This document shows positions 1 to 64,000 of a stretch of 64,000 nucleotides of DNA, one piece after another. The translations under genes and the position numbers were made by a program. How positions within the stretch are numbered: the first letter of the stretch is position 1; each line of letters begins with the position of its first letter. Origin of the DNA: Marsupella aquatica. Taxonomy: Eukaryota > Plantae > Marchantiophyta. The notes beneath the pieces were generated by a model. That model ran no database searches. It saw only the letters and a program-made list of their open reading frames with translations, and was not told where the DNA came from. The stretch lies in contig OZ316897.1 in the NCBI GenBank assembly GCA_973895155.1, positions 18,014,457-18,078,456 of the forward strand, written 5' to 3'.

Positions 1-3000
1 AGAATCGCTCAAAAGATTAAGCTGTATGACAATTAAAAGAGCATAGAGTTCGCAAAATTGCTTACGGGTCCCTCACCTAGAATCCACAGGATAACCAGCT
101 TGTGATTAAAGTTCAAACATCCTGCCAAGATTTATTTTCTCTCTGAGATTAACTCATTGCAACTACCACCTGTCATGCTTGGTGACGAGAGTACATACTT
201 AAGATTTCTCATCATAAATAAATCTAAAGCCCTTGCAATTCAATCATCAGGCTAAGACTGTTTCTGAAGTGTCATCGTGCTTCGCAAGCATTTGTCTAAT
301 TCCTGAAGTATTCACGGAAAGACAGAAGACGGCAGCTACAACCCATAGCCATGGCAATCAGAAATCCTTGTACCTGAAAGTGCCCAAAGTGGAGCCATCA
401 CTAGTGTTGATTTGCCTGCACCATTGCTATCAGCTCCAGCTGAATCCATATTTCTCCCACACACTACCCGAATTCCCCTTTGCTCCAAAGGATAAACTAC
501 AGGCTCAAGGTAGGGACCAAAACCCTGAATCTCCACTTGCTGTAGGACCAGATTAACTACATCAGAGATATCTCATGGTCAGATGTTTAATCAAGAGATT
601 GAAGCAGATAGAGTGCACAAGCAAATGCTATTCGAGAAAAACTCAAAGTTGAATGTACAGAAAAATCCATTAATCAACGTCTACAGCAAGCTATGGCACA
701 ATGTTGTGGAAATTGTAGAATTAGCACCTTGGGGCCTCTGAATGAGTTTAGCTGGAAGGTCCATGGTACGCAACATCTCTATTCCTTTTTGCCTCGCTCC
801 AGAGCTCATCTCTACCCGCTCAGCATATATATTGAATAGCCCGAATGCGTCCTGCAAAGATATCCACTATATACAATCAGAAGATGGATAGAGGATATTC
901 GAGAGATAGACAGAAAGCACGAAAGCAAAAAAAATGCACCATAAGCACTGCACTGTCTCAAGCCCTCGGAACTACAATTCCAAGGACGTCCTCGGAACTA
1001 CAAAATCTCAAACCGTCTGCCAGCAAATGTATTCCTCAGATCATCAGAAATTCTAACGACCAAGAGCAATGATGCCTCAAAGTCTTGGAAGGTTAATTCT
1101 GGCTAAGAAAGTGAGACTACGCAGGCCTGCAGACGACAAAACGATAAAAACTGTACTTACCAGGTTTTCGGCCTCTTCAATTCGAGGCTTAGATGTAAGA
1201 GTTGGGAAAACCAAATCAATTTCAACACCCCTCGTTCGAAGCCTCTCCTGATACAGCCCAAAGGTGGATAACAGTAACAAAGAATGTTAGAATGAGTTTT
1301 AGGAGTCCAAATGTAAGCGAGTGAAAATTTTGTTTGTCTACGAGCTATTTAATCGTTACATGGATAGAAAGCGGATGATCACATTTGTCGACTTGCACCC
1401 AGCTCTTACCCATCCCAAGCTAGTACAACAAGTAGGTCAAGTGCAGGTGAAACATCTAAAAGGTTTCCTAGGAAAAATAGCATCCCCTTCCCCAGCACAT
1501 GCTAGTCAATTTCATGAATGCATTCGATGCACCAAAAGTATTTTAAACTATTCATATTTCCCATGAGATAGTACCACATCCTCTTTGATATGCTCCTCCG
1601 CAAGTGTTGAGGAGAGCAGCAGACGAATGTGGTCCCCGCTACGCAGATTTTCAATCTTCTCTAAAGATAATTCATCGGTATCCGAAATGACAAAGTGCCG
1701 TCCGCCTATGTCGATGGAGACTTCTCCAACTTTCTGTTCCACAACAACACAAAAACATTACTTGTGAAATTTTAAAGAAATAGAAGAGGTCTTCAGGTAT
1801 TTTCACGCAAAATTGGGATATTGTGAACCAGAAGTGTAGACTGGCCAACCTGCCAAGAATTGTTCAAGAGTAGAAATCTCTTCCTCTGACCAACTTCACT
1901 TGCAGAGATTTGATATGGAGAGCCAATGTACTCAATCTGAGTATCTTTCACAACATGAGGTTTGTGGTAGTGTCCAGTGAAGATCGGAATATCCCGTGGA
2001 AAGTTACTTGGCTCTATACCCTCTTTTGCCTGGTAGGATTCATTCATGTATGCCCCAACCTGAATCATAAACCCAGAGACATACGTCTGAAATCTTTGGA
2101 TCGTCTGTATAACAAACACAGAAGATTGCGTTCGCTGCGACCCAATGTCATATTTAACAACTAAAAGTTCTTAAGGCAAGATTTCTTGAGAAAGTTCTCA
2201 ACGCAAAACAAAAGAATGTATTAGTTTAGGACCGTTAGGCCAGCGGGTGCTTGTAGCGATACACACCACATCAAGATGTGCAAAGATCGCCTTCACGTTG
2301 GGATGTCGATGGAGTGCCTCTTTAATCAAATCATGGTCCCGGCGAAAGGGTAACCAGAGGGCATCTAGGAACGCAACAGGGTTATCGAAAACCTTTATCA
2401 AAGGGTTCACAGCTCCTAAAACCATCAGGGCATGCATTTGACCACCCATATTCACCTGCCGAAAAATGCTCCAAAGAACCGAATCAGTCACGAATCAGAC
2501 TGTAATATGGTATCTGTAATAAATGAGACTCACAACAACCCGTTGTACATGACTGCTAGCAAACTCTACAGGAACAATTGTTAACTAAAGGGCGCAGAAT
2601 AAGTAACGCAAGTGACCTGATCATGATTTCCAGGAATAAAAACTGCAGGGCAGGTCCATTTTGCAAGCTCGGTAACTACAATGTTAAGAAGTTCCACCGG
2701 AAGAGCTCCTCGTGCATGCCAAAAATCTCCCAGGAAGATTATTCCAGCTTTCCTGTTGAGTCAAAACAATAGTCTTCCACTTTCATTCCAAGTAGCCCTT
2801 AACGCAGGCAACTGAAACTCAAATGGAAATTCCATCTCAGATAAAGATATAAAAATGGGTGCACCGCTATCCTCTGTATGCATCATGTGAATATTAATCT
2901 TCTCCCCGTTCTTCAGAACACTGCAGTCTAGATTTCAGCATGCCAAAGGAAACGGAGGGGAGGTACTACAAGTGAGTGCAGCAGAACAACAATTGCGCAC

Positions 3001-4394
3001 TGGAGAATGTCTGACCTCCCAGACGCCTCGGCATGTACAGCTGCTAGAACTTTCAGACAAGTGTCACGCGTTCTCCGACTGAAGTGCAGATCAGAAAATA
3101 CAACCCACGTTTGTACCTTTGACCAGACCGATGCATCAGGTACTGTCACCTGAAAAAACGAGCTGTACGAGCATTACAGTCTGGAAGTTGTTTGTTGAAT
3201 CCTTACACAAGAGGAACCTAGGGAAAGTTGGGCGCCATACAATGCTCAGAGAATGATATGATTCGATCGCCTGTATTAGTGCAAATGCCATGTGGAAATT
3301 CAAGTAGGGATATCTTTGATTAGTTTCTTCATACAAAGGTTTTGCAACAACTAACGAGAACGAGACAAGGCAAAGAGGTGGTCGGGTGAACTTCAAGCTG
3401 CTGCATCTAAAATCCAAGACATCGTCTAAGATTTACATGTACTTAGACGACGATTTTGAGTCACTGCGTGGCGTCTATTCCTCCCCGTAACGTTGACAAC
3501 GGAGGATTTCACTCAAAAGACACGAAGTACCGGCACCCTAAGGATCGCTTAACGTTCAAGAAGATTTGGCTCATCTTTGAAATCTCTCTTATTCGAAACC
3601 GGAAATAGAAAGTCGTCAAACATATCAAGTAAATATTGCCACAGTGAGGCTGTACACGAAGTGCTCACAACTATCCTTTTCACCAAGAACCGTCTACAGA
3701 ATTTCAAGTAAATGTTGAAAACCAAGTCGAGAGGGAAATCCAAAACAAATTCAAAAAACTTTCCGTGATGAATTACCACAAGTCATCCTGGAGGATGTAA
3801 CGATTTTCCTTACAGGCACAAAATCGGAATTGAGGAAGAAAGTAAACATACTTGTTGGAGAGCACTGCTCTGCTGGGCATCGCGGGAAGGAACTGGGCTC
3901 TGCAATTTCGTAGGTCTCTTTCTTGGTTTGGGAGAGGATATCTTCTTGGGCAGCTCCTTGGTGGGTGTGTCGAGGTCAGAGCAGGCAGTCGAAGTAGCAA
4001 TCAGCTTGCTCCCACCACATCTAGCCAAATTACTGGCCAACTTCGATTTCTGCATCCAAAATCCAAGTGACGTGCGACCTCTTCCCGGAGCTCCAGCTCC
4101 AACTTCAGCTCCAGCCCAGCTACTGGAGAGCTCACGGTTGGTCTTCACAATCTGGGCAAAAGTCGGACCAGGGCGCCTGGCAGACACTGGAATGCACCCA
4201 GCAGAAGGCGTGCCTGGAAGTCGTGAGAAAGGCCCCAACGCCATGTGTGGCAAACCCACGGCTTGAGCCAGCAATTTCTTCATGAATTCTTCTCGGAAGA
4301 AATAACCTGCGACACATTCTTTTCCAGCCCACTGCCGTGTTGGACCTTTCATCGATGTTCCCTTGAATAAATGTGAGCGTCGTGCTCTGTACAA
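1..4394 (-). CDS. Multi-exon host gene: SbcD/Mre11-like metallophosphoesterase fused to an SbcC/Rad50(SMC)-like P-loop ATPase; probably continues beyond the left edge; N-terminus resembles an organellar transit peptide
   Basis: Exons with GT-AG borders give phosphoesterase motifs in order: VFSDLH (~3100), IFLGDFWH...PGNHDQ (~2620-2750), FAHLDV (~2270), FTGHYHKPH...YIGSPYQ (~1910-1990). These are followed by EIQGFGPY...GRNMDSAGADSNGAGKSTL (Walker A, ~375-540). Exact start codon and some exons unresolved. Confidence 0.82.
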
Positions 4395-4789
4395 AAACAG
4401 AGCTCTGCCATGCTTCTCCAGTAGCCTGTGAGAATAACGAAAGTGGTGTAATGTAATTAATTAAGAAATTTAATTAAGACCATGTCTCCCGGATTGGGGT
4501 TCCTGCCTTTTTGGCCGTGTGATATATATGTCTTTTTGGCACTGTTATATATATATCTACCTACTATAATATACAATCCCGCTTTTTTTTGAGAATCGTC
4601 TGCTTACAAAATCAAAAAGAAGCGGGATGAAATTGTGTCTGTTGGATTAAAACGTGTATTTCCATCACCGTTAGATCGGATCATCAGCCCGTCCTGGAGC
4701 ACAATTGGGGAAATCATGGTCCAGGCATTTGTGTCCACCACAAGACCTCTTTTTATCACCTCACGCAAGGACGACAAAACCTGACAAAA

Positions 4790-5570
4790 CCGTCCCCTCG
4801 CCTCGACTCGCACGGGATTCCCTCCCTCCCTCGCCTCGGGACTCCCTCCCCCGGCAGCTGGGTCCAGGCGTTCCATATTGAGGCGCCCCCCAAAACCCCA
4901 GCGTCGACCATACTCCCGGCCGAGTCCTCCCTGCCAATGTCGACTCGCCTCCCACCTCCTCGCCGTGGCCTATGGGAGTCGACCCCCCCACCCCGACTCG
5001 CTCTCTCCCCCTCCCTCGCCTCGCCTCCTTCCGTCGCCTCGCCTCCCCTCGCCTAAACTCGCACCGGCTCCCTCCCTCCCCTCGCCTCGACTCGCACCCC
5101 TCCCCCTCCCTCCCCTTGGCCGGCTCACTGTTTCCCTGGCCTCGACTCGCCATGGGACTCCCTGACTCCCTCCCTCGCCTGGACTCGGGACTCCCCCCCT
5201 CGCCACGACTCGCTCCCCTGTGCGAGTGAGTCCCTCCCTCCCTCGCCTGGACTCGCCCACTGTCCCTCGCCTGGACTCGGGACTCCCTCCCTCCGTCGCC
5301 TCGACTCGCTCGATAAATGCCAGTCATGGGAGGGGGACAGAGGAGTTGGGGTGGGGCCGTGGAGGACGGCCGAGTAAAAGCAAGTCGGGCGGGGGTTGGA
5401 AAATGTCGAGAGGGAGGGGCAGCGACCGAGTTAGGAGGGAGGGAGAGACTCGGGCGAGATTCGAGTGGAGAGGGAGGCGAGGCGCGAGCGGCGAGCGTGG
5501 GGCAGCGGGACTGTCGAGGAGGGAGGGAGTGACTCGGGTGGCACTCGGGTGGAGGGAGGCGAGCAGCCAC
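4790..5570. repeat. GC-rich low-complexity repeats (CCCTCGCCT(C/G)GACTC-like) in the Helitron 5' region, partly mirrored in inverted orientation
   Basis: Many copies of cctcgcctcgactcg / ctccctccc at 4790-5310; complementary gggagggag / gaggcgag copies at 5410-5560. Confidence 0.6.
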
Positions 5571-6558
5571 AGAGGTCAGTTGACCCCGGCGTGGCAACTG
5601 GCATGGCAGATGGCATGGAGCCCAAGACGCTCATCAGGCCTTGCTGCTGTTGCCACGGCCGTTGCCTGATGCTCCCTTCAGAAAACTGCCCTTTTCCAGT
5701 CCACGTCATCTCGCTCGCGGCCGTTCAGTCCTGGGGTTTTGCTCTCCCCCATGGCCAAAGCCAACACGCACAAACTGACGCAGGTGCAGCTCATAAACCT
5801 CTCGCACGGCCAAACCCTGAAGTGCGACATGCCAGGCCCCTCCCATTTTCCAGTACACTACCCATTCCCTTTGTATTTCTGGGTTCGAGGCCAAAATATG
5901 GGCGGGTAAAGTGGTCCAGGGGTCGCAGGACCCCAGAAACATATATAAGGAGGGTGCATTGTTCTTAGAGGTCATGGGGAAGGGTAATTACCACAGCTTG
6001 CATGACGGCTTTTGCTGACCAGTTTTGGGGGGAATGGCTTGGACGACCATTCTTTTGGGGGAATTTTGTGTTTAGGGTGACCACCATGGGTGATGGCTTG
6101 GGTGATGGCTTGGGCATCATTTGGGGGGATTTGGACTTCATGGCAAGCACCATGGTTAATGGCTTTGGTGACCACTTTTTTTCCCTCAATGGGTGACGGG
6201 CAAACCATGGGCCATGAGAGGGGGTGAGCCAGACCATGGGATGGGTGACCGCCAAACATGGGCCATGGGATTGGGTGTCGGACAACTGCCGCAAGCAATA
6301 AGAATACCATAGGGGCAAGAGACATTCGAAAACGCGATGATCGCCTTGAAGGTTGGAAGGGTGAGACAAGGGGTCCCGGTAAGCAGTATCCTCGACGGAT
6401 ATTGGGACCCCATCAAAGTCTCAAGTCTCTTGCATTGGTGTGGCCCAGCCGGCGTTCAATATAGTTAGGGGTCTGTCGAGCTTGAATGAATTTGGATTTT
6501 AAAAAATAATCATATGTTTTGTGGGTTGGATGCAGATGATTAAAGGGGTTGAACATTT

Positions 6559-7364
6559 TTGGGCAACATGAGAACTCCGGGGGAGAGATCAGAGTTTAAT
6601 CGCAAGCGATATGCTCAAAACAAGGATGCCATAAATGCAAGGCGTCGGCAACGATACGCCCAACAACGGTTGCAAGGTGGGAATGTTGTGCACCAGGTCC
6701 ATGCCGCACCCGAGCAAAGTGTCTCGCCCAGTGTGGGGCCCTTGGTTTCTGCAGTACTTCCCACACCATGTGTGCCAACTGTTGTAGAAGAACCGAGGGC
6801 CATTAGTGGCAGACAATTGCGACGGGAAGCAAGGGTTGTACGAGGGGCATCAACAATATCATTGCCCCCCATTGAGGAGACAACTTTGGGACCTACTACA
6901 GTGCCTGGCCGTGCAAGTAGTGTGAGACAATTGCTTCATGAAGCAAGGGGGATGCACCAGGCATTGGCCAGATCCATGGCAATGAGGGCCAATCGAGACG
7001 GTGCCAGTGGTGCCTTGGATGCATGTGAGATTGACCACCCTTTGGAGCAATTTGTGCCTACCCCTCCATGTGAGCCCGTAGCCAACAATGAGCCCAGAGA
7101 TCCCAATGTCTTTGATGAGGATTGGCTCATTCATGGAGCTTTACAGGATGGAGCTGACTCGATGTGTGTCATCCCTACCTGTGAAGCGATACCAAACAGT
7201 GTATGAGCTGACCCTGACATCTTTGACGAGGATTGGCTCATTGATGGTGCCTTGCATGGGGAAGCGGGTCCTATTGTTCACGATGGTGGTGGTCACTTTG
7301 ACACATTTATTGAGGGCACCTTACGTTTGTCAGATGAAGAGGGAGAACAAGAGATTGAGGATAT
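6559..7364 (+). pseudogene. Helitron RepHel N-terminal part (piece 1)
   Basis: Basic NRKRYAQ...ARRRQRY start and a repeated DPxxFDEDWLIxGAL motif. One in-frame TGA at 7204; the frame then runs on to ...EEGEQEIEDI at the CACTA insertion point. Confidence 0.7.
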
Positions 7365-10300
7365 CACTAGAAGAAACCGAGCCATTCTGAGACCCAGCCT
7401 TACATGACTTGTGTGAGACCTTTGAAAATAAGTGACTCCAAGGTTTAGGGTGTCATCTTTGTTACATCTTCTTGACTCACTTTTGGTGAAGTTCTGGGAA
7501 GTCATGTATTTAACTATTGGGAAAGTTGCTTCTGTAACTGAGTTAAGGCAAGTATATTGAAGTTATATAAGTGACCATGACTTACATGATTTCCTTGCCC
7601 AATACATATGATTTTGGATCCATCATATTAATCACATTATGTCATGCAATTATATATAGTTACCTCCCTTTGCTTTAACCATCACTGAGTTGCTCTTTAT
7701 TGTTCCCCTGTAAGAAAGTATACATGACATTTTTACCCTAATTGAAGTTTAGGTAAGTAGGGCAAATTTGTGATTCTAGCTAGACAAGAACCAACCAAAT
7801 TTAAGTTAACATTCATGTACACGGCCGCAACTGAGTTCAAAAAGGTGTGAAAATTTGTGCCATGCCCCCAAAAATAATGATGCACCCTAAACCCTAATAC
7901 TCTACATACATAGTTACCTTAAAAAAGTCACCACAACCAATTAGTGGTACTTGTCACATACTGCTCACACACATATTAAAACTCACCGAGGAATGTCAGA
8001 CTTGGGCCTGCTTTCATGACTGCTTTCATGACTGCTTTTGGGTGTTGTTTTTTGCCATCTGGGTGACTTAGGATATTTATCTAACCCAATGACTATACCC
8101 AAAATACCCAACTAAAAGCCCCCCCCCCCAAAAAAATGCATGCACCCTTGGTCTTAGTTACCGTTTAATCCTAACTGTGAACTTACGTCTATATGTGTTA
8201 GGTGCTTGCAGAATGCCTATGAACGAGTCCTTCCAGTCGACTCAATGTTTAGGGTAAACGGATTTTGTAAAGGAAAATTGCACAAAGTGTCGACGGCTAC
8301 CACCAGGGTTTTCCTTCACGTTTCTGCAAGGGAATCCAAGGCCAAACACTTTGCGCCCGATAATGCACTTTTCCTCAGTTGCTCTCGACTCTTGCACCTG
8401 ATCGCACTCAGTCAATACATTTAGCGCTTTTGGAGGTGGGATTTCATGTCATTGCATAGGGCTTGGAGCTTCGACCTTTGGTATATGACCCATTGTCGAC
8501 TGCAATCTCACTATAGGGTTTAGGTGGGCCCTAAATCTTACATTCGTCTTTCCTGTGGTGACAACGCGGGTGCTAAGGTGTATAGGAGCAAGGTTGTCGG
8601 GAGGTTTATCGCGGATGACTGGCGATTGGTGAGGCCTATTTGCATTCATCTCCACTATCATTGGGTACCCGAGATACAACGATCGACCTTCTATACAGAG
8701 GCGAGGAAGTGACGAGAACCTACAACTCTTTGCGGGAATGCGTGGTCTTCTGCTTACCTGATTGCCCTCATGCTTGACTGTAAATACATTAGTAAAGTTT
8801 TGCTTTGGCTCAACTTTGGTCTTTTTTGGCCTTGCGTGACTGCGCTCACTTCTCTCGGTTTCCAGTGTGCAGTTGGCTAAAGACCTGGATGTCATGCTGT
8901 GAGTGCAAGCTGCTAGTAGTTGTCCATAGCTTGGGGAAAGCGGTGGGGACTGAGGCCACAAAGGAGTTTGACCTGCGCTTTTTTTTCTTTGCAGCAAGAG
9001 CGAGAGTGAGACGAGTTGCAAATTGAGTTTCATTGAGCTGCTGCCTTGGGCTTGGCGGAGGTCCTACACTCTTGTGTTGCTCACTTGTTCAGCTGCGGTG
9101 GGAGTGGGCTTTTGGTAGTGACCTGTTCAGTTGCAGTGGGAGCTGACAACTTTGGTGGCTGTGGTGTTGAGCTTCTGAGGAGGGCAAGCAACTGCGTGAT
9201 GTGCCCTTGAGTGAATGTCTCTTGGAGGAGCTGCGAAGTGGTGAAAGGGGAAGGAGGTGAGCTTGGGCCTGGAAGCAATGTGCTTCTCCAACATTTTTGC
9301 ACAATGCAATGCTGCTCAATCGTTTATCCTTCCTCTAAAGCTGAGTGTGACGCATCGACCTTTGACGGGAGTATCTGCATTACAGTTTGCTACATACGGC
9401 TGCTCTCTGTGTGGCAATCGCCAATAGCTAGCACAATGGAGGGTTCGACGTCAACTTTGAGTCATTGATCAGTGCACACTACATTGCTCTCCCTTTGCTA
9501 AACCCTTTCTTTTGGCTTGGTTCTTGGTGCCTTTGGCATAGGAGCGACGTTATTGCTAATCAACTCCCGAATCAACTTTGGAGGTGCGGGTTAGAAGGGG
9601 TTGGAGAGAGGAGGTCCAAACCGAGAATGCCCTTCACCGTCAACGGTTTCTACTAGTCCCGGCCATGCAGCTGAAAGTGCGCTTCTTTCAGGTGTCGTAG
9701 CATTCTGCCAGCCGGGTGCTTGGACTGCAGAGAAGAGCAGCCACAGTCATTGAGTTCTTCTCCTAGCTCAGCTGCGCATTGTCAACCATCGAGCGCTGCT
9801 GCGCGCTAGCTGTGAACCCCAAGAGGAGCTGCGACAAGGAGGAGATGCAACCAAGAGGAGATGCGACGAAGAGGAGATGCGACCAAGAGAAGCTGCTGCA
9901 TCCCACATTGAGTTGGACATTGAGGTAGGGACGTGAGCTACGCACTTTCAACCATCAAGCAACCACCAAGCTCGGCAGCGCTCTGGGATTTGTTGGCCAC
10001 AGCAGACAAAGCGGAAGACAAAGGTGAGTGTTCGTGCACCGTTAGAGTAACCGCAAGTACTCTATTACATGCCTCGTTGTTCTCTATTACATGCCTTGTT
10101 CTCCCGCCCACTGTTTCCTGCGATTTTCTTTCTTCCATAAGAGAATGGTGATTTCTTCTTCTATCAAACAAAACCCCACCCAACCACCACACAAGAACGT
10201 GGGGTGCGCGCTTCTTAATCCTCCTCAAACTGGCCCATTGTTCATTGAAACCCCACATATTACCCACCGGCACCAAGGGTCCAGTCCCAACCCGTCTTCC

Positions 10301-12019
10301 GCTCCCCACCATCTTCACTCTCTCGCGCATCTATCTCCTGAACGGCGTCGCTCTCCCTTAGACGCAGAATGCTCCGCTGTGATATTGCCTCGAACTTTTC
10401 TAGTGCAGTCTAGGCAATTAGACTGCTTTTGCGAAAACTGCCCTTCTTAAAAGTGAGCAATACTAATAAGCCCCGGGGGTGGAGCGTTTGTTACGATGGC
10501 CGTGGACCTACCGTGGGCTATGGTAGAACACTCTATTGTCTATGATGATTCTGAATCTGCTTGAACTGCGAGTGGATGTGCTTTAAGGCAAACTTGTCGG
10601 AGAAATTAGAATGGGGGGACGGAGCTGTCAGTGCTTAGGTTGTGGCATTTTTGAGATTGTCAAGAGTAATCTGTGATCTCATTTCTAAATGGTTTGAGCT
10701 CCTCTGATGTGCATAGGAATCGGGCTGAGGAAAGCTTTTGGGAGCTATCATCGGAACTAGCTTTCGATCTATTTCTGCTACTTTTGAATTGGTACTTGGG
10801 AAGGCTTTGTATCGTTAAGCACTACAAGATTCACAGGCCAGACCTGCTTGCTAGTATGAGGGGCTTTGAAGGAATGTGTGGCTAGGGCTGATTAAGTATG
10901 GATTAATTTTGCATTGCCTGAGATACTAAAACTGCCACCCGCTTTGTTTCAATGCCTTTGATATTAATTGTTAATATCTCAAGAGGGTTGTCAACTAAGC
11001 TGAAAGGAGTCAAAGCTAACTACAAGCTAGCAAATACAGAGAATGCTCCCAAGTCGAGTCAGGAGGAAGTTACTAAAACTAGACCTTCACAACTCTCGAA
11101 ACTGGAAAGTGAAATTCAGCGTGAGACACGTAGCTGAAGGCCACAAGGATAACTATATGGCCACGCTGTCCCCCATTCAAGTCCAAAGTCCTCTTCAGAT
11201 TGTCTGAACTCCTATTGAATGTATTGAATAATTATTTCATCACAGAAATTTTCAAAACAAACACGGAAGCACCAGGGGGCTGAGGATTGGATATTGAGGC
11301 TGAAGACATTGAGGTCATAAACTAGGTGTGGTTCGGGTGACAATGTTAGCAACTGATGCTTCTTCAGGGGAACTTCCCATGTGCAGTTTATCCACACATG
11401 ATTGACTTTGGTTCTTGCTGTTTTTCTTTTGGTGTACTCTTGAGTTTGGTGTCACTCTATCCTTTCCTGTAGCCTCGAAATAGGAACACACCTGCTTAGT
11501 GGTCCCCAATCGCCCAATGATTTATAATGACTGTGTCTAGGTGATGTATGCATTGCGTGTTCATTCCAGAAGAATGAATATGTACACTTTGCACAAACCT
11601 GGACAGATTTTGAATGTTATTTATCTGAGTTTCTGTTTGTGAGCTCTGACTTGGAGCCTTAACATTTGTGTTTCTGTGGGGCTGAGCAGAGTTTGTTCCG
11701 TCTAGAAGCTGCTGTACTGAAGTGATCAGCCTCCGGCTTGGAGGTGAATCTTCAATTTTTTGTGGATCCGAGTGACTTCTGTCCAGCTGAGTTTTGCTTT
11801 GTCGGGACGATTGTGTTTGGCTAAGATGCTAGATTGTGGCTTATCTTCTTGCTTCCAGCTTGTGTATTTTCAATTAATAGAAGTTGGGAACGAAGTGATA
11901 ATTGAATTTCCTTATATTAAGCATCTTCACCTAGAAACTCAATACATAAACTCCAGGATTCCCTCGGGACATAAAATGAGCCAAATTGTCTCAAAATTGG
12001 GAACCTGCACCCGCACTAC

Positions 12020-12311
12020 TCAAACAATTGTGTTGGGCTTGGTGGCCTTGTAAGTCTTCTTTAGCTTTCGCAATGGAGGTTGAATCTTGCAGTACATCAA
12101 GGGGAACTTGATCTTTGAATCATGGAACTGCTTGGTACTTTCTCGCTTGCACAGAGAGACAGGGACTGTCGTAGTCTTCATGATCTGGATGCAAGGGAAC
12201 CGAACTCTATGACAAGAAGCCATCTCATCATACATCTGCTCTGCAGCTCCGTTTCTTGTGGTATCACAATATTCCTTGTACATGTTGTGATAACCTGTAC
12301 GACTCTGATAC
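12020..12311 (-). pseudogene. RPL18A: Captured C-terminal fragment of 60S ribosomal protein L18a (eL20)
   Basis: [46 protein letters not shown]...[18 protein letters not shown]...[12 protein letters not shown] matches the conserved plant eL20 C-terminal half; the N-terminal half is absent. Confidence 0.9.
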
Positions 12312-13370
12312 GTGGACCCAGATACCGAAGTTCTTAATTGTGGTGGGCTTCTTTTTGAAGATCTGGTAGACACATTATTCAGCATTTGCTAACTTCGAAA
12401 CTAGAAGGGTAACACATTAAACAACAGAGAAACTCACAACATCCTCCTTTGGTCCTTCAGAGTCTGTACTTTGATTCTGAAGTTTGACTGAGTTTTTGTT
12501 TACTAAAAGAATGTGACTGTGTAAGAGTTCCGTTTGGCAGTGGATTGGTTGAAGCACTTCATGCTAGTGTGTTGTCCAAAGCTCTTCAACCAGCTTTCGT
12601 CTTCCTTGTCTTTCACCACTTACGATGACATCAATTCAGCTAAGACCATAGAAGGTTCCAAAGCATCTAACTTGTAAAATCGCATTCTGTTACATCAAGG
12701 ACTAAGGTGTTGGGTGCCAAAGGAGACAGCACAACAAACACGCTAAAAAGACTTCAGGACTGGGTTCAACAAGGTAGTGAAGGTGCTTAGAGCCATAGTA
12801 AGTATGCATTCTGTATCTTTCTCTGTTGATGTGAGCTTGTGCATAATGGGAGTTGTAGTTGGCAAGAGTTCCAAATATGAATAGATCCAGAAGTATGTGA
12901 TCATGTACTTGCTCTATAAAGTTCTGAAGATATAAGCATTTTCTGTTAGACCAGGCAACTTGGGAGTTGGTAAGTGTCACCTGCATCTGAGGGGCTACAC
13001 CGGGGCATCAGTGGAGGTTCACTTGCACAACACGACAACCAGTGAATTTTCTCTCTGCTGCAACCTGCAAGGTGAGACTTTCGGTCTTTCTGGATGAAAA
13101 AACAGGAATTTAATATGATTGATATACATGTCCATCGAGAATATGGGTTTATCACCAAGCTCTTTGTCTTAGGAAACTCATAAACTCAGAATCAAATATG
13201 TACTATGCACGTTTCATGCTATGTGTATACTATGACCTGTAGTTGGAACCAAGACAATGAGTGGGAACTGATTAGTTTAGGTGGTTGCTGTTGGCGAGGC
13301 AAGTCGACCTCCTGCTCACCTTGCTCATCAAAGGACGTGAACAGAGGACATCACAACGAAAGCAACACTT

Positions 13371-13820
13371 ATGGTGAGGACCCGCAACGCTAAACATGTG
13401 CGACTTGCACGCAAGGCAGAGATGTTGCGCCTTGAGTATGTCAGACTTGGGATCCTTCCAGCCCAGTCTGCATGGTACTTTGAGTACCCTGTTGTTTCCA
13501 GGAAAAACTACAGCCGGCCTCTACCTGCTTCAGTACCCTTCCCGACATCCTTGGTATTTGTGTCTCTTGTACATGACCCGCCACAAATTAGGTGCCAAGG
13601 GTGTGTACACAGTTGCCAATATGACTGTCCTGCCTGTAGGGCTTCTGGCCCAGAATTGGATGACCGTTCTCTTGGATGCCGATTTTTGCACAGAGCACAA
13701 TGTATCATCTGGAACCACTCGCCATCCTGCAGTGTGCCTGGTGATGTCACTTGTCCTGCCCTCCCAGACCCCACCACCGGTGACTTTGGTGTCTACACAT
13801 GTTTGGATCACATGCTCTAG
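13371..13820 (+). CDS. Small Cys/His-rich protein of unknown function (CACTA cargo), possibly zinc-binding
   Basis: 149-aa ATG-started ORF with a basic N-terminus and CQGC..C...CPAC....C..LH..QC...C...C..H; same strand as the neighbouring cargo ORFs. Confidence 0.45.
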   Translation: MVRTRNAKHVRLARKAEMLRLEYVRLGILPAQSAWYFEYPVVSRKNYSRPLPASVPFPTSLVFVSLVHDPPQIRCQGCVHSCQYDCPACRASGPELDDRSLGCRFLHRAQCIIWNHSPSCSVPGDVTCPALPDPTTGDFGVYTCLDHML

Positions 13821-14435
13821 AGGACCACTTGTCACACCGCATGCACAGACCAGATACCATTGACCTATAGCTTAACACTCTGACTTCAACACAGAGGATA
13901 TTTACTTAAAATTTTGATGTATGAGCAATTTTGGGTCCAGGGTTTAGGGTCAACAGTACATAACTTATATCCTATTATGCCTGCACTAAGCAAAATATCC
14001 TAATTTAAGAGGCTAGCAAACTCGCATAAAAGTCTCTATTGAAAGACTGCTTTCATGACTGCTTTAACCTGGTGAACATTGCAACGTTGAATGAATTAAT
14101 GGGCCATGTGATAATATGCAAAATGATTTATGCCTCACTTATTTGTCTCAGCCACTATCATAACCTATTTAGGATGTATAAATTTCAACCCTTATGACAC
14201 TGCTTCATACCAATCCTCTTCGAAGAATGCCTGTTTTACATGTCACGACTATTGTATGTGATTCAAATGCATGAAATGTTGTTGCAGATCTCCTTTGGTG
14301 AATCATAGCCACAATTAAAATTGAGGTGTTGGTGGAGAAATTGTATTAGGGGATCAGTTTTGTGTGTGGGCTCAACATACCAAAAGTATGTGTGCTCTGC
14401 ATCCTTGTGTGGCCATTCCAATTCATTGCAGTAGC

Positions 14436-14651
14436 AAATGCCTTTGTACCTTAAATGCTAAATATATTTTACTTTCTGTGCAGTCTGCTAAATTATAGAG
14501 TCTATCTAAATGCCTTTGTACCTTAAATGCTAAATATATTTTACTTTCTATGTAGTCTGCTAAATTGTAGAGTCTATCTAAATGCCTTTGTACCTTAAAT
14601 GCTAAATATATTTTACTTTCTATGCAGTCTGCTAAATTGTAGAGTCTATCT
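14436..14651 (+). repeat. 3 x 72-bp tandem repeat immediately upstream of the PHD ORF
   Basis: Unit aaatgcctttgtaccttaaatgctaaatatattttactttct...agagtctatct starts at 14436, 14508 and 14580; followed by a putative acceptor gcgcag|gcATG. Confidence 0.9.
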
Positions 14652-14662
14652 CATGCGCAGGC

Positions 14663-15343
14663 ATGGCACGGCCTAAAATTCAAGCCAAAAAGCGTGTGAT
14701 AGAGGTGAGAAACACAGGTGTACTTGGGGCAGATGCTACTAACTTCTCTGCAAGTCAGATTTTCCAGAAGGCAGCTCATTGTTGTGCCATTTGTGACGAT
14801 GGTGGGGGCCTGGTCATTTGTGAGGGCCCTTGCATGAGGCATTTCCACCTCAACCCGGAGTCTAACCTTGCTGCAGAAAACAACTGTCCAGGGGTGGGCC
14901 TCCCGTCAACACACCAGGGAGACTGGATGTGCACTGATTGTTTGGAGAAGCAGGCTAAGTGTGCACAGTGTGGGAAGTTGGGGTCCTATGAGGGCTCTGT
15001 TGATGCTGCAGCAAATGTTAGGAAATGTCCAGACCGTTTTTGTGTGAGATTTTTCTGTTTTGAGTGTTTGCCTGCTCATGCCACAGCTTGCCCACTTCAT
15101 AGGTGCAAGGCATGTGGTGAGCATGATGATGACTACTGGACTGACATAGTCCACTGTGCTAGGTGTCCCACTATGTGGCACTATCATTGCCTGAAAGATC
15201 ATCAAGCAGAGGGTTATGCTTGTGACAGAGAAATCTATGATCACTCTGCACATGGTGTTGATCGATGGATATTTTATTGTCATCGCCATGCCATTGATCC
15301 TACCTCGCGCACTCCTGTGAGAGATCACATATCTTGGCTATGA
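14663..15343 (+). CDS. Stand-alone EDM2/NSD-type composite PHD-finger protein
   Basis: CAICDDGGGLVICEGPCMRHFH; WMCTDCLEKQAKCAQCGKLGS; CPLHRCKAC...HCARCPTMWHYHCL; and RWIFYCHRHAIDPTSRTPVRDHI, which parallels the EDM2 motif (LIYCxxHEIDxxLxTPVRDH) closing its PHD cassette. Uninterrupted 226-aa ORF. Confidence 0.85.
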   Translation: MARPKIQAKKRVIEVRNTGVLGADATNFSASQIFQKAAHCCAICDDGGGLVICEGPCMRHFHLNPESNLAAENNCPGVGLPSTHQGDWMCTDCLEKQAKCAQCGKLGSYEGSVDAAANVRKCPDRFCVRFFCFECLPAHATACPLHRCKACGEHDDDYWTDIVHCARCPTMWHYHCLKDHQAEGYACDREIYDHSAHGVDRWIFYCHRHAIDPTSRTPVRDHISWL

Positions 15344-15935
15344 AGCTGAACATTGTACATGCACAGTGCACCTGATGTGGATGTACTATTTTTTGAGATT
15401 GCAGAGATTTCAATTTTGAAAAGGAGTTGGGTAGGCGAGTTTATATAGGCAGCACTTATCTTGTGCTCTGGCGTCAGTGGCTGGGTACATGCCTATACAA
15501 ACTTATCCTTACAAGCCTTCTTGGAAGTATTTAGGCTGAGTGGTCATTTTCATAAACACTTTCATCAGACTGCTAAATTAAAACAGGACTTCTAAGTTGT
15601 AAGCGTATAAATTATCAGGCATGCAATTAATCAAATTGCCCTATAAGTTTGTCATTGAATGTATCCTCCTTTACAACAAAATATGTATGTGCCATGACAA
15701 GTTGGTTGCACTTCATTTCACCACGGATATGGATTTTGTAGTATATATTCAAACAATGTCCTGCATCCGTGCAGGTGCCTAGTACGTATTGTTCACATAT
15801 CCCTTGTACCTATCAAAATCGGACCTGAGCACCAGTGGGCCAGATCAACTCAAAAAGCAGGAATTTTGTTGTCCTTGTATTGTCAGGTGAACCCATTCTT
15901 CCAAAATTCACTGTCATCACGTAGAGTGTGTGTAC

Positions 15936-16808
15936 ATGGAGCCTGGTAAACGTAGAAAGTGTGACCACTCAGCAGTGTTTACAGGGGTCAGAGCGATTTT
16001 GGTCCATGGCCAGCATGGGTTGACCAAAGTGCATTGGCCAACTGTACAGAAACGATTCTCTGAGCTCCATGGCACTGTAGTTCAGGACATCACTCCAGAG
16101 ACTACACATGTTGTTGCAGGGACATGGCTATCAGTGATAAAGAAGTGGTCATGGTCCTACATGAATTCTGCAATTACTAAGCAAGGCCTAAAAGTAGTTG
16201 AGGCCTCTTGGATCACAGATTCCATAGCACATAAGATTGTACAGGATACTGAGCAATATGAGTTGTGGGAGGATGAAGAAGCTACTGCATCAGCTTGGGC
16301 TGAACAAGAAGTCTGGGAAGCAAAGGCACGGCTTGCTGATCTCCAATATGGACCTGTACTCAACAAAGGACAGAGCTCTACAAGGCTGAAGAGTATGTTG
16401 GCTGAGGAGACGAAGCAACCAACCCCCATTCTGAAAGGGCTGAGCATGGTATTTGTGGAGGCGGGAATTGGAGAGGTTAAGTGCAAAGTGTACAAGTCCA
16501 CAGTGCTTGACCTAGGTGGGACAGTGGAGGAGAATATAACAGAGGACACCACTCATGTCATTACTAAGTCATATCCCAAAGCCTGCCGCAAGTTTGGGAA
16601 GGGAGACATTCGCTTTTATGTCATGTCCCATAATGTGTTTGTGGTTTCATATGCTTGGCTTGTGGAATCAGTAGCAGCTGGGAAGCGTCAAAACCCAATG
16701 GACTATGATCTTTTTGAGGCCTGGCCACGGAAGGGTCAGGATCCTTACAGAGAGGACTATGAGACAACAAGTGAGGAATGGGTCATTAGCGATTCTGAAT
16801 CAGAGTGA
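15936..16808 (+). CDS. Tandem BRCT-domain protein resembling the DNA polymerase lambda BRCT
   Basis: Two repeats: FTGVRAILV...LHGTVVQDITPETTHVV...VVEASWITDSI...YEL and LKGLSMVFVEAGI...LGGTVEENITEDTTHVI...VVSYAWLVESVAAGKRQNPMDYDL. Both show BRCT GG/THV/WxxxS-type signatures; no polymerase domain. Confidence 0.82.
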   Translation: MEPGKRRKCDHSAVFTGVRAILVHGQHGLTKVHWPTVQKRFSELHGTVVQDITPETTHVVAGTWLSVIKKWSWSYMNSAITKQGLKVVEASWITDSIAHKIVQDTEQYELWEDEEATASAWAEQEVWEAKARLADLQYGPVLNKGQSSTRLKSMLAEETKQPTPILKGLSMVFVEAGIGEVKCKVYKSTVLDLGGTVEENITEDTTHVITKSYPKACRKFGKGDIRFYVMSHNVFVVSYAWLVESVAAGKRQNPMDYDLFEAWPRKGQDPYREDYETTSEEWVISDSESE

Positions 16809-17241
16809 GGAGTAGTAGCATCAGTTTGGACACAAGTTTTTTTGTATAAATCAGATCATTGAAATAAATGTGATCTTTGAACTAATGTACCTTGTTATGG
16901 TTGGTGGCAGTTGGGCTTATTTTACTGTTGGCGGATTGTTGTTTCCTGCTGCCTGGGGGTGTCACTGTAAACGTACATGCAGAGGCGGTACATTTGAGGA
17001 CAGCGGAGGAGGTGGTGACACCCTCCAACATTTAGGAATTTTGTGTCATTCACTTGACAATAGGTACACTACTTGCGAACCTGTTTTTTTCTTTTGGGGT
17101 GGTTTAGGGTTTGTGAGAATTTAGTACACGTTATGTTAACTCTTTTGGCAGATACAGTCAGGGATATATGGAACACAAATACCACCATTAGGCATCCTTG
17201 TTCACTGCTGTCCATGACTGCAGAGCTCCCAGCCTGTTACA

Positions 17242-20200
17242 ATGCACCCTGGTCACCACCCTCCCCAGACCCAACCCAGGGCACAGGCACTGCCTTTGCA
17301 TCATCCCACAAGGATATCACGCCATGATAATAAGCTTTGGCAGCGTGAAAGGTTACGAACCAGACTTTCAGGAGCCAGTAGGATGAGATGTCCTTGTGCA
17401 ATCTGCCAAGGATCCCGTACCAGGGGTCTGAATGAGGTTTGGCGGCATATCGCGGTTCATGGAAGAGATCCACGACATCGAGTTTGGAATGATCCTGCAG
17501 AGGAAGATTCTTCCGACGAGGAGTGGAGGTTAGAATTTGATGCTGCCAATGCTGCAAGACGGGCAAGTGAGGTTCTGCCTGGTGCATTTGAAAATGTTGT
17601 AGCTGGTCTCTGTGGGTTGTCAGCTCTCCAACGGGATGGTGCTCAGGCAGCACCACGTGACGAAGGAATTCATGTGGAAGAGATGGTGAGAGACATCTTC
17701 CAAGACTTGGATGCATTTCATGATGGGCTGGACAATGAAGAGGATACGGCTGCAGATGCAAGTGTGCCCCCTGTCGAAGAGCCTCTTGATGAGTTTGAGA
17801 TAGGGCAGGAAACCCCTGGGCATGATGGGATGTTTGGCTCTCCCCTGCAAATACAGGAAGGCAAGAAGTCTTTGTACCCCGGTAGCAAATGTTCTAAACT
17901 GGGATTTGTCATCATGTTCCTGAACATTTGCGGCAACCACAATGTCCCCAACGTTTTGGTTTCTGAGTTGTTGGCATTCTTGCGAACAACTGTGCTACCA
18001 GATGGTAATATTTTGCCCAAGAACATGTACGAGGCAAAAAGATGCATATCTAATCTTGGATTGAACTATGATTCGATCCATGCCTGTCCTGATGGGCATG
18101 TTCTTTTCAGAAAGGAGTATAAAGAATCGTTGACATGCCCTAAGTGTGGGAAGCACAGGTATCGGAACTCAGGAAAGTCTATGGTTCCCGCCAAGGTACT
18201 TCGTCATTTTCCACTCATTCCCAGACTTCAGCGGATGTTCAGAAGCCGTGCCATCTCGGAGATGATGACTTGGGCAACTGACAAGAAAAGTGATGATGGG
18301 CTACAACGACATGCTGTAGATTCAAGGCAATGGAAACTCATAGATGAGATGTATCCCGAATTTGCTGCTGAGCCGAGGAATGTCAGACTTGGGCTGTCAT
18401 TGGATGGGGTAAACCCATTTGGAGACAAGAACAACAAATTTTCGTGCTGGCCTGTAACTATTTTGAATTATAACCTTCCTCCTTGGATGACTACAAAGCG
18501 ATTTTTTGTTCTGATGGTCCTACTGATACCAGGGCCAGACAGTGCTGTATCTGCCAACATAGATGTGTTTCTGGCTCCCCTAGTGGAGGAATTGAGAAAG
18601 CTTTGGGAGGAAGGAGTTCTCACATATGATGTCCTACAGAGGCTTGGGAGGTTAAACCCATTCATCCTTAGAGCCATTGTCATTCTGACTATAGCTGACT
18701 ACCCAGCCCATGGGATGATATCAGGCCAAACAACAAAAGGATATTGTGCTTGTACTATCTGTGGGCGCAATGTCACCAGTGAGTACTCCAGAGCCCTGCA
18801 GAAAGTGATATACATGGGCCATCGTCGTTTTCTGAAGGCAGATCACCCTTACAGAGAAAGACAGGCACTGATTGCACACTTTGGCAATGAGATTGAGCAA
18901 CGTGGACCCCCGGCACGAGTGACCAAAGAGGAGATCAGGCAGTGGGGAGCACTGAGGGATGACTATATCAAACGAGGGGGCAGGGAAGATGGAGTGAGTG
19001 ATCCAATAAAGCGATATGGTGTAAAAAGACTGAGCATATTGGACTTGGAGCTCAAGTACTGGAGGGTAAGCCTCTTGGAGTTGATGCTAATTGGGATACA
19101 TGTTTTGGTTCAGAGCATGTGCATTCATTTCGAAGAGAGAGACTAAACTTGAGGCATTTCCTGACGCTTTTGCATTGCAACGATGCAGGAGTTTGAGCCA
19201 AGCAAACATAACATTGATGTTATGCACATTGAAAAGAATATTTGTGAGAGTCTACTCAGATTCTTGTGTGGAGAGAAAGACACTGGTTCAGTGAGATTGG
19301 ATCTTGAACAGAGGGGAATGAAACCCCATCTTTGGTTGAGGCCACATGCCCACAGAGCTGATGTGCTCTTGAAGTACCAAGCGCCCTATGTTCTGACAGA
19401 CACAGAGTGGGAACTATTTGTGCAGAGGTTGAGTTCTTTGAAGGTTCCTTCAAACTATGGCAGTGCTTTCAAGAAGCATATCATGACTAGAAAGCTTGGT
19501 AGTATGAAAAGCCATGACTACCATATGTTGATGCAATAGGTGTTGCCTTTATGCCTGAGGGGCCTGTTGTAGAAGCCTGTTCGTACTGTGATCATGCGAC
19601 TCAGTGATGTGTTTCGTCGTATTTGTGTGAAGGTTTGGGATGAAACACACTTCCCACAACTGACAGAAGATGTCGCTCAGGTGCTGTGTGACCTGGAGAT
19701 TTATTTTCCTCCCACATTTTTTGATGTCATGACCCACCTACTTGTCCATGTTGTGGAAGAGCTACACCAATTTGGGCCTGTGAGTGCTTGGTTGTACCCT
19801 TTGGAACGGTACATGAAGCTACTCAAAGGTCACGTGAGAACATATTACAAACCTGAAGCAAGCATGGCTAAAGGTTACATCAAGGATGAGACTCTGGGAT
19901 TTCTGACCGAATACATAGCACAATATGAGCATGTGAAGACCAGGGTGTGGAATTCTGATGAGGAGGAAGGGGTGATAGGTGAAGTACTGGAAGGGGCTGC
20001 AACCACAAAGAACCTGACCATATCTATGAGAGACTTGGCACATGACTTTGTATTGCACAACACTGTGGTGATGGAACCCTGGATACAGTGAGTGCATACA
20101 TGTGCTATAATCCAGTTCATGAGCTTAAATGTTGTGTTCGTGTGGTTTTCTCCTTCAGCCTGTTCATGTTTACCCAAGCTAATGCTGTGTGGTTGTTCGT

Positions 20201-20970
20201 TCAGGGAGTATGAGTCATTGAAGGCGGCCCATCCCACTGCAGGAACAACTTTTCCAGGTTTCATGGAGTGGATCAGAGTGGCAATTAGAGAGCATCACGA
20301 GACCCACCCAGACATGGATGCAGATGTTTACCTACTGTCTAATGCCCCTAGCCTGAAAGTGAAGACTTACAAACGGATGAGAGCATATGGGAATCACTTC
20401 CGAGTGAAGGATGGTGACAGTGCCTACAGGGTGATGAATGACTGCGGGCTCATCACTGTATTTGAGCAACAGAGCCACAATCATGACAGGGCCTGGATGG
20501 AGATGGGATATGTGGGAGAATTAGTTGACATATGGGCTCTGGACTATGGGGCGGTGTCCAGTCCTGTGATTCTTATGAAAGGTTCATGGGTGCGGCAGGA
20601 TTGGCTTGGTAACAGGGCTACCATGAAGAGAGACAACGACGGTTTCTTGCTGGCCAATTTCAGAGGGAAATTGCCCGAATGGTCTGAGCCATTTGTGTTT
20701 CCTAGTCAGGTGGAGCAAGCTTTCTTCTTGGATGTGGAAGACTCCCCAGGTTGGCGTGTAGTGTGTCATAAACAGGCCAGGCAACGTCGGATGGAAGGAT
20801 CAAACCTTGAGTTTCATTTACACTCTCATAGTGCCTTTGATCGTTGGCGTTCAGACCAAGTGCCTGTAGTTCATGATAGCGGGGACTTCATTCCTGTGAC
20901 AAGGGTAGATGCATTTGCTGAAGGAGGCGAATTCAGAGATGCAAATGCCAACAGTGTGCCTGTGCCATGA
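17242..20970 (+). pseudogene. CACTA TnpD/Tnp2 transposase, 3 exons, with nonsense lesions
   Basis: MRCPCAIC; YDSIHACPDGHVLFRKEY; LRHFPLIPRLQRMF; RNVRLGLSLDGVNPFG; DYPAHG...KGYCAC; DVMHIEKNICE; MKSHDYH; FPPTFFDVMTHL; EPFVFPSQVEQAFF. Predicted introns ~19067-19188 and ~20088-20204; in-frame TAG at 19537 and ~19570. Confidence 0.92.
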
Positions 20971-21126
20971 GTAATGTGAATTGTTTGCATGGACATTAGT
21001 GAGGGGAAGGATGTGTAATAAAGTAATTCTGAAGCAACACAGATGTATGGATGGATGCCTGGTGATTGTGGTTGCATTGTGTTATACGGGGTGACCATAG
21101 ATGACATGTTTTTGTGGTCCAGTAGG

Positions 21127-24100
21127 ATGGAACAGAGTGACACAGAGATGTGTGAGTATGAAAGGAAAGCTATGGAACAACGAGCATACGTGAAAGCCAA
21201 AATCGCAGAACTGGATCTGGAAAAGGATGTGGCTGAATTGTAAGGGAACGATTCTCAACTACACCCCTCCGCTGAGTTTGTGTGACATGAATAGTTCAAT
21301 GTGGCACTGAAATTGTGACTGTATTCTCATATTGGAATGTCGCAGAGCCACAACATTTTCAAAGAAACAAAAGGAGTACACAAGAAGGGTGACCAACACT
21401 ATCTCTGGGCCTGTGCGTCGGAGTGACAGGTTGAGCAAGAAGGTCGTACCTACAATGGCAGAATGTGGAGATGACATTGATGCTGCACAGGTGGGTGCAG
21501 ACACTAGACAAGAAGATGCAGATGATGAGTATTTTCCAAAGGAAATGGATGAGGATGGGGGTTATGAAGATGAATACATTGCAGAGCAGCCCCAAAAGAA
21601 ACATGTAAGTAGTTTTCCCAACAAGGTTTTGAGTTAAAAACTCTTGTTTAGAGGTTTCATATGTTCAGTACTACACATATGTACCTTGCTTAGTTCCTGA
21701 CATTGTAGTTGGTGATGTGATGCAGCGTCCTGCCAGTTCTATTTTGCCTTCGAAGCCTGTGCATGCACCATACCAGCAGGGGGGCTGACCTCTGATCAAG
21801 GTTGGCGAGGTGGTAGTAGTGGTAGATCCCAGGCTGGTGCCCAATACTATGGCAGGGGGCAAGCTCTAGGTTATGCCCGTGGTAGAGGCAGAGCAGGTCC
21901 AAACCCACAATCTCGTGGGTATGGACGTCCACCTCAACCATGGGGATGTGAGTATATATCTATATGCCAGTTCTTTGTGAAGGCATGGCACTCCTGAATT
22001 TCAGACTGCATATCAATTTTTGACATTGTTTGGGATGTATTGGGTTCAGACAACATGAAATTCTGTCCACCTGCCATTGCATGCAGATTCTGCCCAACCT
22101 GATTGGGCAAATGCTAGTAATGATCAGTTCCAATGTCCACAAGGACAGACATGGGTTGAACCAGGTTGGGAGGATGGTGGTGGGTCGTGGAATGAACAAG
22201 GTTGGGAAGGTGGTGAAGGTAATTGGCAGGGATATCAAAATTCAGTACCTACAAACGCTGGAAGAGGAGCAGGTAATGTCTGATCTTGTCAGCAATGGAA
22301 GAACTCATTATATGTGGAGTCCATTCACGTGGGGGGGACTCTGCACATGTATAATGATAGAAAATGTATGTGTGCAGGTTGGACAGTCGAACCATCGACT
22401 CAAGTATTCACTAATGCCCCTATGCAGATGCAGCACGGAAGGGGGACAGGTATGTCGGTGAATGTTCAGTTGTTTTCCTACAGTTTGTACTTAGTTTTCA
22501 GTACATATGTTTGCACACACATACCTAGAAAGTGACATCATCCGGCCCCTGTACTAGGCTGGACAGGTGGTCCAGGGTCGCAACAATTTCAGAGTGCAGT
22601 CCCTGCACAGGCATCTACAGGCAGAGCTATAGGTATGTATGTTTGAAGAATTTTTCTTGAAGTGAAGCATTGAATGTTGCCGTCATCCATTCTGCTATAT
22701 GTAGTTCTCAAGCATGAATGGCATTGTATTTTCCCAGGTGGCTTCAGAACCCCAGGTAGGGTGAATGAAGGGGTGGCCAATACAACGCCCAGTACTACCG
22801 AGAGCAGTGCACGAGGGGAGGTGACAAAGAAAGGGAACGTAAAGTTGAATGAGAGATAATGGGTGGATGCTGAGTGTCCTCGCAAGAACCAATGGCATGC
22901 TGATTTGAAAGCTGAAGTATTGCGTTGGTTAGATGTGAGTGTTATTAATTTTAAAAAACAGCATCCAAAAGATTGGAAGACTGTATGTGAAAATGTTGCT
23001 GCCAAATGGAATTATGTGGGCAGTGATGATGGCGTGGACATAGGTTGCCTAGAGAGTACAGCAGGTAAAATTATCAAGCAAGAGAGGTGGAGAATGCATA
23101 AGGCTTGGAAGGAAGGTGGGGAGAAGCCAGATATGCCTCCACCAGCCAGTTGTGATGATAAAGTGTGGGCAAGGTTAGTAGCTTCAAAAAAGAAGAGTTC
23201 ACAGATGACTGAGGCCAGGTTGAGTGTTCAGAACCCTAATCTGACAGGAAGGACCGGCACTGCACCGACAGCTAAACGTTTGGTAAGAATGAATGGCCTA
23301 GCTATGTAATTTATGCTACACTATGTACTATTTTTTAGTGTAAACCCATACATGTAAACTTTGTTTTTTAGTGTACGTTCCTTGAATATTGATCGATAAC
23401 TTGTGTTTGCCATGCATGTGCAGAAAGCCCAATTGGGGCAAAGCCCTTCAAAAGAAGAGTTGAGGGCTGAAATTGTGAACACCCGGGCTCAAGAGGGTGC
23501 ATCTGAATCCTCCAAGCATGTAAGTTATATGAGTTCTGATTGGTAATTGAATGACCTGCGTTGAATTTCAGGTGTACACTGTATATAACATTGATTGTGC
23601 ATATATTGCCCAACATTTCATATGGAGTGATTGAACCTATACCCCTGTGTCATGTAGGGAGGTGGATCTTCACTTACAGAGATAAGTGGTCGTTTGAAGG
23701 CTGTCGAAACATGTCTTCCAAAGATCAATGAACGTTTGAATTCATTGACTGACTTGTTCCATGTGAACTTCAAGACATTAATGGAAGCTGTTGTGTCGGT
23801 GAGAGATAAAATTGATTCCAATTCTGCAGGAGTTCCACCATCACCACTTGAGGTGGCAAAGTCGATGCACTCTTCTGGCATGCCAACGACATGTAGGCTT
23901 GAAGGTAAGGCCTTTACAACTGTGTGGGATATGATTATTAAATGTATAGTTTGAATTGACATTGTTTGTTGAATGTGTTATTTTCAATAACATATATTGT
24001 GGTTGTTGTGTCCATAGAGAATAAGACAGGTGCTACAGAGAAGAAGTATGAGAACCTGGCAAATACTCGCTATAATTTAGAGGCAACAAAGTTGCAGTCT

Positions 24101-24814
24101 GTACAAGCAACTTGTTTGACAGAGGGCAGTCAACCATGTTTGGATGAGGATGACATTGGCAAGGGAGTGGATGATATCAATGTTGGGGCAAATGAGGATA
24201 TCAGCAAGCATGACAATGATACCATTGAGCCAGATTCATGCTATGTAGATCTTGACTCCATTGCAGAGATAAATGATTTGCAGAATGTATCATTCTCAAT
24301 GACAGGTGTGCCTCTTGTTGAGATAAATCCAACCAAAGAGTTAGTTGGTATGACACTCCCAGGTGATGAACCTGCTACTGTGACAGTCCTAACAGAGGAA
24401 CCTACTGAGCCTAGCTTCACTACTGTGAAGAGAGGAAGCATGCGCACACGAAGCAAGTCTGCTGGTGGGAGCAGAGCCACGTCAAAGGTTTCATACAAAC
24501 CTCCAAGAACAGTGCTGGCAAAAAGATCTAAGGTGGAAGTGGGGAAAGCACCTAATGCTGAGGGACAAAGTGGCTTGTTAGCTGTTGATGAGAGTGGAAC
24601 ACGAGTAGGATTTGCCAGAGTGCAGGTTGGTTCCACAACGTTCCATGGCAAGAGGATTCCCCCAGGTTATTCAGTAGTGTTAGTCACATTACTAGTGAAA
24701 CCTAAAGCTGTCCTTCCCATTCCAAACACAAATGATGATCCTCCTCAAAAGACACTTGGAGATGCTGCAGGTTCTTTGGTATTATGGCCAAGCAAGTTCA
24801 TAGAGGATCCATAA
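21127..24814 (+). CDS. CACTA TnpA-like multi-exon accessory gene with a C-terminal DUF8039/Tnp1-like domain
   Basis: Series of short GT-AG exons downstream of TnpD; last exon ends VGFARVQVGSTTFHGKRIPPGYSVVLV...LPIPN..DDPPQKTLGDAAGSLVLWPSKFI, typical of CACTA ORF2 products. Confidence 0.65.
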
Positions 24815-25353
24815 CAATGTCATGCCATTATTTGTTTGTAGTGTGAGTCATGTTATGTAGATTTTAGATGTCAAGAAGCAGTACAAGAATCATGTCCTCT
24901 TGGAGATTCATAGTATCATGCATGTGCTTTCAGTTATCTCATCCTACAGTCATCAATTATGAGTTCCTGTTTTGTCTAAATTACATTGATCACATTGTAA
25001 ACTATTCCATTGGAATTCAAATGATCTTCATTTTTTAGCAAGATTGTGATTGTGTTTAATTCTTATGAATGTTTTATGTAGGATCTGCTTATATGATGCT
25101 TTGTTTCATGTGGATGTCATTCATGCTATGTTCATTTCTTGTATTCAATGTGTTATATTTCTAAAGTTAGAACATCAGGTTTCTATGTATTGTAATGTCG
25201 AGTGCTCTCTCTCCTTATGAACTGTCCCTCTGTGTTCATTAGTCATGGTTATAACTTGCATGTGAACCTTATTAGTTATAAACATGAGTATATAGAGTCC
25301 CAAATGGTTTTGTTGTGTGACGCGGGCCAGGGTCTCCATTGGTCTCTCCTGTG

Positions 25354-25640
25354 ACACTAAATAGTCACACGCTAGTCGTTGTTGAATGCGGGTAAGTCAT
25401 GTATGTGACTTACGATGTGACTCGCTGAAGTCATATTGCAGTCACGTCGAAACAAGGCTAGACTCCACAATAAAGTCACAGATCAGTCACAAATGGGTAT
25501 CAAGCAAGTTGCAAAGCCCAGTATCAATAGTGACTTCCATTTTTTGGTCTCAACTTTTGCAACTCCAAGGGTCACAGCGTGGGTCAAGTCACGTTGAGTC
25601 ACAATGAAGTCACATGAGCCAAAATGAGTCATATATTGCG
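25354..25640. repeat. CACTA subterminal repeats (AGTCAC/GTGACT)
   Basis: Dense cluster of agtcac/gtgact/agtcat hexamers just inside the right TIR; matching tgact copies at ~7400-7500. Confidence 0.7.
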
Positions 25641-25669
25641 GTCTCAGTTCACCTCAGATTCTTCTAGTG

Positions 25670-26230
25670 ATATCCTCCAACAAGAATTGGGAGGGAGTAA
25701 CCTTGCACCAGTTACCCCGGCTCAACCCAGTGCAGAAGATATTTTGAGAGAGCGTCAAAGATTGGAGCAAATACAAAGTTTGCCAAAGGCACGACAACCT
25801 TTGGATCCTTCGATGGGTCGACACATTTTGGGACGGATGAACATTGAGTGTTCATGTTGTAAAGCTCTTCATTGGATTGAAGAGTGCAAGTCCGGAACAC
25901 AACGCCATCCGTGCTTCACGATGTGTTGTGCCGATGGGAAGGTGGATTTGCCTCCAATTGGTGCTCCTCCAGAGCCTTTGCGGAGTTTGTTGACTGGAAG
26001 TAACGTTGCGGCTACAACCTTTCGGAAGAATATTAGAGGGTACAATAATGCCTTGGCTTTTACATCAATAGGTGTTAAAATTGATGAAAGGGGGGGCAAC
26101 CAGGGTCCGTATTCATTTCGCATACAAGGAGCTTTATATCATCGGGCCGACAGCCTCTTGCCGCCTGATGGAGAGGGTCCCAAGTTTGCTCAACTCTATA
26201 TTCATGACACGGGGAATGAGTTGGGCAACA
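25670..26230 (+). pseudogene. Helitron RepHel piece 2 (zinc-finger-like region)
   Basis: LGRMNIECSCCKALHWIEE...CCADGKVDLPP...FRKNIRGYNNALAFTSIG...FRIQGALYH...PKFAQLYIHD, then a putative GT donor at ~26231. Confidence 0.9.
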
Positions 26231-26688
26231 AGTATTTTCACATTCAACTTGAACCATCTTCCTCCATCTTCCTCTTATGACGCATTTTTGTTTGCAATAA
26301 GTTGAGATCAGCCTATTCATTAAAAGTGTATTTTCTTTTGTTCACAAATCAGTCCTGAAATGTACAATTTTATGTCCCCAAATGTACACTTTACGAAGCC
26401 CAAATGTACACTTTATAGGCCAAATCTTATTAGTATTATATTAATATATTATATTATATTATATTATATTATATTAATTATAATAGTATTATATTACTTA
26501 TTAGTTCACAAAGAACCATGGGATAGAGATCATACTTGTAAAAACATTTCCGCACAAAGAAGCCCAGGCAAGGACCATTGATTGATAAAGTGTGAAAATA
26601 ATTATTTACAATTGTGTCCAAACTTACAATGAATATCCAGGGCTGGCACCATTTTTACTATCTAATGGGCTTAACATGAGTCAGATCT

Positions 26689-27822
26689 CTAAACAAAGTG
26701 CTCCTTACAATATTTATTTGAGCACGTGTCTTTGTCTCCTTTACTATCTACCCTAATGTCACAGTTGCAACTCCCTTTATCTTCAGGGAGATGAAATTTG
26801 GTGGTGTTGTTCCTAACTGCTATAATCTCCCGCAAAAAGTGTCTGGGATTTTCTCTATACAGACCTGAATATTCCTGTCCTACAAATGATCTAGCAAGTG
26901 AGGTGACAAGTGCATCGTCAAGTTCCACCTCAGGACGTAAGCTACATATACGGTGCTTCACAGCCCAAGGAATCTCATTGCTATTGAGGTCCAGCACACT
27001 ATGCCTATACTGTGACTTCCAAATTTTTGCTGCACATCTCTTACTAAGTTGATCATAAGTAATCTCATTTTTTGCCTTGTCTCTCTTAATGTGCAATAGA
27101 GACCACTTTGGAGAGTTTAGGAGAAGATAACAACGAATGTCACTTGCATGTGACAGTTTCTCAAGACATGGCCAAAGAATTGTTAGAAGAAAATTGTCTC
27201 CACGATTGGCATGCGTGTAGGACACTGGAAATAGTCCGGTCATGTCTGGGTTGGCAAATGCCTTCAAGGGGGAGTCATCCACAAGGAGTGTGTTGGTTTC
27301 ATCATATAGATTTCCAAATGCACTCCATACCACCCAAAAATCCTTCAATAGCACATTTGCCTTTCCATTTGTAATGTCACGCCTTTGAATGCCTGTGTCA
27401 AAGGCTTCCACCTGTGTGAATACAAACTTCAGTTTCAACCGCTCCTCAATTGTGAACATCATGTTCAACATTTTCACTGTTCGCGGCATCCCAACACATG
27501 TCCAAATTGCAACGTCAAACCTGTCAAAAACCAACTTTAGAAACTCATGGAGCCCTGGCCTCTCTGTATACATGCGACTAGTTCCATTTGATCTATCCCA
27601 ATGCACTCCACTTGAGGTGACAATATTCCTGGATGTGCCCTTGCTTTGGAATTCAATAGAATCCCAAAGTATTTTATTAAGGTCCAAAATCAGCAACTTC
27701 CGCTTGAGGGGACCAGGTCTCGATTTTGCAAGTGCACCAAACACCATTCTCAGAGACAAGACCAAAAGTGAACTTTGGATTAGGATTGTCTCAGTCCAAA
27801 AATACAAGACAATGGCTGACAA
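26689..27822 (-). CDS. FCP1/SCP (NIF)-family HAD phosphatase-like protein, TE cargo
   Basis: KRKLLILDLNKIL (motif I variant), RPGLHEFLKLVFDRFDVAIWT, LLKDFWVVW, YDETNTLLVDDSPLKAFANP. Open 377-codon frame; true start may be in an upstream exon. Confidence 0.8.
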   Translation of the reverse strand: MSAIVLYFWTETILIQSSLLVLSLRMVFGALAKSRPGPLKRKLLILDLNKILWDSIEFQSKGTSRNIVTSSGVHWDRSNGTSRMYTERPGLHEFLKLVFDRFDVAIWTCVGMPRTVKMLNMMFTIEERLKLKFVFTQVEAFDTGIQRRDITNGKANVLLKDFWVVWSAFGNLYDETNTLLVDDSPLKAFANPDMTGLFPVSYTHANRGDNFLLTILWPCLEKLSHASDIRCYLLLNSPKWSLLHIKRDKAKNEITYDQLSKRCAAKIWKSQYRHSVLDLNSNEIPWAVKHRICSLRPEVELDDALVTSLARSFVGQEYSGLYRENPRHFLREIIAVRNNTTKFHLPEDKGSCNCDIRVDSKGDKDTCSNKYCKEHFV

Positions 27823-29112
27823 AAAAGAAAATTAACCTACATACCGTTTTTAGAAGCCTCACAATGTGTAGACGGATATGGAGACTTTAATTGGTGAGCG
27901 CATTCTGTGAGACCGAGAAGTATTTTAGATTGATATGAATAAATACAAAGTCAAAGGCTGAATTTCATCCCAAAATAAGAGATCCGTATTCATCAATAAT
28001 CATGTCAGTACCAAGCTCCTGTTGGATTTCAAAATTGACATCTGAAGTACTTTGTTCTACCCAATAAGGTGAAGTCCAAACAGGAGTTATCAACCCCAAT
28101 TCTCCACTCTTATACTCCTCCTTATTGAGAATTGAAGGAGCAGCATCCAATGATATTTCTTGGCCTCGATTTGGCCCACTTTTCCACACGTAACATCGTG
28201 CGTCGCATTCCAATGACCTCCATCCAGTTGATCCAACTCTATTTCCTTTCTTTTTTGAGAGCGGAAGGACAATAGGACTCCCCGAGTGTGAACGAACGAA
28301 CACCAATTTGTCATCAGAAGCTGAAAAGAGTGTGTCAGGACAAGTTGAAGCACCTGCCTGGTTGTCAGCAGCCGTTGATGCATTTCCTCCTGGATTGATC
28401 GGAATGTTAGGCAATCCGCCAGTCTCCCCCTCGGTCTCCCCCCGAGTCAATTCTTTAGTTTCAGCTTCATTTGAATCTCCGAGCCTCGTTGCGCCTTCAT
28501 TGATCAGATTGGTTGAAGAAAGATGATCAAACGTATCAACCCTTGCTCCTTCCAATTGCTCCATCTGTCATCCCGGCGTTGTTGGATTGGGATCATCCTT
28601 GTCCAAGTTATCATCAACTTGAACTTCATTGGGCCCCGGAGGGATGTCATCTAAACCAGATGAACGGTTTGGTGCAAGTCCAATATCATCATCTACATCG
28701 TAAGGCTCACCTTGACCAACATGGTCATCCAAATTCTTGACATATGCCTCCTCTGATGCCTCTACGCCTTCAGCCACTTTGTCAGCAACATCTTCAGACT
28801 CAGAACCATCGGATTCAACAGCGACAGCTACAGCCGCAATAGTGGTAGCCCATTGTCGAGAATTTTCAGCAAGTGATTCACAATGAGCTTTAAGTGAGGG
28901 AACTCTCTCGCAAAGGTAGGAAGCAAAAGCTTCCACAAAATGCCTCTCGGAGTGAGAGTCACAATAAACAAAGCATTCCCTATCGCAAAAAAATGATGTC
29001 TTCATGACTTGGCCACCGGAGAAGAAATCTAGAACCAAATCTCCCGGTTCTGACAAGGATTCAATAATCCTTTGGATCATCCGCGTGGGTTTGGCATGAG
29101 GATTAACCCACC

Positions 29113-30638
29113 TATCGTATAGGGCTCAAGGTAAAAACTATGTGTTTAGACCAAAAGGACACGAATTCGATCCCGATAAGAACAGAATTGAATCAGATTG
29201 AATAATTTTAGCCTTTTGAGAGCTTTAGAGCCTCTTGCTCTCTATTATTCTCAAACTTACTCCTAACAGAAGTAAACAAATTAATCAAAACAACAACAAA
29301 TGGTCTTCTGAGTTATAGGGGAGGATAAACTTAGATTGAGATGATTTAATTAACATTTTAACATTGCCACTCCTTAAGAAAGGACTCTGGTCTTAGCATG
29401 TATAAAATGGTAACTTGCTATCATTCTTCAATCAACCTTTCTCTCTAACCTATAATAATGCTGCTGGTGGGAATTTTGCTCACCAAACCCAGGGTAATTT
29501 TCTGGTTACAAATGCAATGATAAACCTTAAGATGCCGTCAACATGATTCGACTAAGTATGATACATGACTTAAGTCAAATTCTAAGGTTTATTCCAGTAG
29601 AGAGTAACGGTACTAATTCCTTTGAAAATGGAATTTTGCCTCTCACAAACAATATTCATCCTCAAATTGGCTAGCGAATCTCGTCGCAGCGAGTAAGCCT
29701 AGCAGTGAACTCGATCTGAATCTCAGAAGCTAATCATTAAATTCAATCACCACAAAAGAGTCTTGAATTCAATCACACTTCAAAATCAAAGTTTTACTTC
29801 CATACAAAATCTTGACTCACAATGTCTTGTTACAATGGAAGGAGGAACAATTAATCAACAACCTCTATTACTGAATAATGGTTGTATCCATAGGGGAGAA
29901 GTGACTCTAAAAGACTTTATAGGTTTGGAAGCCTAACATAAGGGAGGTATGGAAAGGTATACCCTTTTGAGACTAACAAAACTTGACAAAATATGACTCT
30001 AATACTAGGTTCCAACAAAAACTAAGTCTAAGTGTTGAAATGGCTAAGTGTCATTAAACTTTTCTAATAGAATATAAGATTTGACTAGATTCCCCTATTT
30101 TTAATTCCTAATCCGTAACACCCAAAATGCTGACTTTCCTATAGTGGCTTGTACTACCTTCAATCTGCGTGCAGGCAAAATCTCAGACTTTTTTGAGTGG
30201 TCTAAGTACTTCAAAGAAATCGGACAAAAGTGTTGTTGGGTGAAAATGCAGTTTAACACAGATTTTTCTAAGTGTCGGGAAGAAAACAGGGGGACGCTTT
30301 CAAAGGGCGTCCTGAAAATGGTGGACGCTTCTAAAGGGCGTCGACAAAAAGTGACAAATTAAGTTTTGGTATCTTAGAAAATTCATAACTCCTTAACGGC
30401 TTGCCCGATGAAGCTCAAACTTAGCCAGGATAATTTCCTGTGTCTATTCTACTTGCTGCCAAAGTTTCAGACATTTTTGAAGTCTCTATCATTTTAAATA
30501 AAATAGGAGGAGAGTTAACTTTTTAATCTGCATCAAACACTTAGAATCTGTGCAGAAACTAGGTATCTTCACAAAAAGGCTGCAAAAATCCGGGAATGAG
30601 CTCCAAATGATGTAATCCGAAAAAAGTATCCATCCACA
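29113..30638 (-). mobile_element. Solo LTR related to the Athila-like LTRs at 50996/63132
   Basis: Starts TATCGTATAG (mutated TG), ends CCACA; 5-bp TSD CCACC at 29108-29112 and 30639-30643. Shares blocks with the 50996 LTR (tgccactcctt, atgccgtcaacatg, ttggctagcgaatc, ttgttacaatggaaggagg). Confidence 0.88.
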
Positions 30639-31943
30639 CCACCCTCCGCGACTGCCAACTGTCTCAAATCGAGGGGCCATATTCATAATCTTGACGGCCT
30701 CTTCCGGGTCCAAAACCACTTTTAGGTTGTCGTTTTGTGTCCCCTCATCTGATTCCTTAGCCTTCCCCTTTCCCTTGTCGATCTTGCATACTTCGTAATC
30801 AACATCCTTTGCAGTATACAAGAATTTTGGCTTTGGATAGTTGGGCTTGAAAACTTCATTCCAATTGACGTCTTCATCTCAAGAAATCCCCGCAAAGATA
30901 ACTTCTTCAATCCCCCCACCCCAACATGAGTCATGAGGGTGCGGTTGATCATCTCGAGAATAACTCCCATACTCAATGTGAATGGTCAAAGCTTTCTCTT
31001 GTCCCAGTTTACAAAGGGCACCATGGACATTCAATGCCAGTTGTCCAGGATGAGCTGTTATCGTCACAACAATCGTGGGATTTTGTGGAAGCTCCACAAT
31101 GTATTCAAAGAGAACAAGAATCTTTGCTTCAGTCCATTGTTTTTGCGGAAGCCGGCTAAAATCAACAACGGCAAGAGGGCAGGTCGGAGAAGCTTCTTGC
31201 AATGACTCTGGATCAATGGTCTTCATGAGATTGTCGCTAAAAAATGTAGCCCATGGTAGGGTCCGAGAACGTGATCCTCCGCCAAATTTCTGGCAGTATA
31301 TATCATCTAGGCGGAATGCCAATGCCGTCGGCAAGATTGCGCTCTCCCACGTATGATTTGGTTTTAAAAGGTTGGCAAGATAGACCTCGCCAACGGCTCT
31401 TCGACACCTGCTGAACTCTGAATCAATTGCTAGCGTAGGAAGAACCTCCACTACTTTCCCCCAATTAGTATTTTCTGGGAAATTCACCACATCCTTGGTG
31501 CAATAGTAGTCTTCAATAAGGGACTTCAGTTTCCGCACGATCTTCACATCTTTGGCCAACTCCTCTATAGATGGCATGTCTGATTTATTAGAGGCATCTT
31601 TCTTTAGCAATACCTTTCCTGACTTCACCCGCGTCAGTATTCTTGTGATGTCTCGTTGTGAGATCAACTCACCATCAAAACAACAAAACATGGCAACAGT
31701 AATTGCTTTTTCAGACTTCTCATTTCCTTCTACCCCAGCTCCATCGAGAAGTTTCCCATCCAACCACAACTGGCATACCAAACTCCATAACTCAAAAAAA
31801 GCATCGTCCGCAAACAGTAACCAGTAAACATTTCGACAATCTTTCCTTTCCATGGTCATTCTTGCAAGAGCCAACCAATCCTACAATTGCAAAGGAAAGT
31901 CTGTTAGTTCTCCATAACTCAATTGTTTGATAGCACTCAGGTG

Positions 31944-32340
31944 CGGACTGAGACCATCCCAGTCCAACATAGAACTAGACAGTATTAGTGGAAATATTCT
32001 ATTGAATGTGCATGATTTAGTTTGGACTGGGACCATCCCAGTCCAGAACAAAACTAGACAGTATTAGTGAAAAAAAAATCTATTGAATGTGTATGAATCC
32101 ATTTGGACTGGGACCATCCTAGTCCAACGCAAAACTAGGCGATATCAGTGGAAATATTCTATTGAATGTGCATGAATCCATTTGGACTGGGACCATCCCA
32201 GTCCAACACAAAACTAGACAATATCAGTGGACAAAGATTCTACTGAATGTGCATGAATCCATTTGGACTGGGACCATCCCAGTCCAACGCAAAACTAGGT
32301 GATATCACTGGAAATATTCTACTGAATGTGCATGAATCTA
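31944..32340. repeat. ~5 x ~80-bp tandem repeat containing the palindrome GGACTGGGACCATCCCAGTCC
   Basis: Units at ~31945, 32022, 32103, 32182 and 32263; lies in a predicted intron of the ParB/MTase gene. Confidence 0.85.
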
Positions 32341-34119
32341 CGGTATTGTACCCATCAAGCAGTAACACTTTGTACCTGAAATTTTTGATTGTCTTGAGCA
32401 TTTGTTTTGTTGTCCCCATGTTTTGGCCGGCTAGGTTTTCCACATTCCACAAATAGTTGCCTAGCATGAACGACTGTATCTTTGAAGCATGACTGAAACA
32501 CCATCGTGCTATTGATCGCATTGAATGCTCAACTAATATTGACGATGGTGTTCGATGAGATAATATTCTTGACTTTCAAAATTCCAGCTTTTTCGCCAAT
32601 GCTGTCAGCTTGGCATCCTTGTTTGCCCATTCTCGAATCCATCTGGCTGCTCTAGCCGAATGTTGACCGCTAATGGCAAGGAATTGAACCTCGCCCTTTT
32701 TCACGGCTGCTACAAAGTCCCTCCTATCTGATTCTGTGTTGTCATACTGCATTAGGTTTCTATGTTTTGTAGTGTAAGGAATCAAGTCTGCTATGTGTGG
32801 TTCATGCCCCAGATTTCTTATCATGGAATTGGCCACCTCCTTTACATGTTCTGCATTCAACATTCTGTAACAGAGTCTTGCCGACGCAGGGAAAATACTG
32901 TCTACAGGAATAGAAAATATCGAATTGATCCCAAACGTATAATATTGCTCCATTTGTTGCAATACCTCATTACCTTCTAAGACCTTCTTCTCCTCAGGAG
33001 CGTCCAACTGCTCGTCCACATCTTGTGAATGCACTGTCAGGTTTTTTGTAGTGTCATCCATGATGGCACTGTCAATTTTCTGTTTCTTCTTCTGTCTTGG
33101 TCTCTTTTCACTTGCACTCGGCTTCTCAACCGGATGTTTCTTCTCAACTCGGCTTCTCGTACTCGGCTTCTCAACTGGCTTCTCAACTGGCTTCTCAATT
33201 GGCTTCTCAACTCAGCTTCTCGTACTCGGCTTCTCAACCAAAAGTTTCTTCTCAACCGGAGGTTTCCTTTGGCTTTGTTTTCGTTTTCCCACTGCTCTTT
33301 GAGAGGTCGCTGTTGTAGTTCCCGCGGTCTCTGTTGTAGGTTCTGGAGCATTCTCTGGCACTTTCTCGGGCACAGGGTTTGTATTCACCGTTGGAAGCTT
33401 TCTCGTCTTGGACAAAGATTCTATCCATTGCTTTGCTTTGACTAAATCAAACTTGGGAGCAAATGCAACATCCTTATCAATTAAAACACCAGGCTCCTCC
33501 GACTCCAACGATAACAATCCAGCTTTCTCAAGTAAATTGCTTAACGTCCAGGTAGTTGCAAAAGAAAAATTGCCTTGGTGCTTCATCATGTTGAGTTTCA
33601 AATATTGAAACCCATACATAATGTCGACTGGAAGCATACCAGTTACCCCGACGACCAACTTCTTTGTGTCATAGGTCTTTGGAAAAAATCCCATTGACAA
33701 AATGCTCAATTCCCCACTTGCGTGCCATTTGACATTGAATTCAGAGGAGTATGCCGTTGATAGAAGGTTAACTTTAACCCAACAGGACTTATCGTGCATC
33801 TCGAGAATGACCGTATTCATCCCTCTCCCTCCAATGCAACAGAGACCACAGGTCCGCAAACAAAAGTCAGGCTATCATTTCCTCTGCACTTTAAGGTCAA
33901 AACAGGTTCAATCGTGGTTGATGGCACTTCATTATTAAGCAGGGTTCTTGAGAACTCAAGCCCCCATCGAAAGCGTGGGGATCTCTCATCTAGTAAGAAT
34001 CCGTCCAGGCAGTGGGTCGGTGCAATCGCGGGTTTGAAAACAACAAGATCGCTCCCTGCATCATAAACGTCATCCATGTTAGACTTGAAACCTTTAAAAC
34101 ATTCGAATAACTCTTGTTG

Positions 34120-34405
34120 GATTAGGATGGTCCTAGTCCAACTTGAGATGGTTTTAGACTTGCTCCTACAATCGGGATTCAATCTCCTAGATGGATTAGG
34201 ATCATCCGAGTCCAAGTTTGGATTGGGATGGTCCGAGTCCAAGTTTGGATTGGGATGGTTCGAGTCCAAGTTTGGATTGGGATGGTCCGAGTCCAAGTTT
34301 GGATTGGGATGGTCCGAGTCCAAGTTTGGATTGGGATGGTCCGAGTCCAACTTTGGATTGGGATGGTCCGAGTCCAACTTTGGACTCGGATGGTCCCAGT
34401 CCTCT
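34120..34405. repeat. 27-bp tandem array GGATTGGGATGGTCCGAGTCCAAGTTT
   Basis: About 8-9 near-identical units carrying the same imperfect palindrome as the 80-bp repeat, in opposite orientation. Confidence 0.9.
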
Positions 34406-35639
34406 AAGACTTAGGGAGGATAGGTGATGGATACTTACTAGGGATTCGTGATTGAAATTGTCTAGAGTCTTCGAGTGCTAGTTCCACACTGTCGCTCAGA
34501 GGAGAGGTCAAACTCTTCCGTTTCTTCCACGTAGGACATCACAAGGACGCGATTCGCTTCCATCTTTCTAACACGTGGCAGCGTGACACGTGGCGTCTTA
34601 GCAGGCGTCCGATCTAGGGCAATAAAAAATAATGGAGGTGGAAGGTGGAAGGCGGAGGCTGGCGGAGCCGGGGAGGCAGAGAGAGAATGGAGAGCGGAGA
34701 GAGAGCGGAGAGCAGAGAGCAAGGAGAGCGAGAGGAGAGCGAGAGAGTGAGGAGGAGAGCGAGAGGAGAGCGAGAGAGCAAGGAGTGAGAGAATGAGAAT
34801 GAGGTCTTGGCTGGACCTCTCCGTCCCTTTACCCCCTCCTACCTCACCCCGGCCTGTGTACGGCCGGTTGCCTCCTTCTACTGCGTACGGCCTGCTCTGG
34901 CGTACGGCCTGCTCCTGCATACGGCCCGTTGCCCTCACCTTGCATACGGCCTCCTTCCTTGATGTCCTGCCTACCTAACAACTTTCCATGGTAGTCCCCG
35001 CGCAATTAGGCTTTTGAAGATAAGGTGTGTCCGCAAGCTAAGGTGAACGCGTACTCAACCCTTATCTTCACGCGATTTCCGGTTGAGCCGACTCGAGCGA
35101 AGGGTATAATTTGGGAGACGCCCACTTCGGAGCTCATTCTTGTTCTAGTTTCCCAAATCTAAGCTCCATGTAATCCGGAGTGGAGTTTCTCTTAAAGTGT
35201 TATGTATTGAGCCACTTACCTTCATTGGGTCAGCTTAGCCAGCTTCTTGACTTTTGGAGTCCTCTCAGTTTATCTTTTACAGACATGTGTGGTTTAGGGT
35301 TCAGTTTTTTTTTACTCCCAAGATTTAGTGGCATATAGCTTGTATTTCAAGGTTCTGGGAAGTTTTTACCATTATTCAAACAACAATGTATACCCCTTGG
35401 ATGTGATATTCATCTTCTACCAGATCTTAATACTAAGGTGAGTATAAGGTTAATGCATTCAAATATAAGGTTCCATTATTTCATGAAATTGTATGTAGAC
35501 ATTAGGGTCTGCCTTAAGACCACGCAAACTTTAGGCTACACCATATCTAGGGAGATCCGTAAAATACGAGGTCTTCCTAAATTTGGATTTTTCTTAGCTT
35601 AAGATGTTTGAAGTTTATCTCCCATTACATCATGGGTTG

Positions 35640-36365
35640 GTCTAGGATGGTCCTAGTCCAAGTTTGGATTCGGATGGTCCTAGTCCAAGTTTGGATTAGG
35701 ATCATCCGAGTCCAACTTTGCATTGGGATCATCTGAGTCCAACTTTGGATTGGGATCATACGAGTCCAAGTTTGAACTTGGATGGTCCAAGTCCTAGTTT
35801 GGATTGGGATGGTCCGAGTCCAACTTTGGATTACGATGGTCCGAGTCCAAGTTTGGATTGGGATCATCCGAGTCCAAGTTTGAACTTGGATGGTCCAAGT
35901 CCAACTTTGGATTAGGATGGTCCGAGTCCAAGTTTGGATTGGGATGGTCCGAGTCCTAGTTTGGACTTGGATGGTCTAAGTCCTAGTTTGGATTGGGATG
36001 GTCCTAGTCCAACCTTGGACTGGGATGGTCCCAGTCCAAATCTTGAATCGGAGGATCGTAGTCCAAATCCAGACTCAAAGGATTGCAGTCCAAATCCGGA
36101 CTTGGATGGTCCCGGTCCAAATCCGGACTCGGATGGTCCCAGTCCCAATCCAGAATCGGAGGATTGTAGTCCAAATCCAGACTCGGAGGATTGCAGTCCA
36201 AATCCGAACTTGGATGGTCCCGGTCCAAATCCGGACTCGGATGGTCCCAGGCCAAATCCAGACTCAGAGGATTGCAGTCCTAATCCAGACTTGGATGGTC
36301 CCGGTCCAAATCCGGACTCGGATGGTCCTAGTCCAAATCCAAAATTGGAGGATAGTAGTCTGAAT
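35640..36365. repeat. 27-bp tandem array (~26 units) of the same palindromic motif, with variant sub-blocks
   Basis: ggattgggatggtccgagtccaagttt units grade into ggactcggatggtcccagtccaaatcc and ggaggattgcagtcc variants; ends shortly before the putative acceptor tgtgcag| at ~36412. Confidence 0.9.
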
Positions 36366-36406
36366 CAAAATTTGCATGAGTTTGGTTTTAATCCATTTTT
36401 TTCAGT

Positions 36407-39400
36407 GTGCAGGAAAATAGGAAAAGGATGTCTCAAAGGGTTTCTAGGGGCGATGATGTTACCTTGACAATTGATGGTTACGGCATTGGAAATGGGATAG
36501 TTCAAAAGACAGATCCGCGAGAGAGTGTTCAAAATATTGTGCTGGGAGAGAATCGAATTGGGGTTCTCATTGAGAAGGCCTTTGGTGAGACTAGGAAGCT
36601 CCCTTTTCCAATGCCTAGGGCAGAAAATCTTCATGATGCCATTGACTCATGTGCCATTTGGGATATGTCATGTGCATATCGATCTGCGGATAAGATTACT
36701 CAAAAACGCATCAGTATTGGTAGTTGTTCGACTCGAAAAGATAACAACATCCATAATTTTGCAAATATAGAGGAGGATGCTTCAACCACCCTAAGGCCAG
36801 GCGATGAGGTTGAAATGTTTATCTCTGGCCATTTTGTGGCCTTTGGAGTTGTTTTCAAGACCGATCCAATGGAGAGATGTCATAACATATTACTCGGTGA
36901 GTCTCGGGTTAGTGTAAAAGTCACAGATGTGATTCATGGTAGTAAGACTTTACCTTACGCACATGGTGGAGCTGCAACAATTGGAGAGGCAAAGGGCTCC
37001 TGGGTTCTATGGGATGTGGTTGACGTCCACAATAAAGTATGGAATGTTGATATTGATGGGAGCAACAAATCTTCCTCTAAGAAGCAGAAGGACAAGGCAA
37101 ATTTTGTTTCACAGTCTTGTTCGGCGAACACCACGGACACTAAGTGTGACTATTTTCATCGGGCAAACTGGATGTCAGAGTTGGTTGAACTCTACACTGG
37201 TTTGGATCGAACCAAAATGGTTGCCATTGGAATGATCACTGTCCCTCAAGTGACAGCAGCAGTTGATGATGAAATTCTTGGTGATGACCATGTTGGGATT
37301 GTTGTGAAAGATGTCGTGGCAGCACAATACTTTCCCAACATCCACAAGGGAGTAGTGAGTTTGATTCGATGGCGGATTGATTCAACAAAACTAGTTGCAA
37401 ATGGAAAATTTTTGTCAGACATTTTGGTGGAAGGTTCTGAGAGGATGGACTCAATGGATAAGGATGAACTCAATGCGGATGTAAGTGATAGAGGAGTATT
37501 GTGTTCAAGGCCGTACAATTTCAACAAGAGGAATCAAGTAGATCCGAATGAAAAGAAGAGGAGGTTGTTGGAAACCAAGGCAATTTCAAAAACAACAGAG
37601 GCGTCAATTGATGATGTGAAAAGAGAAAATTGTTGCAAGCAAAAATGTTGTCTCATTATGCCAAGGGAAAACATCAAAGATATTAGGATAGAATTTCATG
37701 GGATGTCAAGCGAGTCAAAAACGTCACATATTTTCAACCTCTTTCACTATAGAGAGGATGATGTTCGTGATAAGGGACACCATGTACTTAAGGGTATGGT
37801 CGTATGCAGACATGCATTTGCAATTATCCACGGTTTTAGCCACACCAAATATTATGATTACAAAAGGAGATATGTGGAGGGTTGCAAAATTGGGTTCCAT
37901 GGCAATACGGGCTTGATGAAAACAAGGGCAAATACCTTGCATGCACGAGCTCTGTTGGAGGCTTTTTTGACTCAAAATGCAGAGCCCATGCCTCATATGC
38001 CTTATGGAGGGGCACATGGGACAGACTCTACTGAGTACCGTCTTCCGGCGTGTTACAAGAAGCTAGAGATTCTGGAAGATGTGAGAACAAAGATGAAGGA
38101 AGAAGGGCTTCCTCCTGTCACAGAGAATACTCTCTACAAGATCTGGAGCAACTCATTTGCAAACTTCAGTTTTCATAAAGATGGTGCATTTGCCAAGTGT
38201 ACTCTTTGTTGTGAATACAAAGACAGTTTGATGCAAGAAAGAAGGAAAAAAGAACGTGCTGAAATTGAAGAAAAGCGAGCGCAACATCTTCGTGAGCAAA
38301 TGTCACGTAGATATGTTTACTACGCTCATCGAGTGATGGCCAAACAACACCCAGGAGAATATCTTTGCATTATTCACGACAACACTAGTAGAAACCGGGG
38401 GGTATTTAGACCCCATTAAACGACTATTCAATACCGTATAGGACTTGGAAACGACTGGGAAGGACTCTAGTCCTTTATAGGACTGCGAGTCGTATGTTTT
38501 GTTACTATAATCAACTGAGTCCTTTATAGAACTGGTTTATAAGTCGTTTAATAGACTGGATTTTCAGTCTATTTTAGTCTTTGTGTGGGTAGCTTTGGTG
38601 AGTCGTTTTCAATCTTTTATGGGCTGCGATGATGAGTCGTTGGGAACGACTAAAAAGGTTATGGAGGGTAGTCTTTAAATATACTTTGTGGGGTATGTAT
38701 AAGTCTTTCATGTCAACTGGATATGAGTGATGAAGACCCCACTATCCTACTTGGAATGAACCCACTCTTGTGCACAAATAACATATTGCATTCATGTTTT
38801 ATTGTGTACTTGGAATGAACTCACTCTATAAGTTCACCATTCATCATGTTAACATTAGAATACATAGTTTCAGAAAGCCATCTTCTATACCATGTACACT
38901 AATATGAATTCACAGATTCAAACTTCATAGACTACAAAGAAGGTCACAAAGTATTCCTCTATACCATACACACTAATACTGAAATGATAAAATAGATTCA
39001 AGTATCATAGACAATCACCATAGAGCCATAGTTTGACATCAATCACTTGTTTCATACATACAGAATTCAGAAATATCAATGTCACACACAACGTCTCCTT
39101 CATCCTCTTTACCAAATGGAAAAATTGGTACAGATATTTCTTGGATCTTTCCAAGGCAATGTCAAAATGTGACACAATTCACATGATTCTATCTATGGTC
39201 TAAATTGCCCCGGTTTCTACTAGTGCAAGATGGATCAAGCAAAGACATGGATTCCAAAAATGGTTAGTACTCCTAAATCTCTTTCGGGTCATGGAATGCC
39301 GCTACCTATTGCTCTCACAGGGATGTTGACCCACGGGAGGGATCCAGGAGTTTATGCACACTTTAGTGTCACTGGCCTTTGGCCAAGAGATGCCGATTTC

Positions 39401-40816
39401 ACAGTGACATCCTTGGCTAAGTGTCTCCGAGACCTTGAAGAGTACAATGGAGACAAGACAGGTGACATGTTGGATGGCCTTCATTGGGAACCTCATAGAC
39501 CTTTCTTTCAAGCCCTACTTGACTTTGAAGCATTTTTTACGGGTTATTTGGAACCAAAGAATATACCGATGAATAGGTATATTGGTTCTGAAGATGGAGC
39601 TGAGAGTCAGACTGAGACCGTCCCAAACCAACAAGATGAGGATGAAGGAGAAGACATGCAAGGAGAGCAAGGCAGTCCATCGTTCAAGCCCTTGCCAAGG
39701 CACCTAACATTGCAGATGGATAATTCAACAAAGGACAACAAAAACCAGACTGTCATGGCATTTTGTAGCGAGCTTGTGAGTAGAGGAGTATTTGAAACTG
39801 TCCAAATGTCTTTTCTAATGGTTGGTCATACGCACGAAGATGTTGATGCACTCTTTTCAAAGGTATCATATCAAGTTCAGCACAAAGAAGTTGCAACCCT
39901 CCTTGCTCTTATGGCAGAGGTATGGGAATGCGAGAGCATTCATCCAGTTCCCAGATTGATACAAGAAGTTGCATCTTACAAAGAATATCTTCAAACTTTC
40001 AAGGTGAAAGATATTCAAGGTCACTCAAAACCTGTATCATTTCTTTTCTCTATGAGAGATAATGTACCAATATTTCAGTATAAGTCCCATGTAAAGCAAG
40101 CTTGGGCTCCAGTTGGTGGAAGGTGCATTTGGGCAACAGATTTGACAACAAATTCTCTTCTTTTACCTAGTGGAGAGCCCTTAGCTAAATCCATTGGAGA
40201 GATACACAAAAAATCTGAAGAGATTATCCCATTTCTTAACAAGTACCTTGATTTTTTGAGAAGGAGTTGCACTGATGAGACATCTATAGCATATAAGGAA
40301 AGATTTTCTCTTGTGAAATATTGGGAGAGAATTGTGGAGTTGTTGACAAATGGGCTCGCACTAGAAGGGGAGGGAAGTACTCAATTTCCCTTGAAAAACA
40401 GATTTTGGCCTAAGACTAACCACGGCACTGGTTACAAGGTCAACCAACGGGAACAAAGTGGTCCTCCAAGTGAAGATGAGGAGAATGCAGAGATAACGGC
40501 TCTTCAAAATGAGGTCTTGGAAGAGATGGAAGATCAAGCAACACCATTTGTTGGATCTCGAGCTGAGAGAGAACAAGGACGATGGATTCCTTTACAGGAT
40601 ATTTGTGAAGGAAACTTTGTATTTCTTCGACCCGAGGATGATTGGGAACGAGATCCAGGGTTTGGTGAGAATACTCAACATTGGCAGTATGCAAATTCTG
40701 CAATGTATGGTTTTAAATCTAGAATGAAAGAAGAAAACATGGCGGGCAGAGGTTTGAAGATCCCTCAAAATGTTCTACAAACTGTCCAAAATTATCTTCA
40801 AAGGATGGACAAGTAG
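36407..40816 (+). pseudogene. Sola1-like DDD (RNase H-fold) transposase with three N-terminal DUF8039-like repeats, split by a CACTA MITE
   Basis: CCKQKC...VCRHAF..IHG; FAKCTLCCEYK; rejoined YLCIIHDKMDQAK (first Asp); LQMDNSTKDNKN (second Asp); FLMVGHTHEDVDALFS (third Asp). Confidence 0.8.
38383..39225. mobile_element. 843-bp non-autonomous CACTA element
   Basis: TIR CACTAGTAGAAACCGGGG...CCCCGGTTTCTACTAGTG; 3-bp TSD CAA; removal restores the IHDKMDQ frame. Confidence 0.95.
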
Positions 40817-41072
40817 ACTTAGTTGTTAGAAGCTATAATAATTAAATAGATAGTTACTAGTTTTTATGTAACTAAGATAGTCACTCATTCAAACATAGTA
40901 ATTTACGTACTAGTTATTTACTATTCTTACTAATAGTTTTAATTTGATACTATCTCCTCATTTTCTAAACTTTGGATCATTATGAATATGAATGTTTGCT
41001 TTTTCTATATAATTAAAAATAATTTTCTATTCATTCCTTTCTTTTAAATGATTATAAGAAGAGTTGGTAGGC

Positions 41073-41352
41073 AAATGTACACTTTTTAGGCCAAATGTAC
41101 ACTTTGTTGCACTAAAAGTTACACTTTCTAGATCAAATGCACTTAAATGTACACTTTTTAAGCCAAATGTATGCATTTTTCACTCAAATGTACACTTTCT
41201 AGGCCAAATGTACTCAAATGTACACTTTTAAAGCCAAATGTACCTATTTTGATGTTCAAATTTACACTTTTCATTGCCCAAATGTACACTCTTTGGGCCA
41301 ATTGTACACTTTTCCAAGCCCAAAAGTACATTTTTCATTGCCCAAATGTACA
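41073..41352 (+). repeat. AAATGTACACTTT subterminal repeat cluster (also at 26358-26425)
   Basis: About 12 near-palindromic copies spaced ~20 bp apart, inside the right TIR of the 15-kb element. Confidence 0.8.
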
Positions 41353-41423
41353 TAAATCAAATAATAATACACTTTTAATGAATAGGCTGATTGAGTCTCA
41401 TTGGATTTTATGTTGGGTTGCAG

Positions 41424-44115
41424 GATGAATCACATGCCGCAGTTGGATGAGGCGGTGCTTGCTTCTTTGCAAGAAATGCTCCATATCCACAACCCTTATG
41501 TGCAGATGTTCAAAAATGCCGGGAGCCGCATTCATGACGCTGAGGTGCCAGAGGTTTTGCTGCGTATTGTAGCTGAATGTGACATTGACCCAAGACGTTA
41601 CAATAAACCCACGGCGGATGAGATTGGTGTGATCATGGTTGGGGATGAGGATATTGAAACATGTGGTCGAGATATTATCCTAAGGACAAGGGATGGGGGC
41701 CTACGTAGGATTTCAGAGTGGCATAGGTCCTATGCTCCTCTCCACTGTCTTACTCTTTCCGCATGGCCAAGACAGGTGGTCGATCTTATGACATCCCATT
41801 GGTGGGCCATGAATTTCAAGATGGGGTCATTGTGGCAGTTGAACCCCAAGCAAGGGGTGGACGTAATGGCTCCAAAAAGGTTACACAACTACAATACTAT
41901 GCATACTTACTACATGCAAGGCGAGGTGATGATTGGTTGCTTCGTGGAGGGCGATTGCTAAAGCAATATATTGTGGACGCATATGCATGCATAGATCAAA
42001 CGCGACTGACCTATATTCGCAACAATCAAAAAAAGTTGCGCACGGAACTATATCAAGGGCTTCAAGATGCAGTTCAAGATGGAGATGCACGTGCAGGTGA
42101 TGTGGGTAGGACCTACATTTTGCCGTCCTCATATGGGGGTAGTGCCCGCAATATGATGCAGGCATACCAAGATGCCATGGCCGTTGTACGCACGTATGGT
42201 CCCCCTGACCTTTTTACCACATTTACATGCAATCCTGAATGGCCAGAAGTCAGAGCGAAGTGCTACCCCTATCAGACCCCGGCCGATCGAGATGACATTG
42301 TTGCTCGAGTGTTCAAACTCAAGTTGAAGGCACTTTTGGCGGACATTCGTGCAGGGGTCTTAGGTAGACCTGTTGCCTCTATGTATGTCATCGAGTTTCA
42401 AAAGAGGGGTTTGCCGCATGCCCACATTTTGATCATATTGGTTGAACGCCATAAACTACGCATGTTGGAGTTGGTGGACCAATTAGTTTCTACAGAGATA
42501 CCAGACGTGAGGGTGTATCCGCAATTATTTCAGACTATCACAAAATGCATGATGCATGGACCGTGTGGTCGGGGGTACCCCAACTCGCCTTGCATGGTTG
42601 ACGGACAGTGTAGCAAGGGCTACCCTCGACCATTTTCAATTGAAACAGTTTTTGGGGATGATGGGTATCCCATGTATCGGCGTCGAGATGATGGGCGCAA
42701 TTTCACAAAGGACAGAAGCGGGTTTAAGTTTGATAATAGGTGGGTTGTTCCTCATAGTCCGTATTTGAGCATGAAATACAATGCTCATATTAACGTGGAG
42801 ATATGTTGCTCTATCAAAGCCATTAAGTACTTATATAAGTACTGCTACAAAGGGCATGATAAAGCAACAGTGGAGGTAGAGCAGCGTGATGAAATAAAAG
42901 AGCATTTAGATGCTAGGTATGTGTCTGCTGCAAAAGGAGTATGGCGGATTAATCAGTTTGAAATGTCGGAGAGTAGTACTTCGGTGCAACGGCTGCAGGT
43001 GCATTGCGAGGGGGAACAATCAATTATGTTTCATGAAGATTCTGAGATCATTGATGTGGTCCAACAAGAATCTCATAGGGATACAACTCTAACTGGGTGG
43101 TTCAAAGCAAATGCTTTGCACGAACACGCGAGGCAGATTCTGTATACAAACTTCCCTCATGACTTTGTATGGAATCCGACAATACGTGCATGGACTCCTC
43201 GAAGAAGGGGGTTTAGCATTGGAAGGATGTATTTTGTGCCACCTGCTGCGGGGGAACGATACTACTCGCGAGCACTTCTACTTCATGTCAAAGGTGCAAC
43301 ATCATTCGTTGACCTTAGGACTTTTGAGGGCATTGTATACCCAACTTTTCAGGCAACGGCTCTTGCTTGGGGTTTGTACGAGAACGATGAAGAATGGGAT
43401 AGATGTCTTCAAGAAGCGGCCGGTATGCAGACGGGGGCACAACTTTGACAACTATTCATCACAATCATGTTATTTGGAGGTGTTGCTAGACCGTGTGACC
43501 TATGGACCCAACATGCATCAAATTTTAGCGATGATTGTTGTTATCATCTACGTTCAATGGGTTTTTTGGATCCCATTGAGGAGCAACAACAAAGCTTTGC
43601 CCTATATTTGATCGATGAGGCTTTGAAAAGTATTGGTAAAACATTGTTGGGGTTTGGTCTTCCGGTTCCAAGTATGCAATTTTTTGAAGAACCGGAAAAT
43701 AGGAATCGCTTGATATGGGAGGAGACATGCTACCCGATTGATGTACTTCTTCAACAACTTGCTGAACAAGAGCCGTTGTTAAATGATGGCCAAAGGGCAG
43801 CCTACACTGCAATACTTGCAGCAGTGAGGGCTCGAGATGGAGGAACATTTTTTGTTGATGGGCCAGAGGGGACAGGCAAAACATTTATAGTGGAGAATAT
43901 TCTATTGAGGAGAGTGCGTGCTGATGGGGATGTGGCATTGGCTGTGGCTTCCTCGGGTATTGTAGGTCTTTTGTTAGATGGAGGGCGCACTGCCCACTCA
44001 CGATTCAAGCTTCCGTTGAAACCGATCTCAACATCAACGTGTGCTGTTCAAAAACAATCTGACCTTGGTGGACTGTTACGGAGGGCAACTTTTATCTTAT
44101 GGGATGAAGCACCCA
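41424..44115 (+). pseudogene. Helitron RepHel piece 3: HUH Rep domain and start of the PIF1-type helicase
   Basis: RRYNKPTADEI; ILPSSYGGSAR; PDLFTTFTCNPEW; VIEFQKRGLPHAHIL; IKYLYKYCYKGHD; FFVDGPEGTGKTF; GGRTAHSRFKLP; LWDEAPM. Frameshift ~41750, stop at 43446, truncated by an insertion at 44116. Confidence 0.93.
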
Positions 44116-45524
44116 TGTGACGCCGGTGACATGGTCCTTATTCAATAATACAATGGAATTGGTATGCTGTGCACAGTAAGTAACTATGAGGCTGTAGAAC
44201 GATCAGCGAGATGGCAAGAATAAGGGCAATCATGGCGTTGAGAGCAGGACTAGGGCAGTTTAGCTTGAAGAGCGCACAGCCAAGATAGACATAATGGCCA
44301 TAGTCATTGTCAGGACCACAAATAAGCAGCTAGAGGACAAGAGGATTCACCTCCTCTACCATACTACCGTGCTAACGGGCACAATGGAGCATGGAGGCTC
44401 TCCAAGACGTAGGGGCAAGGGGAAGCAAGTCTCCACAATTGAGAAAATGGTTGTGTGGTATGGTGATTGTTATCATGATGAAATCATGATGAAATCTGAA
44501 TGTCTTGGGTGTGTATCTTCATTTTGTTACTTAGGTTAGTGATTCATAGTCTAGTTTTAGTGTGATAGGGAAATAAAAAGCTATGTTGCGGGTGGTCGGT
44601 GACCGTATCTCTTTCAATGTGTCGCTAAATCCGGATCTGTAAAAAAGCATTGGAAAGATCTGGTCAAGGCGAGTAAAATCGATATAAAACACTTGGGAAA
44701 CGAAGGTGTATTAAGAAAGATACGACCTGATTAGTGTGTCGGGTTAACTTGTGGCCGGAATTAACGGGTTTGGCTTTGGTTTCGGGTTAACCTAAGCTTG
44801 GCCACGGCTTAGCTTAGATCAGCCCGGCTTCAGCTTAGGCTTAGCCCAAGTTTGGGTTAGCCTGACCTCGGGCCCGGGTTAGCATAGGTCAGCTCGGGTT
44901 CGGGCTCAGACTAGCGGCTAGCAGATAGCAGACTAGCGGCTAGCAGATTAACGGACTAGCGGCTAGCAGACTAGCGGACTAGCATACTAGCAGACTAGCG
45001 GACTAGCAGACTAGCGGGTAGCAGATTAGCCAGAGGCCACGGGTTAGCTCTACTCGGGCTAGATAGGATAGCTTGGTTAGCCAAACTCGGGTTAGCTATG
45101 TAACTCGGGTTAGCGCAACAGTGTGTACCCCCTCTTGGTTGCGGGGGCATAACTTTCTCTGTATTTGCCCAAATCGGCTATAATTGACCTCGTTGGAAAG
45201 AGGAGCTCAAGCCGCTTCCAATGCTGCTATCAAATGGTTGAATAGAGAAATCGGGAGAGGAGGCGCAAGCTCACAAAAATTGTGGAGGAGGGCCAAATCC
45301 GAAATACATAGTCAGTTTGAGATAAAAATAAAGTTGCGAGTTAGGGTTTAGTAGTTAGATATAGTGGCGGCTCTGTTAGGTCTAGGATGGGGCACCAACA
45401 ACGTAGCATCCACCCATTTGGGCTTAGTGTGAGAGTATATAGGGCAGCCCCTCGGTAGAGGCAGGGGGGACTTCAGTTGTGTGATCTCACGTTGTCCGGG
45501 TGACCGTGTTTTCTGGCAAGAGCA
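44116..45524. mobile_element. Probable LTR of a retrotransposon inserted in the Helitron helicase; right boundary uncertain
   Basis: Helicase homology stops abruptly at TGTGACGCC (TG start); non-coding with short tandem repeats and a TATA-like TATATA at ~45436. Partner LTR not in the window. Confidence 0.5.
44900..45030. repeat. Short tandem repeat (CAGACTAGCGGCTAG)n
   Basis: Directly visible 7-8 bp subunits gactagc/ggctagc. Confidence 0.85.
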
Positions 45525-46458
45525 TGTTGACTCTTTTGAAGTTAACCTTGCATGCTTATAAGTTCTACACTAAAATCAAAATGATAATTCTAGTAACAAG
45601 GGTAGTGGGTATTAAGAAAGGTTCAGGTGAAACTAAAATACTGTTAAACTCTATTTCACCATACTTGCGGACCAACACATCACGAAAATTAGTTTTCTTA
45701 CGACATATGATCCTAATATCTCCAAGAGAAAATGAAACAGGAATATCATTCGGACTCCTATTCAGATTCATGACTTCAATAAAGGACAAAGATGATGCAC
45801 TCTCACTCCTCTCGGTACGACACCACTGGGTATATTATTGGCTCGTTAGAAACCATAACAGCAGTTGCAAACTGAGCTCCAAAATGATAGGTTAGATGTT
45901 GCCTCATAGATGGTTTGTCTAAAAGATGGACTCTAATCAAAAACGGATTACGAAGGGGAAGATCAGGGATAACTCTCTCTCCTGGATTCATGATGGCTCA
46001 TCTATTCCTTTGCTATCCGGGCCAAAGGACGCCCCACCCCTATATTCCCAAAGAAACCTTATTCCCTAAGGTCCCATCTATAAATCTACCACTCATTCCT
46101 TTGCTATCCGGGCCAAAGGACGCCCCACTACTATGTTCAAGGCACAAAAGAGCTTCACAACCTTGAATGATAAACACTGCGGAATGAGGGGAGAGTGCCC
46201 CTCACCACTTTATTTATAGTGCACACCAAGAGGGCATGGATCAAGCCCAAGCACTTGGATGAAGGCCAAGTGTCAAACATCTAATACCTAAGAGTGTGCT
46301 AGTACTATTCATAGTTGGTGAAACTACTTTTAGTAGATGGAACTGTGATGCCTAGACAGGAATCACTCGGCCGGTTAAGTGGGTAAAGCAGGAAGGCACC
46401 CTAGGAACACCTTAGTATAGGGACAAAACAAGGAAAATATAAACAATTAGGGGCAACC

Positions 46459-49400
46459 ATGGAACCCGGGCCGAGGCCGGAGGTAAGGCTGAGGGTGAAA
46501 ACCCGATTAGGGTTAGGGCGCGTTAAGCGTCGGCGGCTAGGAAGGATCAACGGGAAGAAGGACCGACAGAGGAGAGGGGTAAGGAGCGCTTGCAAGAGAT
46601 GGTGGCTCATTTGCGAGCACGAACTAGGCAGACGACTACGGGAGGCCAACTACTGTCAACTGCTTAGGCAAGCACTCGGGGAGAGAGTAGATACCGATGA
46701 TCGACCTAAGGAGGGTATGAGCAACGTCAATCAAGCGGCACATTTCTGGGGATGCCTGTTCGAACGGGCAACTGAGTACATCAAGACTTACGAGGACGAG
46801 GAATCAGAAAGGGCAGCTCGAGAACGGCAGAAGCTCGCTCGATTGTGGGAGCTGCAGAAGACGGCTTTCTTAGGAGGCAAACTCATCAAGGACGAGTTCC
46901 TGTGGATGCCTACTTCCAATCAACTCGACGATCTTTTGTTTTGCAAAGACAGCGTCGTCGGCATCCGAGAGGCCATCAAGAACTGCAACGACATACACTG
47001 GGAATTAAAGGGTAGCACGGAAAGGTGGACCCAAGCAACGGTGCTAGGAGAAACCTCCACGGCAGCAGAGATGAAGAGGAAGGGAGCCGTCAACGATGAA
47101 GCCACCCCGGCAAAAAGAACGAGGTCGGCGGCACCAAAGAAGCCAGCCGAGCAGCAGAGCAGGAGGCAGGGAGAAGCCGAAGAGGAGGAGGTCGATCCCA
47201 TCAAGGCCATTCCAACCAGGGATGACACCTGGAAGGGCTGGGCGGCAACCCTACCGGTGGAGGTGCAACTACATTTTGCACGGGAGGAGGATGCATGCTT
47301 TACGGCCATGCAGACCAAGAAGTACCAAGGCTTCATGGCCGGATCCGGCTTGGAGGCCTTTGTAAGATTACCATGGCTGAAGCCGGAGGTACCGGAGTCA
47401 GACCTATTAGAATTCGTGGGGTCATGGGAACCCGAGACCAATTGCACGAGGATATATGGGAAGGATTTCTATCTTACTCCCAAGGTAATTGCCGAAGTGT
47501 TTGGCCTGCCGATAGGCAATAAGACCAAAGTTGATACCAGGAAGACCTTGCCTGACAAGGAGTTCCGGTCGTTCCCCGGGCCATCAACAAAGAATGGCTT
47601 CTTCCGGAACACCTGCACCAACCCGCACATAGGAGAGATGATCGACTTCTTGCGGGTGACCATGCATTGTAACTTGCCGAGGGCAGAGATCGGCAAGGCA
47701 CAGGTCTATCTGGCAGAAAGGCCAGACCCAAGCCGGGACTACAACGGGTACCTCCTCAACCAATTGAAGAAGATCTTAAAGGAGGAGCAGCAGGTAATCG
47801 GCATGGGGAGCGTGTCGCGGCTGGGCTATCACATGCCGCTATTGTGCCGGTATGCCAGAGGTCAGACTTTTGCCCCGGTACTTCCCCTGCAGGTAAGGGC
47901 ACCCGAGGAAGCTCCAACGCCGAGGCCGTTGGCTGAGAAGCCTCAACCACCTGTTAGTCCTACGATCGAGCAGGTGTTTAGGCCCAGGAAGGAGGACTTG
48001 CCGATGCAGCAACCAGGCATGCAGAGTCTGCTGAAACTACTGGAGAAAGAAAAGAAATCGGCATCGGCAACAACAACGGCAACGGCAACAATGCAGGACA
48101 CTACTACAGAGGTAGGCCTACACCGGCTCACAAGAGAAAACCCCTTTGCTGGAGACAAGGAGAGAATCAGGCCAGAATCCAAGCCAGGTGTTCGAATGTA
48201 CGTGGGAACCTCAAGCTCCGAATCTGAGGCAGAATTGCCTGAAGCTCCTACCGACGAAGAGGAGAGGGAGAAGCCGGACGTCCAAGAGGTAGAGGAGGCA
48301 GTGGAGGACTGCAGCCATGATAATTCCGGCTATGGGTCGGACCATCACGTTCCAGGAGTAAGGACCTGTGGCCGGTTTGTCCCCACACTTCCAAGGGTAG
48401 TGCGAGGGGACCCCAACCAGCAGAGTAGCCCTGAGTCTCCCCCACCAGATGTTGCTCCCCCGAGCTTCGACGGCATAAAACAGACGGTGCAGGAATTTCA
48501 GGAGTGAATCAAGCAGGAGGAGGAGGCCGCCCTGGCTAAGGAAAAGGATTTACCAGGAGGAGATTGGCCGGAGGACATCAGGCGGCTAGCCAAAAAAGGA
48601 AGCAAACCTCTAGCCACGATTGAAGAGATCCGCAGGACGGCTTGGGAGCAGAGGCCGCGATGGGCGATGCCGATCACTTCTACTTACTCCACCTACGCTA
48701 AGAATAGAGCCATGGAGTATGGTGAGATGTGTGGGGAACTTGCGCTCGGCATCTTTGGAGAGGAGTTGGAGGTAGGACCCTTTTTCCATAGGGAGCAGTT
48801 GGAGAAGCACCAATTAGAAGAAGCGGTGGCTTTAGAGAGAAGCAAGAAGGACGAGGTCATTCGGCGGCTTAGGAGGATGGAAGCCGAGATTGAAGATCTA
48901 AGGGCGGCCAAGAAAGCCCAAGATGAACTGCGGATTAAACGACATGAGCTGAACATCATGCAGGGGCAGTTGGACACCGCGCAGGCTGATAATCAGAATA
49001 TCAAGGATAAACTGACTCAGACGCAGGAAGAGTTGGCCGACACGATCAAAGAGAGGGAGAAGTGGAAGCAAGAGCTGAAGAATACAGAGGAGGCCCACAT
49101 AACAGCCAACAGCCGGGCCATGGCGGAGACCCAAAGAAAGGAATGGGCGTTGAAAGGGGAGCTCGAGAAAATCCGTGGAGCCCTTGAGCAGAAGGAGGCT
49201 GAGTTAGGGAAATCCTATCAAGGGATTATGGCGCTGCAGCAGGAGCTTGCGTCCCTGACGGCCAGCTTCAAGGCCGACCTAAGGGAGAAGGACGAGATGC
49301 TCGAACAGACTTACGCCAAGATGAACCAGATGGAGTCTGTCATCATTGCAGAGCTCGACAAGGAGCTAAAAGCAACCCAGGAGGAGAGGACTACCTTGAA

Positions 49401-50091
49401 ACAAGAACGGGAGGAAGCCCAGAAGGAACTTGAGGAGGCACGCAAGGACCTGGATGAGACCCAGGAGGAGTTGGAGGAAATCACGAGGAAGATGGAGAAC
49501 CTCCAGCGGCGGGCCGACAACCAAACGGAGCGGCTGAAGAAACAAGCCGCAGTATTTAGGTGCTTGTCTTCATCAGGCCCAACTCCAATTGGGGCAACCA
49601 AGTTACCAGGAGTGGTACTGGCCGAAGAAAAAGCCGCGCCAACTGCACCAGTGCCGGAGGTAAGTGGGAAGGGGAAGGGACCAGCTGCCGAACCAGAAAA
49701 GAAGAAAAAGCGGAAACCTTCAGGGTCAAGGAGTAATCCGACTCCACAAGCCGTGGTGACCAAAGAGGTAGAACCAGCACCATCCTCCGACATGAATACG
49801 GCAATAGATCCCGCTATGATCACAGGTGGGGGTGGTGCGGCCCAAGCCAAACTACTCAGTAAGGAGGCTGGTATTCCAGATCCGCCTCTTGAGCAGGCCG
49901 GGGAGACCGTAGCCGAGGCTGAGGCCATAACCGATTCTCGAGCCGATGCCGACGCCGATGGTGGACCCAATCAGGCCGATGGAGAGTTGACTCAGTCAAG
50001 GGCAGGTAATCTGTCAGGGAATGAGCCTACGGCAGTGGCTGAGGAGGAAGCGTTGGGGGCGTCCATTAAGGATCCACCACCGGTGTCGTGA
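46459..50091 (+). pseudogene. LTR-retrotransposon accessory ORF (~1210 codons, one internal stop): plant-transposon-protein/PMD-like domain plus long coiled coil
   Basis: 46459-48507 and 48667-50091 share a frame separated by a single TGA at 48505. Contains GLEAFVRLPW...EFVGSW...IYGKDFYLTPKVIAEVFGLP and E/K/Q-rich heptads at ~48800-49550. Confidence 0.6.
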
Positions 50092-50995
50092 CGGTGCAAG
50101 GGCGCCGTTCCTTTTAAGGAGGGCGGACATGGAGGGAGGAGGCGTGAGTGGGCAGGGCGGGCGCGGATCTCCACGTTTAGGATTAGGATCAGAACCAGGA
50201 GCGGCCCTGACACTTAGCTTAGTGGGATTGCGGTCCCACTGGTAGGAGCAACACTTGTGCTCCTGCCTTGCTGTACATAGGTAGATTCGGGCAAGTAGAT
50301 TACTGTTAAGTAGATTAGGCTTACGATGCAAAGAATGGCGGATCCACTACCAGGATAAGTACCTGGGCAACGGGGAGCTCAGGGCCTCTTCTTTAGCAAG
50401 TTTTTAGTTTGCACCAGCCGGGCTGGGATCAAGTAGTACGAGAAGCTCTCGGTTAGTCATACAGTGACCCTTGTGTATATTCATGTTTCCTCATGCCTAA
50501 GAGCTGAATAGAGTTGGCCTCACGGCTTAGTTCGCAGAACTTGTGTATGAGATGTACTGTTTGTATGGCAAGTGCATGGTATGACTCAGTCAGAATGAGT
50601 CATTTTGCTATTTGTGTGTCGCATTAACTTGTGTGAAGAGTGCCCACATCAATAGAAGGAAGGAAAGTAAGTAGGAGAGTGAGAGTTGGATGTGTCGAGC
50701 TGAGAGAGGTCTTAGCGGCTTAACCAAGCCTATTGGGGATCATTCCGGCGGCGGAATCCAAACATACCTAACAAGACGGAGGGGAAGACAGGGGAAGACA
50801 GGGGAAGGCCTATATTAGGCCGGCTACGTATCTCATGACCCGATGAAGGATCTGTCCAGTATATGTGTGTAAAATGTTAATAGTAGTAGTAGAAGGTTAG
50901 CAGCGTCCCATGCCGCTAAGCCACGGAAACGGCCTCGCCAAGCACAAAACCTGCGGGAATCGGCTTGAGCTGGGGGGTTTCTTGGGTTTAGGGAG

Positions 50996-52357
50996 TGTCG
51001 TATAGTGCTAAGTATCAAAAGTGACTCTTCTCACCTAAAACCAGGGTTTCGATCCCTTTAAGAACAGATTTCAGAATGAATTGTATAACTTTTATCACTC
51101 CGAGTGATTTAGAGTCTTGAGCTCTATGTTGACTTCACTTCTCAATAAAAAAAATCGAATAAACAAACAACAAAGTAACTGAACTTCTGATTTATGAATT
51201 AGAGAAGAAATGAGTAAGGATTTAGAGACTACAAGCTGCTACTGCCACTCCTTCAGAAAGGATTTGGGCTCAGTATAGACATGAAATCTATCTCATAATT
51301 CATCCATCTCACTCTTCAAAACACAAAGGTTAATGATAATGGAATTCTCAATCTGATGAAGCAGAAGCTTTCTGATTGCAAATGAATGATATGATTTAAA
51401 ATGCCGTCAACATGGTTTGACATCAGCGATACACAATTCAGTCAAACTCTAAACCATATTCCAGAATCAAAGCAACAGTACTAACTACTCTGAGAATCAG
51501 AATTTACTTCTCATTTATCATTAACTATTCTTGAATTGGCTAGCGAATCCCGACTCTGCAAGCAAGCCTAGCAGTGAATTCAATACGAGTTTCAGAAATC
51601 TGCAACTGAATTCAATCACCACAGGAATCTCTTGAATTCAATCTTAACTTCAATCAATATAGCTTTACTTCCATACAAAACACTCACAGCATGCCTTGTT
51701 ACAATGGAAGGAGGAGAAAACTATTCAGAAGACTCAATTCTGAATACAGTATTAACTCTATTTCTCTCTACTTCAAATGAGCATTCTACTCTGTCTTATA
51801 AGTGCTGGAATCCTAAAATGGAGGAGGTAAGAACAGTCATGCCTTTCCAAGCTTAAAACTAAACAAGGGAGAAGCACAGCATAAGTACTTCAACAAGGGT
51901 GGTAGAATACTACTTTACTAGTAATCTACTTCAAAAACTAAGTGTTGAGCGGACGCTGCTAGAAGCGTCTTAAGTAAAACCAACGGACGCTGCTCACACT
52001 GCTCACAGCGTCAATACTAGGGTGGACGCTGCTCACAGCGTCGTGTGTTGAAGCTGACGCTTTCCACAGCGTCGGTCGAAATCCTCATAGAGTCTTGGTG
52101 GCGGTCGGGCGCTGCCAAAAGCGTCATGAGGAGGTTGGACGCTTCCGCAGCGTCTTGAGTAAAAGAAACGGGCACTGGTCACAGCGTCGGGCAAAGTACA
52201 CTAGGAATCGTCAGGAAAGCCGGAGATGTCAAATATTTCTATAAGTGTCCAGAACAAGTAAATGTTGGCCGGAAGGTGTCTAAAGTGTAAGTAAATCTTG
52301 TGATATGCTAAAAATAAACAAGTTTCCAGAAAAAATTGCAGGGACACCCATACCACA
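50996..52357 (-). repeat. 3' LTR (1362 bp, TG...CA)
   Basis: TGTCGTATAG...TACCACA; matches 63132-64000 except for one substitution seen (gtcAtg vs gtcGtg); preceded by candidate TSD GGGAG. Confidence 0.95.
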
Positions 52358-52375
52358 TAGCCCTCCACTTAAATT
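52358..52375 (-). other. Polypurine tract
   Basis: AATTTAAGTGGAGGGCTA directly before the 3' LTR on the minus strand. Confidence 0.8.
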
Positions 52376-52434
52376 TCGCCGTGTCCCCACAAGACATGAC
52401 CGAATTGAATCAGAAGCGAGTGACATGTTCTTCA

Positions 52435-52811
52435 TTAATAATATTCTGGCTTAATAATCCAAGTAGTGCTCAAAATCATTGACGGGAGTTGGGAGATATC
52501 CGAATCCAGAATATAAAAATCAAGGTCATGGAATTCTTCTCCGATCTGTATTGGGACTCCTTTAACTCTTCCCCAAAGATTAATGATTCGTCCATCGATT
52601 GATATCTGAGCAGATATCGGTTGTACTTCTTGATGAACAAATTGCTGGCACAGTCTGTGGGAGAGGAAATTAATTCGAGAGCCTGGATCAATAACAAAGT
52701 GTTGAATAGCATGTCCTCCCAGTTTGATCTTGCCTTCAAAGGAATGTTGGAAAGCACGGGGTAAAGAATTCCAACAATCCATAGTAGCTTTGATGTCCCA
52801 CATGAGCAAGC
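52435..52811 (-). CDS. Second retropepsin-like aspartic protease domain, probable terminal exon of the extra ORF
   Basis: IKLGGHAIQHFVIDPGSRINFLS...GRVKGVPIQIG...LDFYILD...MILSTTWI; preceded by a polypyrimidine tract and TTTAG acceptor. Confidence 0.65.
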
Positions 52812-52925
52812 CTAAATATCAATTCGAAGGAGAAAGAAGGAAACAATTGCAGGATGCTGCAAAAGTAACGGCTTATATACATATAAATGACAACACCGTT
52901 TGATATCTCTCATAAATGGTGTCCT

Positions 52926-55499
52926 TCAAATCTGTGTCCTAGATAAAACACCTTGAATAATCACATCCGGATAAGAAGGAATAATAGGTAGGAACGCTAA
53001 ACACCTAAGCGACTTGAACCCTTGGGAAGCCGGTAGCATACATTGTTTTGTAATCAACTGCTCCCTTAGCTTAACAAGCTTCTTCTCATATTTAATTGGA
53101 ATAGCAAACCCACCAGGACAAACCCAAACATAGTATGGATAGGGCCATGGAATTTCCGGCACAAGGGGCGGAAATGGAGCTTGAGCTCGTCGAAGCATAT
53201 ACACCCAACACCAAATTTCGAACTCCGAAAACTTATGTCGTCTGTCCTTATCAATGGGAGGAACCGCCTTCCCAGGTTCATATGTGCGAATCAAACTACG
53301 AATCCTCGGATGGGATGTCATTGGCAAAATCTGCTGCTGCTGCAAAATGCTCTCCATCTCCAGATGTCGAAAAGCTACTCGAAAATGTTTCTTCTCCCAC
53401 CTGTGAATTGAAGCCAAATTAGGGATAGGATTTCGGGGTGGCAAATCCACTGTATGCCGAAGTCGAGGAGGTACTCTGATAATGCGAGGGTCTTCGTCTT
53501 CTTCTCCATCACTTGGTGCTCCTATCCAACGGAAAATTACATCTGGCATAGCGGAAGGAATCACTGACTCCTTAACTGGTCGAATTGGCAATGTAACAGG
53601 AGACGAAGGAGCAAAAGGTTCGGGCTCCAGTGGTTCAAATTCTTCTCTTGCAACAGTAGCTGGTTGATCTGCAGTGGGATGCATTGGTACTAAAACAGGA
53701 AGTTCTTCTTTAAAATTATCGCTAGGTAAAGAGACTTCCTGGTTAGTTCGATCTGCCAAAAGTACAGGAAGGGGTAGCTCGTCTGTTCCGATAGGTGCTT
53801 CTCCCTGTTCAAAATCCTGGGAAGATGCTTCAGGAAAGATCTGTCGACTGATAGCATGGCGCAACCGTTTCCAAGATTTTCGAGTATACGTCACTGAAAA
53901 CTCCTCCCGAATGTTTTTATCCTCGTTTGTAGCCAATGAAACTGGTGCTGAGCTGGTTGTCGAAGCGGGTGTCTCGGGTACCAATATGGGTACAGATATA
54001 CCCATATTACCAGATACCTGATTGCGACTCGGAAAACCAGCAGAGCCTCCTTCAATCAACTCATCTTCAGGAGAAACCCATTTTACAGGCGGAAATGAAG
54101 GAGCTCCTATCGCGGCTATTGCCTCATCTAATTCCTTAGTTATATCCAAAGGAATCGATATGAGTGAACCAGGTGTAGACCAGGCAGGGTATCTTGCGAC
54201 AGATTGGGGAGAAGTCACTGGTTCACCTACTTCGTCTATATCCACAATTGCATCCTCCGAATCAACTTTAACCAGCTTCACAATTTCTGAGCTTAATATT
54301 TCTGACTCCTGGACCAGAGGGATTTCACCTATATTTGGGCTAGAACTAAGAGAGTCGGACGAATCATACTCCTGTAAAGCCTGCAAAGCATCACTATTTG
54401 CCTCTATGGGAACCAAAACAGGGGTAGAAGTAAATCCATCATACTCGTCCTCAGCAGTAGAATGTTGAAGAGGTTCCCCTGAAAAACCTTCTTCATCCAC
54501 CCTCACCTCATCTTCAACATTCATCCGAGAAGCAGAATTATCCTGATCAACATCATAAATAGGCTCGGCAGCACAAGGTGAACACGAGAGTCGAGGTGAC
54601 ATAGAATGCTCCAACCCTGTTGGCATTGCTGAAGGAACATCTTCGGCAACTTGAGCCTCTCTTGGTTGGTGAAGAATCGGATCGTCACTCCCTTCAGCTG
54701 ATGCTCTTGTCTCTTTCAATTTCCGAACTTCACCCACCAGTTCAGGTTCCTCACAGTCGAGTATTGCACATAGCTCTACCACTGTGGAATTGGCTCGGAC
54801 TTCTCGTACTTCAGGCATATAATTTGCTTCACCGGTAGATGCTCTCTGATTGTTGCGATAAAAATCTTTTTCCAAGACAAGCAGACAGTCATACTTATGG
54901 TAAATGTGAGCTAAATAAGGGGCCAAGTAGGTACACCTTATTTTCCCCGTTTTCAGCCTGCTACGAAAATTTTTGACCTGAGTATGAATTACTCGGTGCA
55001 AAACCTTCGTCCAATTGATAGACTGCGTCTGTTCTAATGAACAGATCACCGTTGCAGCGAACGAAAGAGTGATGCGCGTCTGGCTTTCTGGGTAGAAAAT
55101 TGGTGCCAGAAATCGAAATAGACGCTGCAGAGAATTATCTAAGCAGTCCGCCGCTAGCCATCCATTCCGCCTCTTGAAAGATCCTGGAGCGAAGAAGGAT
55201 TCTACATAAACCCGAGGCTCACAATCAACCCTCTGTAAATCCTCGCCCTCCATCGGCGTCGAATAGACCTTCGCTATGAGCGCTTCAGTCCAAACACTGG
55301 GACGCGAGCGCACACCAATCCTTTCTTCAGCGTCCCAGACACCTTGATCGATAAGGCTGAATTCGCAAATCTTCCAAGGAAGTTGAAGCAGCTTCTTCAA
55401 GCCCATTTTTGCCAGAGCCGTCTTCAACTGCCGCCTATGCACTGCATTCGATGGAATGTCTGCGAGTATTGGTCGCGTCGTCAGCTCAGTCTCCGCCAT
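52926..55499 (-). CDS. Extra ORF in the env-like position (857 aa): N-terminal plant-transposon-protein-like domain, acidic/Pro-rich linker
   Basis: Intact ATG-started ORF between integrase and 3' LTR, on the element's sense strand; no obvious signal peptide. Confidence 0.8.
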   Translation of the reverse strand: MAETELTTRPILADIPSNAVHRRQLKTALAKMGLKKLLQLPWKICEFSLIDQGVWDAEERIGVRSRPSVWTEALIAKVYSTPMEGEDLQRVDCEPRVYVESFFAPGSFKRRNGWLAADCLDNSLQRLFRFLAPIFYPESQTRITLSFAATVICSLEQTQSINWTKVLHRVIHTQVKNFRSRLKTGKIRCTYLAPYLAHIYHKYDCLLVLEKDFYRNNQRASTGEANYMPEVREVRANSTVVELCAILDCEEPELVGEVRKLKETRASAEGSDDPILHQPREAQVAEDVPSAMPTGLEHSMSPRLSCSPCAAEPIYDVDQDNSASRMNVEDEVRVDEEGFSGEPLQHSTAEDEYDGFTSTPVLVPIEANSDALQALQEYDSSDSLSSSPNIGEIPLVQESEILSSEIVKLVKVDSEDAIVDIDEVGEPVTSPQSVARYPAWSTPGSLISIPLDITKELDEAIAAIGAPSFPPVKWVSPEDELIEGGSAGFPSRNQVSGNMGISVPILVPETPASTTSSAPVSLATNEDKNIREEFSVTYTRKSWKRLRHAISRQIFPEASSQDFEQGEAPIGTDELPLPVLLADRTNQEVSLPSDNFKEELPVLVPMHPTADQPATVAREEFEPLEPEPFAPSSPVTLPIRPVKESVIPSAMPDVIFRWIGAPSDGEEDEDPRIIRVPPRLRHTVDLPPRNPIPNLASIHRWEKKHFRVAFRHLEMESILQQQQILPMTSHPRIRSLIRTYEPGKAVPPIDKDRRHKFSEFEIWCWVYMLRRAQAPFPPLVPEIPWPYPYYVWVCPGGFAIPIKYEKKLVKLREQLITKQCMLPASQGFKSLRCLAFLPIIPSYPDVIIQGVLSRTQI

Positions 55500-55887
55500 C
55501 GCGTGACTTGTTAGCTCCGTAAGCTCAGTGAGAATCGTGTTCCATAGTGAACTAGGGCGAAGCGCGACTGCTTACTCCTCAGCGTCCCGTTGAGCTGTCG
55601 CAATCCGCCATTGTACAAGACGCCTAGTCATCGGCTCACAGCGTCTCATGCAACTGAACTAATACAAAAGCGGACCTCTGCACAACGTCCTTTGTAAACT
55701 AAGTGGACGCTTCCCCAGCGTCGAGTTACAATGGACGCTTTTCACAGCGTCCAATGTAAAAACTGAAAGTAACTAAAAATAAATAAAAAATAAAAATATG
55801 CCGAATACTTACTAGGGAGGGTCACTAATTCTAACTAAGTATAACTACCGCCCTCCACTTAAATTGCAACCTGTCCCAGGTGGAATT

Positions 55888-58859
55888 CTAAATGGAAGAC
55901 TCATAGTACCGTTTAATCCTAAACCCATTGATTCTAGTGTTAAGTGGGTGACCATCTAAGGTAGTCAATGAAACTGAACCATTATCCCAGATGTGTGTAA
56001 CTCGGTAAGGACCAATCCAATGAGTATGAAGTTTCCCAGGAAATAGCATATAACGAGAATCAAAGACTAATGCTAATCACCAACATCTAACTGCACTACG
56101 CGCAGCTTCTTATCATAAGCAAGTTTACGCTGGTTCTGAATGGTGACTGTATGGTCTAATGCTAAAAGTCTAACTTCTTCTAATTTAACAATATTGGAAA
56201 ACCGATGTGAGAGACTATCTGAAGGAGAGAGTCGGTGTGGTACCAAGATACGTTCCGTTGGTAACGAAAATTCTATTGGAATAATACTATTCAGGCCATA
56301 GGTCAGATAGAAGGGGGTGTGAAGAGTTGTAATCTTCTCAGCGGTGCGGTAAGCCCATAATGCAGAATGGAGCTTCACATCCCAATCTGTCTTGTGAGAT
56401 TCTACCATTTTATTCAGAATCTTGCCCATAATGCCATTAGCTCTCTCGGTTAAGCCATTAGCTCGGGGGTTGTAAGGAGTAGTTTTGCGATGCTTGATAA
56501 GATAAAGGTCAGTGATTAACTCAATAGTTGAGTTAAGAAAATGCAAACCCCTATCGCTTACCAACTCCAAAGGACAACCAAACCGGGTGATAATGTGCTC
56601 AAAGAGAAATGCAGCTGCGGTTATAGCATCATTCTTGCGAGTAGCTTTCGCCTCTACCCATTTGGTGGCATAATCAGTGGCCAGAATAATATATTTGCTT
56701 CGGCTTTTCCGAGCTGCTGGAGAAATTGGGCCAATAAAATCAATCCCCCATTTCTCAAATGGTGCCAACGGAAGGATAGGCGTAAGAGGCCATTTGGAAC
56801 TAGCAGTGGGCTTCCCGATCCTTTGACAGGGATCACAGGTCTTAATAAAATTGTAAGTATCTCGATGCATAGTAGGCCACCAGTATCCAGCATCCAAAAT
56901 TTTCTTAACTGTGGTATTCACAGCATAATGCCCACCGGTTTCTCCTGAATGTAAAGCTTCAATTACTTGGGGAAGTTCCCTATCCTCTAGACAACGTCGT
57001 AATTGTTGATCAGGACCTTGTTTAAACAAAGTGCCCCGAATAATGGTATAGGGACCCACCTTATGAGCAAAGACAACTCGTTCTTCCGCATTAAAGCCTT
57101 CAGGGAACGTTCCATGAAGCAGCATGTGCACAATATTAAAATATCGAGAAGACTCCCCTTCAATGTGCCACAAATGCTCGTCAGGAAATTCATCGGAGAG
57201 ATTATGCTGATTCTCCGGACCAGGTAACCGAGATAGGAAGTCTGCATTCTCATGATGTTTGCCAGGTCGGACATGAACTTCATAATCAAATTCTTGGAGT
57301 AGTAAAACCCAGCGGGCTACTCGTCCTGAGAGATCCACTTGGTTAACCAAATATTTTAAGGAATTATGATCAGTGTGAAAAGTAACCTGATACCCCAACA
57401 AATAGTGACGAAATTTCTTACACGCAAAGACGATGGCCAAAGCTTCCCGTTCAGTGACGGAGTAGTTTTTCTCGGCTGCACTCATTTGGCGGCTGGCATA
57501 GTAAATTGGATGGTCACGGTTTTCCACATCCTTCTGACTGAGATTAGCTCCAATGCAGAACGCAGAAGAGTCAATGAAGACATGAAACTTCTTAGTCCAA
57601 TCTGGGGGTGACAAAATAGGTGCAGAGATTAACCGATCCTTGAGCAACTGGAATGCTTGCTGCCGCTCCTCATTCCATGTATATTCCACATCACTTTTTA
57701 ACAGTTGGGTTAAGGGTAAGGCAATATTAGCATGTTTATAAATGAACCGACGATAATACCCCACATGTCCCAGAAAAGCACGAAGCTGCTTTAAATCGGT
57801 CGGTGGTTGCAACTCCATAATTACTCTAACCTTCTCTGTATCAACCTCAATGCCGCGTTGTGAAATAACATGGCCTAACAAAATTCCCTCCTTCATACCA
57901 ATAAAGCACTTTTCTGGATGAAGACACAACTGAGCCTCTCTACACTTCTGAAATGTCTTCTCCAAATGGACGAGGTGTTCAGCCGCTGACCCGTAAACAC
58001 AAAAGTCGTCAATAAAAATCTCCATGAAATGCCGCAAATATTCTTGAAAAATAATCATCATAATGCGCTGAAAAGTACCCGGGGCATTACACAGCCCAAA
58101 AGGCATCATGGTAAATGCATATGTACCCCAGTCGGTGGTGAACGTAGTCTTGTCGCGATCCTCCTTCCGAATGGACACCTGGTTATAACCAGAGTACCCA
58201 TCTAAAAAACTGTATAACTCATGCAAGGCCACTGAATCAAGTACCAGATCAATAAATGGCAAAGGATAATGATCTTTCCGAGTGGCAGCATTCAACTTCC
58301 GGAAGTCTTGACAAACGCGAATTTTCGTTTTACCATCGGGTCCCGGCTTTTTGGGGACAATGACAATTGGTGAGACCCATTCACTACTCAAGACCGGGTA
58401 GATAAATCCAGCAGTCGTGAGCTTGTCCAACTCGTCTTTAACCAGGATGGAATATTTGGGATTCAAACGGTACTGTCTCTGTCGGACAGGTACTGCTCCT
58501 TCCATAAGGTCAATACGATGTTCGCCCAAATGTGGATGGATACCTTTTAAATCAGAATGACTCCAGGCAAAGACATCTTTATACTGGGTTAATAAACTGA
58601 TATACTGTTCCCGTAGCTCTCCTTCGATATGCTTACCAATATTCAAAAACTTGCCTGGCTCAATTTCGATTTTCTGACAAGCTTTTGGATCCACAATTCC
58701 ATCCGTGAGGTTTGCCGGCTGAAGTCCAAGTTTGGATACTTCTGGTGCAAATGGCTCAAGGGTAGCTGACACTCCCATATCATGGTGTAAATCCCTATTA
58801 GCCTCAGTATTAGGAGGTTCGTCTGCTGCTGGGCCCACTTCCGATGATGAAGTTAATTG
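55888..58859 (-). CDS. pol: pol: reverse transcriptase, RNase H, integrase; apparent 1-bp frameshift near the end
   Basis: SEWVSPIVIVPKK; LDGYSGYNQ; MPFGLCNAPGTFQR; FIDDF; DSSAFCIGA; TDHNSL; HHCC zinc finger; WGIDFIGP; SDRGLHF; PRANGLTERANG. The GPY/F tail (PGKLHTHWIGPYRV) continues in another frame after ~56075 to the stop at 55888. Confidence 0.95.
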
Positions 58860-61800
58860 TCAGGAGGGCCTAGTTGGTTTTATGGGAGCATCAGACAGAT
58901 AAACTTCCAAGTAACGAACTTCCTCCAGTTCAAATTCCAATGGCTGCAGGACTAGCGAAGAGGTCGAAAAATCCGAGGTGTACCCATCATCTGTTTGTGT
59001 TTCTCCAAAATGTGGTTCCGGAACCCAACTAACAGTCACCTTAGGCTTCCCAAATGAAAGCTCTTGAGATTGCCAATTAACCTGAACTTGAGCCTTATAC
59101 AACCATGGTCGGCCTAACAAAACAGGAAAGCTGGATGGTATTTCCGGATTAATAACCACATAATCCAACAGAAAAGGGACACCAGCAATCAAAGTTTCTA
59201 CTTTGGTCAGCTTCCCTATGGGTACCACACGAGACTGATCCGCCATGCGCAAAATCTTGGGAGTGGGCTCAAACTTAGTGAAACCCAAATTAAATGCTGC
59301 TGATTGTGTAATCAGATTAACGCTGGCTCCTCCATCCACAGGAACTCTCCGAATGACACACCCCTGGATTTGAACCTCAATTTCCATCGGTCCTTTGTCC
59401 TCCCACTCTGTTCGTAGCACATCCACAGAAGGTAACTTCTTCTTCCTCCGTTTTCCTGCAAGGAGGCTCCTCAGCTGTCGCCTATAAACCGGATTGTCCT
59501 GTAATAATTCCCCAATGGTGATATGTGCAGGATGATTCTTGACATCTTCAACAATATCATAACCTGGATTTTTCAGTGGCTCTTTAGCTTTGACTACTAC
59601 TGGTGGGTTAGGAGATTGCACTTGCTCCTTAACTAGCTCTTCCAGATGGTCTTTCACTTCCAAAGAGATGTCGGGCAAGAAGTATTTTGGGTCATATCGG
59701 TCATAAGCAGGGTCGTCTTCTTTGTCGAGGCCTTCCTTACATGGCTTGCGCCCTTCATCCTTGGGAGCTTTCGCGACCTTCTGATGCTCGTGCTTCTTGG
59801 TCTCCTTTTTCTTCGAACGAGTAGTTGCGTAAATATTAGTCAGAACTTTATCCCGATTCTGAACTCGATCATTCGGCATACCAACTACTTCAGGTTTCAC
59901 TAAATGACTTACCAAGACATCAGGCACCACCCCGGATACTGGTTGATGAAAAAGTGAATCTGGCTTTAATTCCACCCGATTTACATCCATATGTTGAATG
60001 AAGCTGCATTGCTCCATCTCTTCAGAATAAACCATCCGAATCTTGGCTTCAGGTCGACTTGCTTCTTTAACTGGCTCTTGAGCAAATCGAACCATCAGCC
60101 TAGGCTTAGCCGGATTCGGGCATTCCACCGGTAAGTGTCCTTCTTTTCCACAGTTCCCACAGACAGGTGTATACCCCACCTCCTGTTTGGGATAAGGGCA
60201 CTGGGGTGAATAATGATCAGGTTGGCCACAATTCCAACAAGCCCCTTTTTGACGCGGCATTCCTCGTGGTGGGTATCCTCCCGGGGGTCCCATGGGTGGT
60301 CTTGACGTTGGTTTATTGAAAGTGGGCTTAGGTGGTCCCCAAGTCGGTCTGGAAGCAGGAGGTGGTGGGAAATACTGTCCAGGGGGTGCTGTTTGGACGG
60401 TATACGCGGGATCGTACTCATACTCCTCAGCCTCTTCTTGAGCATCTACATAATTCACCGGGGTTCGTAATGTGGGGCACTCGTTCGGGTAATGGCCCTG
60501 CTGACTGCATCGGGTGCACCATACGTTCATTCTCATGGGAGCAGGCAACCTTCGTACTGGTTTTACCGCGGCGATATTGACATTCAACTTGGACAATTGG
60601 CCAGAGAGTTCTTCCATCATGCGATCCATCTTCTTCTGGTTGGGAACTTTATTATTCCCTTTTACAGAGGATTTCTTCTTTTTAGGAGCAACGGATTCTG
60701 AGTCGGAACTTGAGCTTGAACTATCACTAGTGCTCGAATTTGTACTCTCGTCCTCCTCACTAGTGCTACTTTCACTTGATTCCGTCTCCGAGTCAGATTT
60801 AGACCTGGACGTTTTCTTCTTCTTTCTTTTGTCTTTCTTCAGGTCCTTCTTAACTCGTTTTCTCTCTGAAATCTCCGAGTCTACGTACTTCTGGGCTGCC
60901 TCTTGTACTTCTTCCAAAGTGGTGCCACCTTCTCGTCTCACGTAACGAGCAATCCTGGAGGGTAAACCGTTAATAAACCAGTCCTTGATAGTAGATTTCG
61001 AGGTAGCTGGATTATATTGATCTACCAAATCCAATAATTTGTCGGCATATTTCCTCACAGACCCATGTTTCTTCATGTGCAGATGTGAGATTCGGGCAAA
61101 GGCACGCGCAGCTGCTCCTTCTTCTTTATATTTGGCCAAGAAAGCAGCCTTCAATTTCCCCCAATCCTGCTTGTCCGGAAAACGGTCATACCATTTCTGA
61201 GCACCCTTTTTCATTAGACCACCAAACAGATTGGCTTTTTCAGCGTCTTGACTCTGTCCATTGGATGCAGCTGCAACTTCAAATTCTTTCAAATACACCT
61301 CTGCATCCTCCTTGGAAGTACCGAAGAACCGGTCGTACCTCACATTATTTCGAGCCATCGTGGTTGGAGCTAGGAGGGTAACGAAAGGAAGAGCTGATCG
61401 GGTAGCAAATGGGTTTGGGCTGCCCAAGCCTGAACTGCTGCTTGTCTCACTAGAAGACGAACCACCGGCTTCACTCAGTGGTTCTGGATTATCCAATTGT
61501 GAAAGACCGACAGAATTATCTTGGGCCAGCGATTCTGCAACTGTATTCTCGGGCAAACCCAAATTTCTTCCTTCGGTATGAGATAAGGCCCTCTCAGTGG
61601 TACTATCCACACCAGAGTCAATTTGGTTCACCGAACGTACTGTCTGCTGGCGGAGCTTGGTCTTTTGAGAACCAATAAGTTTTGGACCTGAACGAAGATT
61701 TACAAACAGGGGTCGGGTCGACGTGGGCCTTTCCAAAGAGCCACTTGCCTCTTGAATAGATCCCACTTGTTTCCACACACTACCCGGTGCAGGTGCTCCT

Positions 61801-61913
61801 GGCGACTGGAATTCGGGTAACAATGTGCGAGGGGTCACTACTAATTTTGCAGCATCCGAATTACTGGAGGTCTTGGTAGGTTTTCTTTTATTCGGTGGAT
61901 CTCCCTCAGACAT
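58860..61913 (-). CDS. gag: gag (capsid, 3 CCHC zinc knuckles) fused to aspartic protease
   Basis: CTRCSQQGHYPNEC, CWNCGQPDHYSPQC, CGNCGKEGHLPVEC; protease VDGGASVNLI...LLGRPWL. Confidence 0.95.
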   Translation of the reverse strand: MSEGDPPNKRKPTKTSSNSDAAKLVVTPRTLLPEFQSPGAPAPGSVWKQVGSIQEASGSLERPTSTRPLFVNLRSGPKLIGSQKTKLRQQTVRSVNQIDSGVDSTTERALSHTEGRNLGLPENTVAESLAQDNSVGLSQLDNPEPLSEAGGSSSSETSSSSGLGSPNPFATRSALPFVTLLAPTTMARNNVRYDRFFGTSKEDAEVYLKEFEVAAASNGQSQDAEKANLFGGLMKKGAQKWYDRFPDKQDWGKLKAAFLAKYKEEGAAARAFARISHLHMKKHGSVRKYADKLLDLVDQYNPATSKSTIKDWFINGLPSRIARYVRREGGTTLEEVQEAAQKYVDSEISERKRVKKDLKKDKRKKKKTSRSKSDSETESSESSTSEEDESTNSSTSDSSSSSSDSESVAPKKKKSSVKGNNKVPNQKKMDRMMEELSGQLSKLNVNIAAVKPVRRLPAPMRMNVWCTRCSQQGHYPNECPTLRTPVNYVDAQEEAEEYEYDPAYTVQTAPPGQYFPPPPASRPTWGPPKPTFNKPTSRPPMGPPGGYPPRGMPRQKGACWNCGQPDHYSPQCPYPKQEVGYTPVCGNCGKEGHLPVECPNPAKPRLMVRFAQEPVKEASRPEAKIRMVYSEEMEQCSFIQHMDVNRVELKPDSLFHQPVSGVVPDVLVSHLVKPEVVGMPNDRVQNRDKVLTNIYATTRSKKKETKKHEHQKVAKAPKDEGRKPCKEGLDKEDDPAYDRYDPKYFLPDISLEVKDHLEELVKEQVQSPNPPVVVKAKEPLKNPGYDIVEDVKNHPAHITIGELLQDNPVYRRQLRSLLAGKRRKKKLPSVDVLRTEWEDKGPMEIEVQIQGCVIRRVPVDGGASVNLITQSAAFNLGFTKFEPTPKILRMADQSRVVPIGKLTKVETLIAGVPFLLDYVVINPEIPSSFPVLLGRPWLYKAQVQVNWQSQELSFGKPKVTVSWVPEPHFGETQTDDGYTSDFSTSSLVLQPLEFELEEVRYLEVYLSDAPIKPTRPS

Positions 61914-63107
61914 CCCTCATTCTCCAAGCACGGGTGATTTTGAGACACCAGACCCGCTCCTCAGGAGTCTTTATGCAAGGAGTCACCATTTAGGTGCGAC
62001 GTTATCACCCCACTCCGGGAGATATGAACCTGCTTCCTCAAAGTGACTTCCCGTAGCGTCGTTCAACATCCCTTGCATGATTCCTCCCCCTTGCTATCCC
62101 GTAGCTAATACTTCCCTTCAGTGACCAGCCGAGATTCTAAAACCTCGTTTTCTCTGGTGCGTCCTTCAGGTTGAGACGCGGAAAGGCACACCAGAAGCGT
62201 CGCGCACGTTGGTTCGTCACAGATTCCACCGGACGCTGCTCACAGCGTCCACTGGGATCGGACGCTACTCGAAGCGTCCTGACTTGCGGAATCTTCTGGG
62301 ACGAATCGCATTGGACGCTCTTCGCGGCGTCCTTCCTTATCTCCTTTACGGTGGCGATTACTGGAACCGGGCGTTCCCCATAATCTCCGACTTCCTTCAC
62401 CCTGAAATTTCTTTACCACATGGTACGCTACACTAGGCCATCCTACTAATCAGACGTCTAACTCCTTCCTAATCTTCTACGCAATTCCTGGTGCATGATT
62501 CTTTCCGCTAACTCCCGAATGGAAATGACTAAATATCTCTCCTGTGTGATCCTACCATTCAGCCTTAATATTACTAAATGCAAACTTTCATCTTCCCACC
62601 AGGTGATAGTTAACCAATGTATGCCATTCCTCCCTCTCAGGCTCAGAACCCAAGAATTAACATAACGATTCCTCAAATTCCTAATTCTTAATGTTCCCAA
62701 AGATCGGATAGGTGGCATCGGTCACACGAACCAGGATGGTTGGACAATTTTACAAATCATACGTCCCGAGCAACGTTAGAATAACTTCACTTGTCACTCA
62801 AAGTGTCTTTGGTGTCTTCGACTATCTCCAAAGCAACTTGACGAGCAACAGCTCCTCTCTGTGAGGCCTTTTCTGGTGGGAGGGCGGTTTCTTCTCTTAA
62901 GTTTGGCACCACAAATTTTTCCAATACTCTTAAGAGAGCTTCCGGGGCGCTTTGGATAGAGTACGGCATCACCTCGAAATGGAAGCTCTTCATCTTTTTA
63001 ACTGGAGTGATGACGCATCTTCACAATTATAGTAGAACGTGAATTCCTCTCCCGTCTAGCTCCTTCTGGCATACACTGCCTGTACGTCAATTCAATCTTA
63101 AATTCGT

Positions 63108-63125
63108 TCCCCGGCAGCGGCGCCA
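63108..63125 (-). other. Primer-binding site, tRNA-Asp type (Athila-like)
   Basis: TGGCGCCGCTGCCGGGGA, 6 nt inside the 5' LTR; one mismatch from the Athila consensus TGGCGCCGTTGCCGGGGA. Confidence 0.88.
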
Positions 63126-63131
63126 AAAAGA

Positions 63132-64000
63132 TGTCGTATAGTGCTAAGTATCAAAAGTGACTCTTCTCACCTAAAACCAGGGTTTCGATCCCTTTAAGAA
63201 CAGATTTCAGAATGAATTGTATAACTTTTATCACTCCGAGTGATTTAGAGTCTTGAGCTCTATGTTGACTTCACTTCTCAATAAAAAAAATCGAATAAAC
63301 AAACAACAAAGTAACTGAACTTCTGATTTATGAATTAGAGAAGAAATGAGTAAGGATTTAGAGACTACAAGCTGCTACTGCCACTCCTTCAGAAAGGATT
63401 TGGGCTCAGTATAGACATGAAATCTATCTCATAATTCATCCATCTCACTCTTCAAAACACAAAGGTTAATGATAATGGAATTCTCAATCTGATGAAGCAG
63501 AAGCTTTCTGATTGCAAATGAATGATATGATTTAAAATGCCGTCAACATGGTTTGACATCAGCGATACACAATTCAGTCAAACTCTAAACCATATTCCAG
63601 AATCAAAGCAACAGTACTAACTACTCTGAGAATCAGAATTTACTTCTCATTTATCATTAACTATTCTTGAATTGGCTAGCGAATCCCGACTCTGCAAGCA
63701 AGCCTAGCAGTGAATTCAATACGAGTTTCAGAAATCTGCAACTGAATTCAATCACCACAGGAATCTCTTGAATTCAATCTTAACTTCAATCAATATAGCT
63801 TTACTTCCATACAAAACACTCACAGCATGCCTTGTTACAATGGAAGGAGGAGAAAACTATTCAGAAGACTCAATTCTGAATACAGTATTAACTCTATTTC
63901 TCTCTACTTCAAATGAGCATTCTACTCTGTCTTATAAGTGCTGGAATCCTAAAATGGAGGAGGTAAGAACAGTCGTGCCTTTCCAAGCTTAAAACTAAAC
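63132..64000 (-). repeat. 5' LTR (partial)
   Basis: Direct repeat of 50996-51864. Confidence 0.95.

What the first reader, a model, noticed from the sequence alone, without database searches (positions are those of the whole stretch)
13371..16808. CACTA cargo cassette of intact, intronless chromatin/repair modules (Cys-rich + EDM2-PHD + tandem BRCT)
Seen: three co-oriented compact ORFs upstream of TnpD, each reduced to an interaction module and still open, although TnpD carries two nonsense codons. They look strongly diverged from host counterparts, unlike the near-host RPL18a fragment. Inference: these are long-domesticated TE accessory genes forming a toolkit of heterochromatin reader plus DNA-repair adaptor, not recent Pack-type captures.
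Basis: partly seen in the sequence, partly recalled or inferred. Interest (0 to 1): 0.82.

Follow-up and report, generated by a model that had tools for sequence, protein, structure and literature searches.

The report
Transposon carrying mini-EDM2 and BRCT genes
An 18-kb plant cut-and-paste transposon carries, ahead of its transposase, three short genes with intact, deeply diverged relatives (a stand-alone zinc-finger module related to the plant silencing regulator EDM2, a double-BRCT protein and an unknown cysteine-rich protein), which likely act as the element's own adaptors for binding chromatin and calling in DNA repair.

Summary
The three ORFs are real, open and lie inside an 18.3-kb CACTA element (7365-25669). 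ORF2 is the EDM2-type multi-PHD module without EDM2's other domains; ORF3 is two BRCT repeats, likely from an internal duplication; ORF1 has no known family. All three have same-length relatives (ORF2 37-82%, ORF3 54-60%, ORF1 54-56% identity). Stand-alone ORF2 relatives form one long-stemmed clade (100/99). These are therefore old, selected accessory genes, not recent captures. 'Heterochromatin reader' is unproven: the clade has lost the acidic residue before the first PHD that all 14 host rows keep, and many members begin with an H3-like A-R-x-K tail. A Pol-lambda origin of the BRCTs, synteny in distant relatives, expression and dN/dS could not be tested. Accessory cassettes are known (red-algal Plavaka, VANDAL); this cargo was not found in four paper searches. 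The scan noted the same cassette twice before, elsewhere in this genome.

The parts
7361..7364 (.). left copy of an apparent 4-bp target duplication, inside a palindromic site in a Helitron-like reading frame
   Evidence: (I8); empty-site joints 7359-25672 and 7359-25674 in run X1 give a 12-base site, which fits a 4-bp duplication (table 5c)
7365..7409 (+). left terminal inverted repeat starting CACTA (12 of the first 13 bases match the right end)
12020..12560 (-). broken, intronless RPL18a/eL20 fragment (stop plus frameshift); captured host piece, also covered in run X1
13371..13820 (+). ORF1, 149 aa, Cys/His-rich, no known family; predicted zinc binder
14436..14651 (.). three 72-bp tandem copies, each holding an acceptor-like site, just before ORF2
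14663..15343 (+). ORF2, 226 aa, stand-alone EDM2-type multi-PHD module with an H3-like N-terminus
15936..16808 (+). ORF3, 290 aa, two BRCT repeats (about residues 10-113 and 161-261) joined by a linker of about 50 residues
17242..20970 (+). TnpD transposase in three predicted exons (Transpos_assoc, Transposase_21, DUF4218, DUF4216); this copy has two stops and lacks one codon near 19787
21100..24814 (+). multi-exon TnpA-like region; assigned by position and a recalled likeness, with no Pfam match
25365..25669 (-). right subterminal region (9 copies of a 6-base motif) and right terminal inverted repeat
25670..25673 (.). right copy of the apparent 4-bp target duplication

Best explanation
The three ORFs are old, selected accessory genes of a CACTA transposon family, and they likely work as non-catalytic adaptors: the EDM2-derived PHD protein would tether the element's machinery to nucleosomes, and the double-BRCT protein would recruit end-joining repair to cut and insertion sites. 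Shown: position inside the element's ends, conservation of length and zinc ligands in distant relatives, EDM2-family origin of ORF2, loss of EDM2's N-terminal and methyltransferase-like domains, and mutual likeness of the two BRCTs. Inferred: expression (probably through separate 5' non-coding exons), histone binding, contact with TnpA/TnpD and any repair role. A reader without a catalytic or DNA-binding domain can favour its own element only if it is linked to it, so a bridge to TnpA/TnpD, possibly through ORF1, is the simplest reading. Which histone state it reads probably differs from host EDM2.
For: Same-length homologues: ORF2, 5 hits of 110 candidates at 82, 75, 53, 37 and 38%; ORF3, 2 of 1259 at 60 and 54%; ORF1, 2 of 44 at 56 and 54%. 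The profile search ranks stand-alone proteins of about 170-245 aa above long EDM2 proteins. Ten stand-alone rows form one clade (bootstrap 100, SH-aLRT 99, stem 1.0 change per site) within the plant EDM2-like group (11 rows at 99). None of the 17 stand-alone relatives looked up comes from an annotated genome: Logan, JGI or ENA only, and several are frameshifted, as transposon copies would be. The AlphaFold2 model is confident (pLDDT 87) and matches multi-PHD folds. All 12 indels listed (of 52) in four runs lie outside the ORFs, P 8e-4 for a 45% coding region. Cassette and TnpD are covered in 30 of 30 bins in 4 of 4 runs from 3 studies. BRCT1 and BRCT2 align at 24% with 2 gaps, E 4e-12. Precedent for selected accessory genes: Plavaka PAG1-3 (10.1101/2025.02.11.637652, passages) and VANC/KIU (PMC13317346, passages).
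Against: No distant homologue could be placed next to a transposase: the metagenome scan gave 11 loci with host-type or unrelated PHD proteins, and two viral scans gave none. The acidic residue within four positions before the first PHD Cys is absent in 12 of 12 stand-alone rows and present in 14 of 14 host rows, and no cage tryptophan is seen before the PHD1 His, so neither canonical K4 pocket is evident. The first BRCT lacks a conserved Ser/Thr-Gly phosphate pocket (H, P, S in 3 rows; pocket position recalled). Of the 4 listed coding changes in the cassette, 3 are non-synonymous, too few to judge. Deleted copies of ORF2 and ORF3 exist in the runs. The indel test uses only the best-supported rows, which are not independent.
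Confidence: 0.5

Rival explanations
1. ORF2 is an anti-silencing factor: a truncated EDM2 that competes with, or redirects, the host EDM2-ASI1-AIPP1 complex so that the long element is transcribed to full length through silenced chromatin.
For: Host EDM2 binds H3K9me2 chromatin and suppresses proximal polyadenylation (PMC7529245, passages), and it promotes COPIA4 but represses Mu1 transcripts (PMC3632883, passages). The element is long, holds at least five genes in tandem and is CG-depleted (CpG observed/expected 0.23-0.41 in the ORFs).
Against: ORF2 has no sequence-specific DNA-binding domain that would confine the effect to its own element. Clade-wide changes in the PHD module (loss of the acidic residue, His to Cys in PHD2 in 11 of 12 rows, loss of an insert of about 20-30 residues) argue against simple competition for the same ligand. 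It does not explain ORF3.
Confidence: 0.25
2. The three genes are selected but unrelated in function, and ORF2 is a protein-binding scaffold or self-inhibited decoy, not a histone reader; there is no joint toolkit.
For: Neither canonical K4 pocket is evident. Summed contig depth is higher over ORF1 and ORF2 than over ORF3 in 4 of 4 runs, a weak hint that they are shared by further families (depth is no copy number). An earlier unchecked note reports a different cassette make-up with an F-box-like gene.
Against: The acidic residue after the third PHD1 Cys and the aromatic residue before the last Cys pair, which by recall anchor the H3 N-terminus, are kept in 12 of 12 rows. The three genes are covered together with TnpD in runs of three organism labels.
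Confidence: 0.2
3. Recent Pack-type capture of host fragments that drift neutrally.
For: The same element holds a broken, near-host RPL18a piece. Open frames in this copy are expected by chance.
Against: Intact relatives with the same start and stop at 37-44% identity, only 28-35% identity to long host EDM2-like proteins, one long-stemmed clade and indel avoidance.
Confidence: 0.05

Closest known systems
Plavaka (EnSpm/CACTA superfamily) elements of red algae with accessory genes PAG1-3 (bioRxiv 10.1101/2025.02.11.637652; passages read)
   Same: Same superfamily, 17-19 kb size, three accessory genes beside the transposase, one of them of unknown function, long retention.
   Different: PAG2 and PAG3 are enzymes or DNA binders (adenine methylase plus SET; ParB plus 2OG oxygenase). 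Here the cargo is non-catalytic (EDM2-type PHDs, two BRCTs); the paper's main text has no occurrence of PHD or BRCT.
VANDAL VANC and KIU/Ulp1 accessory genes of Mutator-like elements (PMC13317346 and PMC13547354; passages)
   Same: Host chromatin-related domains co-opted and kept by a plant DNA transposon as separate genes.
   Different: Other superfamily; VANC recognises DNA motifs and induces hypomethylation, neither of which is shown or suggested by domain content here.
EDM2 and EDM2-like proteins (PMC7529245; passages)
   Same: Same atypical multi-PHD module and C-terminal motif; named EDM2 proteins are found by the ORF2 profile.
   Different: ORF2 lacks the N-terminal region, the acidic stretches and the methyltransferase-like domain, and its clade has its own changes in the PHD module.
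Angiosperm CACTA elements with TnpD, TnpA and optional Peptidase_C48 (PMC8978399; passages)
   Same: CACTA ends and the same four TnpD domains.
   Different: Extra domains there lie in ORF2/TnpA, not in an upstream gene cassette; the duplication here appears to be 4 bp, not 3.
RAG2-like PHD of RAG-like transposons (PMC10629977, PMC7204232; search listing only; mechanism recalled)
   Same: A transposon encodes a PHD-bearing partner of its transposase.
   Different: Animal Transib-derived system with a Kelch-PHD protein; unrelated PHD type.

Membership tests
CACTA/EnSpm transposon | terminal inverted repeats starting CACTA | tested here: met
   7365 and 25669, 12 of 13 bases; ends confirmed by empty-site joints
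CACTA/EnSpm transposon | TnpD with Transpos_assoc, Transposase_21, DUF4218, DUF4216 | tested here: met
   (Transposase_21 E 4e-70, DUF4218 E 1e-25; the other two below cut-off)
CACTA/EnSpm transposon | 3-bp target duplication | tested here: inconclusive
   4 bases are repeated here and the empty site fits 4 bp, but it is one insertion in a palindrome, and 3 bp plus one added base is not excluded; a MITE with similar ends at 38383-39225 has 3 bp
CACTA/EnSpm transposon | subterminal repeats | tested here: met
   a 6-base motif occurs 9 times in the last 305 bases and its complement 3-4 times per 500 bases at the left end, against 0-2 inside; no shuffle control
CACTA/EnSpm transposon | TnpA gene | tested here: inconclusive
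   open exons downstream of TnpD, no Pfam match at E 2
EDM2/ELP protein family | atypical multi-PHD module | tested here: met
EDM2/ELP protein family | N-terminal region and methyltransferase-like ELP domain | tested here: not met
   ORF2 is 226 aa and ends at the PHD module in all full-length relatives; derived from EDM2, not a member
EDM2/ELP protein family | binding to H3K9-methylated chromatin | not testable with these tools
   needs a binding assay; the acidic residue before PHD1 is lost
Pack-CACTA | non-autonomous element with near-host gene fragments | tested here: not met
   TnpD present and intact at 19570 in other copies; ORF2 only 28-35% identical to long hosts; only the RPL18a piece fits
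BRCA1-type phosphopeptide-binding tandem BRCT | Ser/Thr-Gly pocket in the first repeat and a short linker (recalled) | tested here: not met
   H, P, S at that place in 3 rows; linker about 50 residues
DNA polymerase lambda BRCT | closest relative is a plant Pol-lambda BRCT | not testable with these tools
   no plant Pol-lambda sequence was in reach; no X-family polymerase among 31 and 35 PDB hits at E up to 1; the likeness is recalled only
Plavaka PAG cassette | methylase-SET and ParB-oxygenase genes | tested here: not met
   no such domains in ORF1-3

The most novel reading that the evidence does not exclude
A lineage of seed-free-plant CACTA elements has kept, over a very long time, a mini-EDM2 with a rewired histone pocket and a histone-H3-mimicking N-terminus that gates or decoys PHD binding, together with a home-made double-BRCT repair adaptor: the first transposon cassette of pure reader and repair adaptors that steers both chromatin choice and DNA repair.
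Probability: 0.25. Interest if true: 0.85.

Novelty: new variant of a known kind. Interest (0 to 1): 0.62.

Why it matters
How DNA transposons survive and choose targets in silenced plant genomes is open, and the only tested plant anti-silencing cargo is VANC. A transposon-borne derivative of EDM2, the host factor that lets genes be read through heterochromatin, and a transposon-borne BRCT pair give small, single-exon genes that can be expressed or deleted. They make it directly testable whether elements bring their own chromatin readers and repair adaptors.

Tried and rejected
No whole genome is held, so copy-by-copy synteny and dN/dS were not possible. No RNA holder was listed, which says nothing on expression. 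AlphaFold2 of ORF3 on 3 sequences failed (pLDDT 34) and was not used. The Atlas gave no result for ORF1, ORF3 or two homologues. The metagenome scan gave only host-type or unrelated PHD loci; viral scans gave nothing. An eye-catching likeness between the end of ORF1 and 17150-17320 gave no tblastn hit and was dropped. A sister relation of the stand-alone clade to the short liverwort-type EDM2-like proteins was suggested by motifs but is unresolved in the rooted tree. Contig depth as copy number was rejected; runs X7-X9 hold near-identical pieces only at low depth and are not counted as other hosts. The status of the 19537 stop in other copies is not listed in the cut tables. The bacterial promoter scan was irrelevant. 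No complex prediction was sent. Supplements of the papers were not read; those of the bioRxiv Plavaka paper (closed) may list further accessory domains.

Full report
Observation. The three ORFs are present as described: 13371-13820, 14663-15343 and 15936-16808, all on the + strand and free of stops. TnpD follows, with TAG at 19537 and 19570. The element runs from 7365 to 25669: CACTA ends match at 12 of 13 bases, both flanks belong to one Helitron-like frame, and run X1 holds the empty site (joints 7359-25672 and 7359-25674), whose length fits a 4-bp duplication. The cassette is therefore inside the element. The host is a land plant; the best long relatives of ORF2 include liverwort proteins, and an earlier unchecked note names a leafy liverwort, so a bryophyte host is likely but not shown.

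The region 12900-21100 is covered in 30 of 30 bins in 4 of 4 runs from three studies and three organism labels. At 19570 all four runs read C at full depth, giving Gln, and X1 also has the codon that this copy lacks at 19787. X1 differs from the window at 186 majority places in 19.1 kb, 75 of them A>G or T>C, as expected if this copy has decayed by deamination. Counting stop-prone codons (64 in the cassette, 93 in TnpD), both stops fall in TnpD with P 0.35, and no stop in the cassette has P 0.25. Open frames in this copy are thus uninformative.

Evidence for selection. Each ORF has relatives of the same length and the same start: ORF2 at 82, 75, 53, 38 and 37%, ORF3 at 60 and 54%, ORF1 at 56 and 54% (one of the two has an upstream extension). 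A profile search of 1.84 billion representatives gave 564 hits at E 0.001; the top ranks are stand-alone proteins, followed by long proteins, some named EDM2 in Selaginella and Neltuma. In a tree of 42 domains (chosen from the 150 listed hits and the first homologues; most angiosperm rows and short fragments left out) rooted on three non-plant rows, ten stand-alone rows form one clade (100/99) on a stem of 1.0 change per site, inside the plant group, with no resolved sister; a 61-row quick tree agrees. Identity to long hosts is 28-35%. None of 17 stand-alone relatives looked up comes from an annotated genome, and several are frameshifted, as expected of repeat-masked transposon genes. The 12 listed indels of 52 all lie outside the ORFs (P 8e-4; best-supported rows only). 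Against this, only 4 coding changes in the cassette were listed, 3 non-synonymous, and deleted copies exist. Whether the distant relatives sit in CACTA elements was not shown: the metagenome scan returned 11 host-type or unrelated loci, and two viral scans returned none. Two earlier notes of this scan describe the same or a similar cassette on other pieces of this genome; they are unchecked AI notes.

ORF2. It has Cys or His at all 24 ligand positions checked, folds with confidence (pLDDT 87, pTM 0.82) and resembles PZP and NSD PHD-C5HCH structures (best E 2e-4, low global TM-scores). It lacks the rest of EDM2, which has acidic regions and a methyltransferase-like domain and promotes full-length transcripts over intronic heterochromatin (PMC7529245, passages). 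The clade has its own changes: no acidic residue within four positions before the first Cys (0 of 12 against 14 of 14 hosts), His to Cys in PHD2 (11 of 12 against 0 of 13) and loss of an insert. PHD fingers use acidic residues for unmodified K4 and an aromatic cage for K4me3 (PMC10124903, passages); neither is evident here, while the residues that by recall anchor A1 and R2 are kept. Many members start A-R-x-K, which meets the pattern of H3 N-terminal mimics (PMC8166343, abstract). So ORF2 likely binds an H3-like tail, possibly its own, but 'heterochromatin reader' is not established.

ORF3 and ORF1. Both BRCT repeats pass the Pfam cut-off and align with each other at 24%, E 4e-12, which points to an internal duplication. 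PDB hits are weak and generic (BRCA1, Rtt107, LIG4). The phosphate pocket of BRCA1-type pairs is not conserved, and the linker is long with a conserved acidic stretch. A Pol-lambda origin is plausible from memory but could not be tested; the fold prediction failed. ORF1 has conserved Cys/His spacing and no match in Pfam or PDB.

RPL18a. The fragment is near plant eL20, broken by a stop and a frameshift and covered in X1. It is an ordinary decaying capture and a fair contrast to the cassette.

Mechanism. The best reading is a set of non-catalytic adaptors: ORF2 tethering the transposition machinery to nucleosomes and ORF3 recruiting end-joining repair (0.5). Rivals are an anti-silencing truncation of EDM2 (0.25), unrelated selected genes with a non-histone role (0.2) and neutral capture (0.05). 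That the genes are old and selected is about 0.85. Acceptor-like sites before ORF2 and ORF3 suggest spliced leaders; En/Spm elements use both alternative splicing and separate tandem genes (PMC13547354, passages). No RNA run was listed.

Novelty. Three-gene accessory cassettes are known in the same superfamily (red-algal Plavaka, passages), and co-opted host domains are known in VANDAL and in angiosperm CACTA. Searches for CACTA with BRCT, PHD and transposon, CACTA with PHD finger, captured and transposase, CACTA with BRCT and liverwort, CACTA, transposon and EDM2 each returned no paper in the held library, which lacks most subscription journals and Repbase. The finding is a new variant of a known kind. 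Interest 0.62.

Noticed in passing
window 14663-14695 (ORF2 N-terminus): After Met removal the protein starts A-R-x-K with a second Lys at position 9, like the H3 tail (motif recalled). Of 20 stand-alone rows, 13 have an M-x-R start; 10 of those have Lys4 and 6 have Lys4 and Lys9, against 3 of 136 longer stored proteins that start M-A-R-x-K. The model shows strand bridges at residues 2 and 6-7; the pairing partner was not visible. A plain basic import signal is not excluded.
   Followed up: partly
window 26689-40816: A neighbouring element with a DNA methylase fragment (PF01555, E 7e-7, 28571-29125, split from its front part), an NIF phosphatase ORF, a ParB-like ORF (32576-33211, recalled motif only, no Pfam match), arrays of a 27-bp self-inverted unit (34192-34402, 35637-36360) and a DUF7869 transposase. 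This echoes the PAG2/PAG3 description of red-algal Plavaka.
   Followed up: partly
window 38383-39225: 843-bp CACTA MITE with a 3-bp duplication that splits the DUF7869 transposase; its ends resemble the left end of the large element.
   Followed up: no
window 7357-7364 and 25670-25677: The element inserted into a perfect 12-bp palindrome in a Helitron-like gene and appears to have made a 4-bp duplication.
   Followed up: yes
window 7637-10800: The left 3 kb has much lower summed contig depth in run X1 (230-900) than the cassette and transposase (1800 and more), a hint that family members differ in their 5' part.
   Followed up: no
window 14049-14118, 15306 and 18009-20677: Contigs of nearly equal depth (about 1910-1960) in run X1 match the cassette spacer and only patches of TnpD, a hint of a second, diverged family with the same cassette; linkage is not shown.
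   Followed up: partly
window 7986-8007 and 18373-18394; 8018-8038 and 14045-14065: Two exact 21-22-bp pieces from TnpD and from the cassette spacer recur side by side near the left end, like filler DNA.
   Followed up: no
window 50996-63733: Ty3-type LTR retrotransposon with 300-bp identical LTR stretches and long gag and pol ORFs, plus a further 857-aa ORF without a Pfam match.
   Followed up: no

Follow-up and report, generated by a model that had tools for sequence, protein, structure and literature searches.

How transposons resist silencing in plants is understood at the molecular level for only a handful of proteins, such as VANC of the VANDAL elements, which binds DNA in a sequence-specific manner. 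Accessory chromatin genes of transposons and anti-silencing by VANC are described in a recent preprint (10.1101/2025.02.11.637652) and form the precedent for the role proposed below. According to the same source, Plavaka belongs to the EnSpm/CACTA superfamily, and its accessory genes (PAGs) encode methylase/SET and ParB/oxygenase proteins (10.1101/2025.02.11.637652). In the host, EDM2 has been reported to promote full-length transcripts through heterochromatin (PMC7529245), and its PHD fingers to recognize H3K9 methylation (PMC4980392).

In the window, a stretch of 64,000 nucleotides of Marsupella aquatica (contig OZ316897.1), an intact open reading frame (ORF) of 226 amino acids was identified at positions 14663–15343 of the plus strand, with an ATG at 14663 and a TGA at 15341–15343. 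It encodes a stand-alone cassette of three EDM2-type PHD fingers and is located inside a CACTA transposon.

The CACTA Element

The element spans positions 7365–25669 (18.3 kb), starts with CACTA and finishes with TAGTG. Of its terminal 30 bases, 23 are complementary between the two ends. The following features define it:

7361 to 7364, no strand: left copy of the 4-bp target-site duplication, ATAT (comparison of the flanks, empty-site joints)
7365 to 7394, plus strand: left terminal inverted repeat, starting with CACTA (23/30 complementary)
17218 to 20970, plus strand: CACTA transposase, divided over four open stretches, with Transpos_assoc, Transposase_21, DUF4218, and DUF4216 (Pfam)
25640 to 25669, minus strand: right terminal inverted repeat, finishing with TAGTG (inverted-repeat search)
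25670 to 25673, no strand: right copy of the target-site duplication; the element has inserted into a reading frame resembling Helitron Rep

Transposase_21 was matched with an E-value of 4e-70, and the matches to Transpos_assoc and DUF4216 are under the cut-off. The element is assigned to the CACTA/EnSpm superfamily by its ends and transposase alone. As the PHD ORF lies between these ends and upstream of the transposase, the initial annotation was right in calling it transposon-encoded.

ATAT flanks the element on both sides, and three contig joints from two runs span an empty site with one copy of it. In addition, taking out four bases keeps the flanking reading frame open at the insertion site. 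Therefore, the duplication is 4 bp long at the single insertion examined. A 2-bp duplication (AT/AT) was ruled out, since the empty sites and the flanking frame fit 4 bp. The target-site duplication of plant CACTA elements is typically 3 bp long, from which the ATAT of this one insertion differs. The Rep identity of the interrupted Helitron frame was assigned by eye, and a Helitron_like_N match is located at 41727–43445.

Contigs of four runs, each from a different study, cover 30, 30, 30, and 27 of the 30 bins of the region. They include many variant contigs, which fits a multi-copy element family. No RNA run was listed among those containing the region, which speaks neither for nor against expression. 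The summed contig depth is higher in the PHD bin than in the element body, and in run X6 the deep bins are mostly those of the PHD gene and the transposase; as the runs were recruited by matching the region, depth does not equal copy number in either comparison.

Further mobile elements were observed in the window. The second of two large elements is located at 26307–41391 and is bounded by inverted ends of 34 nt. Its minus-strand ORFs include a NIF-like phosphatase (26692–27831) and an ORF with an N6/N4 DNA methylase motif (28571–29125), and it also contains a ParB-like ORF (32579–33211, recognized by eye only and without Pfam support), arrays of a 27-bp palindromic repeat (34083–36392), and a DUF7869 ORF. 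Its layout resembles that of PAG2/PAG3 as described for Plavaka (10.1101/2025.02.11.637652). At 38383–39225, a small element with CACTA ends, flanked by a duplication of 3 bp (CAA), sits between two long plus-strand ORFs (36392–38416 and 39224–40813) and probably splits one gene. Helitron Rep/helicase pieces flank the second element (25670–26277 and 41395–44117), and both large elements appear to be nested in one Helitron. Finally, a Gypsy-type retroelement with gag, RT, RNase H, and integrase was found on the minus strand at 50996–63431. Direct repeats of 300 nt, identical in sequence and located at 50996 and 63132, bound this retroelement, which carries an extra 881-aa ORF (52929–55571) with no Pfam match.

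Cargo Genes Upstream of the Transposase

On one strand, a Cys-rich ORF, the PHD ORF, and a twin-BRCT ORF follow each other and are then followed by the transposase:

13371 to 13820, plus strand: Cys/His-rich cargo ORF, 149 aa, beginning with MVRTR (no Pfam family)
14436 to 14651, plus strand: three 72-bp tandem copies just 5′ of the PHD start, followed by a putative splice acceptor at 14659–14660 (repeat search)
14663 to 15343, plus strand: stand-alone EDM2-type triple-PHD ORF, 226 aa (ORF list, Pfam, ligand count, AlphaFold2)
15936 to 16808, plus strand: twin-BRCT cargo ORF (Pfam BRCT, E 2e-13, two stretches)

The Cys-rich ORF has two relatives with 54–56% identity, and the MVRTR start is present in all three sequences; PAF15 is bound by PHD fingers through a VRT start. 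A complex prediction for the PHD cassette and this Cys-rich neighbor gave a score of 0.00, with an uncertain fold of the partner.

The three co-oriented cargo ORFs immediately upstream of the transposase, as well as the insertion of this CACTA copy into the reading frame of another transposon, would suit a transposition cofactor. The PHD protein would then, together with the twin-BRCT and Cys-rich proteins, anchor the transposase at particular chromatin or direct the repair of insertion and excision sites. We consider this distinctly unlikely, as a single insertion site is uninformative on bias, insertions in the window fall by default into transposon-dense DNA, and PHD and transposase are encoded separately, with no fusion in the 18.3-kb element.

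Domain Composition and Predicted Fold

Three Pfam models match the 226-aa protein, namely PHD-1st_NSD (aa 39–93), PHD_NSD (aa 96–140), and PHDvar_NSD (aa 148–180), each under its curated cut-off. The fingers are arranged as follows:

14783 to 14941, plus strand: PHD1, C41–C93, of the C4HC3 type, with QKAAHC in front and without acidic residues there (Pfam, ligand pattern)
14960 to 15100, plus strand: PHD2, C100–H146, with Cys132 where the host has His and a 7-residue spacer instead of 15–27 residues (ligand and spacing comparison)
15104 to 15340, plus strand: PHD3, C148–H209, and the EDM2-type C-terminal motif TPVRDHISW (ligand and motif comparison)

All 24 expected zinc-ligand positions are occupied by Cys or His, and the protein ends in YCHRHAIDPTSRTPVRDHISWL. 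The composite triple PHD with this C-terminus, which had been noticed in the initial annotation, could thus be confirmed, and the same holds for its statement that the protein contains nothing else: Pfam detected PHD models only and no second domain. SET, PWWP, and RFTS (DNMT1-RFD) domains were absent from the ORF in the Pfam scan. An N6-adenine methyltransferase-like (ELP) domain is absent as well, the ORF stopping 17 residues past the last ligand. RFTS was detected in 3 of the 17 scanned relatives, all of them of seed-plant type, and in none of the liverwort relatives.

In the AlphaFold2 model built on a 103-row alignment, residues 26–226 are folded (mean pLDDT 88, pTM 0.82) and residues 1–25 have mostly a pLDDT <50; a 6-row alignment gave a poor model (pLDDT 49). 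Foldseek returned partial PHD-type matches only, the best being PZP domains (E 1e-5, TM about 0.2), and the best match of the VIA fold search was partial as well (PHDvC5HCH of NSD2, Z 5.4, rmsd 2.6, 75 aligned residues). A structural match to the whole cassette was not among the fold-search matches listed by Foldseek and VIA, which is no proof of a new fold. The best sequence matches of a PDB search with the family profile were NSD2 and NSD3, and no plant EDM2 chain was returned by this search.

Relatives and Phylogenetic Position

Searching proteins of near-equal length yielded 5 relatives among 110 candidates (217–245 aa, 37–82% identity), all of which retain the length, start, and stop of the PHD ORF. 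With a profile, 564 proteins were retrieved at E ≤ 0.001, the best 150 of which were inspected. The top matches among these 150 are short proteins of the same architecture (Logan/JGI), and the best named ones are EDM2 and EDM2-like proteins of Calypogeia, Marchantia, Riccia, Diphasiastrum, Selaginella, and seed plants, which points weakly to a host outside the seed plants. A longer member of the short-protein clade was not found among the best 150 of the 564 matches, nor in a search aimed at longer proteins, which gave 3 matches among 2795 candidates and is weak evidence. Some relatives appear frameshifted or cut (e.g., P0014, P0048, P0144, and P0145), as is expected of transposon copies.

A metagenome scan yielded 11 loci, with no member of the family clade among them. 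Seven loci read as EDM2 or stand-alone EDM2-like sequences of grasses and three as unrelated PHD proteins, and one is without a long ORF. Stand-alone EDM2-like PHD genes of grasses were located at L004 541–1662 and L005 137–1276. The gene was seen within element ends in this one window, as the relatives sit on short contigs; describing the whole clade as transposon-borne would extrapolate from it.

The short proteins form one group (16 rows, support 92) in a FastTree phylogeny of 160 rows, from which 9 of 169 rows, six of them family fragments, had been dropped as too short. In an IQ-TREE phylogeny of 49 rows picked by hand from the 160, 12 family rows form a clade (100/100) with a stem of 1.14, which belongs to a broader EDM2-like group (85/91) but not to the clade of land-plant EDM2 orthologues (99/94). 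Joining the family clade to the NSD/amoebal outgroup was not rejected by the AU test (p 0.31), so that the tree alone is no proof of a capture from EDM2. The phylogeny against EDM2 and NSD fingers suggested in the initial annotation thus places the family in the EDM2-like group and outside the orthologue clade, and leaves the outgroup placement tenable.

The profile comparison matched a Marchantia EDM2-like protein with an E-value of 2e-30 through the C-terminal motif and a fish NSD2 with 1.5e-12 without it. TPxRDH after the last finger, a marker set in this analysis, is present in EDM2-like proteins and unmatched in NSD and amoebal rows. Given the result of the AU test, the label EDM2-type is based on the best matches, this motif, and the profile comparison, which together bear out the identity initially assigned to the fingers. 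An unrelated PHD class was ruled out by the EDM2-like best matches and the difference between the two E-values. Judged from the trees and alignments, the family clade is old and distinct from the host EDM2 orthologues, and the PHD ORF is no recently captured host fragment.

Conservation of the ORF and Its Start

Among the best-supported 40 of 128 listed differences between copies, 37 are located in the PHD ORF. Of these, 16 are synonymous, compared with an expected 21–27% (p 0.002–0.02; pN/pS 0.35–0.48), in a rough test that scores site by site and mixes copies and species. A ligand codon is touched by one of the 37 variants, which is silent, and one variant site taken alone creates a stop, with two adjacent changes of equal depth in the same codon. 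None of the six listed indels lies within the ORF. By this pattern, the PHD ORF is conserved like a working gene, which indicates usefulness and says nothing for anti-silencing.

The sequence cag|gc ahead of the ATG at 14663 is a possible splice acceptor (14659–14660, 2 nt before the ATG), and it is possible that an upstream exon is joined to the PHD ORF at about 14660. P0003 and P0014 have similar residues ahead of their Met. The ORF might therefore be an exon of a longer spliced product or, with the broken relatives in mind, a captured host fragment without benefit. Both readings are highly improbable: relatives down to 37% identity retain the ligands, the start motif, and the place of the stop, synonymous variants are in excess, the loss of the acidic cluster and the changes in PHD2 described below are shared clade-wide, and the searches for longer clade members, the second of them weak, point the same way. 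Furthermore, 13 of the 22 family rows have a Met that is immediately followed by [AST]R, which argues for the ATG at 14663 as the true start.

Departures From EDM2 in the Fingers

Asp or Glu is missing from the six positions that precede Cys1, the first Cys of PHD1, in all 15 matched family rows, whereas at least one is present in 155 of the 156 other matched proteins; 3 of the 18 family rows did not match the Cys1 pattern, and the 156 others include isoforms and close kin. According to PMC3241642, unmodified K4, and sometimes R8/K9, is contacted by this acidic cluster before Cys1. The residue ahead of the third Cys of PHD1 (I52) is hydrophobic, as it is across the family rows. In PHD2, the His ligand is replaced by Cys and the insert is deleted, leaving a spacer of 7 residues, in 8/8 family rows checked; nine matching non-family proteins all have His and a spacer of 15–27 residues, and two more were unmatched. 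Additionally, a conserved F/W-S/T-x-x-E/Q-x-x-Q segment, partly helical in the model, precedes PHD1.

The initial annotation had suggested that the protein reads H3K9me2. Binding of H3K9me2 tails in the manner of EDM2 would allow it to mask the mark or to compete with host EDM2 in the ASI1–AIPP1 complex. The protein retains its three fingers with all 24 ligand positions as well as the C-terminal motif, the residues which EDM2 uses for K9me2 may be intact, and the reported recognition of H3K9 methylation by EDM2 PHDs (PMC4980392) would fit. However, the lost acidic cluster, the remodeled PHD2, and the segment before PHD1 make it unsafe to carry over the H3K9-methyl reading of EDM2, and the family clade has a long stem branch. 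Such EDM2-like reading of H3K9me2 is doubtful and, as an explanation of the gene, has a quite low probability. The initial reading thus stands for a transposon-borne, EDM2-type, PHD-only protein and is weakened in its functional part by the absence of the acidic cluster (present in 0/15), the remodeled PHD2, and the missing rest of EDM2. The H3-like tail, the old and separate clade, the cargo genes next to the PHD gene, and the grass host genes for stand-alone EDM2 PHDs went unmentioned in it.

The Basic N-Terminal Tail

Ahead of the fingers, the following feature was identified:

14666 to 14692, plus strand: basic nonapeptide ARPKIQAKK after Met, predicted to be disordered (5/9 identical to histone H3 1–9)

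Histone H3 starts with ARTKQTARK (PMC3022755). In the 17 of 22 family rows which could be aligned to it, R2 is present in 16, K4 in 17, A7 in 10, and K9 in 11, and five identities are reached by composition-matched random 9-mers with p 7e-4. The position of T3 is mostly P and that of R8 mostly K. In the 13 Met-anchored rows, of which columns 1 and 2 are fixed by selection, K4 is found in 10, A/S7 in 10, and K9 in 6, and Lys is also found at position 6 (7/13) and position 8 (6/13). The linker following the tail is unconserved. In one subgroup, the motif is set back into the chain by about 6 residues, and P0002 and P0003 are without K4. When residues 1–24 were searched against the PDB, there were no matches at E ≤ 10 and thus no histone chain.

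Such a tail might act as a decoy, in which the Met-free A-R-x-K-x-x-A-x-K imitates H3 1–9 and occupies host readers or writers of the H3 tail, with the PHD cassette as its carrier; in a variant, the tail would occupy the fingers of the protein itself as a switch. The identities to H3, their recurrence in the family and their p-value, the unconserved linker behind the tail, and the MAR(T/V/A) and MARxK starts of host proteins given below are in line with it. On the other hand, the pattern was spotted post hoc in related rows, the alignment draws basic residues into register and the Met-anchored counts are weaker, T3 and R8 are mostly replaced, the internal motif of the subgroup and the two proteins without K4 deviate, and the tail is unstructured in the model. 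A nuclear-localization signal explains much of the tail pattern, and such a signal or an RPK-type DNA arm accounts for the tail equally well. We regard the decoy as unlikely, if less so than the reading of the protein as an EDM2-like reader. The same low probability is given to its family-wide form, in which a mini-EDM2 module would have given up its acidic pocket and would display an H3(1–9)-like tail that lures H3K4/H3K9 readers and writers off the element. If true, H3 mimicry by a transposon would parallel the histone mimicry of viruses, with the N-terminal AR motif of early-plant EDM2 as its starting point.

A MAR start was also observed in 12 of the 127 longer matches, mostly EDM2-like proteins from outside the seed plants. 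MART, MARV, or MARA starts occur in the non-seed-plant EDM2-like proteins P0017, P0021, P0027, P0015, P0018, P0020, P0082, P0093, and P0121, and the N-terminus of the Marchantia EDM2-like protein has 5/9 identities to H3 1–9. MARxK starts are found in three grass stand-alone EDM2-like PHD proteins (P0034, P0042, and P0059), whose branch is distant from that of the transposon family. In host EDM2, the MAR start may serve as a tail that binds the protein itself, and the EDM2-type PHD cassette may repeatedly be accompanied by an N-terminal AR.

Proposed Role of the PHD Protein

The explanation we favor, plausible while somewhat short of an even chance, is that the PHD ORF is a conserved CACTA accessory gene encoding a non-catalytic chromatin adaptor, which keeps the element expressed despite silencing and likely works by a route unlike that of host EDM2. 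An ancestral element would have taken up the EDM2 finger cassette, whereby the RFTS and methyltransferase-like parts were dropped, and PHD1 would have lost its host-style grip on the H3 tail. The protein would be expressed and brought into the nucleus by its basic tail, where the conserved PHD2–PHD3/C-terminal surface could bind chromatin or host chromatin proteins. This binding may favor transcription of the element, as a part of the heterochromatin read-through role of EDM2 with changed specificity.

Comparison With Known Systems

With Arabidopsis and other land-plant EDM2 proteins (PMC7529245, PMC3632883, PMC4980392), the transposon protein has in common the atypical PHD repeat, the ligand spacing, and the C-terminal C-x-x-H…TPxRDH. 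It differs in its size (226 aa compared with about 1200–1600 aa), in the missing RFTS, acidic, and methyltransferase-like (ELP) domains, in the absent acidic cluster before PHD1, in the His-to-Cys change and shortening of PHD2, in its separate clade, and in being transposon-borne. By these features it is related to EDM2 and not a full member.

Closer in architecture are the liverwort EDM2-like paralogues CAM6087769.1 (Calypogeia), KAL3685775.1 (Riccia), and PTQ48678.1 (Marchantia), which finish in the PHD cassette, and the grass stand-alone EDM2-like PHD proteins KAK3151256.1 (Eleusine) and Os03g0266600. They share the cassette without a methyltransferase-like domain, and several start with MAR or MARxK, but they are annotated host genes which retain the acidic cluster and the His of PHD2 and fall elsewhere in the tree. 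Stand-alone EDM2 PHD proteins are in themselves no novelty, and since grasses have them as ordinary genes, this architecture is not special to transposons.

The PHD1–3 of NSD1/2/3 are of the same composite finger type (PHD-1st_NSD, PHD_NSD, PHDvar_NSD). The transposon protein lacks their SET and PWWP domains, whereas they lack the C-terminal motif and match more weakly than EDM2. With readers of unmodified H3K4 of the AIRE/BHC80 type it shares the hydrophobic residue before the third Cys (I52), but not the acidic cluster (0/15 family rows).

Angiosperm CACTA elements, as described in PMC8978399, show the same order of TAD, Transposase_21, DUF4218, and DUF4216 and the CACTA ends; their extra domains are Transposase_24 and Peptidase_C48 (PMC8978399), while the 18.3-kb element differs by its 4-bp duplication. 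The term PHD does not occur in the main texts of PMC13547354, PMC8978399, and the Plavaka preprint (10.1101/2025.02.11.637652). A literature search by titles and opening lines of abstracts, with subscription journals and repeat databases outside its scope, found neither a transposon-borne EDM2 module nor a transposon histone mimic.

Like the PHD gene, VANC (VANDAL) and PAG1-3 of the red algal Plavaka elements are separate accessory genes within DNA transposons, which are proposed or shown to manage the chromatin of their element (10.1101/2025.02.11.637652). By analogy, the PHD protein would work like such an accessory chromatin factor. The clade-wide changes (loss of the acidic cluster, shortened PHD2, H3-like tail) offer natural contrasts to locate the residues on which EDM2 itself depends. 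Finally, a small, single-ORF, well-folded module of EDM2/NSD fingers under selection is a candidate for a different strategy, in which a host chromatin reader would be reused or jammed instead of DNA being bound.

What the first reader, a model, noticed from the sequence alone, without database searches (positions are those of the whole stretch)
26307..41391. Giant Sola-like transposon carrying a ParB-methyltransferase-fold gene, a CTD-type phosphatase and palindromic arrays: candidate self-encoded epigenetic system
Seen: 26-bp TIRs and a 4-bp TSD bound 15 kb in which a DDD transposase (+) lies divergently from two cargo genes (-), a ParB/Srx-like + N4/N6-MTase-fold protein and an FCP1/SCP-like phosphatase. 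One palindrome is arrayed at three non-coding sites. Known: Sola elements make 4-bp TSDs; ParB-MTase fusions are typical of phages and prokaryotic mobile elements; VANDAL TEs use VANC proteins bound to their own repeats to escape silencing. Inference: this is a coherent module in which the element marks or protects its own DNA and tunes Pol II on it. I know of no described TE with this gene set.
Basis: partly seen in the sequence, partly recalled or inferred. Interest (0 to 1): 0.88.

Follow-up and report, generated by a model that had tools for sequence, protein, structure and literature searches.

The report
Plant transposon with two pseudo-enzyme passengers
This is a broken copy of a repeated cut-and-paste jumping gene, likely from a liverwort, that carries a DNA-methylase-shaped protein and a phosphatase-shaped protein, both missing their usual active-site motifs, plus 38 copies of its own palindrome that the first protein likely binds to keep the element switched on; the core design is already published for algal transposons.

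Summary
Perfect 26-bp TIRs (26307/41391) and a TGAG duplication bound an element inside a Helitron intron. It is about 12.7 kb once a solo LTR and a CACTA MITE are subtracted, and other copies lack both inserts. It holds a DUF7869 DDD transposase, a ParB-like plus beta-class amino-methyltransferase-fold gene, a NIF/SCP-fold gene and 38 copies of a 23-bp palindrome (none elsewhere in the window), placed 5' of all three genes. This copy is dead. Cargo relatives occur in Calypogeia and Riccia.

The novelty claim fails in part. Ectocarpus Sola1-1_Ec32 carries a ParB-methylase gene opposite its transposase, and red-algal Plavaka elements carry ParB genes beside inverted-repeat arrays; self-binding was proposed for both.

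The 'self-marking enzymes' reading is doubtful. The methylase family has D-F-S-R where DPPY belongs (0 of 116 hits have the motif), the phosphatase has DLN for DxD (7 of 8), and the ParB-like motif lacks its Arg. The likeliest mechanism is non-catalytic, sequence-specific self-recognition (inferred, untested). New versus the papers read: land plants, the phosphatase-like partner, and the catalytic loss. This scan already reported the same kind of element on other DNA of this genome.

The parts
26303..26306 (.). left target-site duplication TGAG
   Evidence: sequence
26307..26332 (+). left TIR, 26 bp perfect
   Evidence: contig depth jump and 7 contigs with unlike flanks at 26307 in run X1
26358..26411 (+). 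left subterminal AAATGTACAC repeats (3), likely transposase-binding sites (inferred)
26689..27747 (-). cargo B: NIF/SCP-fold HAD protein, 352 aa, open frame, DLNKIL in place of DxDxT, invariant C-terminal cysteines
   Evidence: Pfam NIF E 5e-14; alignment A1; AF2 pLDDT 81.9; Foldseek CTDNEP1/SCP E 1e-10
27776..27798 (.). single palindrome 29 bp before the cargo B ATG
27965..29112 (-). cargo A, 3' part: methylase motifs X and I (NPHAKP, DFFSGGQ), acidic linker, conserved C-terminal domain; stop at 28570-28568; one palindrome at 28583
29113..30638 (.). later insertion: LTR-like piece (likely a solo LTR) with 5-bp duplication CCACC; 392 bp of it are 73% like the Gypsy LTRs at 50996/63132
   Evidence: skipped by contigs in 3 of 4 runs
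30639..31880 (-). cargo A exon 2: helical domain and first half of the beta-class methylase fold with DFSR at the DPPY position; stop at 30881-30879
   Evidence: 46% identity to Calypogeia P0001
31881..32375 (-). cargo A intron (GT-AG, phase 0) holding 5 palindromes in a 79-81-bp tandem array
   Evidence: homologue P0001 runs across it; splice ends seen; array; no RNA evidence
32376..34077 (-). cargo A exon 1: N-terminal domain, basic linker, ParB/Srx-like domain (about 33052-32579, ISGQHS); frameshifts near 33820 and 32510, stops at 33214-33212 and 32578-32576
34118..34403 (.). 9 palindromes (27-bp tandem array plus one copy 41 bp before the likely ATG), in a predicted 5' intron of cargo A (donor-like GTAAGT at 34438)
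34404..35637 (.). GC/GA-rich divergent intergenic region, likely a bidirectional promoter (inferred)
35638..36335 (.). 22 scored palindromes in a 27-bp tandem array, in a predicted 5' intron of the transposase (donor-like GTGAGT at 35438)
36428..38382 (+). transposase, N-terminal 650 codons with CxxC, ending at the first catalytic Asp (IIHD)
38383..39225 (.). later insertion: non-autonomous CACTA element with 3-bp duplication CAA
   Evidence: skipped by contigs in 4 of 4 runs
39226..40816 (+). transposase, C-terminal part: DUF7869, QMDN (39713) and GHTHEDVD (39824) motifs
   Evidence: Pfam E 2.8e-44
41073..41353 (+). right subterminal AAATGTACAC repeats (10)
41366..41391 (-). right TIR
41392..41395 (.). 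right target-site duplication TGAG

Best explanation
This is a decayed copy of a repeated 12.7-kb cut-and-paste transposon, likely of the Sola1 type and likely from a liverwort, whose ParB-like/methylase-shaped accessory protein lacks the methylase catalytic loop and likely works as a non-catalytic, sequence-specific binder of the element's own palindrome to keep its three genes transcribed, with the phosphatase-shaped protein as its likely partner. Shown: element ends, nesting, repeat nature, gene structure by homology, folds (predicted models), motif changes, and palindrome placement 5' of each gene. Inferred: (1) protein A binds the two-fold symmetric 23-bp site as a dimer; the reading head is more likely the helical region or the methylase recognition surface than the ParB-like domain, which in bacteria is the CTP clamp (recalled). 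(2) The kept SAM-side motifs bind cofactor or hold the fold while methyl transfer is lost or atypical. (3) Occupancy shields or opens the divergent promoter against host silencing, as VANC does. (4) Protein B binds or traps a phosphoprotein of the transcription machinery rather than turning it over. (5) The transposase uses the TIRs and the subterminal AAATGTACAC repeats.
For: Ends and TSD. Repeat family: all 30 of 30 bins are covered in 4 of 4 runs; contigs skip the LTR (3 of 4 runs) and the MITE (4 of 4); summed depth jumps from 19-498 to 10,329-212,042 at the left TIR. Cargo A family: 116 phmmer hits, named members from Calypogeia and Riccia. P0148 carries the ParB-like, middle and methylase parts in one chain. 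Against L001: 35% amino-acid identity over 302 codons with 11 of 40 four-fold sites identical, i.e. long purifying selection. Fold: CcrM Z 18.0, rmsd 4.0, 220 aligned. Motif IV register score 9.32 at D279 against 2.72 for the next position; columns D 26/28, F 22/29, R 22/29. 0 of 116 hits have [DNS]PP[YFW]. SAM-side K451 32/33, G476 30/33. A-B linkage: one Riccia gene model fuses them (P0131), and 2 of 7 NIF relatives share source and contig length with cargo A relatives (5992 and 5883 bp). DLN in 7 of 8 NIF rows, DxD in 0 of 8; DxNxT NIF proteins are classed as predicted pseudophosphatases (PMC13216928 passages). Palindrome 38 inside, 0 outside. Analogues.
Against: No binding, methylation or expression data. 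No second full-length copy was seen: no contig spans the element, so TIR-to-cargo linkage in other copies is inferred from coverage and joints, and the tool warns that depth is no copy number. Recent selection on cargo B is not shown: 13 of 32 listed variants are synonymous against 8.5 expected, P = 0.054 (45 further rows not shown). The motif IV Asp and the SAM motifs are strongly kept, which fits an atypical active enzyme equally well, and the pseudophosphatase paper itself lists motif-degenerate enzymes that stay active. hhalign placed DPPY about 8 residues off the D279 register, at low confidence. The ParB assignment rests on Atlas model-to-model TM 0.52-0.64, under the service's naming bar; no Pfam ParB hit in 6 of 6 members. 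The element's CpG o/e (0.33-0.73) is no higher than that of its neighbours (0.36-0.74), so there is no footprint of escape from methylation. The contig-length matches are indirect, and the P0131 NIF part lacks motif I.
Confidence: 0.45

Rival explanations
1. Active atypical self-marking system: protein A is a working N4/N6 methyltransferase with a rewired D-F-S-R active site that methylates the element (or its RNA), and B is a slow or unusual phosphatase.
For: The whole beta-class fold is kept (Z 18.0). The catalytic-position Asp (26/28) and SAM-side motifs are conserved across two liverwort classes. The nucleophile Asp, Lys and DDS of B are largely kept. A liverwort is known to make 4mC with a TSPPY enzyme (bioRxiv 2021.02.12.428880 passages).
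Against: 0 of 116 relatives have the PP-aromatic loop that binds the target base in known amino-methyltransferases (role of the loop is established knowledge). Motif I is DFFSGGQ, not DxFxGSG. B lacks the general-acid Asp in 8 of 8 rows.
Confidence: 0.25
2. The cargo aids transposition rather than chromatin control: A (or the transposase N-terminus) binds the palindromes to assemble or target the transpososome, in the way MURB partners MURA.
For: The largest array (22 copies) lies in front of the transposase gene. ParB-type proteins act on inverted repeats. An accessory protein-transposase interaction is shown for MuDR (PMC12973397 passages).
Against: The palindromes sit 5' of each gene and in predicted introns, not at the ends, which have their own repeat. 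This placement resembles VANC targets in non-coding regions (abstract and section titles).
Confidence: 0.17
3. The palindrome arrays are sites for a host transcription factor or simple satellite expansions, and A and B are conserved for an unrelated job (for example B as a regulator of a host phosphoprotein such as the proteasome or lipin).
For: The closest solved sequence for B is UBLCP1 (E 4.2e-10) and the top fold match is CTDNEP1, neither a Pol II enzyme (recalled). The one related locus with DNA, L001 (1.8 kb, including the end of the homologous intron), has 0 copies of this palindrome.
Against: Single copies lie 29 and 41 bp before the ATGs of B and A, apart from the arrays, and none occurs in 49 kb of other TEs in the window. 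A family-specific motif is what the VANDAL model predicts, so absence in a 35%-identical relative is expected.
Confidence: 0.1
4. Chance composite: a small MITE's TIRs around unrelated, neutrally decaying DNA.
For: Depth at the TIR exceeds most of the interior, so other or shorter elements share these ends. No full-length second copy was seen.
Against: One motif ties together all three genes and both halves. Coverage is continuous and only the two nested inserts are skipped at high support. The cargo is conserved at protein level. The same layout is published for Ectocarpus.
Confidence: 0.03

Closest known systems
Sola1-1_Ec32 of Ectocarpus (PMC12477816; passages, reference entries and supplement rows read; figures and protein sequence not seen)
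   Same: Large (21.5 kb) TIR element with 4-bp TSD; accessory gene on the strand opposite the transposase; ParB-like plus N4/N6-methyltransferase domain in one 1104-aa protein; self-binding and self-modifying role proposed.
   Different: Brown alga versus land plant. Termini AACCG and a 282-bp imperfect TIR versus ATCAG and a 26-bp perfect TIR. No phosphatase gene or arrays are mentioned in the passages read ('phosphatase' 0 times in 5 supplements; main text not searched for it). Its catalytic motif was not seen, whereas the family here lacks it.
Plavaka accessory genes PAG2/PAG3 of red algae (bioRxiv 10.1101/2025.02.11.637652; passages read; supplements closed)
   Same: ParB-like accessory protein next to tandem arrays of inverted repeats; a PF01555 methylase cargo; the module moves among TE superfamilies; self-binding proposed.
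   Different: EnSpm/Plavaka transposase; ParB is fused to a 2OG oxygenase and the methylase to SET; 'phosphatase' occurs 0 times in the main text.
VANDAL/VANC of Arabidopsis (PMC5735166; abstract and section titles read)
   Same: Works-like model: a TE-encoded protein binds family-specific motifs amplified as tandem repeats in the element's non-coding regions.
   Different: Mutator-type element (recalled); no homology to VANC tested or expected; VANC action is shown experimentally, this one is not; the motif here is a 23-bp palindrome.
Beta-class DNA amino-methyltransferases (CcrM, M.RsrI, M.PvuII, rotifer N4CMT, Marchantia DN4MT1)
   Same: Fold and motif order IV...X-I.
   Different: No (D/S)PP(Y) motif; fused to ParB-like and C-terminal domains; TE-borne. 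MpDN4MT1 has TSPPY.
NIF-family HAD phosphatases (SCP1, FCP1, CTDNEP1, UBLCP1) and fungal DxNxT NIF pseudophosphatases (PMC13216928; passages read)
   Same: Fold; Asn at the second Asp position, as in the fungal group.
   Different: TE cargo; an extra helical and cysteine-rich C-terminal part conserved in 8 of 8 rows; substrate unknown.

Membership tests
Sola (Sola1) DNA transposons | TIRs with a 4-bp TSD | tested here: met
   26-bp TIR and TGAG/TGAG; 4-bp TSD listed for Sola1-1_Ec32. One insertion site only.
Sola (Sola1) DNA transposons | DDD catalytic triad transposase | tested here: met
   IIHD, QMDN and GHTHED motifs, DUF7869; their assignment as the triad is recalled, not structurally tested.
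Sola (Sola1) DNA transposons | Homology or phylogenetic grouping with Repbase Sola1 transposases | not testable with these tools
   No Repbase set; the defining paper (Bao 2009) is not held; DUF7869 has 0 papers. The Sola label is recalled, plus analogy to Sola1-1_Ec32.
ParB-methylase transposon accessory proteins (Ectocarpus type) | ParB-like and N4/N6-methylase domains in one protein | tested here: met
   P0148 and P0123 hold both; folds.
ParB-methylase transposon accessory proteins (Ectocarpus type) | Gene inside a TIR element, opposite to the transposase | tested here: met
ParB-methylase transposon accessory proteins (Ectocarpus type) | Direct homology to the Ectocarpus protein | not testable with these tools
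   Its sequence was not returned by any tool; all named hits were liverwort.
Beta-class amino-methyltransferase (active) | Beta-class fold and motif order | tested here: met
   Z 18.0 CcrM, 15.9 PvuII; profile hit M.RsrI E 2.6e-08.
Beta-class amino-methyltransferase (active) | Motif IV (D/N/S)PP(Y/F/W) | tested here: not met
   0 of 116; D-F-S-R at the register; window copy DFSR.
Beta-class amino-methyltransferase (active) | SAM-binding motifs X and I | tested here: met
   NPxxKP and DFFSGG conserved in 22-32 of 33-34 rows per column, in variant form.
Beta-class amino-methyltransferase (active) | Methyl transfer to DNA | not testable with these tools
   needs a biochemical assay
ParB/Srx CTP-binding domain | ParB/Srx fold | tested here: inconclusive
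   Atlas TM by query 0.52-0.64 to ParB_N/DndB clusters, under the naming bar; Pfam DndB E 0.031 in 1 of 6.
ParB/Srx CTP-binding domain | GxxR arginine motif (recalled) | tested here: not met
   Ser follows the His in 11 of 11 relatives examined and in the window.
FCP1/SCP CTD phosphatases | NIF/HAD fold | tested here: met
FCP1/SCP CTD phosphatases | DxDxT/V motif I | tested here: not met
   DLN in 7 of 8, ELV in 1 of 8, DxD in 0 of 8.
FCP1/SCP CTD phosphatases | Acts on the Pol II CTD | not testable with these tools
   the fold matches CTDNEP1, SCPs and UBLCP1 alike
VANC-type anti-silencing system | Family-specific motif amplified in the element's non-coding regions | tested here: met
   37 of 38 copies non-coding by the homology-based gene model, 0 outside the element.
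VANC-type anti-silencing system | Protein binds the motif and removes silencing | not testable with these tools
   needs EMSA/ChIP and methylome data
VANC-type anti-silencing system | Homology to VANC | not tested
   no VANC sequence was fetched

The most novel reading that the evidence does not exclude
Liverwort Sola-type transposons have turned a phage-type ParB-methylase into a catalytically dead, SAM-pocket-keeping DNA reader and paired it with a DxN pseudo-phosphatase, forming a two-pseudoenzyme anti-silencing switch: A docks on family-specific palindromes at every promoter of the element and B grips a phosphorylated transcription component. This would be an invention independent of VANC, old enough to span both main liverwort classes, with a natural library of protein-palindrome pairs.
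Probability: 0.25. Interest if true: 0.8.

Novelty: new variant of a known kind. Interest (0 to 1): 0.48.

Why it matters
[quoted passage not shown] The algal ParB-methylase cargo is only a hypothesis, in organisms with few genetic tools. A land-plant version, with relatives in Riccia and Calypogeia, could make it testable in liverworts and names a precise candidate site (a 23-bp palindrome). The family-wide loss of DPPY and DxD changes the prediction from 'writes 4mC/6mA' to 'binds and shields', and offers a case of pseudo-enzyme evolution within mobile DNA. The limits: the architecture and the idea are in print, this copy is dead, and the scan has already flagged several such elements in this genome.

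Tried and rejected
No whole genome is held, so copies could not be collected through the TIR. No RNA holder listed among 6 runs. Single-sequence PDB searches with the ParB-like and middle pieces gave nothing credible. Viral-contig scan with cargo A: 6 pattern matches, 0 relatives. metagenome scan with the ParB alignment: 434 matches, 0 relatives; with the methylase alignment: 1 of 153, a 1.8-kb contig too short to test neighbours. PHROGs: only motif X/I matches to phage methylases, in 4 of 9 proteins. Pfam gave no ParB family for 6 of 6 members. hhalign against 3 of 6 phage methylases (3 dropped for lacking a regex match to one motif) gave probability 98 overall but an unreliable motif IV register. 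The ungapped register test used 5 of 6 phage proteins and 47 of 66 family rows. The synonymous-excess test on cargo B was inconclusive (P = 0.054); a further 26 rows over all genes gave 11 synonymous and were not tested. The 7 of 7 synonymous run at 27088-27196 is post hoc and not counted. The empty Helitron site was not among the listed joints or loose ends (many rows not shown). CpG depletion gave no signal. No complex prediction was run and NCBIfam was not scanned. Literature searches for absence: liverwort+transposon+ParB+methyltransferase returned 1 unrelated paper; transposon+FCP1+phosphatase+accessory gene+TIR listed 11 of 12 papers, none with FCP1. Iyer 2011 (ref. 50 of the Ectocarpus paper, on green-algal examples) was not read, and bioRxiv supplements are closed; either could mention land-plant or phosphatase cases. 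Rejected: MITE-plus-junk composite; 15 kb as the native size; chance TIR.

Full report
1. Observation. The element is real. Bases 26307-26332 and 41366-41391 are perfectly complementary and are flanked by TGAG on both sides. It interrupts a Helitron gene inside a predicted intron. Of its 15,085 bp, 1,531 belong to an LTR-like insert (29113-30638 plus CCACC duplication) and 846 to a CACTA MITE (38383-39225 plus CAA duplication), leaving 12,708 bp. Contigs of public runs skip the first insert in 3 of 4 runs and the second in 4 of 4, so other copies lack them. At the left end, summed contig depth rises from 19-498 to 10,329-212,042 in the four runs, and 7 contigs of run X1 continue into unlike flanks exactly at 26307. 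All 30 bins are covered in all runs. The tool warns that depth is no copy number, the runs are two studies of which one may be the source, and no contig spans the element. The family is therefore repeated, but a second full-length copy was not seen; no genome is held.

2. Genes. The transposase (36428-40816, +) has CxxC, IIHD, QMDN and GHTHED motifs and matches DUF7869. I file it as Sola1-like from recall and from the 4-bp TSD; no reference set or defining paper was available. Cargo A (about 34077 to 27965, -) is one gene by homology. P0001 of Calypogeia fissa aligns across its intron and the LTR, P0028 joins the ParB-like part to the middle, and P0148 holds the ParB-like, middle and methylase parts in one 1009-aa chain. 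The window copy has four TGA stops, two frameshifts and the LTR. Cargo B (27747-26689, -) is an open 352-codon NIF-family frame. Named relatives come from Calypogeia and Riccia, so the host is likely a liverwort; this is inferred, not determined.

3. Folds and motifs. An AlphaFold model of P0001 (66-row alignment, mean pLDDT 71.7, higher over most of the folded part) matches beta-class amino-methyltransferases over residues 245-524 (CcrM Z 18.0, rmsd 4.0, 220 aligned), and the family profile finds M.RsrI at E 2.6e-08. But 0 of 116 phmmer hits contain [DNS]PP[YFW], and the 28 that cover the motif IV strand read D-F/L-x-R/K or a near variant (26 with Asp). Sliding the strand-plus-Asp of 5 phage methylases along the family profile picks D279 with score 9.32 against 2.72 (47 of 66 rows kept), although hhalign put the motif about 8 residues off at low confidence. 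Motifs X and I are kept as NPxxKP and DFFSGG. The ParB-like part has model-to-model TM 0.52-0.64 with ParB_N and DndB clusters, below the naming bar, no Pfam ParB hit, and Ser where the GxxR Arg is recalled to be, in 11 of 11 relatives. Cargo B folds like CTDNEP1, SCP1-3 and UBLCP1 (pLDDT 81.9) but has DLN for DxD in 7 of 8 rows and DxD in none. DxNxT NIF proteins are classed as predicted pseudophosphatases in fungi, in a paper that also notes active exceptions (PMC13216928 passages).

4. Module coherence. Cargo A is under long-term purifying selection: 35% amino-acid identity over 302 codons to L001 with four-fold sites saturated (11 of 40; the alignment was made at protein level, which favours positions 1 and 2). 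Recent selection on B among copies is not shown (13 of 32 synonymous, 8.5 expected, P = 0.054).

5. Palindrome. TGGAYTNGGAYNRTCCNAGTCCA occurs 38 times in the element and never in the other 49 kb: 22 before the transposase, 9 before A, 5 in A's intron, 1 just before B and 1 in A's coding tail. The two 5' arrays lie behind donor-like GT(A/G)AGT signals (35438 +, 34438 -), so they are probably in 5' introns; there is no RNA evidence. The ends carry a different repeat, AAATGTACAC (13 copies).

6. Mechanism. Most likely (0.45), A binds the symmetric site as a dimer and keeps the element's genes active without writing a methyl mark, with B as a phosphoprotein-binding partner. Rivals are an atypical active methylase (0.25), a transposition helper (0.17), a host-factor site with unrelated cargo (0.10) and a chance composite (0.03). 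The anatomy is shown; every functional step is inferred. CpG depletion in the element is like that of its neighbours, which gives no support for escape from methylation, though a dead copy need not show it.

7. Comparison with what is known. PMC12477816 describes the 21.5-kb Sola1-1_Ec32 with a ParB-like plus N4/N6-methylase gene opposite the transposase and proposes self-binding and self-modification (passages and supplement rows). The Bostrychia preprint describes ParB accessory genes beside tandem inverted-repeat arrays (passages). VANC supplies the working model (abstract and section titles). PMC4738411 mentions chlorophyte methylases fused to a ParB-type HTH and inactive methylase domains in DIRS1 elements (passages), so TE-borne pseudo-methylases have a precedent. 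My searches found no paper on a liverwort case or on a NIF cargo, but Iyer 2011 was not read and bioRxiv supplements are closed. The scan's own notes (8 of 29 listed) report the same kind of element elsewhere in this genome: two with a phosphatase part and a degenerate motif, others described as self-marking methylases. They agree with a reading I had written before opening them, are unreviewed, and are not counted as evidence; the 'pseudo-methylase' wording matches theirs.

8. Verdict. A new variant of a known kind: real and coherent, with a published core design. The additions are the land-plant setting, the phosphatase-like partner and the family-wide loss of catalytic motifs. Interest 0.48.

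Noticed in passing
window 25618-26231 and 41423-44117 (+): A Helitron Rep/helicase gene (Helitron_like_N E 2.3e-57) is split by the element, which sits in a predicted 102-bp GT-AG intron (donor 26232, acceptor 41422).
   Followed up: partly
window 14636-24811 (+): A CACTA/EnSpm transposase (Transposase_21 E 3.8e-70, 17218-19143) lies beside ORFs for an NSD-like PHD-finger protein (14636-15340, below Pfam cut-offs) and a twin BRCT protein (15891-16805, E 2.3e-13): possibly another cargo-bearing element with chromatin-reader genes. A CACTA-type end at 7365 pairs weakly with 25669 (15 of 20, no matching 3-bp duplication).
   Followed up: partly
window 50996-64000 (-): A Gypsy-type retrotransposon with LTRs 99.9% identical over 869 bp (very recent), gag and pol ORFs, and an extra 881-codon ORF (52929-55571) with no Pfam match.
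   Followed up: no
window 7365 and 38383-39225: The MITE inside the transposase has ends 17 of 20 like the CACTA-type end at 7365.
   Followed up: no
window 36428-37450 (+): The transposase N-terminus has no Pfam match and by eye three beta-rich units ending in W-D/W-R; it shares a short GxAxGSxVLW motif with the ORF at 23960-24811 (E 0.033, weak).
   Followed up: partly
window 26358-26411 and 41073-41353: The subterminal AAATGTACAC repeats point the same way at both ends rather than mirroring each other (13 copies, all on the + strand).
   Followed up: no
proteins P0026-P0030 (Atlas): The ParB-like part resembles fungal DUF3723 clusters and unnamed cnidarian and mollusc clusters (feature score 0.95-0.96), hinting at a wider eukaryotic family of ParB-like proteins.
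   Followed up: no
window 46405-50088 (+): Two long ORFs (700 and 527 codons, the second coiled-coil-like) with no convincing Pfam family, between the Helitron and the Gypsy LTR.
   Followed up: no
L001 1-1802: A metagenome contig with a 35%-identical cargo A relative appears to have its intron at the same place.
   Followed up: partly

What the first reader, a model, noticed from the sequence alone, without database searches (positions are those of the whole stretch)
58851..58865. UGA-CAA-UUA leaky-stop signal between protease and RT in an Athila-like element
Seen: gag-PR ends ...CCC TCC TGA CAA TTA ACT... and pol continues in the same frame. Known: stop-CARYYA is the tobacco mosaic virus readthrough context, and a similar signal is used between pol and env-like ORFs of SIRE1. 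Inference: programmed readthrough sets the Gag-PR to Pol ratio, at an unusual position after the protease. The near-identical LTRs make random decay less likely, though the element does carry a frameshift elsewhere.
Basis: partly seen in the sequence, partly recalled or inferred. Interest (0 to 1): 0.75.

Follow-up and report, generated by a model that had tools for sequence, protein, structure and literature searches.

The report
Leaky stop splits bryophyte retrotransposon polyprotein
A young jumping gene of the moss-and-liverwort type has a single stop codon between its protease and its copying enzymes, followed by the same leaky-stop signal that tobacco mosaic virus uses and kept in distant relatives, so it likely makes its copying enzymes only when ribosomes read through that stop.

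Summary
Confirmed. On the minus strand, gag-PR ends TGA (58862-58860), then CAA TTA, and RT-RH-INT follows in frame.

The stop is not decay. High-depth contigs in two runs bridge it unchanged, while the frameshift near 56074 is absent from the dominant contigs. All 6 of 6 related loci (54-58% nucleotide identity to the window, one metagenome) have TAG-CAA-CCA or TAG-CAA-TCA between PR and RT. The second codon is Leu, Pro or Ser but always YYA; background is 13 of 5823 stops. Programmed readthrough is likely (0.85) but unmeasured.

Two corrections. The position is not unusual: one stop between PROT and RT is the prevailing layout in Retand (49%). Athila membership is not shown: RT sits in a bryophyte clade, where many relatives have PR fused to RT.

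This scan noted a similar signal before, in DNMT-carrying bryophyte gypsy elements (unchecked notes). New variant of a known kind.

The parts
58860..58862 (-). In-frame UGA stop ending Gag-PR; candidate readthrough codon
   Evidence: unchanged in bridging contigs of X1 and X2
58854..58859 (-). CAAUUA hexamer (CARYYA, type I readthrough context)
   Evidence: CAACCA or CAATCA after TAG in L001-L006
58860..61913 (-). Gag-PR ORF from the first ATG: capsid, CCHC knuckles, retropepsin, then 86 residues from the LLGRPWL motif to the stop
   Evidence: Pfam Retrotrans_gag and zf-CCHC; weak protease hits below cut-off, E 0.005; first ATG
59100..59381 (-). Aspartic protease domain (D-G-G-A-S and LLGRPWL motifs)
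   Evidence: gag-asp_proteas, residues 81-174 of the piece, below cut-off; motifs conserved in the alignment
56073..58859 (-). Pol frame (RT, RNase H, integrase), in frame with Gag-PR; no additional RNase H
58776..58778 (-). First AUG of the pol frame (codon +28 after the stop); start site of the rival internal-initiation model
56070..56080 (-). Frameshift that cuts the integrase C-terminal part in this copy; dominant contigs of four runs keep the frame
63108..63125 (-). Primer-binding site, 6 nt inside the 5' LTR; the same 18 nt occur in L003
63132..64000 (-). 5' LTR (part inside the window; cut by the window end)
50996..52357 (-). 3' LTR. 50996-51864 matches the 5' LTR with 1 mismatch; the extension to about 52357 is inferred from the adjoining polypurine tract
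52360..52370 (-). Polypurine-tract-like motif before the 3' LTR
55850..55860 (-). Second copy of the polypurine-tract-like motif, just after pol
52926..55571 (-). Extra sense ORF (881 aa stop to stop). No Pfam hit, no strong hydrophobic segment; homologous to the extra ORF of L005
   Evidence: 31-32% identity, E 7e-29 and 6e-21

Best explanation
The UGA-CAAUUA is a family-wide stop signal between protease and reverse transcriptase of a bryophyte-type non-chromovirus Ty3/gypsy retrotransposon, and it likely works by programmed type I (TMV-like) readthrough. Most ribosomes would stop and release Gag-PR; a small fraction would decode the UGA and make Gag-PR-RT-RH-INT from the same RNA, which sets the Gag-to-Pol ratio. 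Shown: the stop, its frame, its presence in the family's dominant contigs, and a stop plus CARYYA in six related loci. Inferred: readthrough itself, its rate (a few percent, by analogy with viral signals), protease made one-to-one with capsid, and packaging of Pol through its Gag part.
For: (1) X1 contig (882 nt, depth 788) and X2 contig (273 nt, depth 1335) bridge the stop with 0 differences. (2) Internal control: the frameshift near 56074 is not carried by contigs holding 797 of 866 depth in X1, 1685 of 3262 in X2, 4658 of 7695 in X4 and 7.3 of 11.9 in X5. (3) 6 of 6 related loci have TAG then CAACCA (4) or CAATCA (2); pol continues in frame into RT in the 4 of 6 that reach it. (4) Conservation is at the nucleotide level: codon +2 is Leu, Pro or Ser with A third in all 7 sequences, whereas the third base is invariant in only 4 of 43 fourfold columns (0 of 43 invariant A) of the pol start in L003-L006. 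(5) A decay stop in L006 lacks the motif. (6) The linker varies from 135 to 168 codons in L001-L006 and keeps the frame; residues on both sides of the stop are conserved with many synonymous changes. (7) The first AUG after the stop is not at a conserved place: +3, +12, +25, +25, +28, +29, +39. (8) In planta, UGA in the TMV context is read through, at reduced rate, and decoded as Trp (Lao 2009, PMC2754532; abstract, section 6 and passages).
Against: No translation data of any kind. All six loci come from one metagenome and form one tight group (68-82% nucleotide identity in the PR region), so they count as one conserved signal, not six independent gains. The linker cannot be aligned between them and the window (stop 86 versus 135-168 residues after LLGRPWL), so positional homology is not shown. 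Only 2 of the 6 runs laid gave a listed contig bridging the stop, and one of them may be the window's own source. The codon before the stop is UCC, not the CAA of TMV, and 5' changes lowered readthrough in Lao 2009. Every sequence has an AUG within 40 codons after the stop. 28 of 52 RT homologues printed have PR and RT in one frame, so the clade does not need this stop. In Tca2 a junction that looked like a readthrough site did not direct readthrough in a yeast reporter (PMC2194720 abstract).
Confidence: 0.85

Rival explanations
1. The stop is a true terminator and Pol is made separately, from a shorter RNA or by internal initiation or reinitiation at the AUG 28 codons downstream (58778).
For: That AUG has G at -3 and +4 and lies upstream of the whole RT; all seven sequences have an AUG within 40 codons of the stop. 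Tca2 has a cryptic promoter at its gag-pol junction.
Against: It does not explain the invariant CAA-YYA, the kept frame across a variable linker, or the amino-acid conservation between the stop and the first AUG in L003-L006. The AUG position is not conserved.
Confidence: 0.07
2. The stop lies in an intron that is spliced from some transcripts, as in Ogre.
For: Ogre does this between GAG-PROT and RT (Neumann 2019 passage). 55 GT..AG pairs could remove the stop in frame, 4 of them from an AG/GTGACT donor at 59039. In L001-L006 the TAG itself could be a 3' splice site.
Against: Only one stop and no frame break in seven linkers. The four candidates from that donor are 53-54% A+T and 26-27% U, and the upstream 150 nt of L001-L006 are 15-20% U; plant introns are U-rich (recalled). 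The window has TGA, which is no acceptor. The 59039 donor would delete the GET..GYTSD block conserved in relatives.
Confidence: 0.05
3. The stop is a nonsense mutation of a dead or non-autonomous lineage and the hexamer is coincidence.
For: This copy has a real defect near 56074, and many relatives have PR fused to RT.
Against: The dominant contigs keep the stop but not the frameshift. Background is 13 of 5823. Relatives at 54-58% nucleotide identity have a different stop codon with the same motif.
Confidence: 0.03

Closest known systems
Retand (Tat lineage; RIRE2, Tat4, Cinful) and part of Ogre, layout GAG-PROT:s:RT-RH-INT (Neumann et al. 2019, PMC6317226; passages and Additional file 5 read)
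   Same: One stop codon between protease and RT in a plant non-chromovirus Ty3/gypsy element (Retand 49%, Ogre 14%). Lao 2009 cites the RIRE2 paper for readthrough candidates among rice gypsy elements.
   Different: No additional RNase H, the extra ORF is sense, and the host group is bryophyte by the named relatives. The parts of Neumann 2019 that I read give no stop context or mechanism for Retand. Whether Retand stops carry CARYYA was not tested here.
Tobacco mosaic virus type I readthrough signal (UAG-CAR-YYA; PMC2754532 section 6, PMC2194720 background)
   Same: Stop followed by CAA-UUA; no 3' structure above shuffled background (z 0.18 and -0.22).
   Different: UGA instead of UAG, UCC instead of CAA before the stop, and in a nuclear retrotransposon.
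SIRE1 of soybean (Havecker and Voytas 2003; paper not held; named in PMC2194720, CARYYA detail recalled)
   Same: Plant LTR retrotransposon with an in-frame stop read through.
   Different: Ty1/copia, and its stop lies between pol and the env-like ORF, not between PR and RT.
Athila (OTA lineage)
   Same: About 13.5 kb (inferred), no aRH or chromodomain hit, PBS a few bases inside the LTR and starting TGGCGCC (recalled as tRNA-Asp type), extra ORF after pol, two PPT-like motifs.
   Different: Listed Athila layouts are a single ORF (50%) or a stop between GAG and PROT (12%). RT groups with bryophyte and unnamed sequences, not with the angiosperm hits. No Athila ORF-1 Pfam hit.
Moloney murine leukaemia virus and Tca2 gag-stop-pol (PMC2194720, PMC8310308 passages)
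   Same: The Gag-to-Pol ratio is set at an in-frame stop.
   Different: There the stop lies before the bulk of the protease and MuLV needs a pseudoknot; here it lies after the protease and no 3' structure was found.

Membership tests
Type I (TMV-like) readthrough signal | Stop codon directly followed by CARYYA | tested here: met
   TGA CAATTA; TAG CAAYCA in 6 of 6 loci
Type I (TMV-like) readthrough signal | Downstream ORF in the same frame | tested here: met
   4 of 6 loci reach RT in frame, the other 2 end 5 and 36 codons after the stop
Type I (TMV-like) readthrough signal | Hexamer conserved as nucleotides, not as amino acids | tested here: met
   Leu, Pro or Ser with invariant third A; control 4 of 43 invariant, 0 of 43 invariant A
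Type I (TMV-like) readthrough signal | A readthrough product is made and depends on the hexamer | not testable with these tools
   needs a reporter, ribosome profiling or proteomics
Athila | Ty3/gypsy order PR-RT-RH-INT without aRH or chromodomain | tested here: met
   Pfam scan of the pol frame and of the L005 pol with its full C-terminus
Athila | RT groups inside the Athila clade | tested here: inconclusive
   RT lies on the bryophyte side of a 100/99 branch, apart from Lolium, Pyrus and P0277. Those rows are only presumed Athila; no labelled reference was available.
Athila | PBS complementary to tRNA-Asp | not tested
   The PBS starts TGGCGCC, 6 nt from the LTR; Diaspora and Calypso have 5 bp. 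It was not compared with a host tRNA; the tRNA-Asp label is recalled.
Athila | Single gag-pol ORF, or stop between GAG and PROT | tested here: not met
   the stop lies after PROT against the layouts
Athila | 5-bp target-site duplication | not testable with these tools
   the window ends inside the 5' LTR and no genome is held
Athila | Athila ORF-1 or env-like ORF with a membrane segment (present in only part of the family) | tested here: not met
   no Pfam hit; highest 19-residue hydropathy 1.48
Retand / Ogre (Tat) | Additional RNase H (aRH) between RH and INT | tested here: not met
   one RH domain, about 100 residues to the integrase zinc domain
Retand / Ogre (Tat) | GAG-PROT, single stop, RT-RH-INT | tested here: met
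Phygy | Short element (7.7-10 kb) without an extra ORF | tested here: not met
   at least 13.0 kb with an 881-codon extra ORF
Phygy | RT groups with Physcomitrium non-chromovirus elements | tested here: inconclusive
   a P. patens protein (P0022) is among the protease hits at 45%; no labelled Phygy RT was in the tree

The most novel reading that the evidence does not exclude
Bryophyte aRH-less gypsy elements form a lineage in which the Gag/Pol switch has moved during evolution: no break in some families, a break between Gag and PR in others, and a TMV-type leaky stop after PR in at least two deep branches, one with UGA and one with UAG. CARYYA readthrough at the RT boundary would then be a general, so far untested way for plant non-chromovirus retrotransposons, Retand included, to make excess Gag from one RNA.
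Probability: 0.4. Interest if true: 0.65.

Novelty: new variant of a known kind. Interest (0 to 1): 0.5.

Why it matters
How plant LTR retrotransposons make more Gag than Pol is only partly known. The passage I read in a 2025 review (PMC12786077) names frameshifting and a spliced short Gag RNA, and the word readthrough does not occur in it. This element gives a nine-base, reporter-ready signal backed by a natural stop-codon swap (UGA and UAG) and by the exact degeneracy of the viral motif. It also suggests a mechanism to test for the unexplained single stop in half of Retand elements, and warns that annotation tools would score such copies as broken. The mechanism and the position are each known already, which limits the surprise.

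Tried and rejected
No genome is held for the window, so copies could not be counted or aligned. No RNA holder listed. Scans of viral contigs (25 stretches matched, 0 relatives) and genome contigs (12 matched, 0 relatives) gave nothing. In one search, X5's two pieces end at 58851 and start at 58868 and do not bridge the stop, X6 covers only 58981-59040, and X8 laid nothing; X4's cover of the stop is not visible in the cut tables.

A 3' stimulatory structure was looked for and not found (z from -1.29 to 0.91 in 11 folds).

One origin of the stop was neither shown nor rejected (AU p 0.07 and 0.10; groups named after seeing earlier trees; 32 of 104 rows). One search dropped 21 of 124 rows with under 330 aligned residues.

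Protein ends as a proxy for stops: P0012, P0015 and P0035 end 83-92 residues after the PR motif, like the window (86), and two Marchantia models end at 89-90. The ends of 89 of 150 hits are spread widely (15 in the 80-99 bins), and no DNA was seen, so this is only a hint. The search for longer fused forms gave 1 protein among 971 candidates.

Literature: ten searches listed no paper on CARYYA readthrough at PR-RT in bryophyte elements. Gao 2003, Havecker 2003, Steinbauerova 2008 and Harrell 2002 are not held, and Neumann's Additional files 1 and 3 were too large to read. Gao 2003 in particular may already discuss the RIRE2 stop context, so absence from print is not established. The extra ORF could not be looked up in the Atlas.
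Full report
Observation. The element lies on the minus strand from the window end to 50996. A 1018-codon frame (61916-58860) carries gag, CCHC knuckles and a protease; a 928-codon frame (58859-56073) carries RT, RNase H and integrase. The protease Pfam hits are weak and below cut-off (E 0.005), but the D-G-G-A-S and LLGRPWL motifs are conserved in relatives. The two frames are in phase and separated by one TGA followed by CAA TTA ACT. By chance, 13 of 5823 stop triplets in the window are followed by CARYYA. The LTRs differ at 1 of 869 comparable bases; the rest of the 5' LTR is outside the window. A PBS lies at 63125-63108, PPT-like motifs at 55860-55850 and 52370-52360, and an 881-codon extra ORF at 55571-52926.

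Is the stop a family trait? No genome is held, so I used public runs. Nine of 11 listed runs hold part of the region, and I laid six. An 882-nt X1 contig at depth 788 and a 273-nt X2 contig at depth 1335 bridge the stop with no difference. No other letter was listed at 58851-58862, where differences were listed from 1 in 100; the table was cut, with 743 rows not shown. The frameshift near 56074 behaves differently: contigs holding most or about half of the depth in all four runs keep the frame there. So the frameshift is decay (or an error) of this copy and the stop is not. Limits: contigs drop rare variants, depth is no copy number, one of X1 and X2 may be the window's own source, and X5, X6 and X8 do not bridge the stop. 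Depth arithmetic suggests that further X2 contigs of summed depth about 80 lie over about 58839-58871 and run on unlike the window, with no difference listed at the signal; this is a hint only.

Is it conserved beyond the family? The four best gag-PR homologues all end at the same motif, GS[KR][EQ]LK, 143-182 residues after the PR motif. A scan of metagenome contigs matched 110 stretches, of which 6 encode a relative. All 6 have TAG at that motif, followed by CAACCA (L001, L003, L004, L006) or CAATCA (L002, L005). Four reach RT in frame; two end 5 and 36 codons after the stop. They share 68-82% nucleotide identity with each other and 54-58% with the window over the PR end, and all come from one metagenome. 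Codon +2 is Leu in the window and Pro or Ser in the loci, always with A third, while only 4 of 43 fourfold columns of the pol start have an invariant third base and none an invariant A. A decay stop in L006 is followed by GGAGAA. L003 has the same PBS as the window and L005 a homologous extra ORF, so these are kin by architecture too. Against over-reading: the linker does not align between the window and the loci, and the six loci are one clade.

Place in the tree. The best RT homologues are unnamed metagenome proteins and gene models from Riccia sorocarpa, Calypogeia fissa and Marchantia polymorpha. In a 32-row tree the window groups with P0201 and P0163 (96/97), the TAG loci form their own clade (100/100), and both sit in an unresolved fork with Riccia, Calypogeia and PR-RT-fused families. 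All of these lie apart from Lolium, Pyrus and P0277 (100/99). A single clade of stop-bearing families is neither shown nor rejected (AU p 0.07 and 0.10). Of 52 RT homologues printed from 120, 28 have PR in the same frame as RT, and 22 of these begin 191-287 residues before the PR motif with no Gag domain listed, which suggests a break between Gag and PR in those families; their DNA was not seen. The host is probably a liverwort. This is inferred from the named relatives and from unchecked notes on the same genome.

Mechanism. The pattern is what type I readthrough predicts: one stop, a kept frame across a linker of varying length, protein-level conservation on both sides, a hexamer conserved as nucleotides, and no 3' structure. 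Lao et al. 2009 measured 32% readthrough for TMV UAG in leaves, reduced readthrough with UGA, loss with a C-to-G change after the stop, and Trp at the UGA (PMC2754532; abstract, section 6, passages). I infer that most ribosomes release Gag-PR and a minority make the full polyprotein. The rate is unknown and probably lower than for TMV, as the 5' codon is not CAA. Protease would be made one-to-one with capsid, as in avian retroviruses (recalled). Rivals are initiation at the AUG at 58778 (0.07), Ogre-like splicing (0.05) and decay (0.03). The Tca2 case (PMC2194720; abstract and passages) shows that junction reporters need controls for cryptic promoters.

Comparison with what is known. Neumann et al. 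2019 (PMC6317226; passages and Additional file 5) list a single stop between PROT and RT as the prevailing layout in Retand (49%) and in 14% of Ogre. For Athila they list one ORF (50%) or a stop between GAG and PROT (12%), and no layout for Phygy. So the position is known in plants, but in aRH-bearing angiosperm lineages, and the parts I read give no stop context. A 2025 Retand paper (PMC11963269; passages) reports one or two ORFs without discussing readthrough in the passages found. A 2026 paper describes liverwort Tat elements without aRH (PMC13468544; passages); whether this element belongs there was not tested. I also saw passages of PMC3441728, PMC7466625, PMC1142308, PMC5890265, PMC8310308, PMC12786077 and PMC12885004. 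SIRE1's use of CARYYA is recalled; that paper, Gao 2003, Steinbauerova 2008 and Harrell 2002 were not held. Ten searches listed no report of this signal in bryophyte elements, but the missing papers may bear on RIRE2. Earlier notes of this scan describe UAG-CAA-CCA before RT in DNMT3-carrying bryophyte gypsy elements, one of them in this genome. I did not test them and do not count them as support.

Verdict. The feature is real, conserved and most likely a programmed readthrough site (0.85). It works like the TMV signal and is laid out like Retand, but it is not shown to be an Athila, fails the aRH test for Retand and Ogre, and fails the size and extra-ORF test for Phygy. New variant of a known kind; interest 0.5.

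Noticed in passing
window 52435-52818 (-): A 127-codon ORF between the extra ORF and the 3' PPT looks like a second retropepsin (D-P-G-S motif; Asp_protease_2 at E 0.012, below cut-off).
   Followed up: partly
window 52926-55571 (-) and L005 4213-6447: The extra sense ORF has conserved N- and C-terminal blocks (31-32% identity to L005) around a long acidic, low-complexity middle; no Pfam hit and no clear membrane segment, so 'env-like' is unsupported.
   Followed up: partly
window 55850-55860 and 52360-52370: The same PPT-like motif occurs after pol and again before the 3' LTR.
   Followed up: partly
proteins P0166-P0189, P0197, P0208: 22 relatives with PR fused to RT all begin 191-287 residues before the PR motif, just after where the zinc knuckles would be, which suggests another conserved recoding point between Gag and PR. 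DNA not seen.
   Followed up: no
proteins P0110 and P0281 (Marchantia polymorpha models): Both end at NQP[DE][DE]D, 89-90 residues after the PR motif, possibly a shared stop in a Marchantia family.
   Followed up: partly
window 46405-50091 (+): Two long frames (700 and 527 codons) joined in frame by one TGA followed by ATCAAG, not CARYYA; coiled-coil-like, only weak Pfam hits for the second. The retrotransposon's 3' end lies about 900 nt downstream.
   Followed up: partly
window 17218-20970, 25618-26280, 36392-40816, 41395-44120: Broken ORFs that resemble CACTA/En-Spm transposases and helitron Rep/helicase pieces (recognised by eye; labels recalled, not scanned).
   Followed up: no
window 34083-34514, 35529-36392, 31913-32312, 14436-14651: Tandem arrays with units of 27, about 80 and 72 nt.
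   Followed up: no
window 29658-29728: A 71-nt stretch 79% identical to part of the LTR, possibly a remnant of a related LTR.
   Followed up: no
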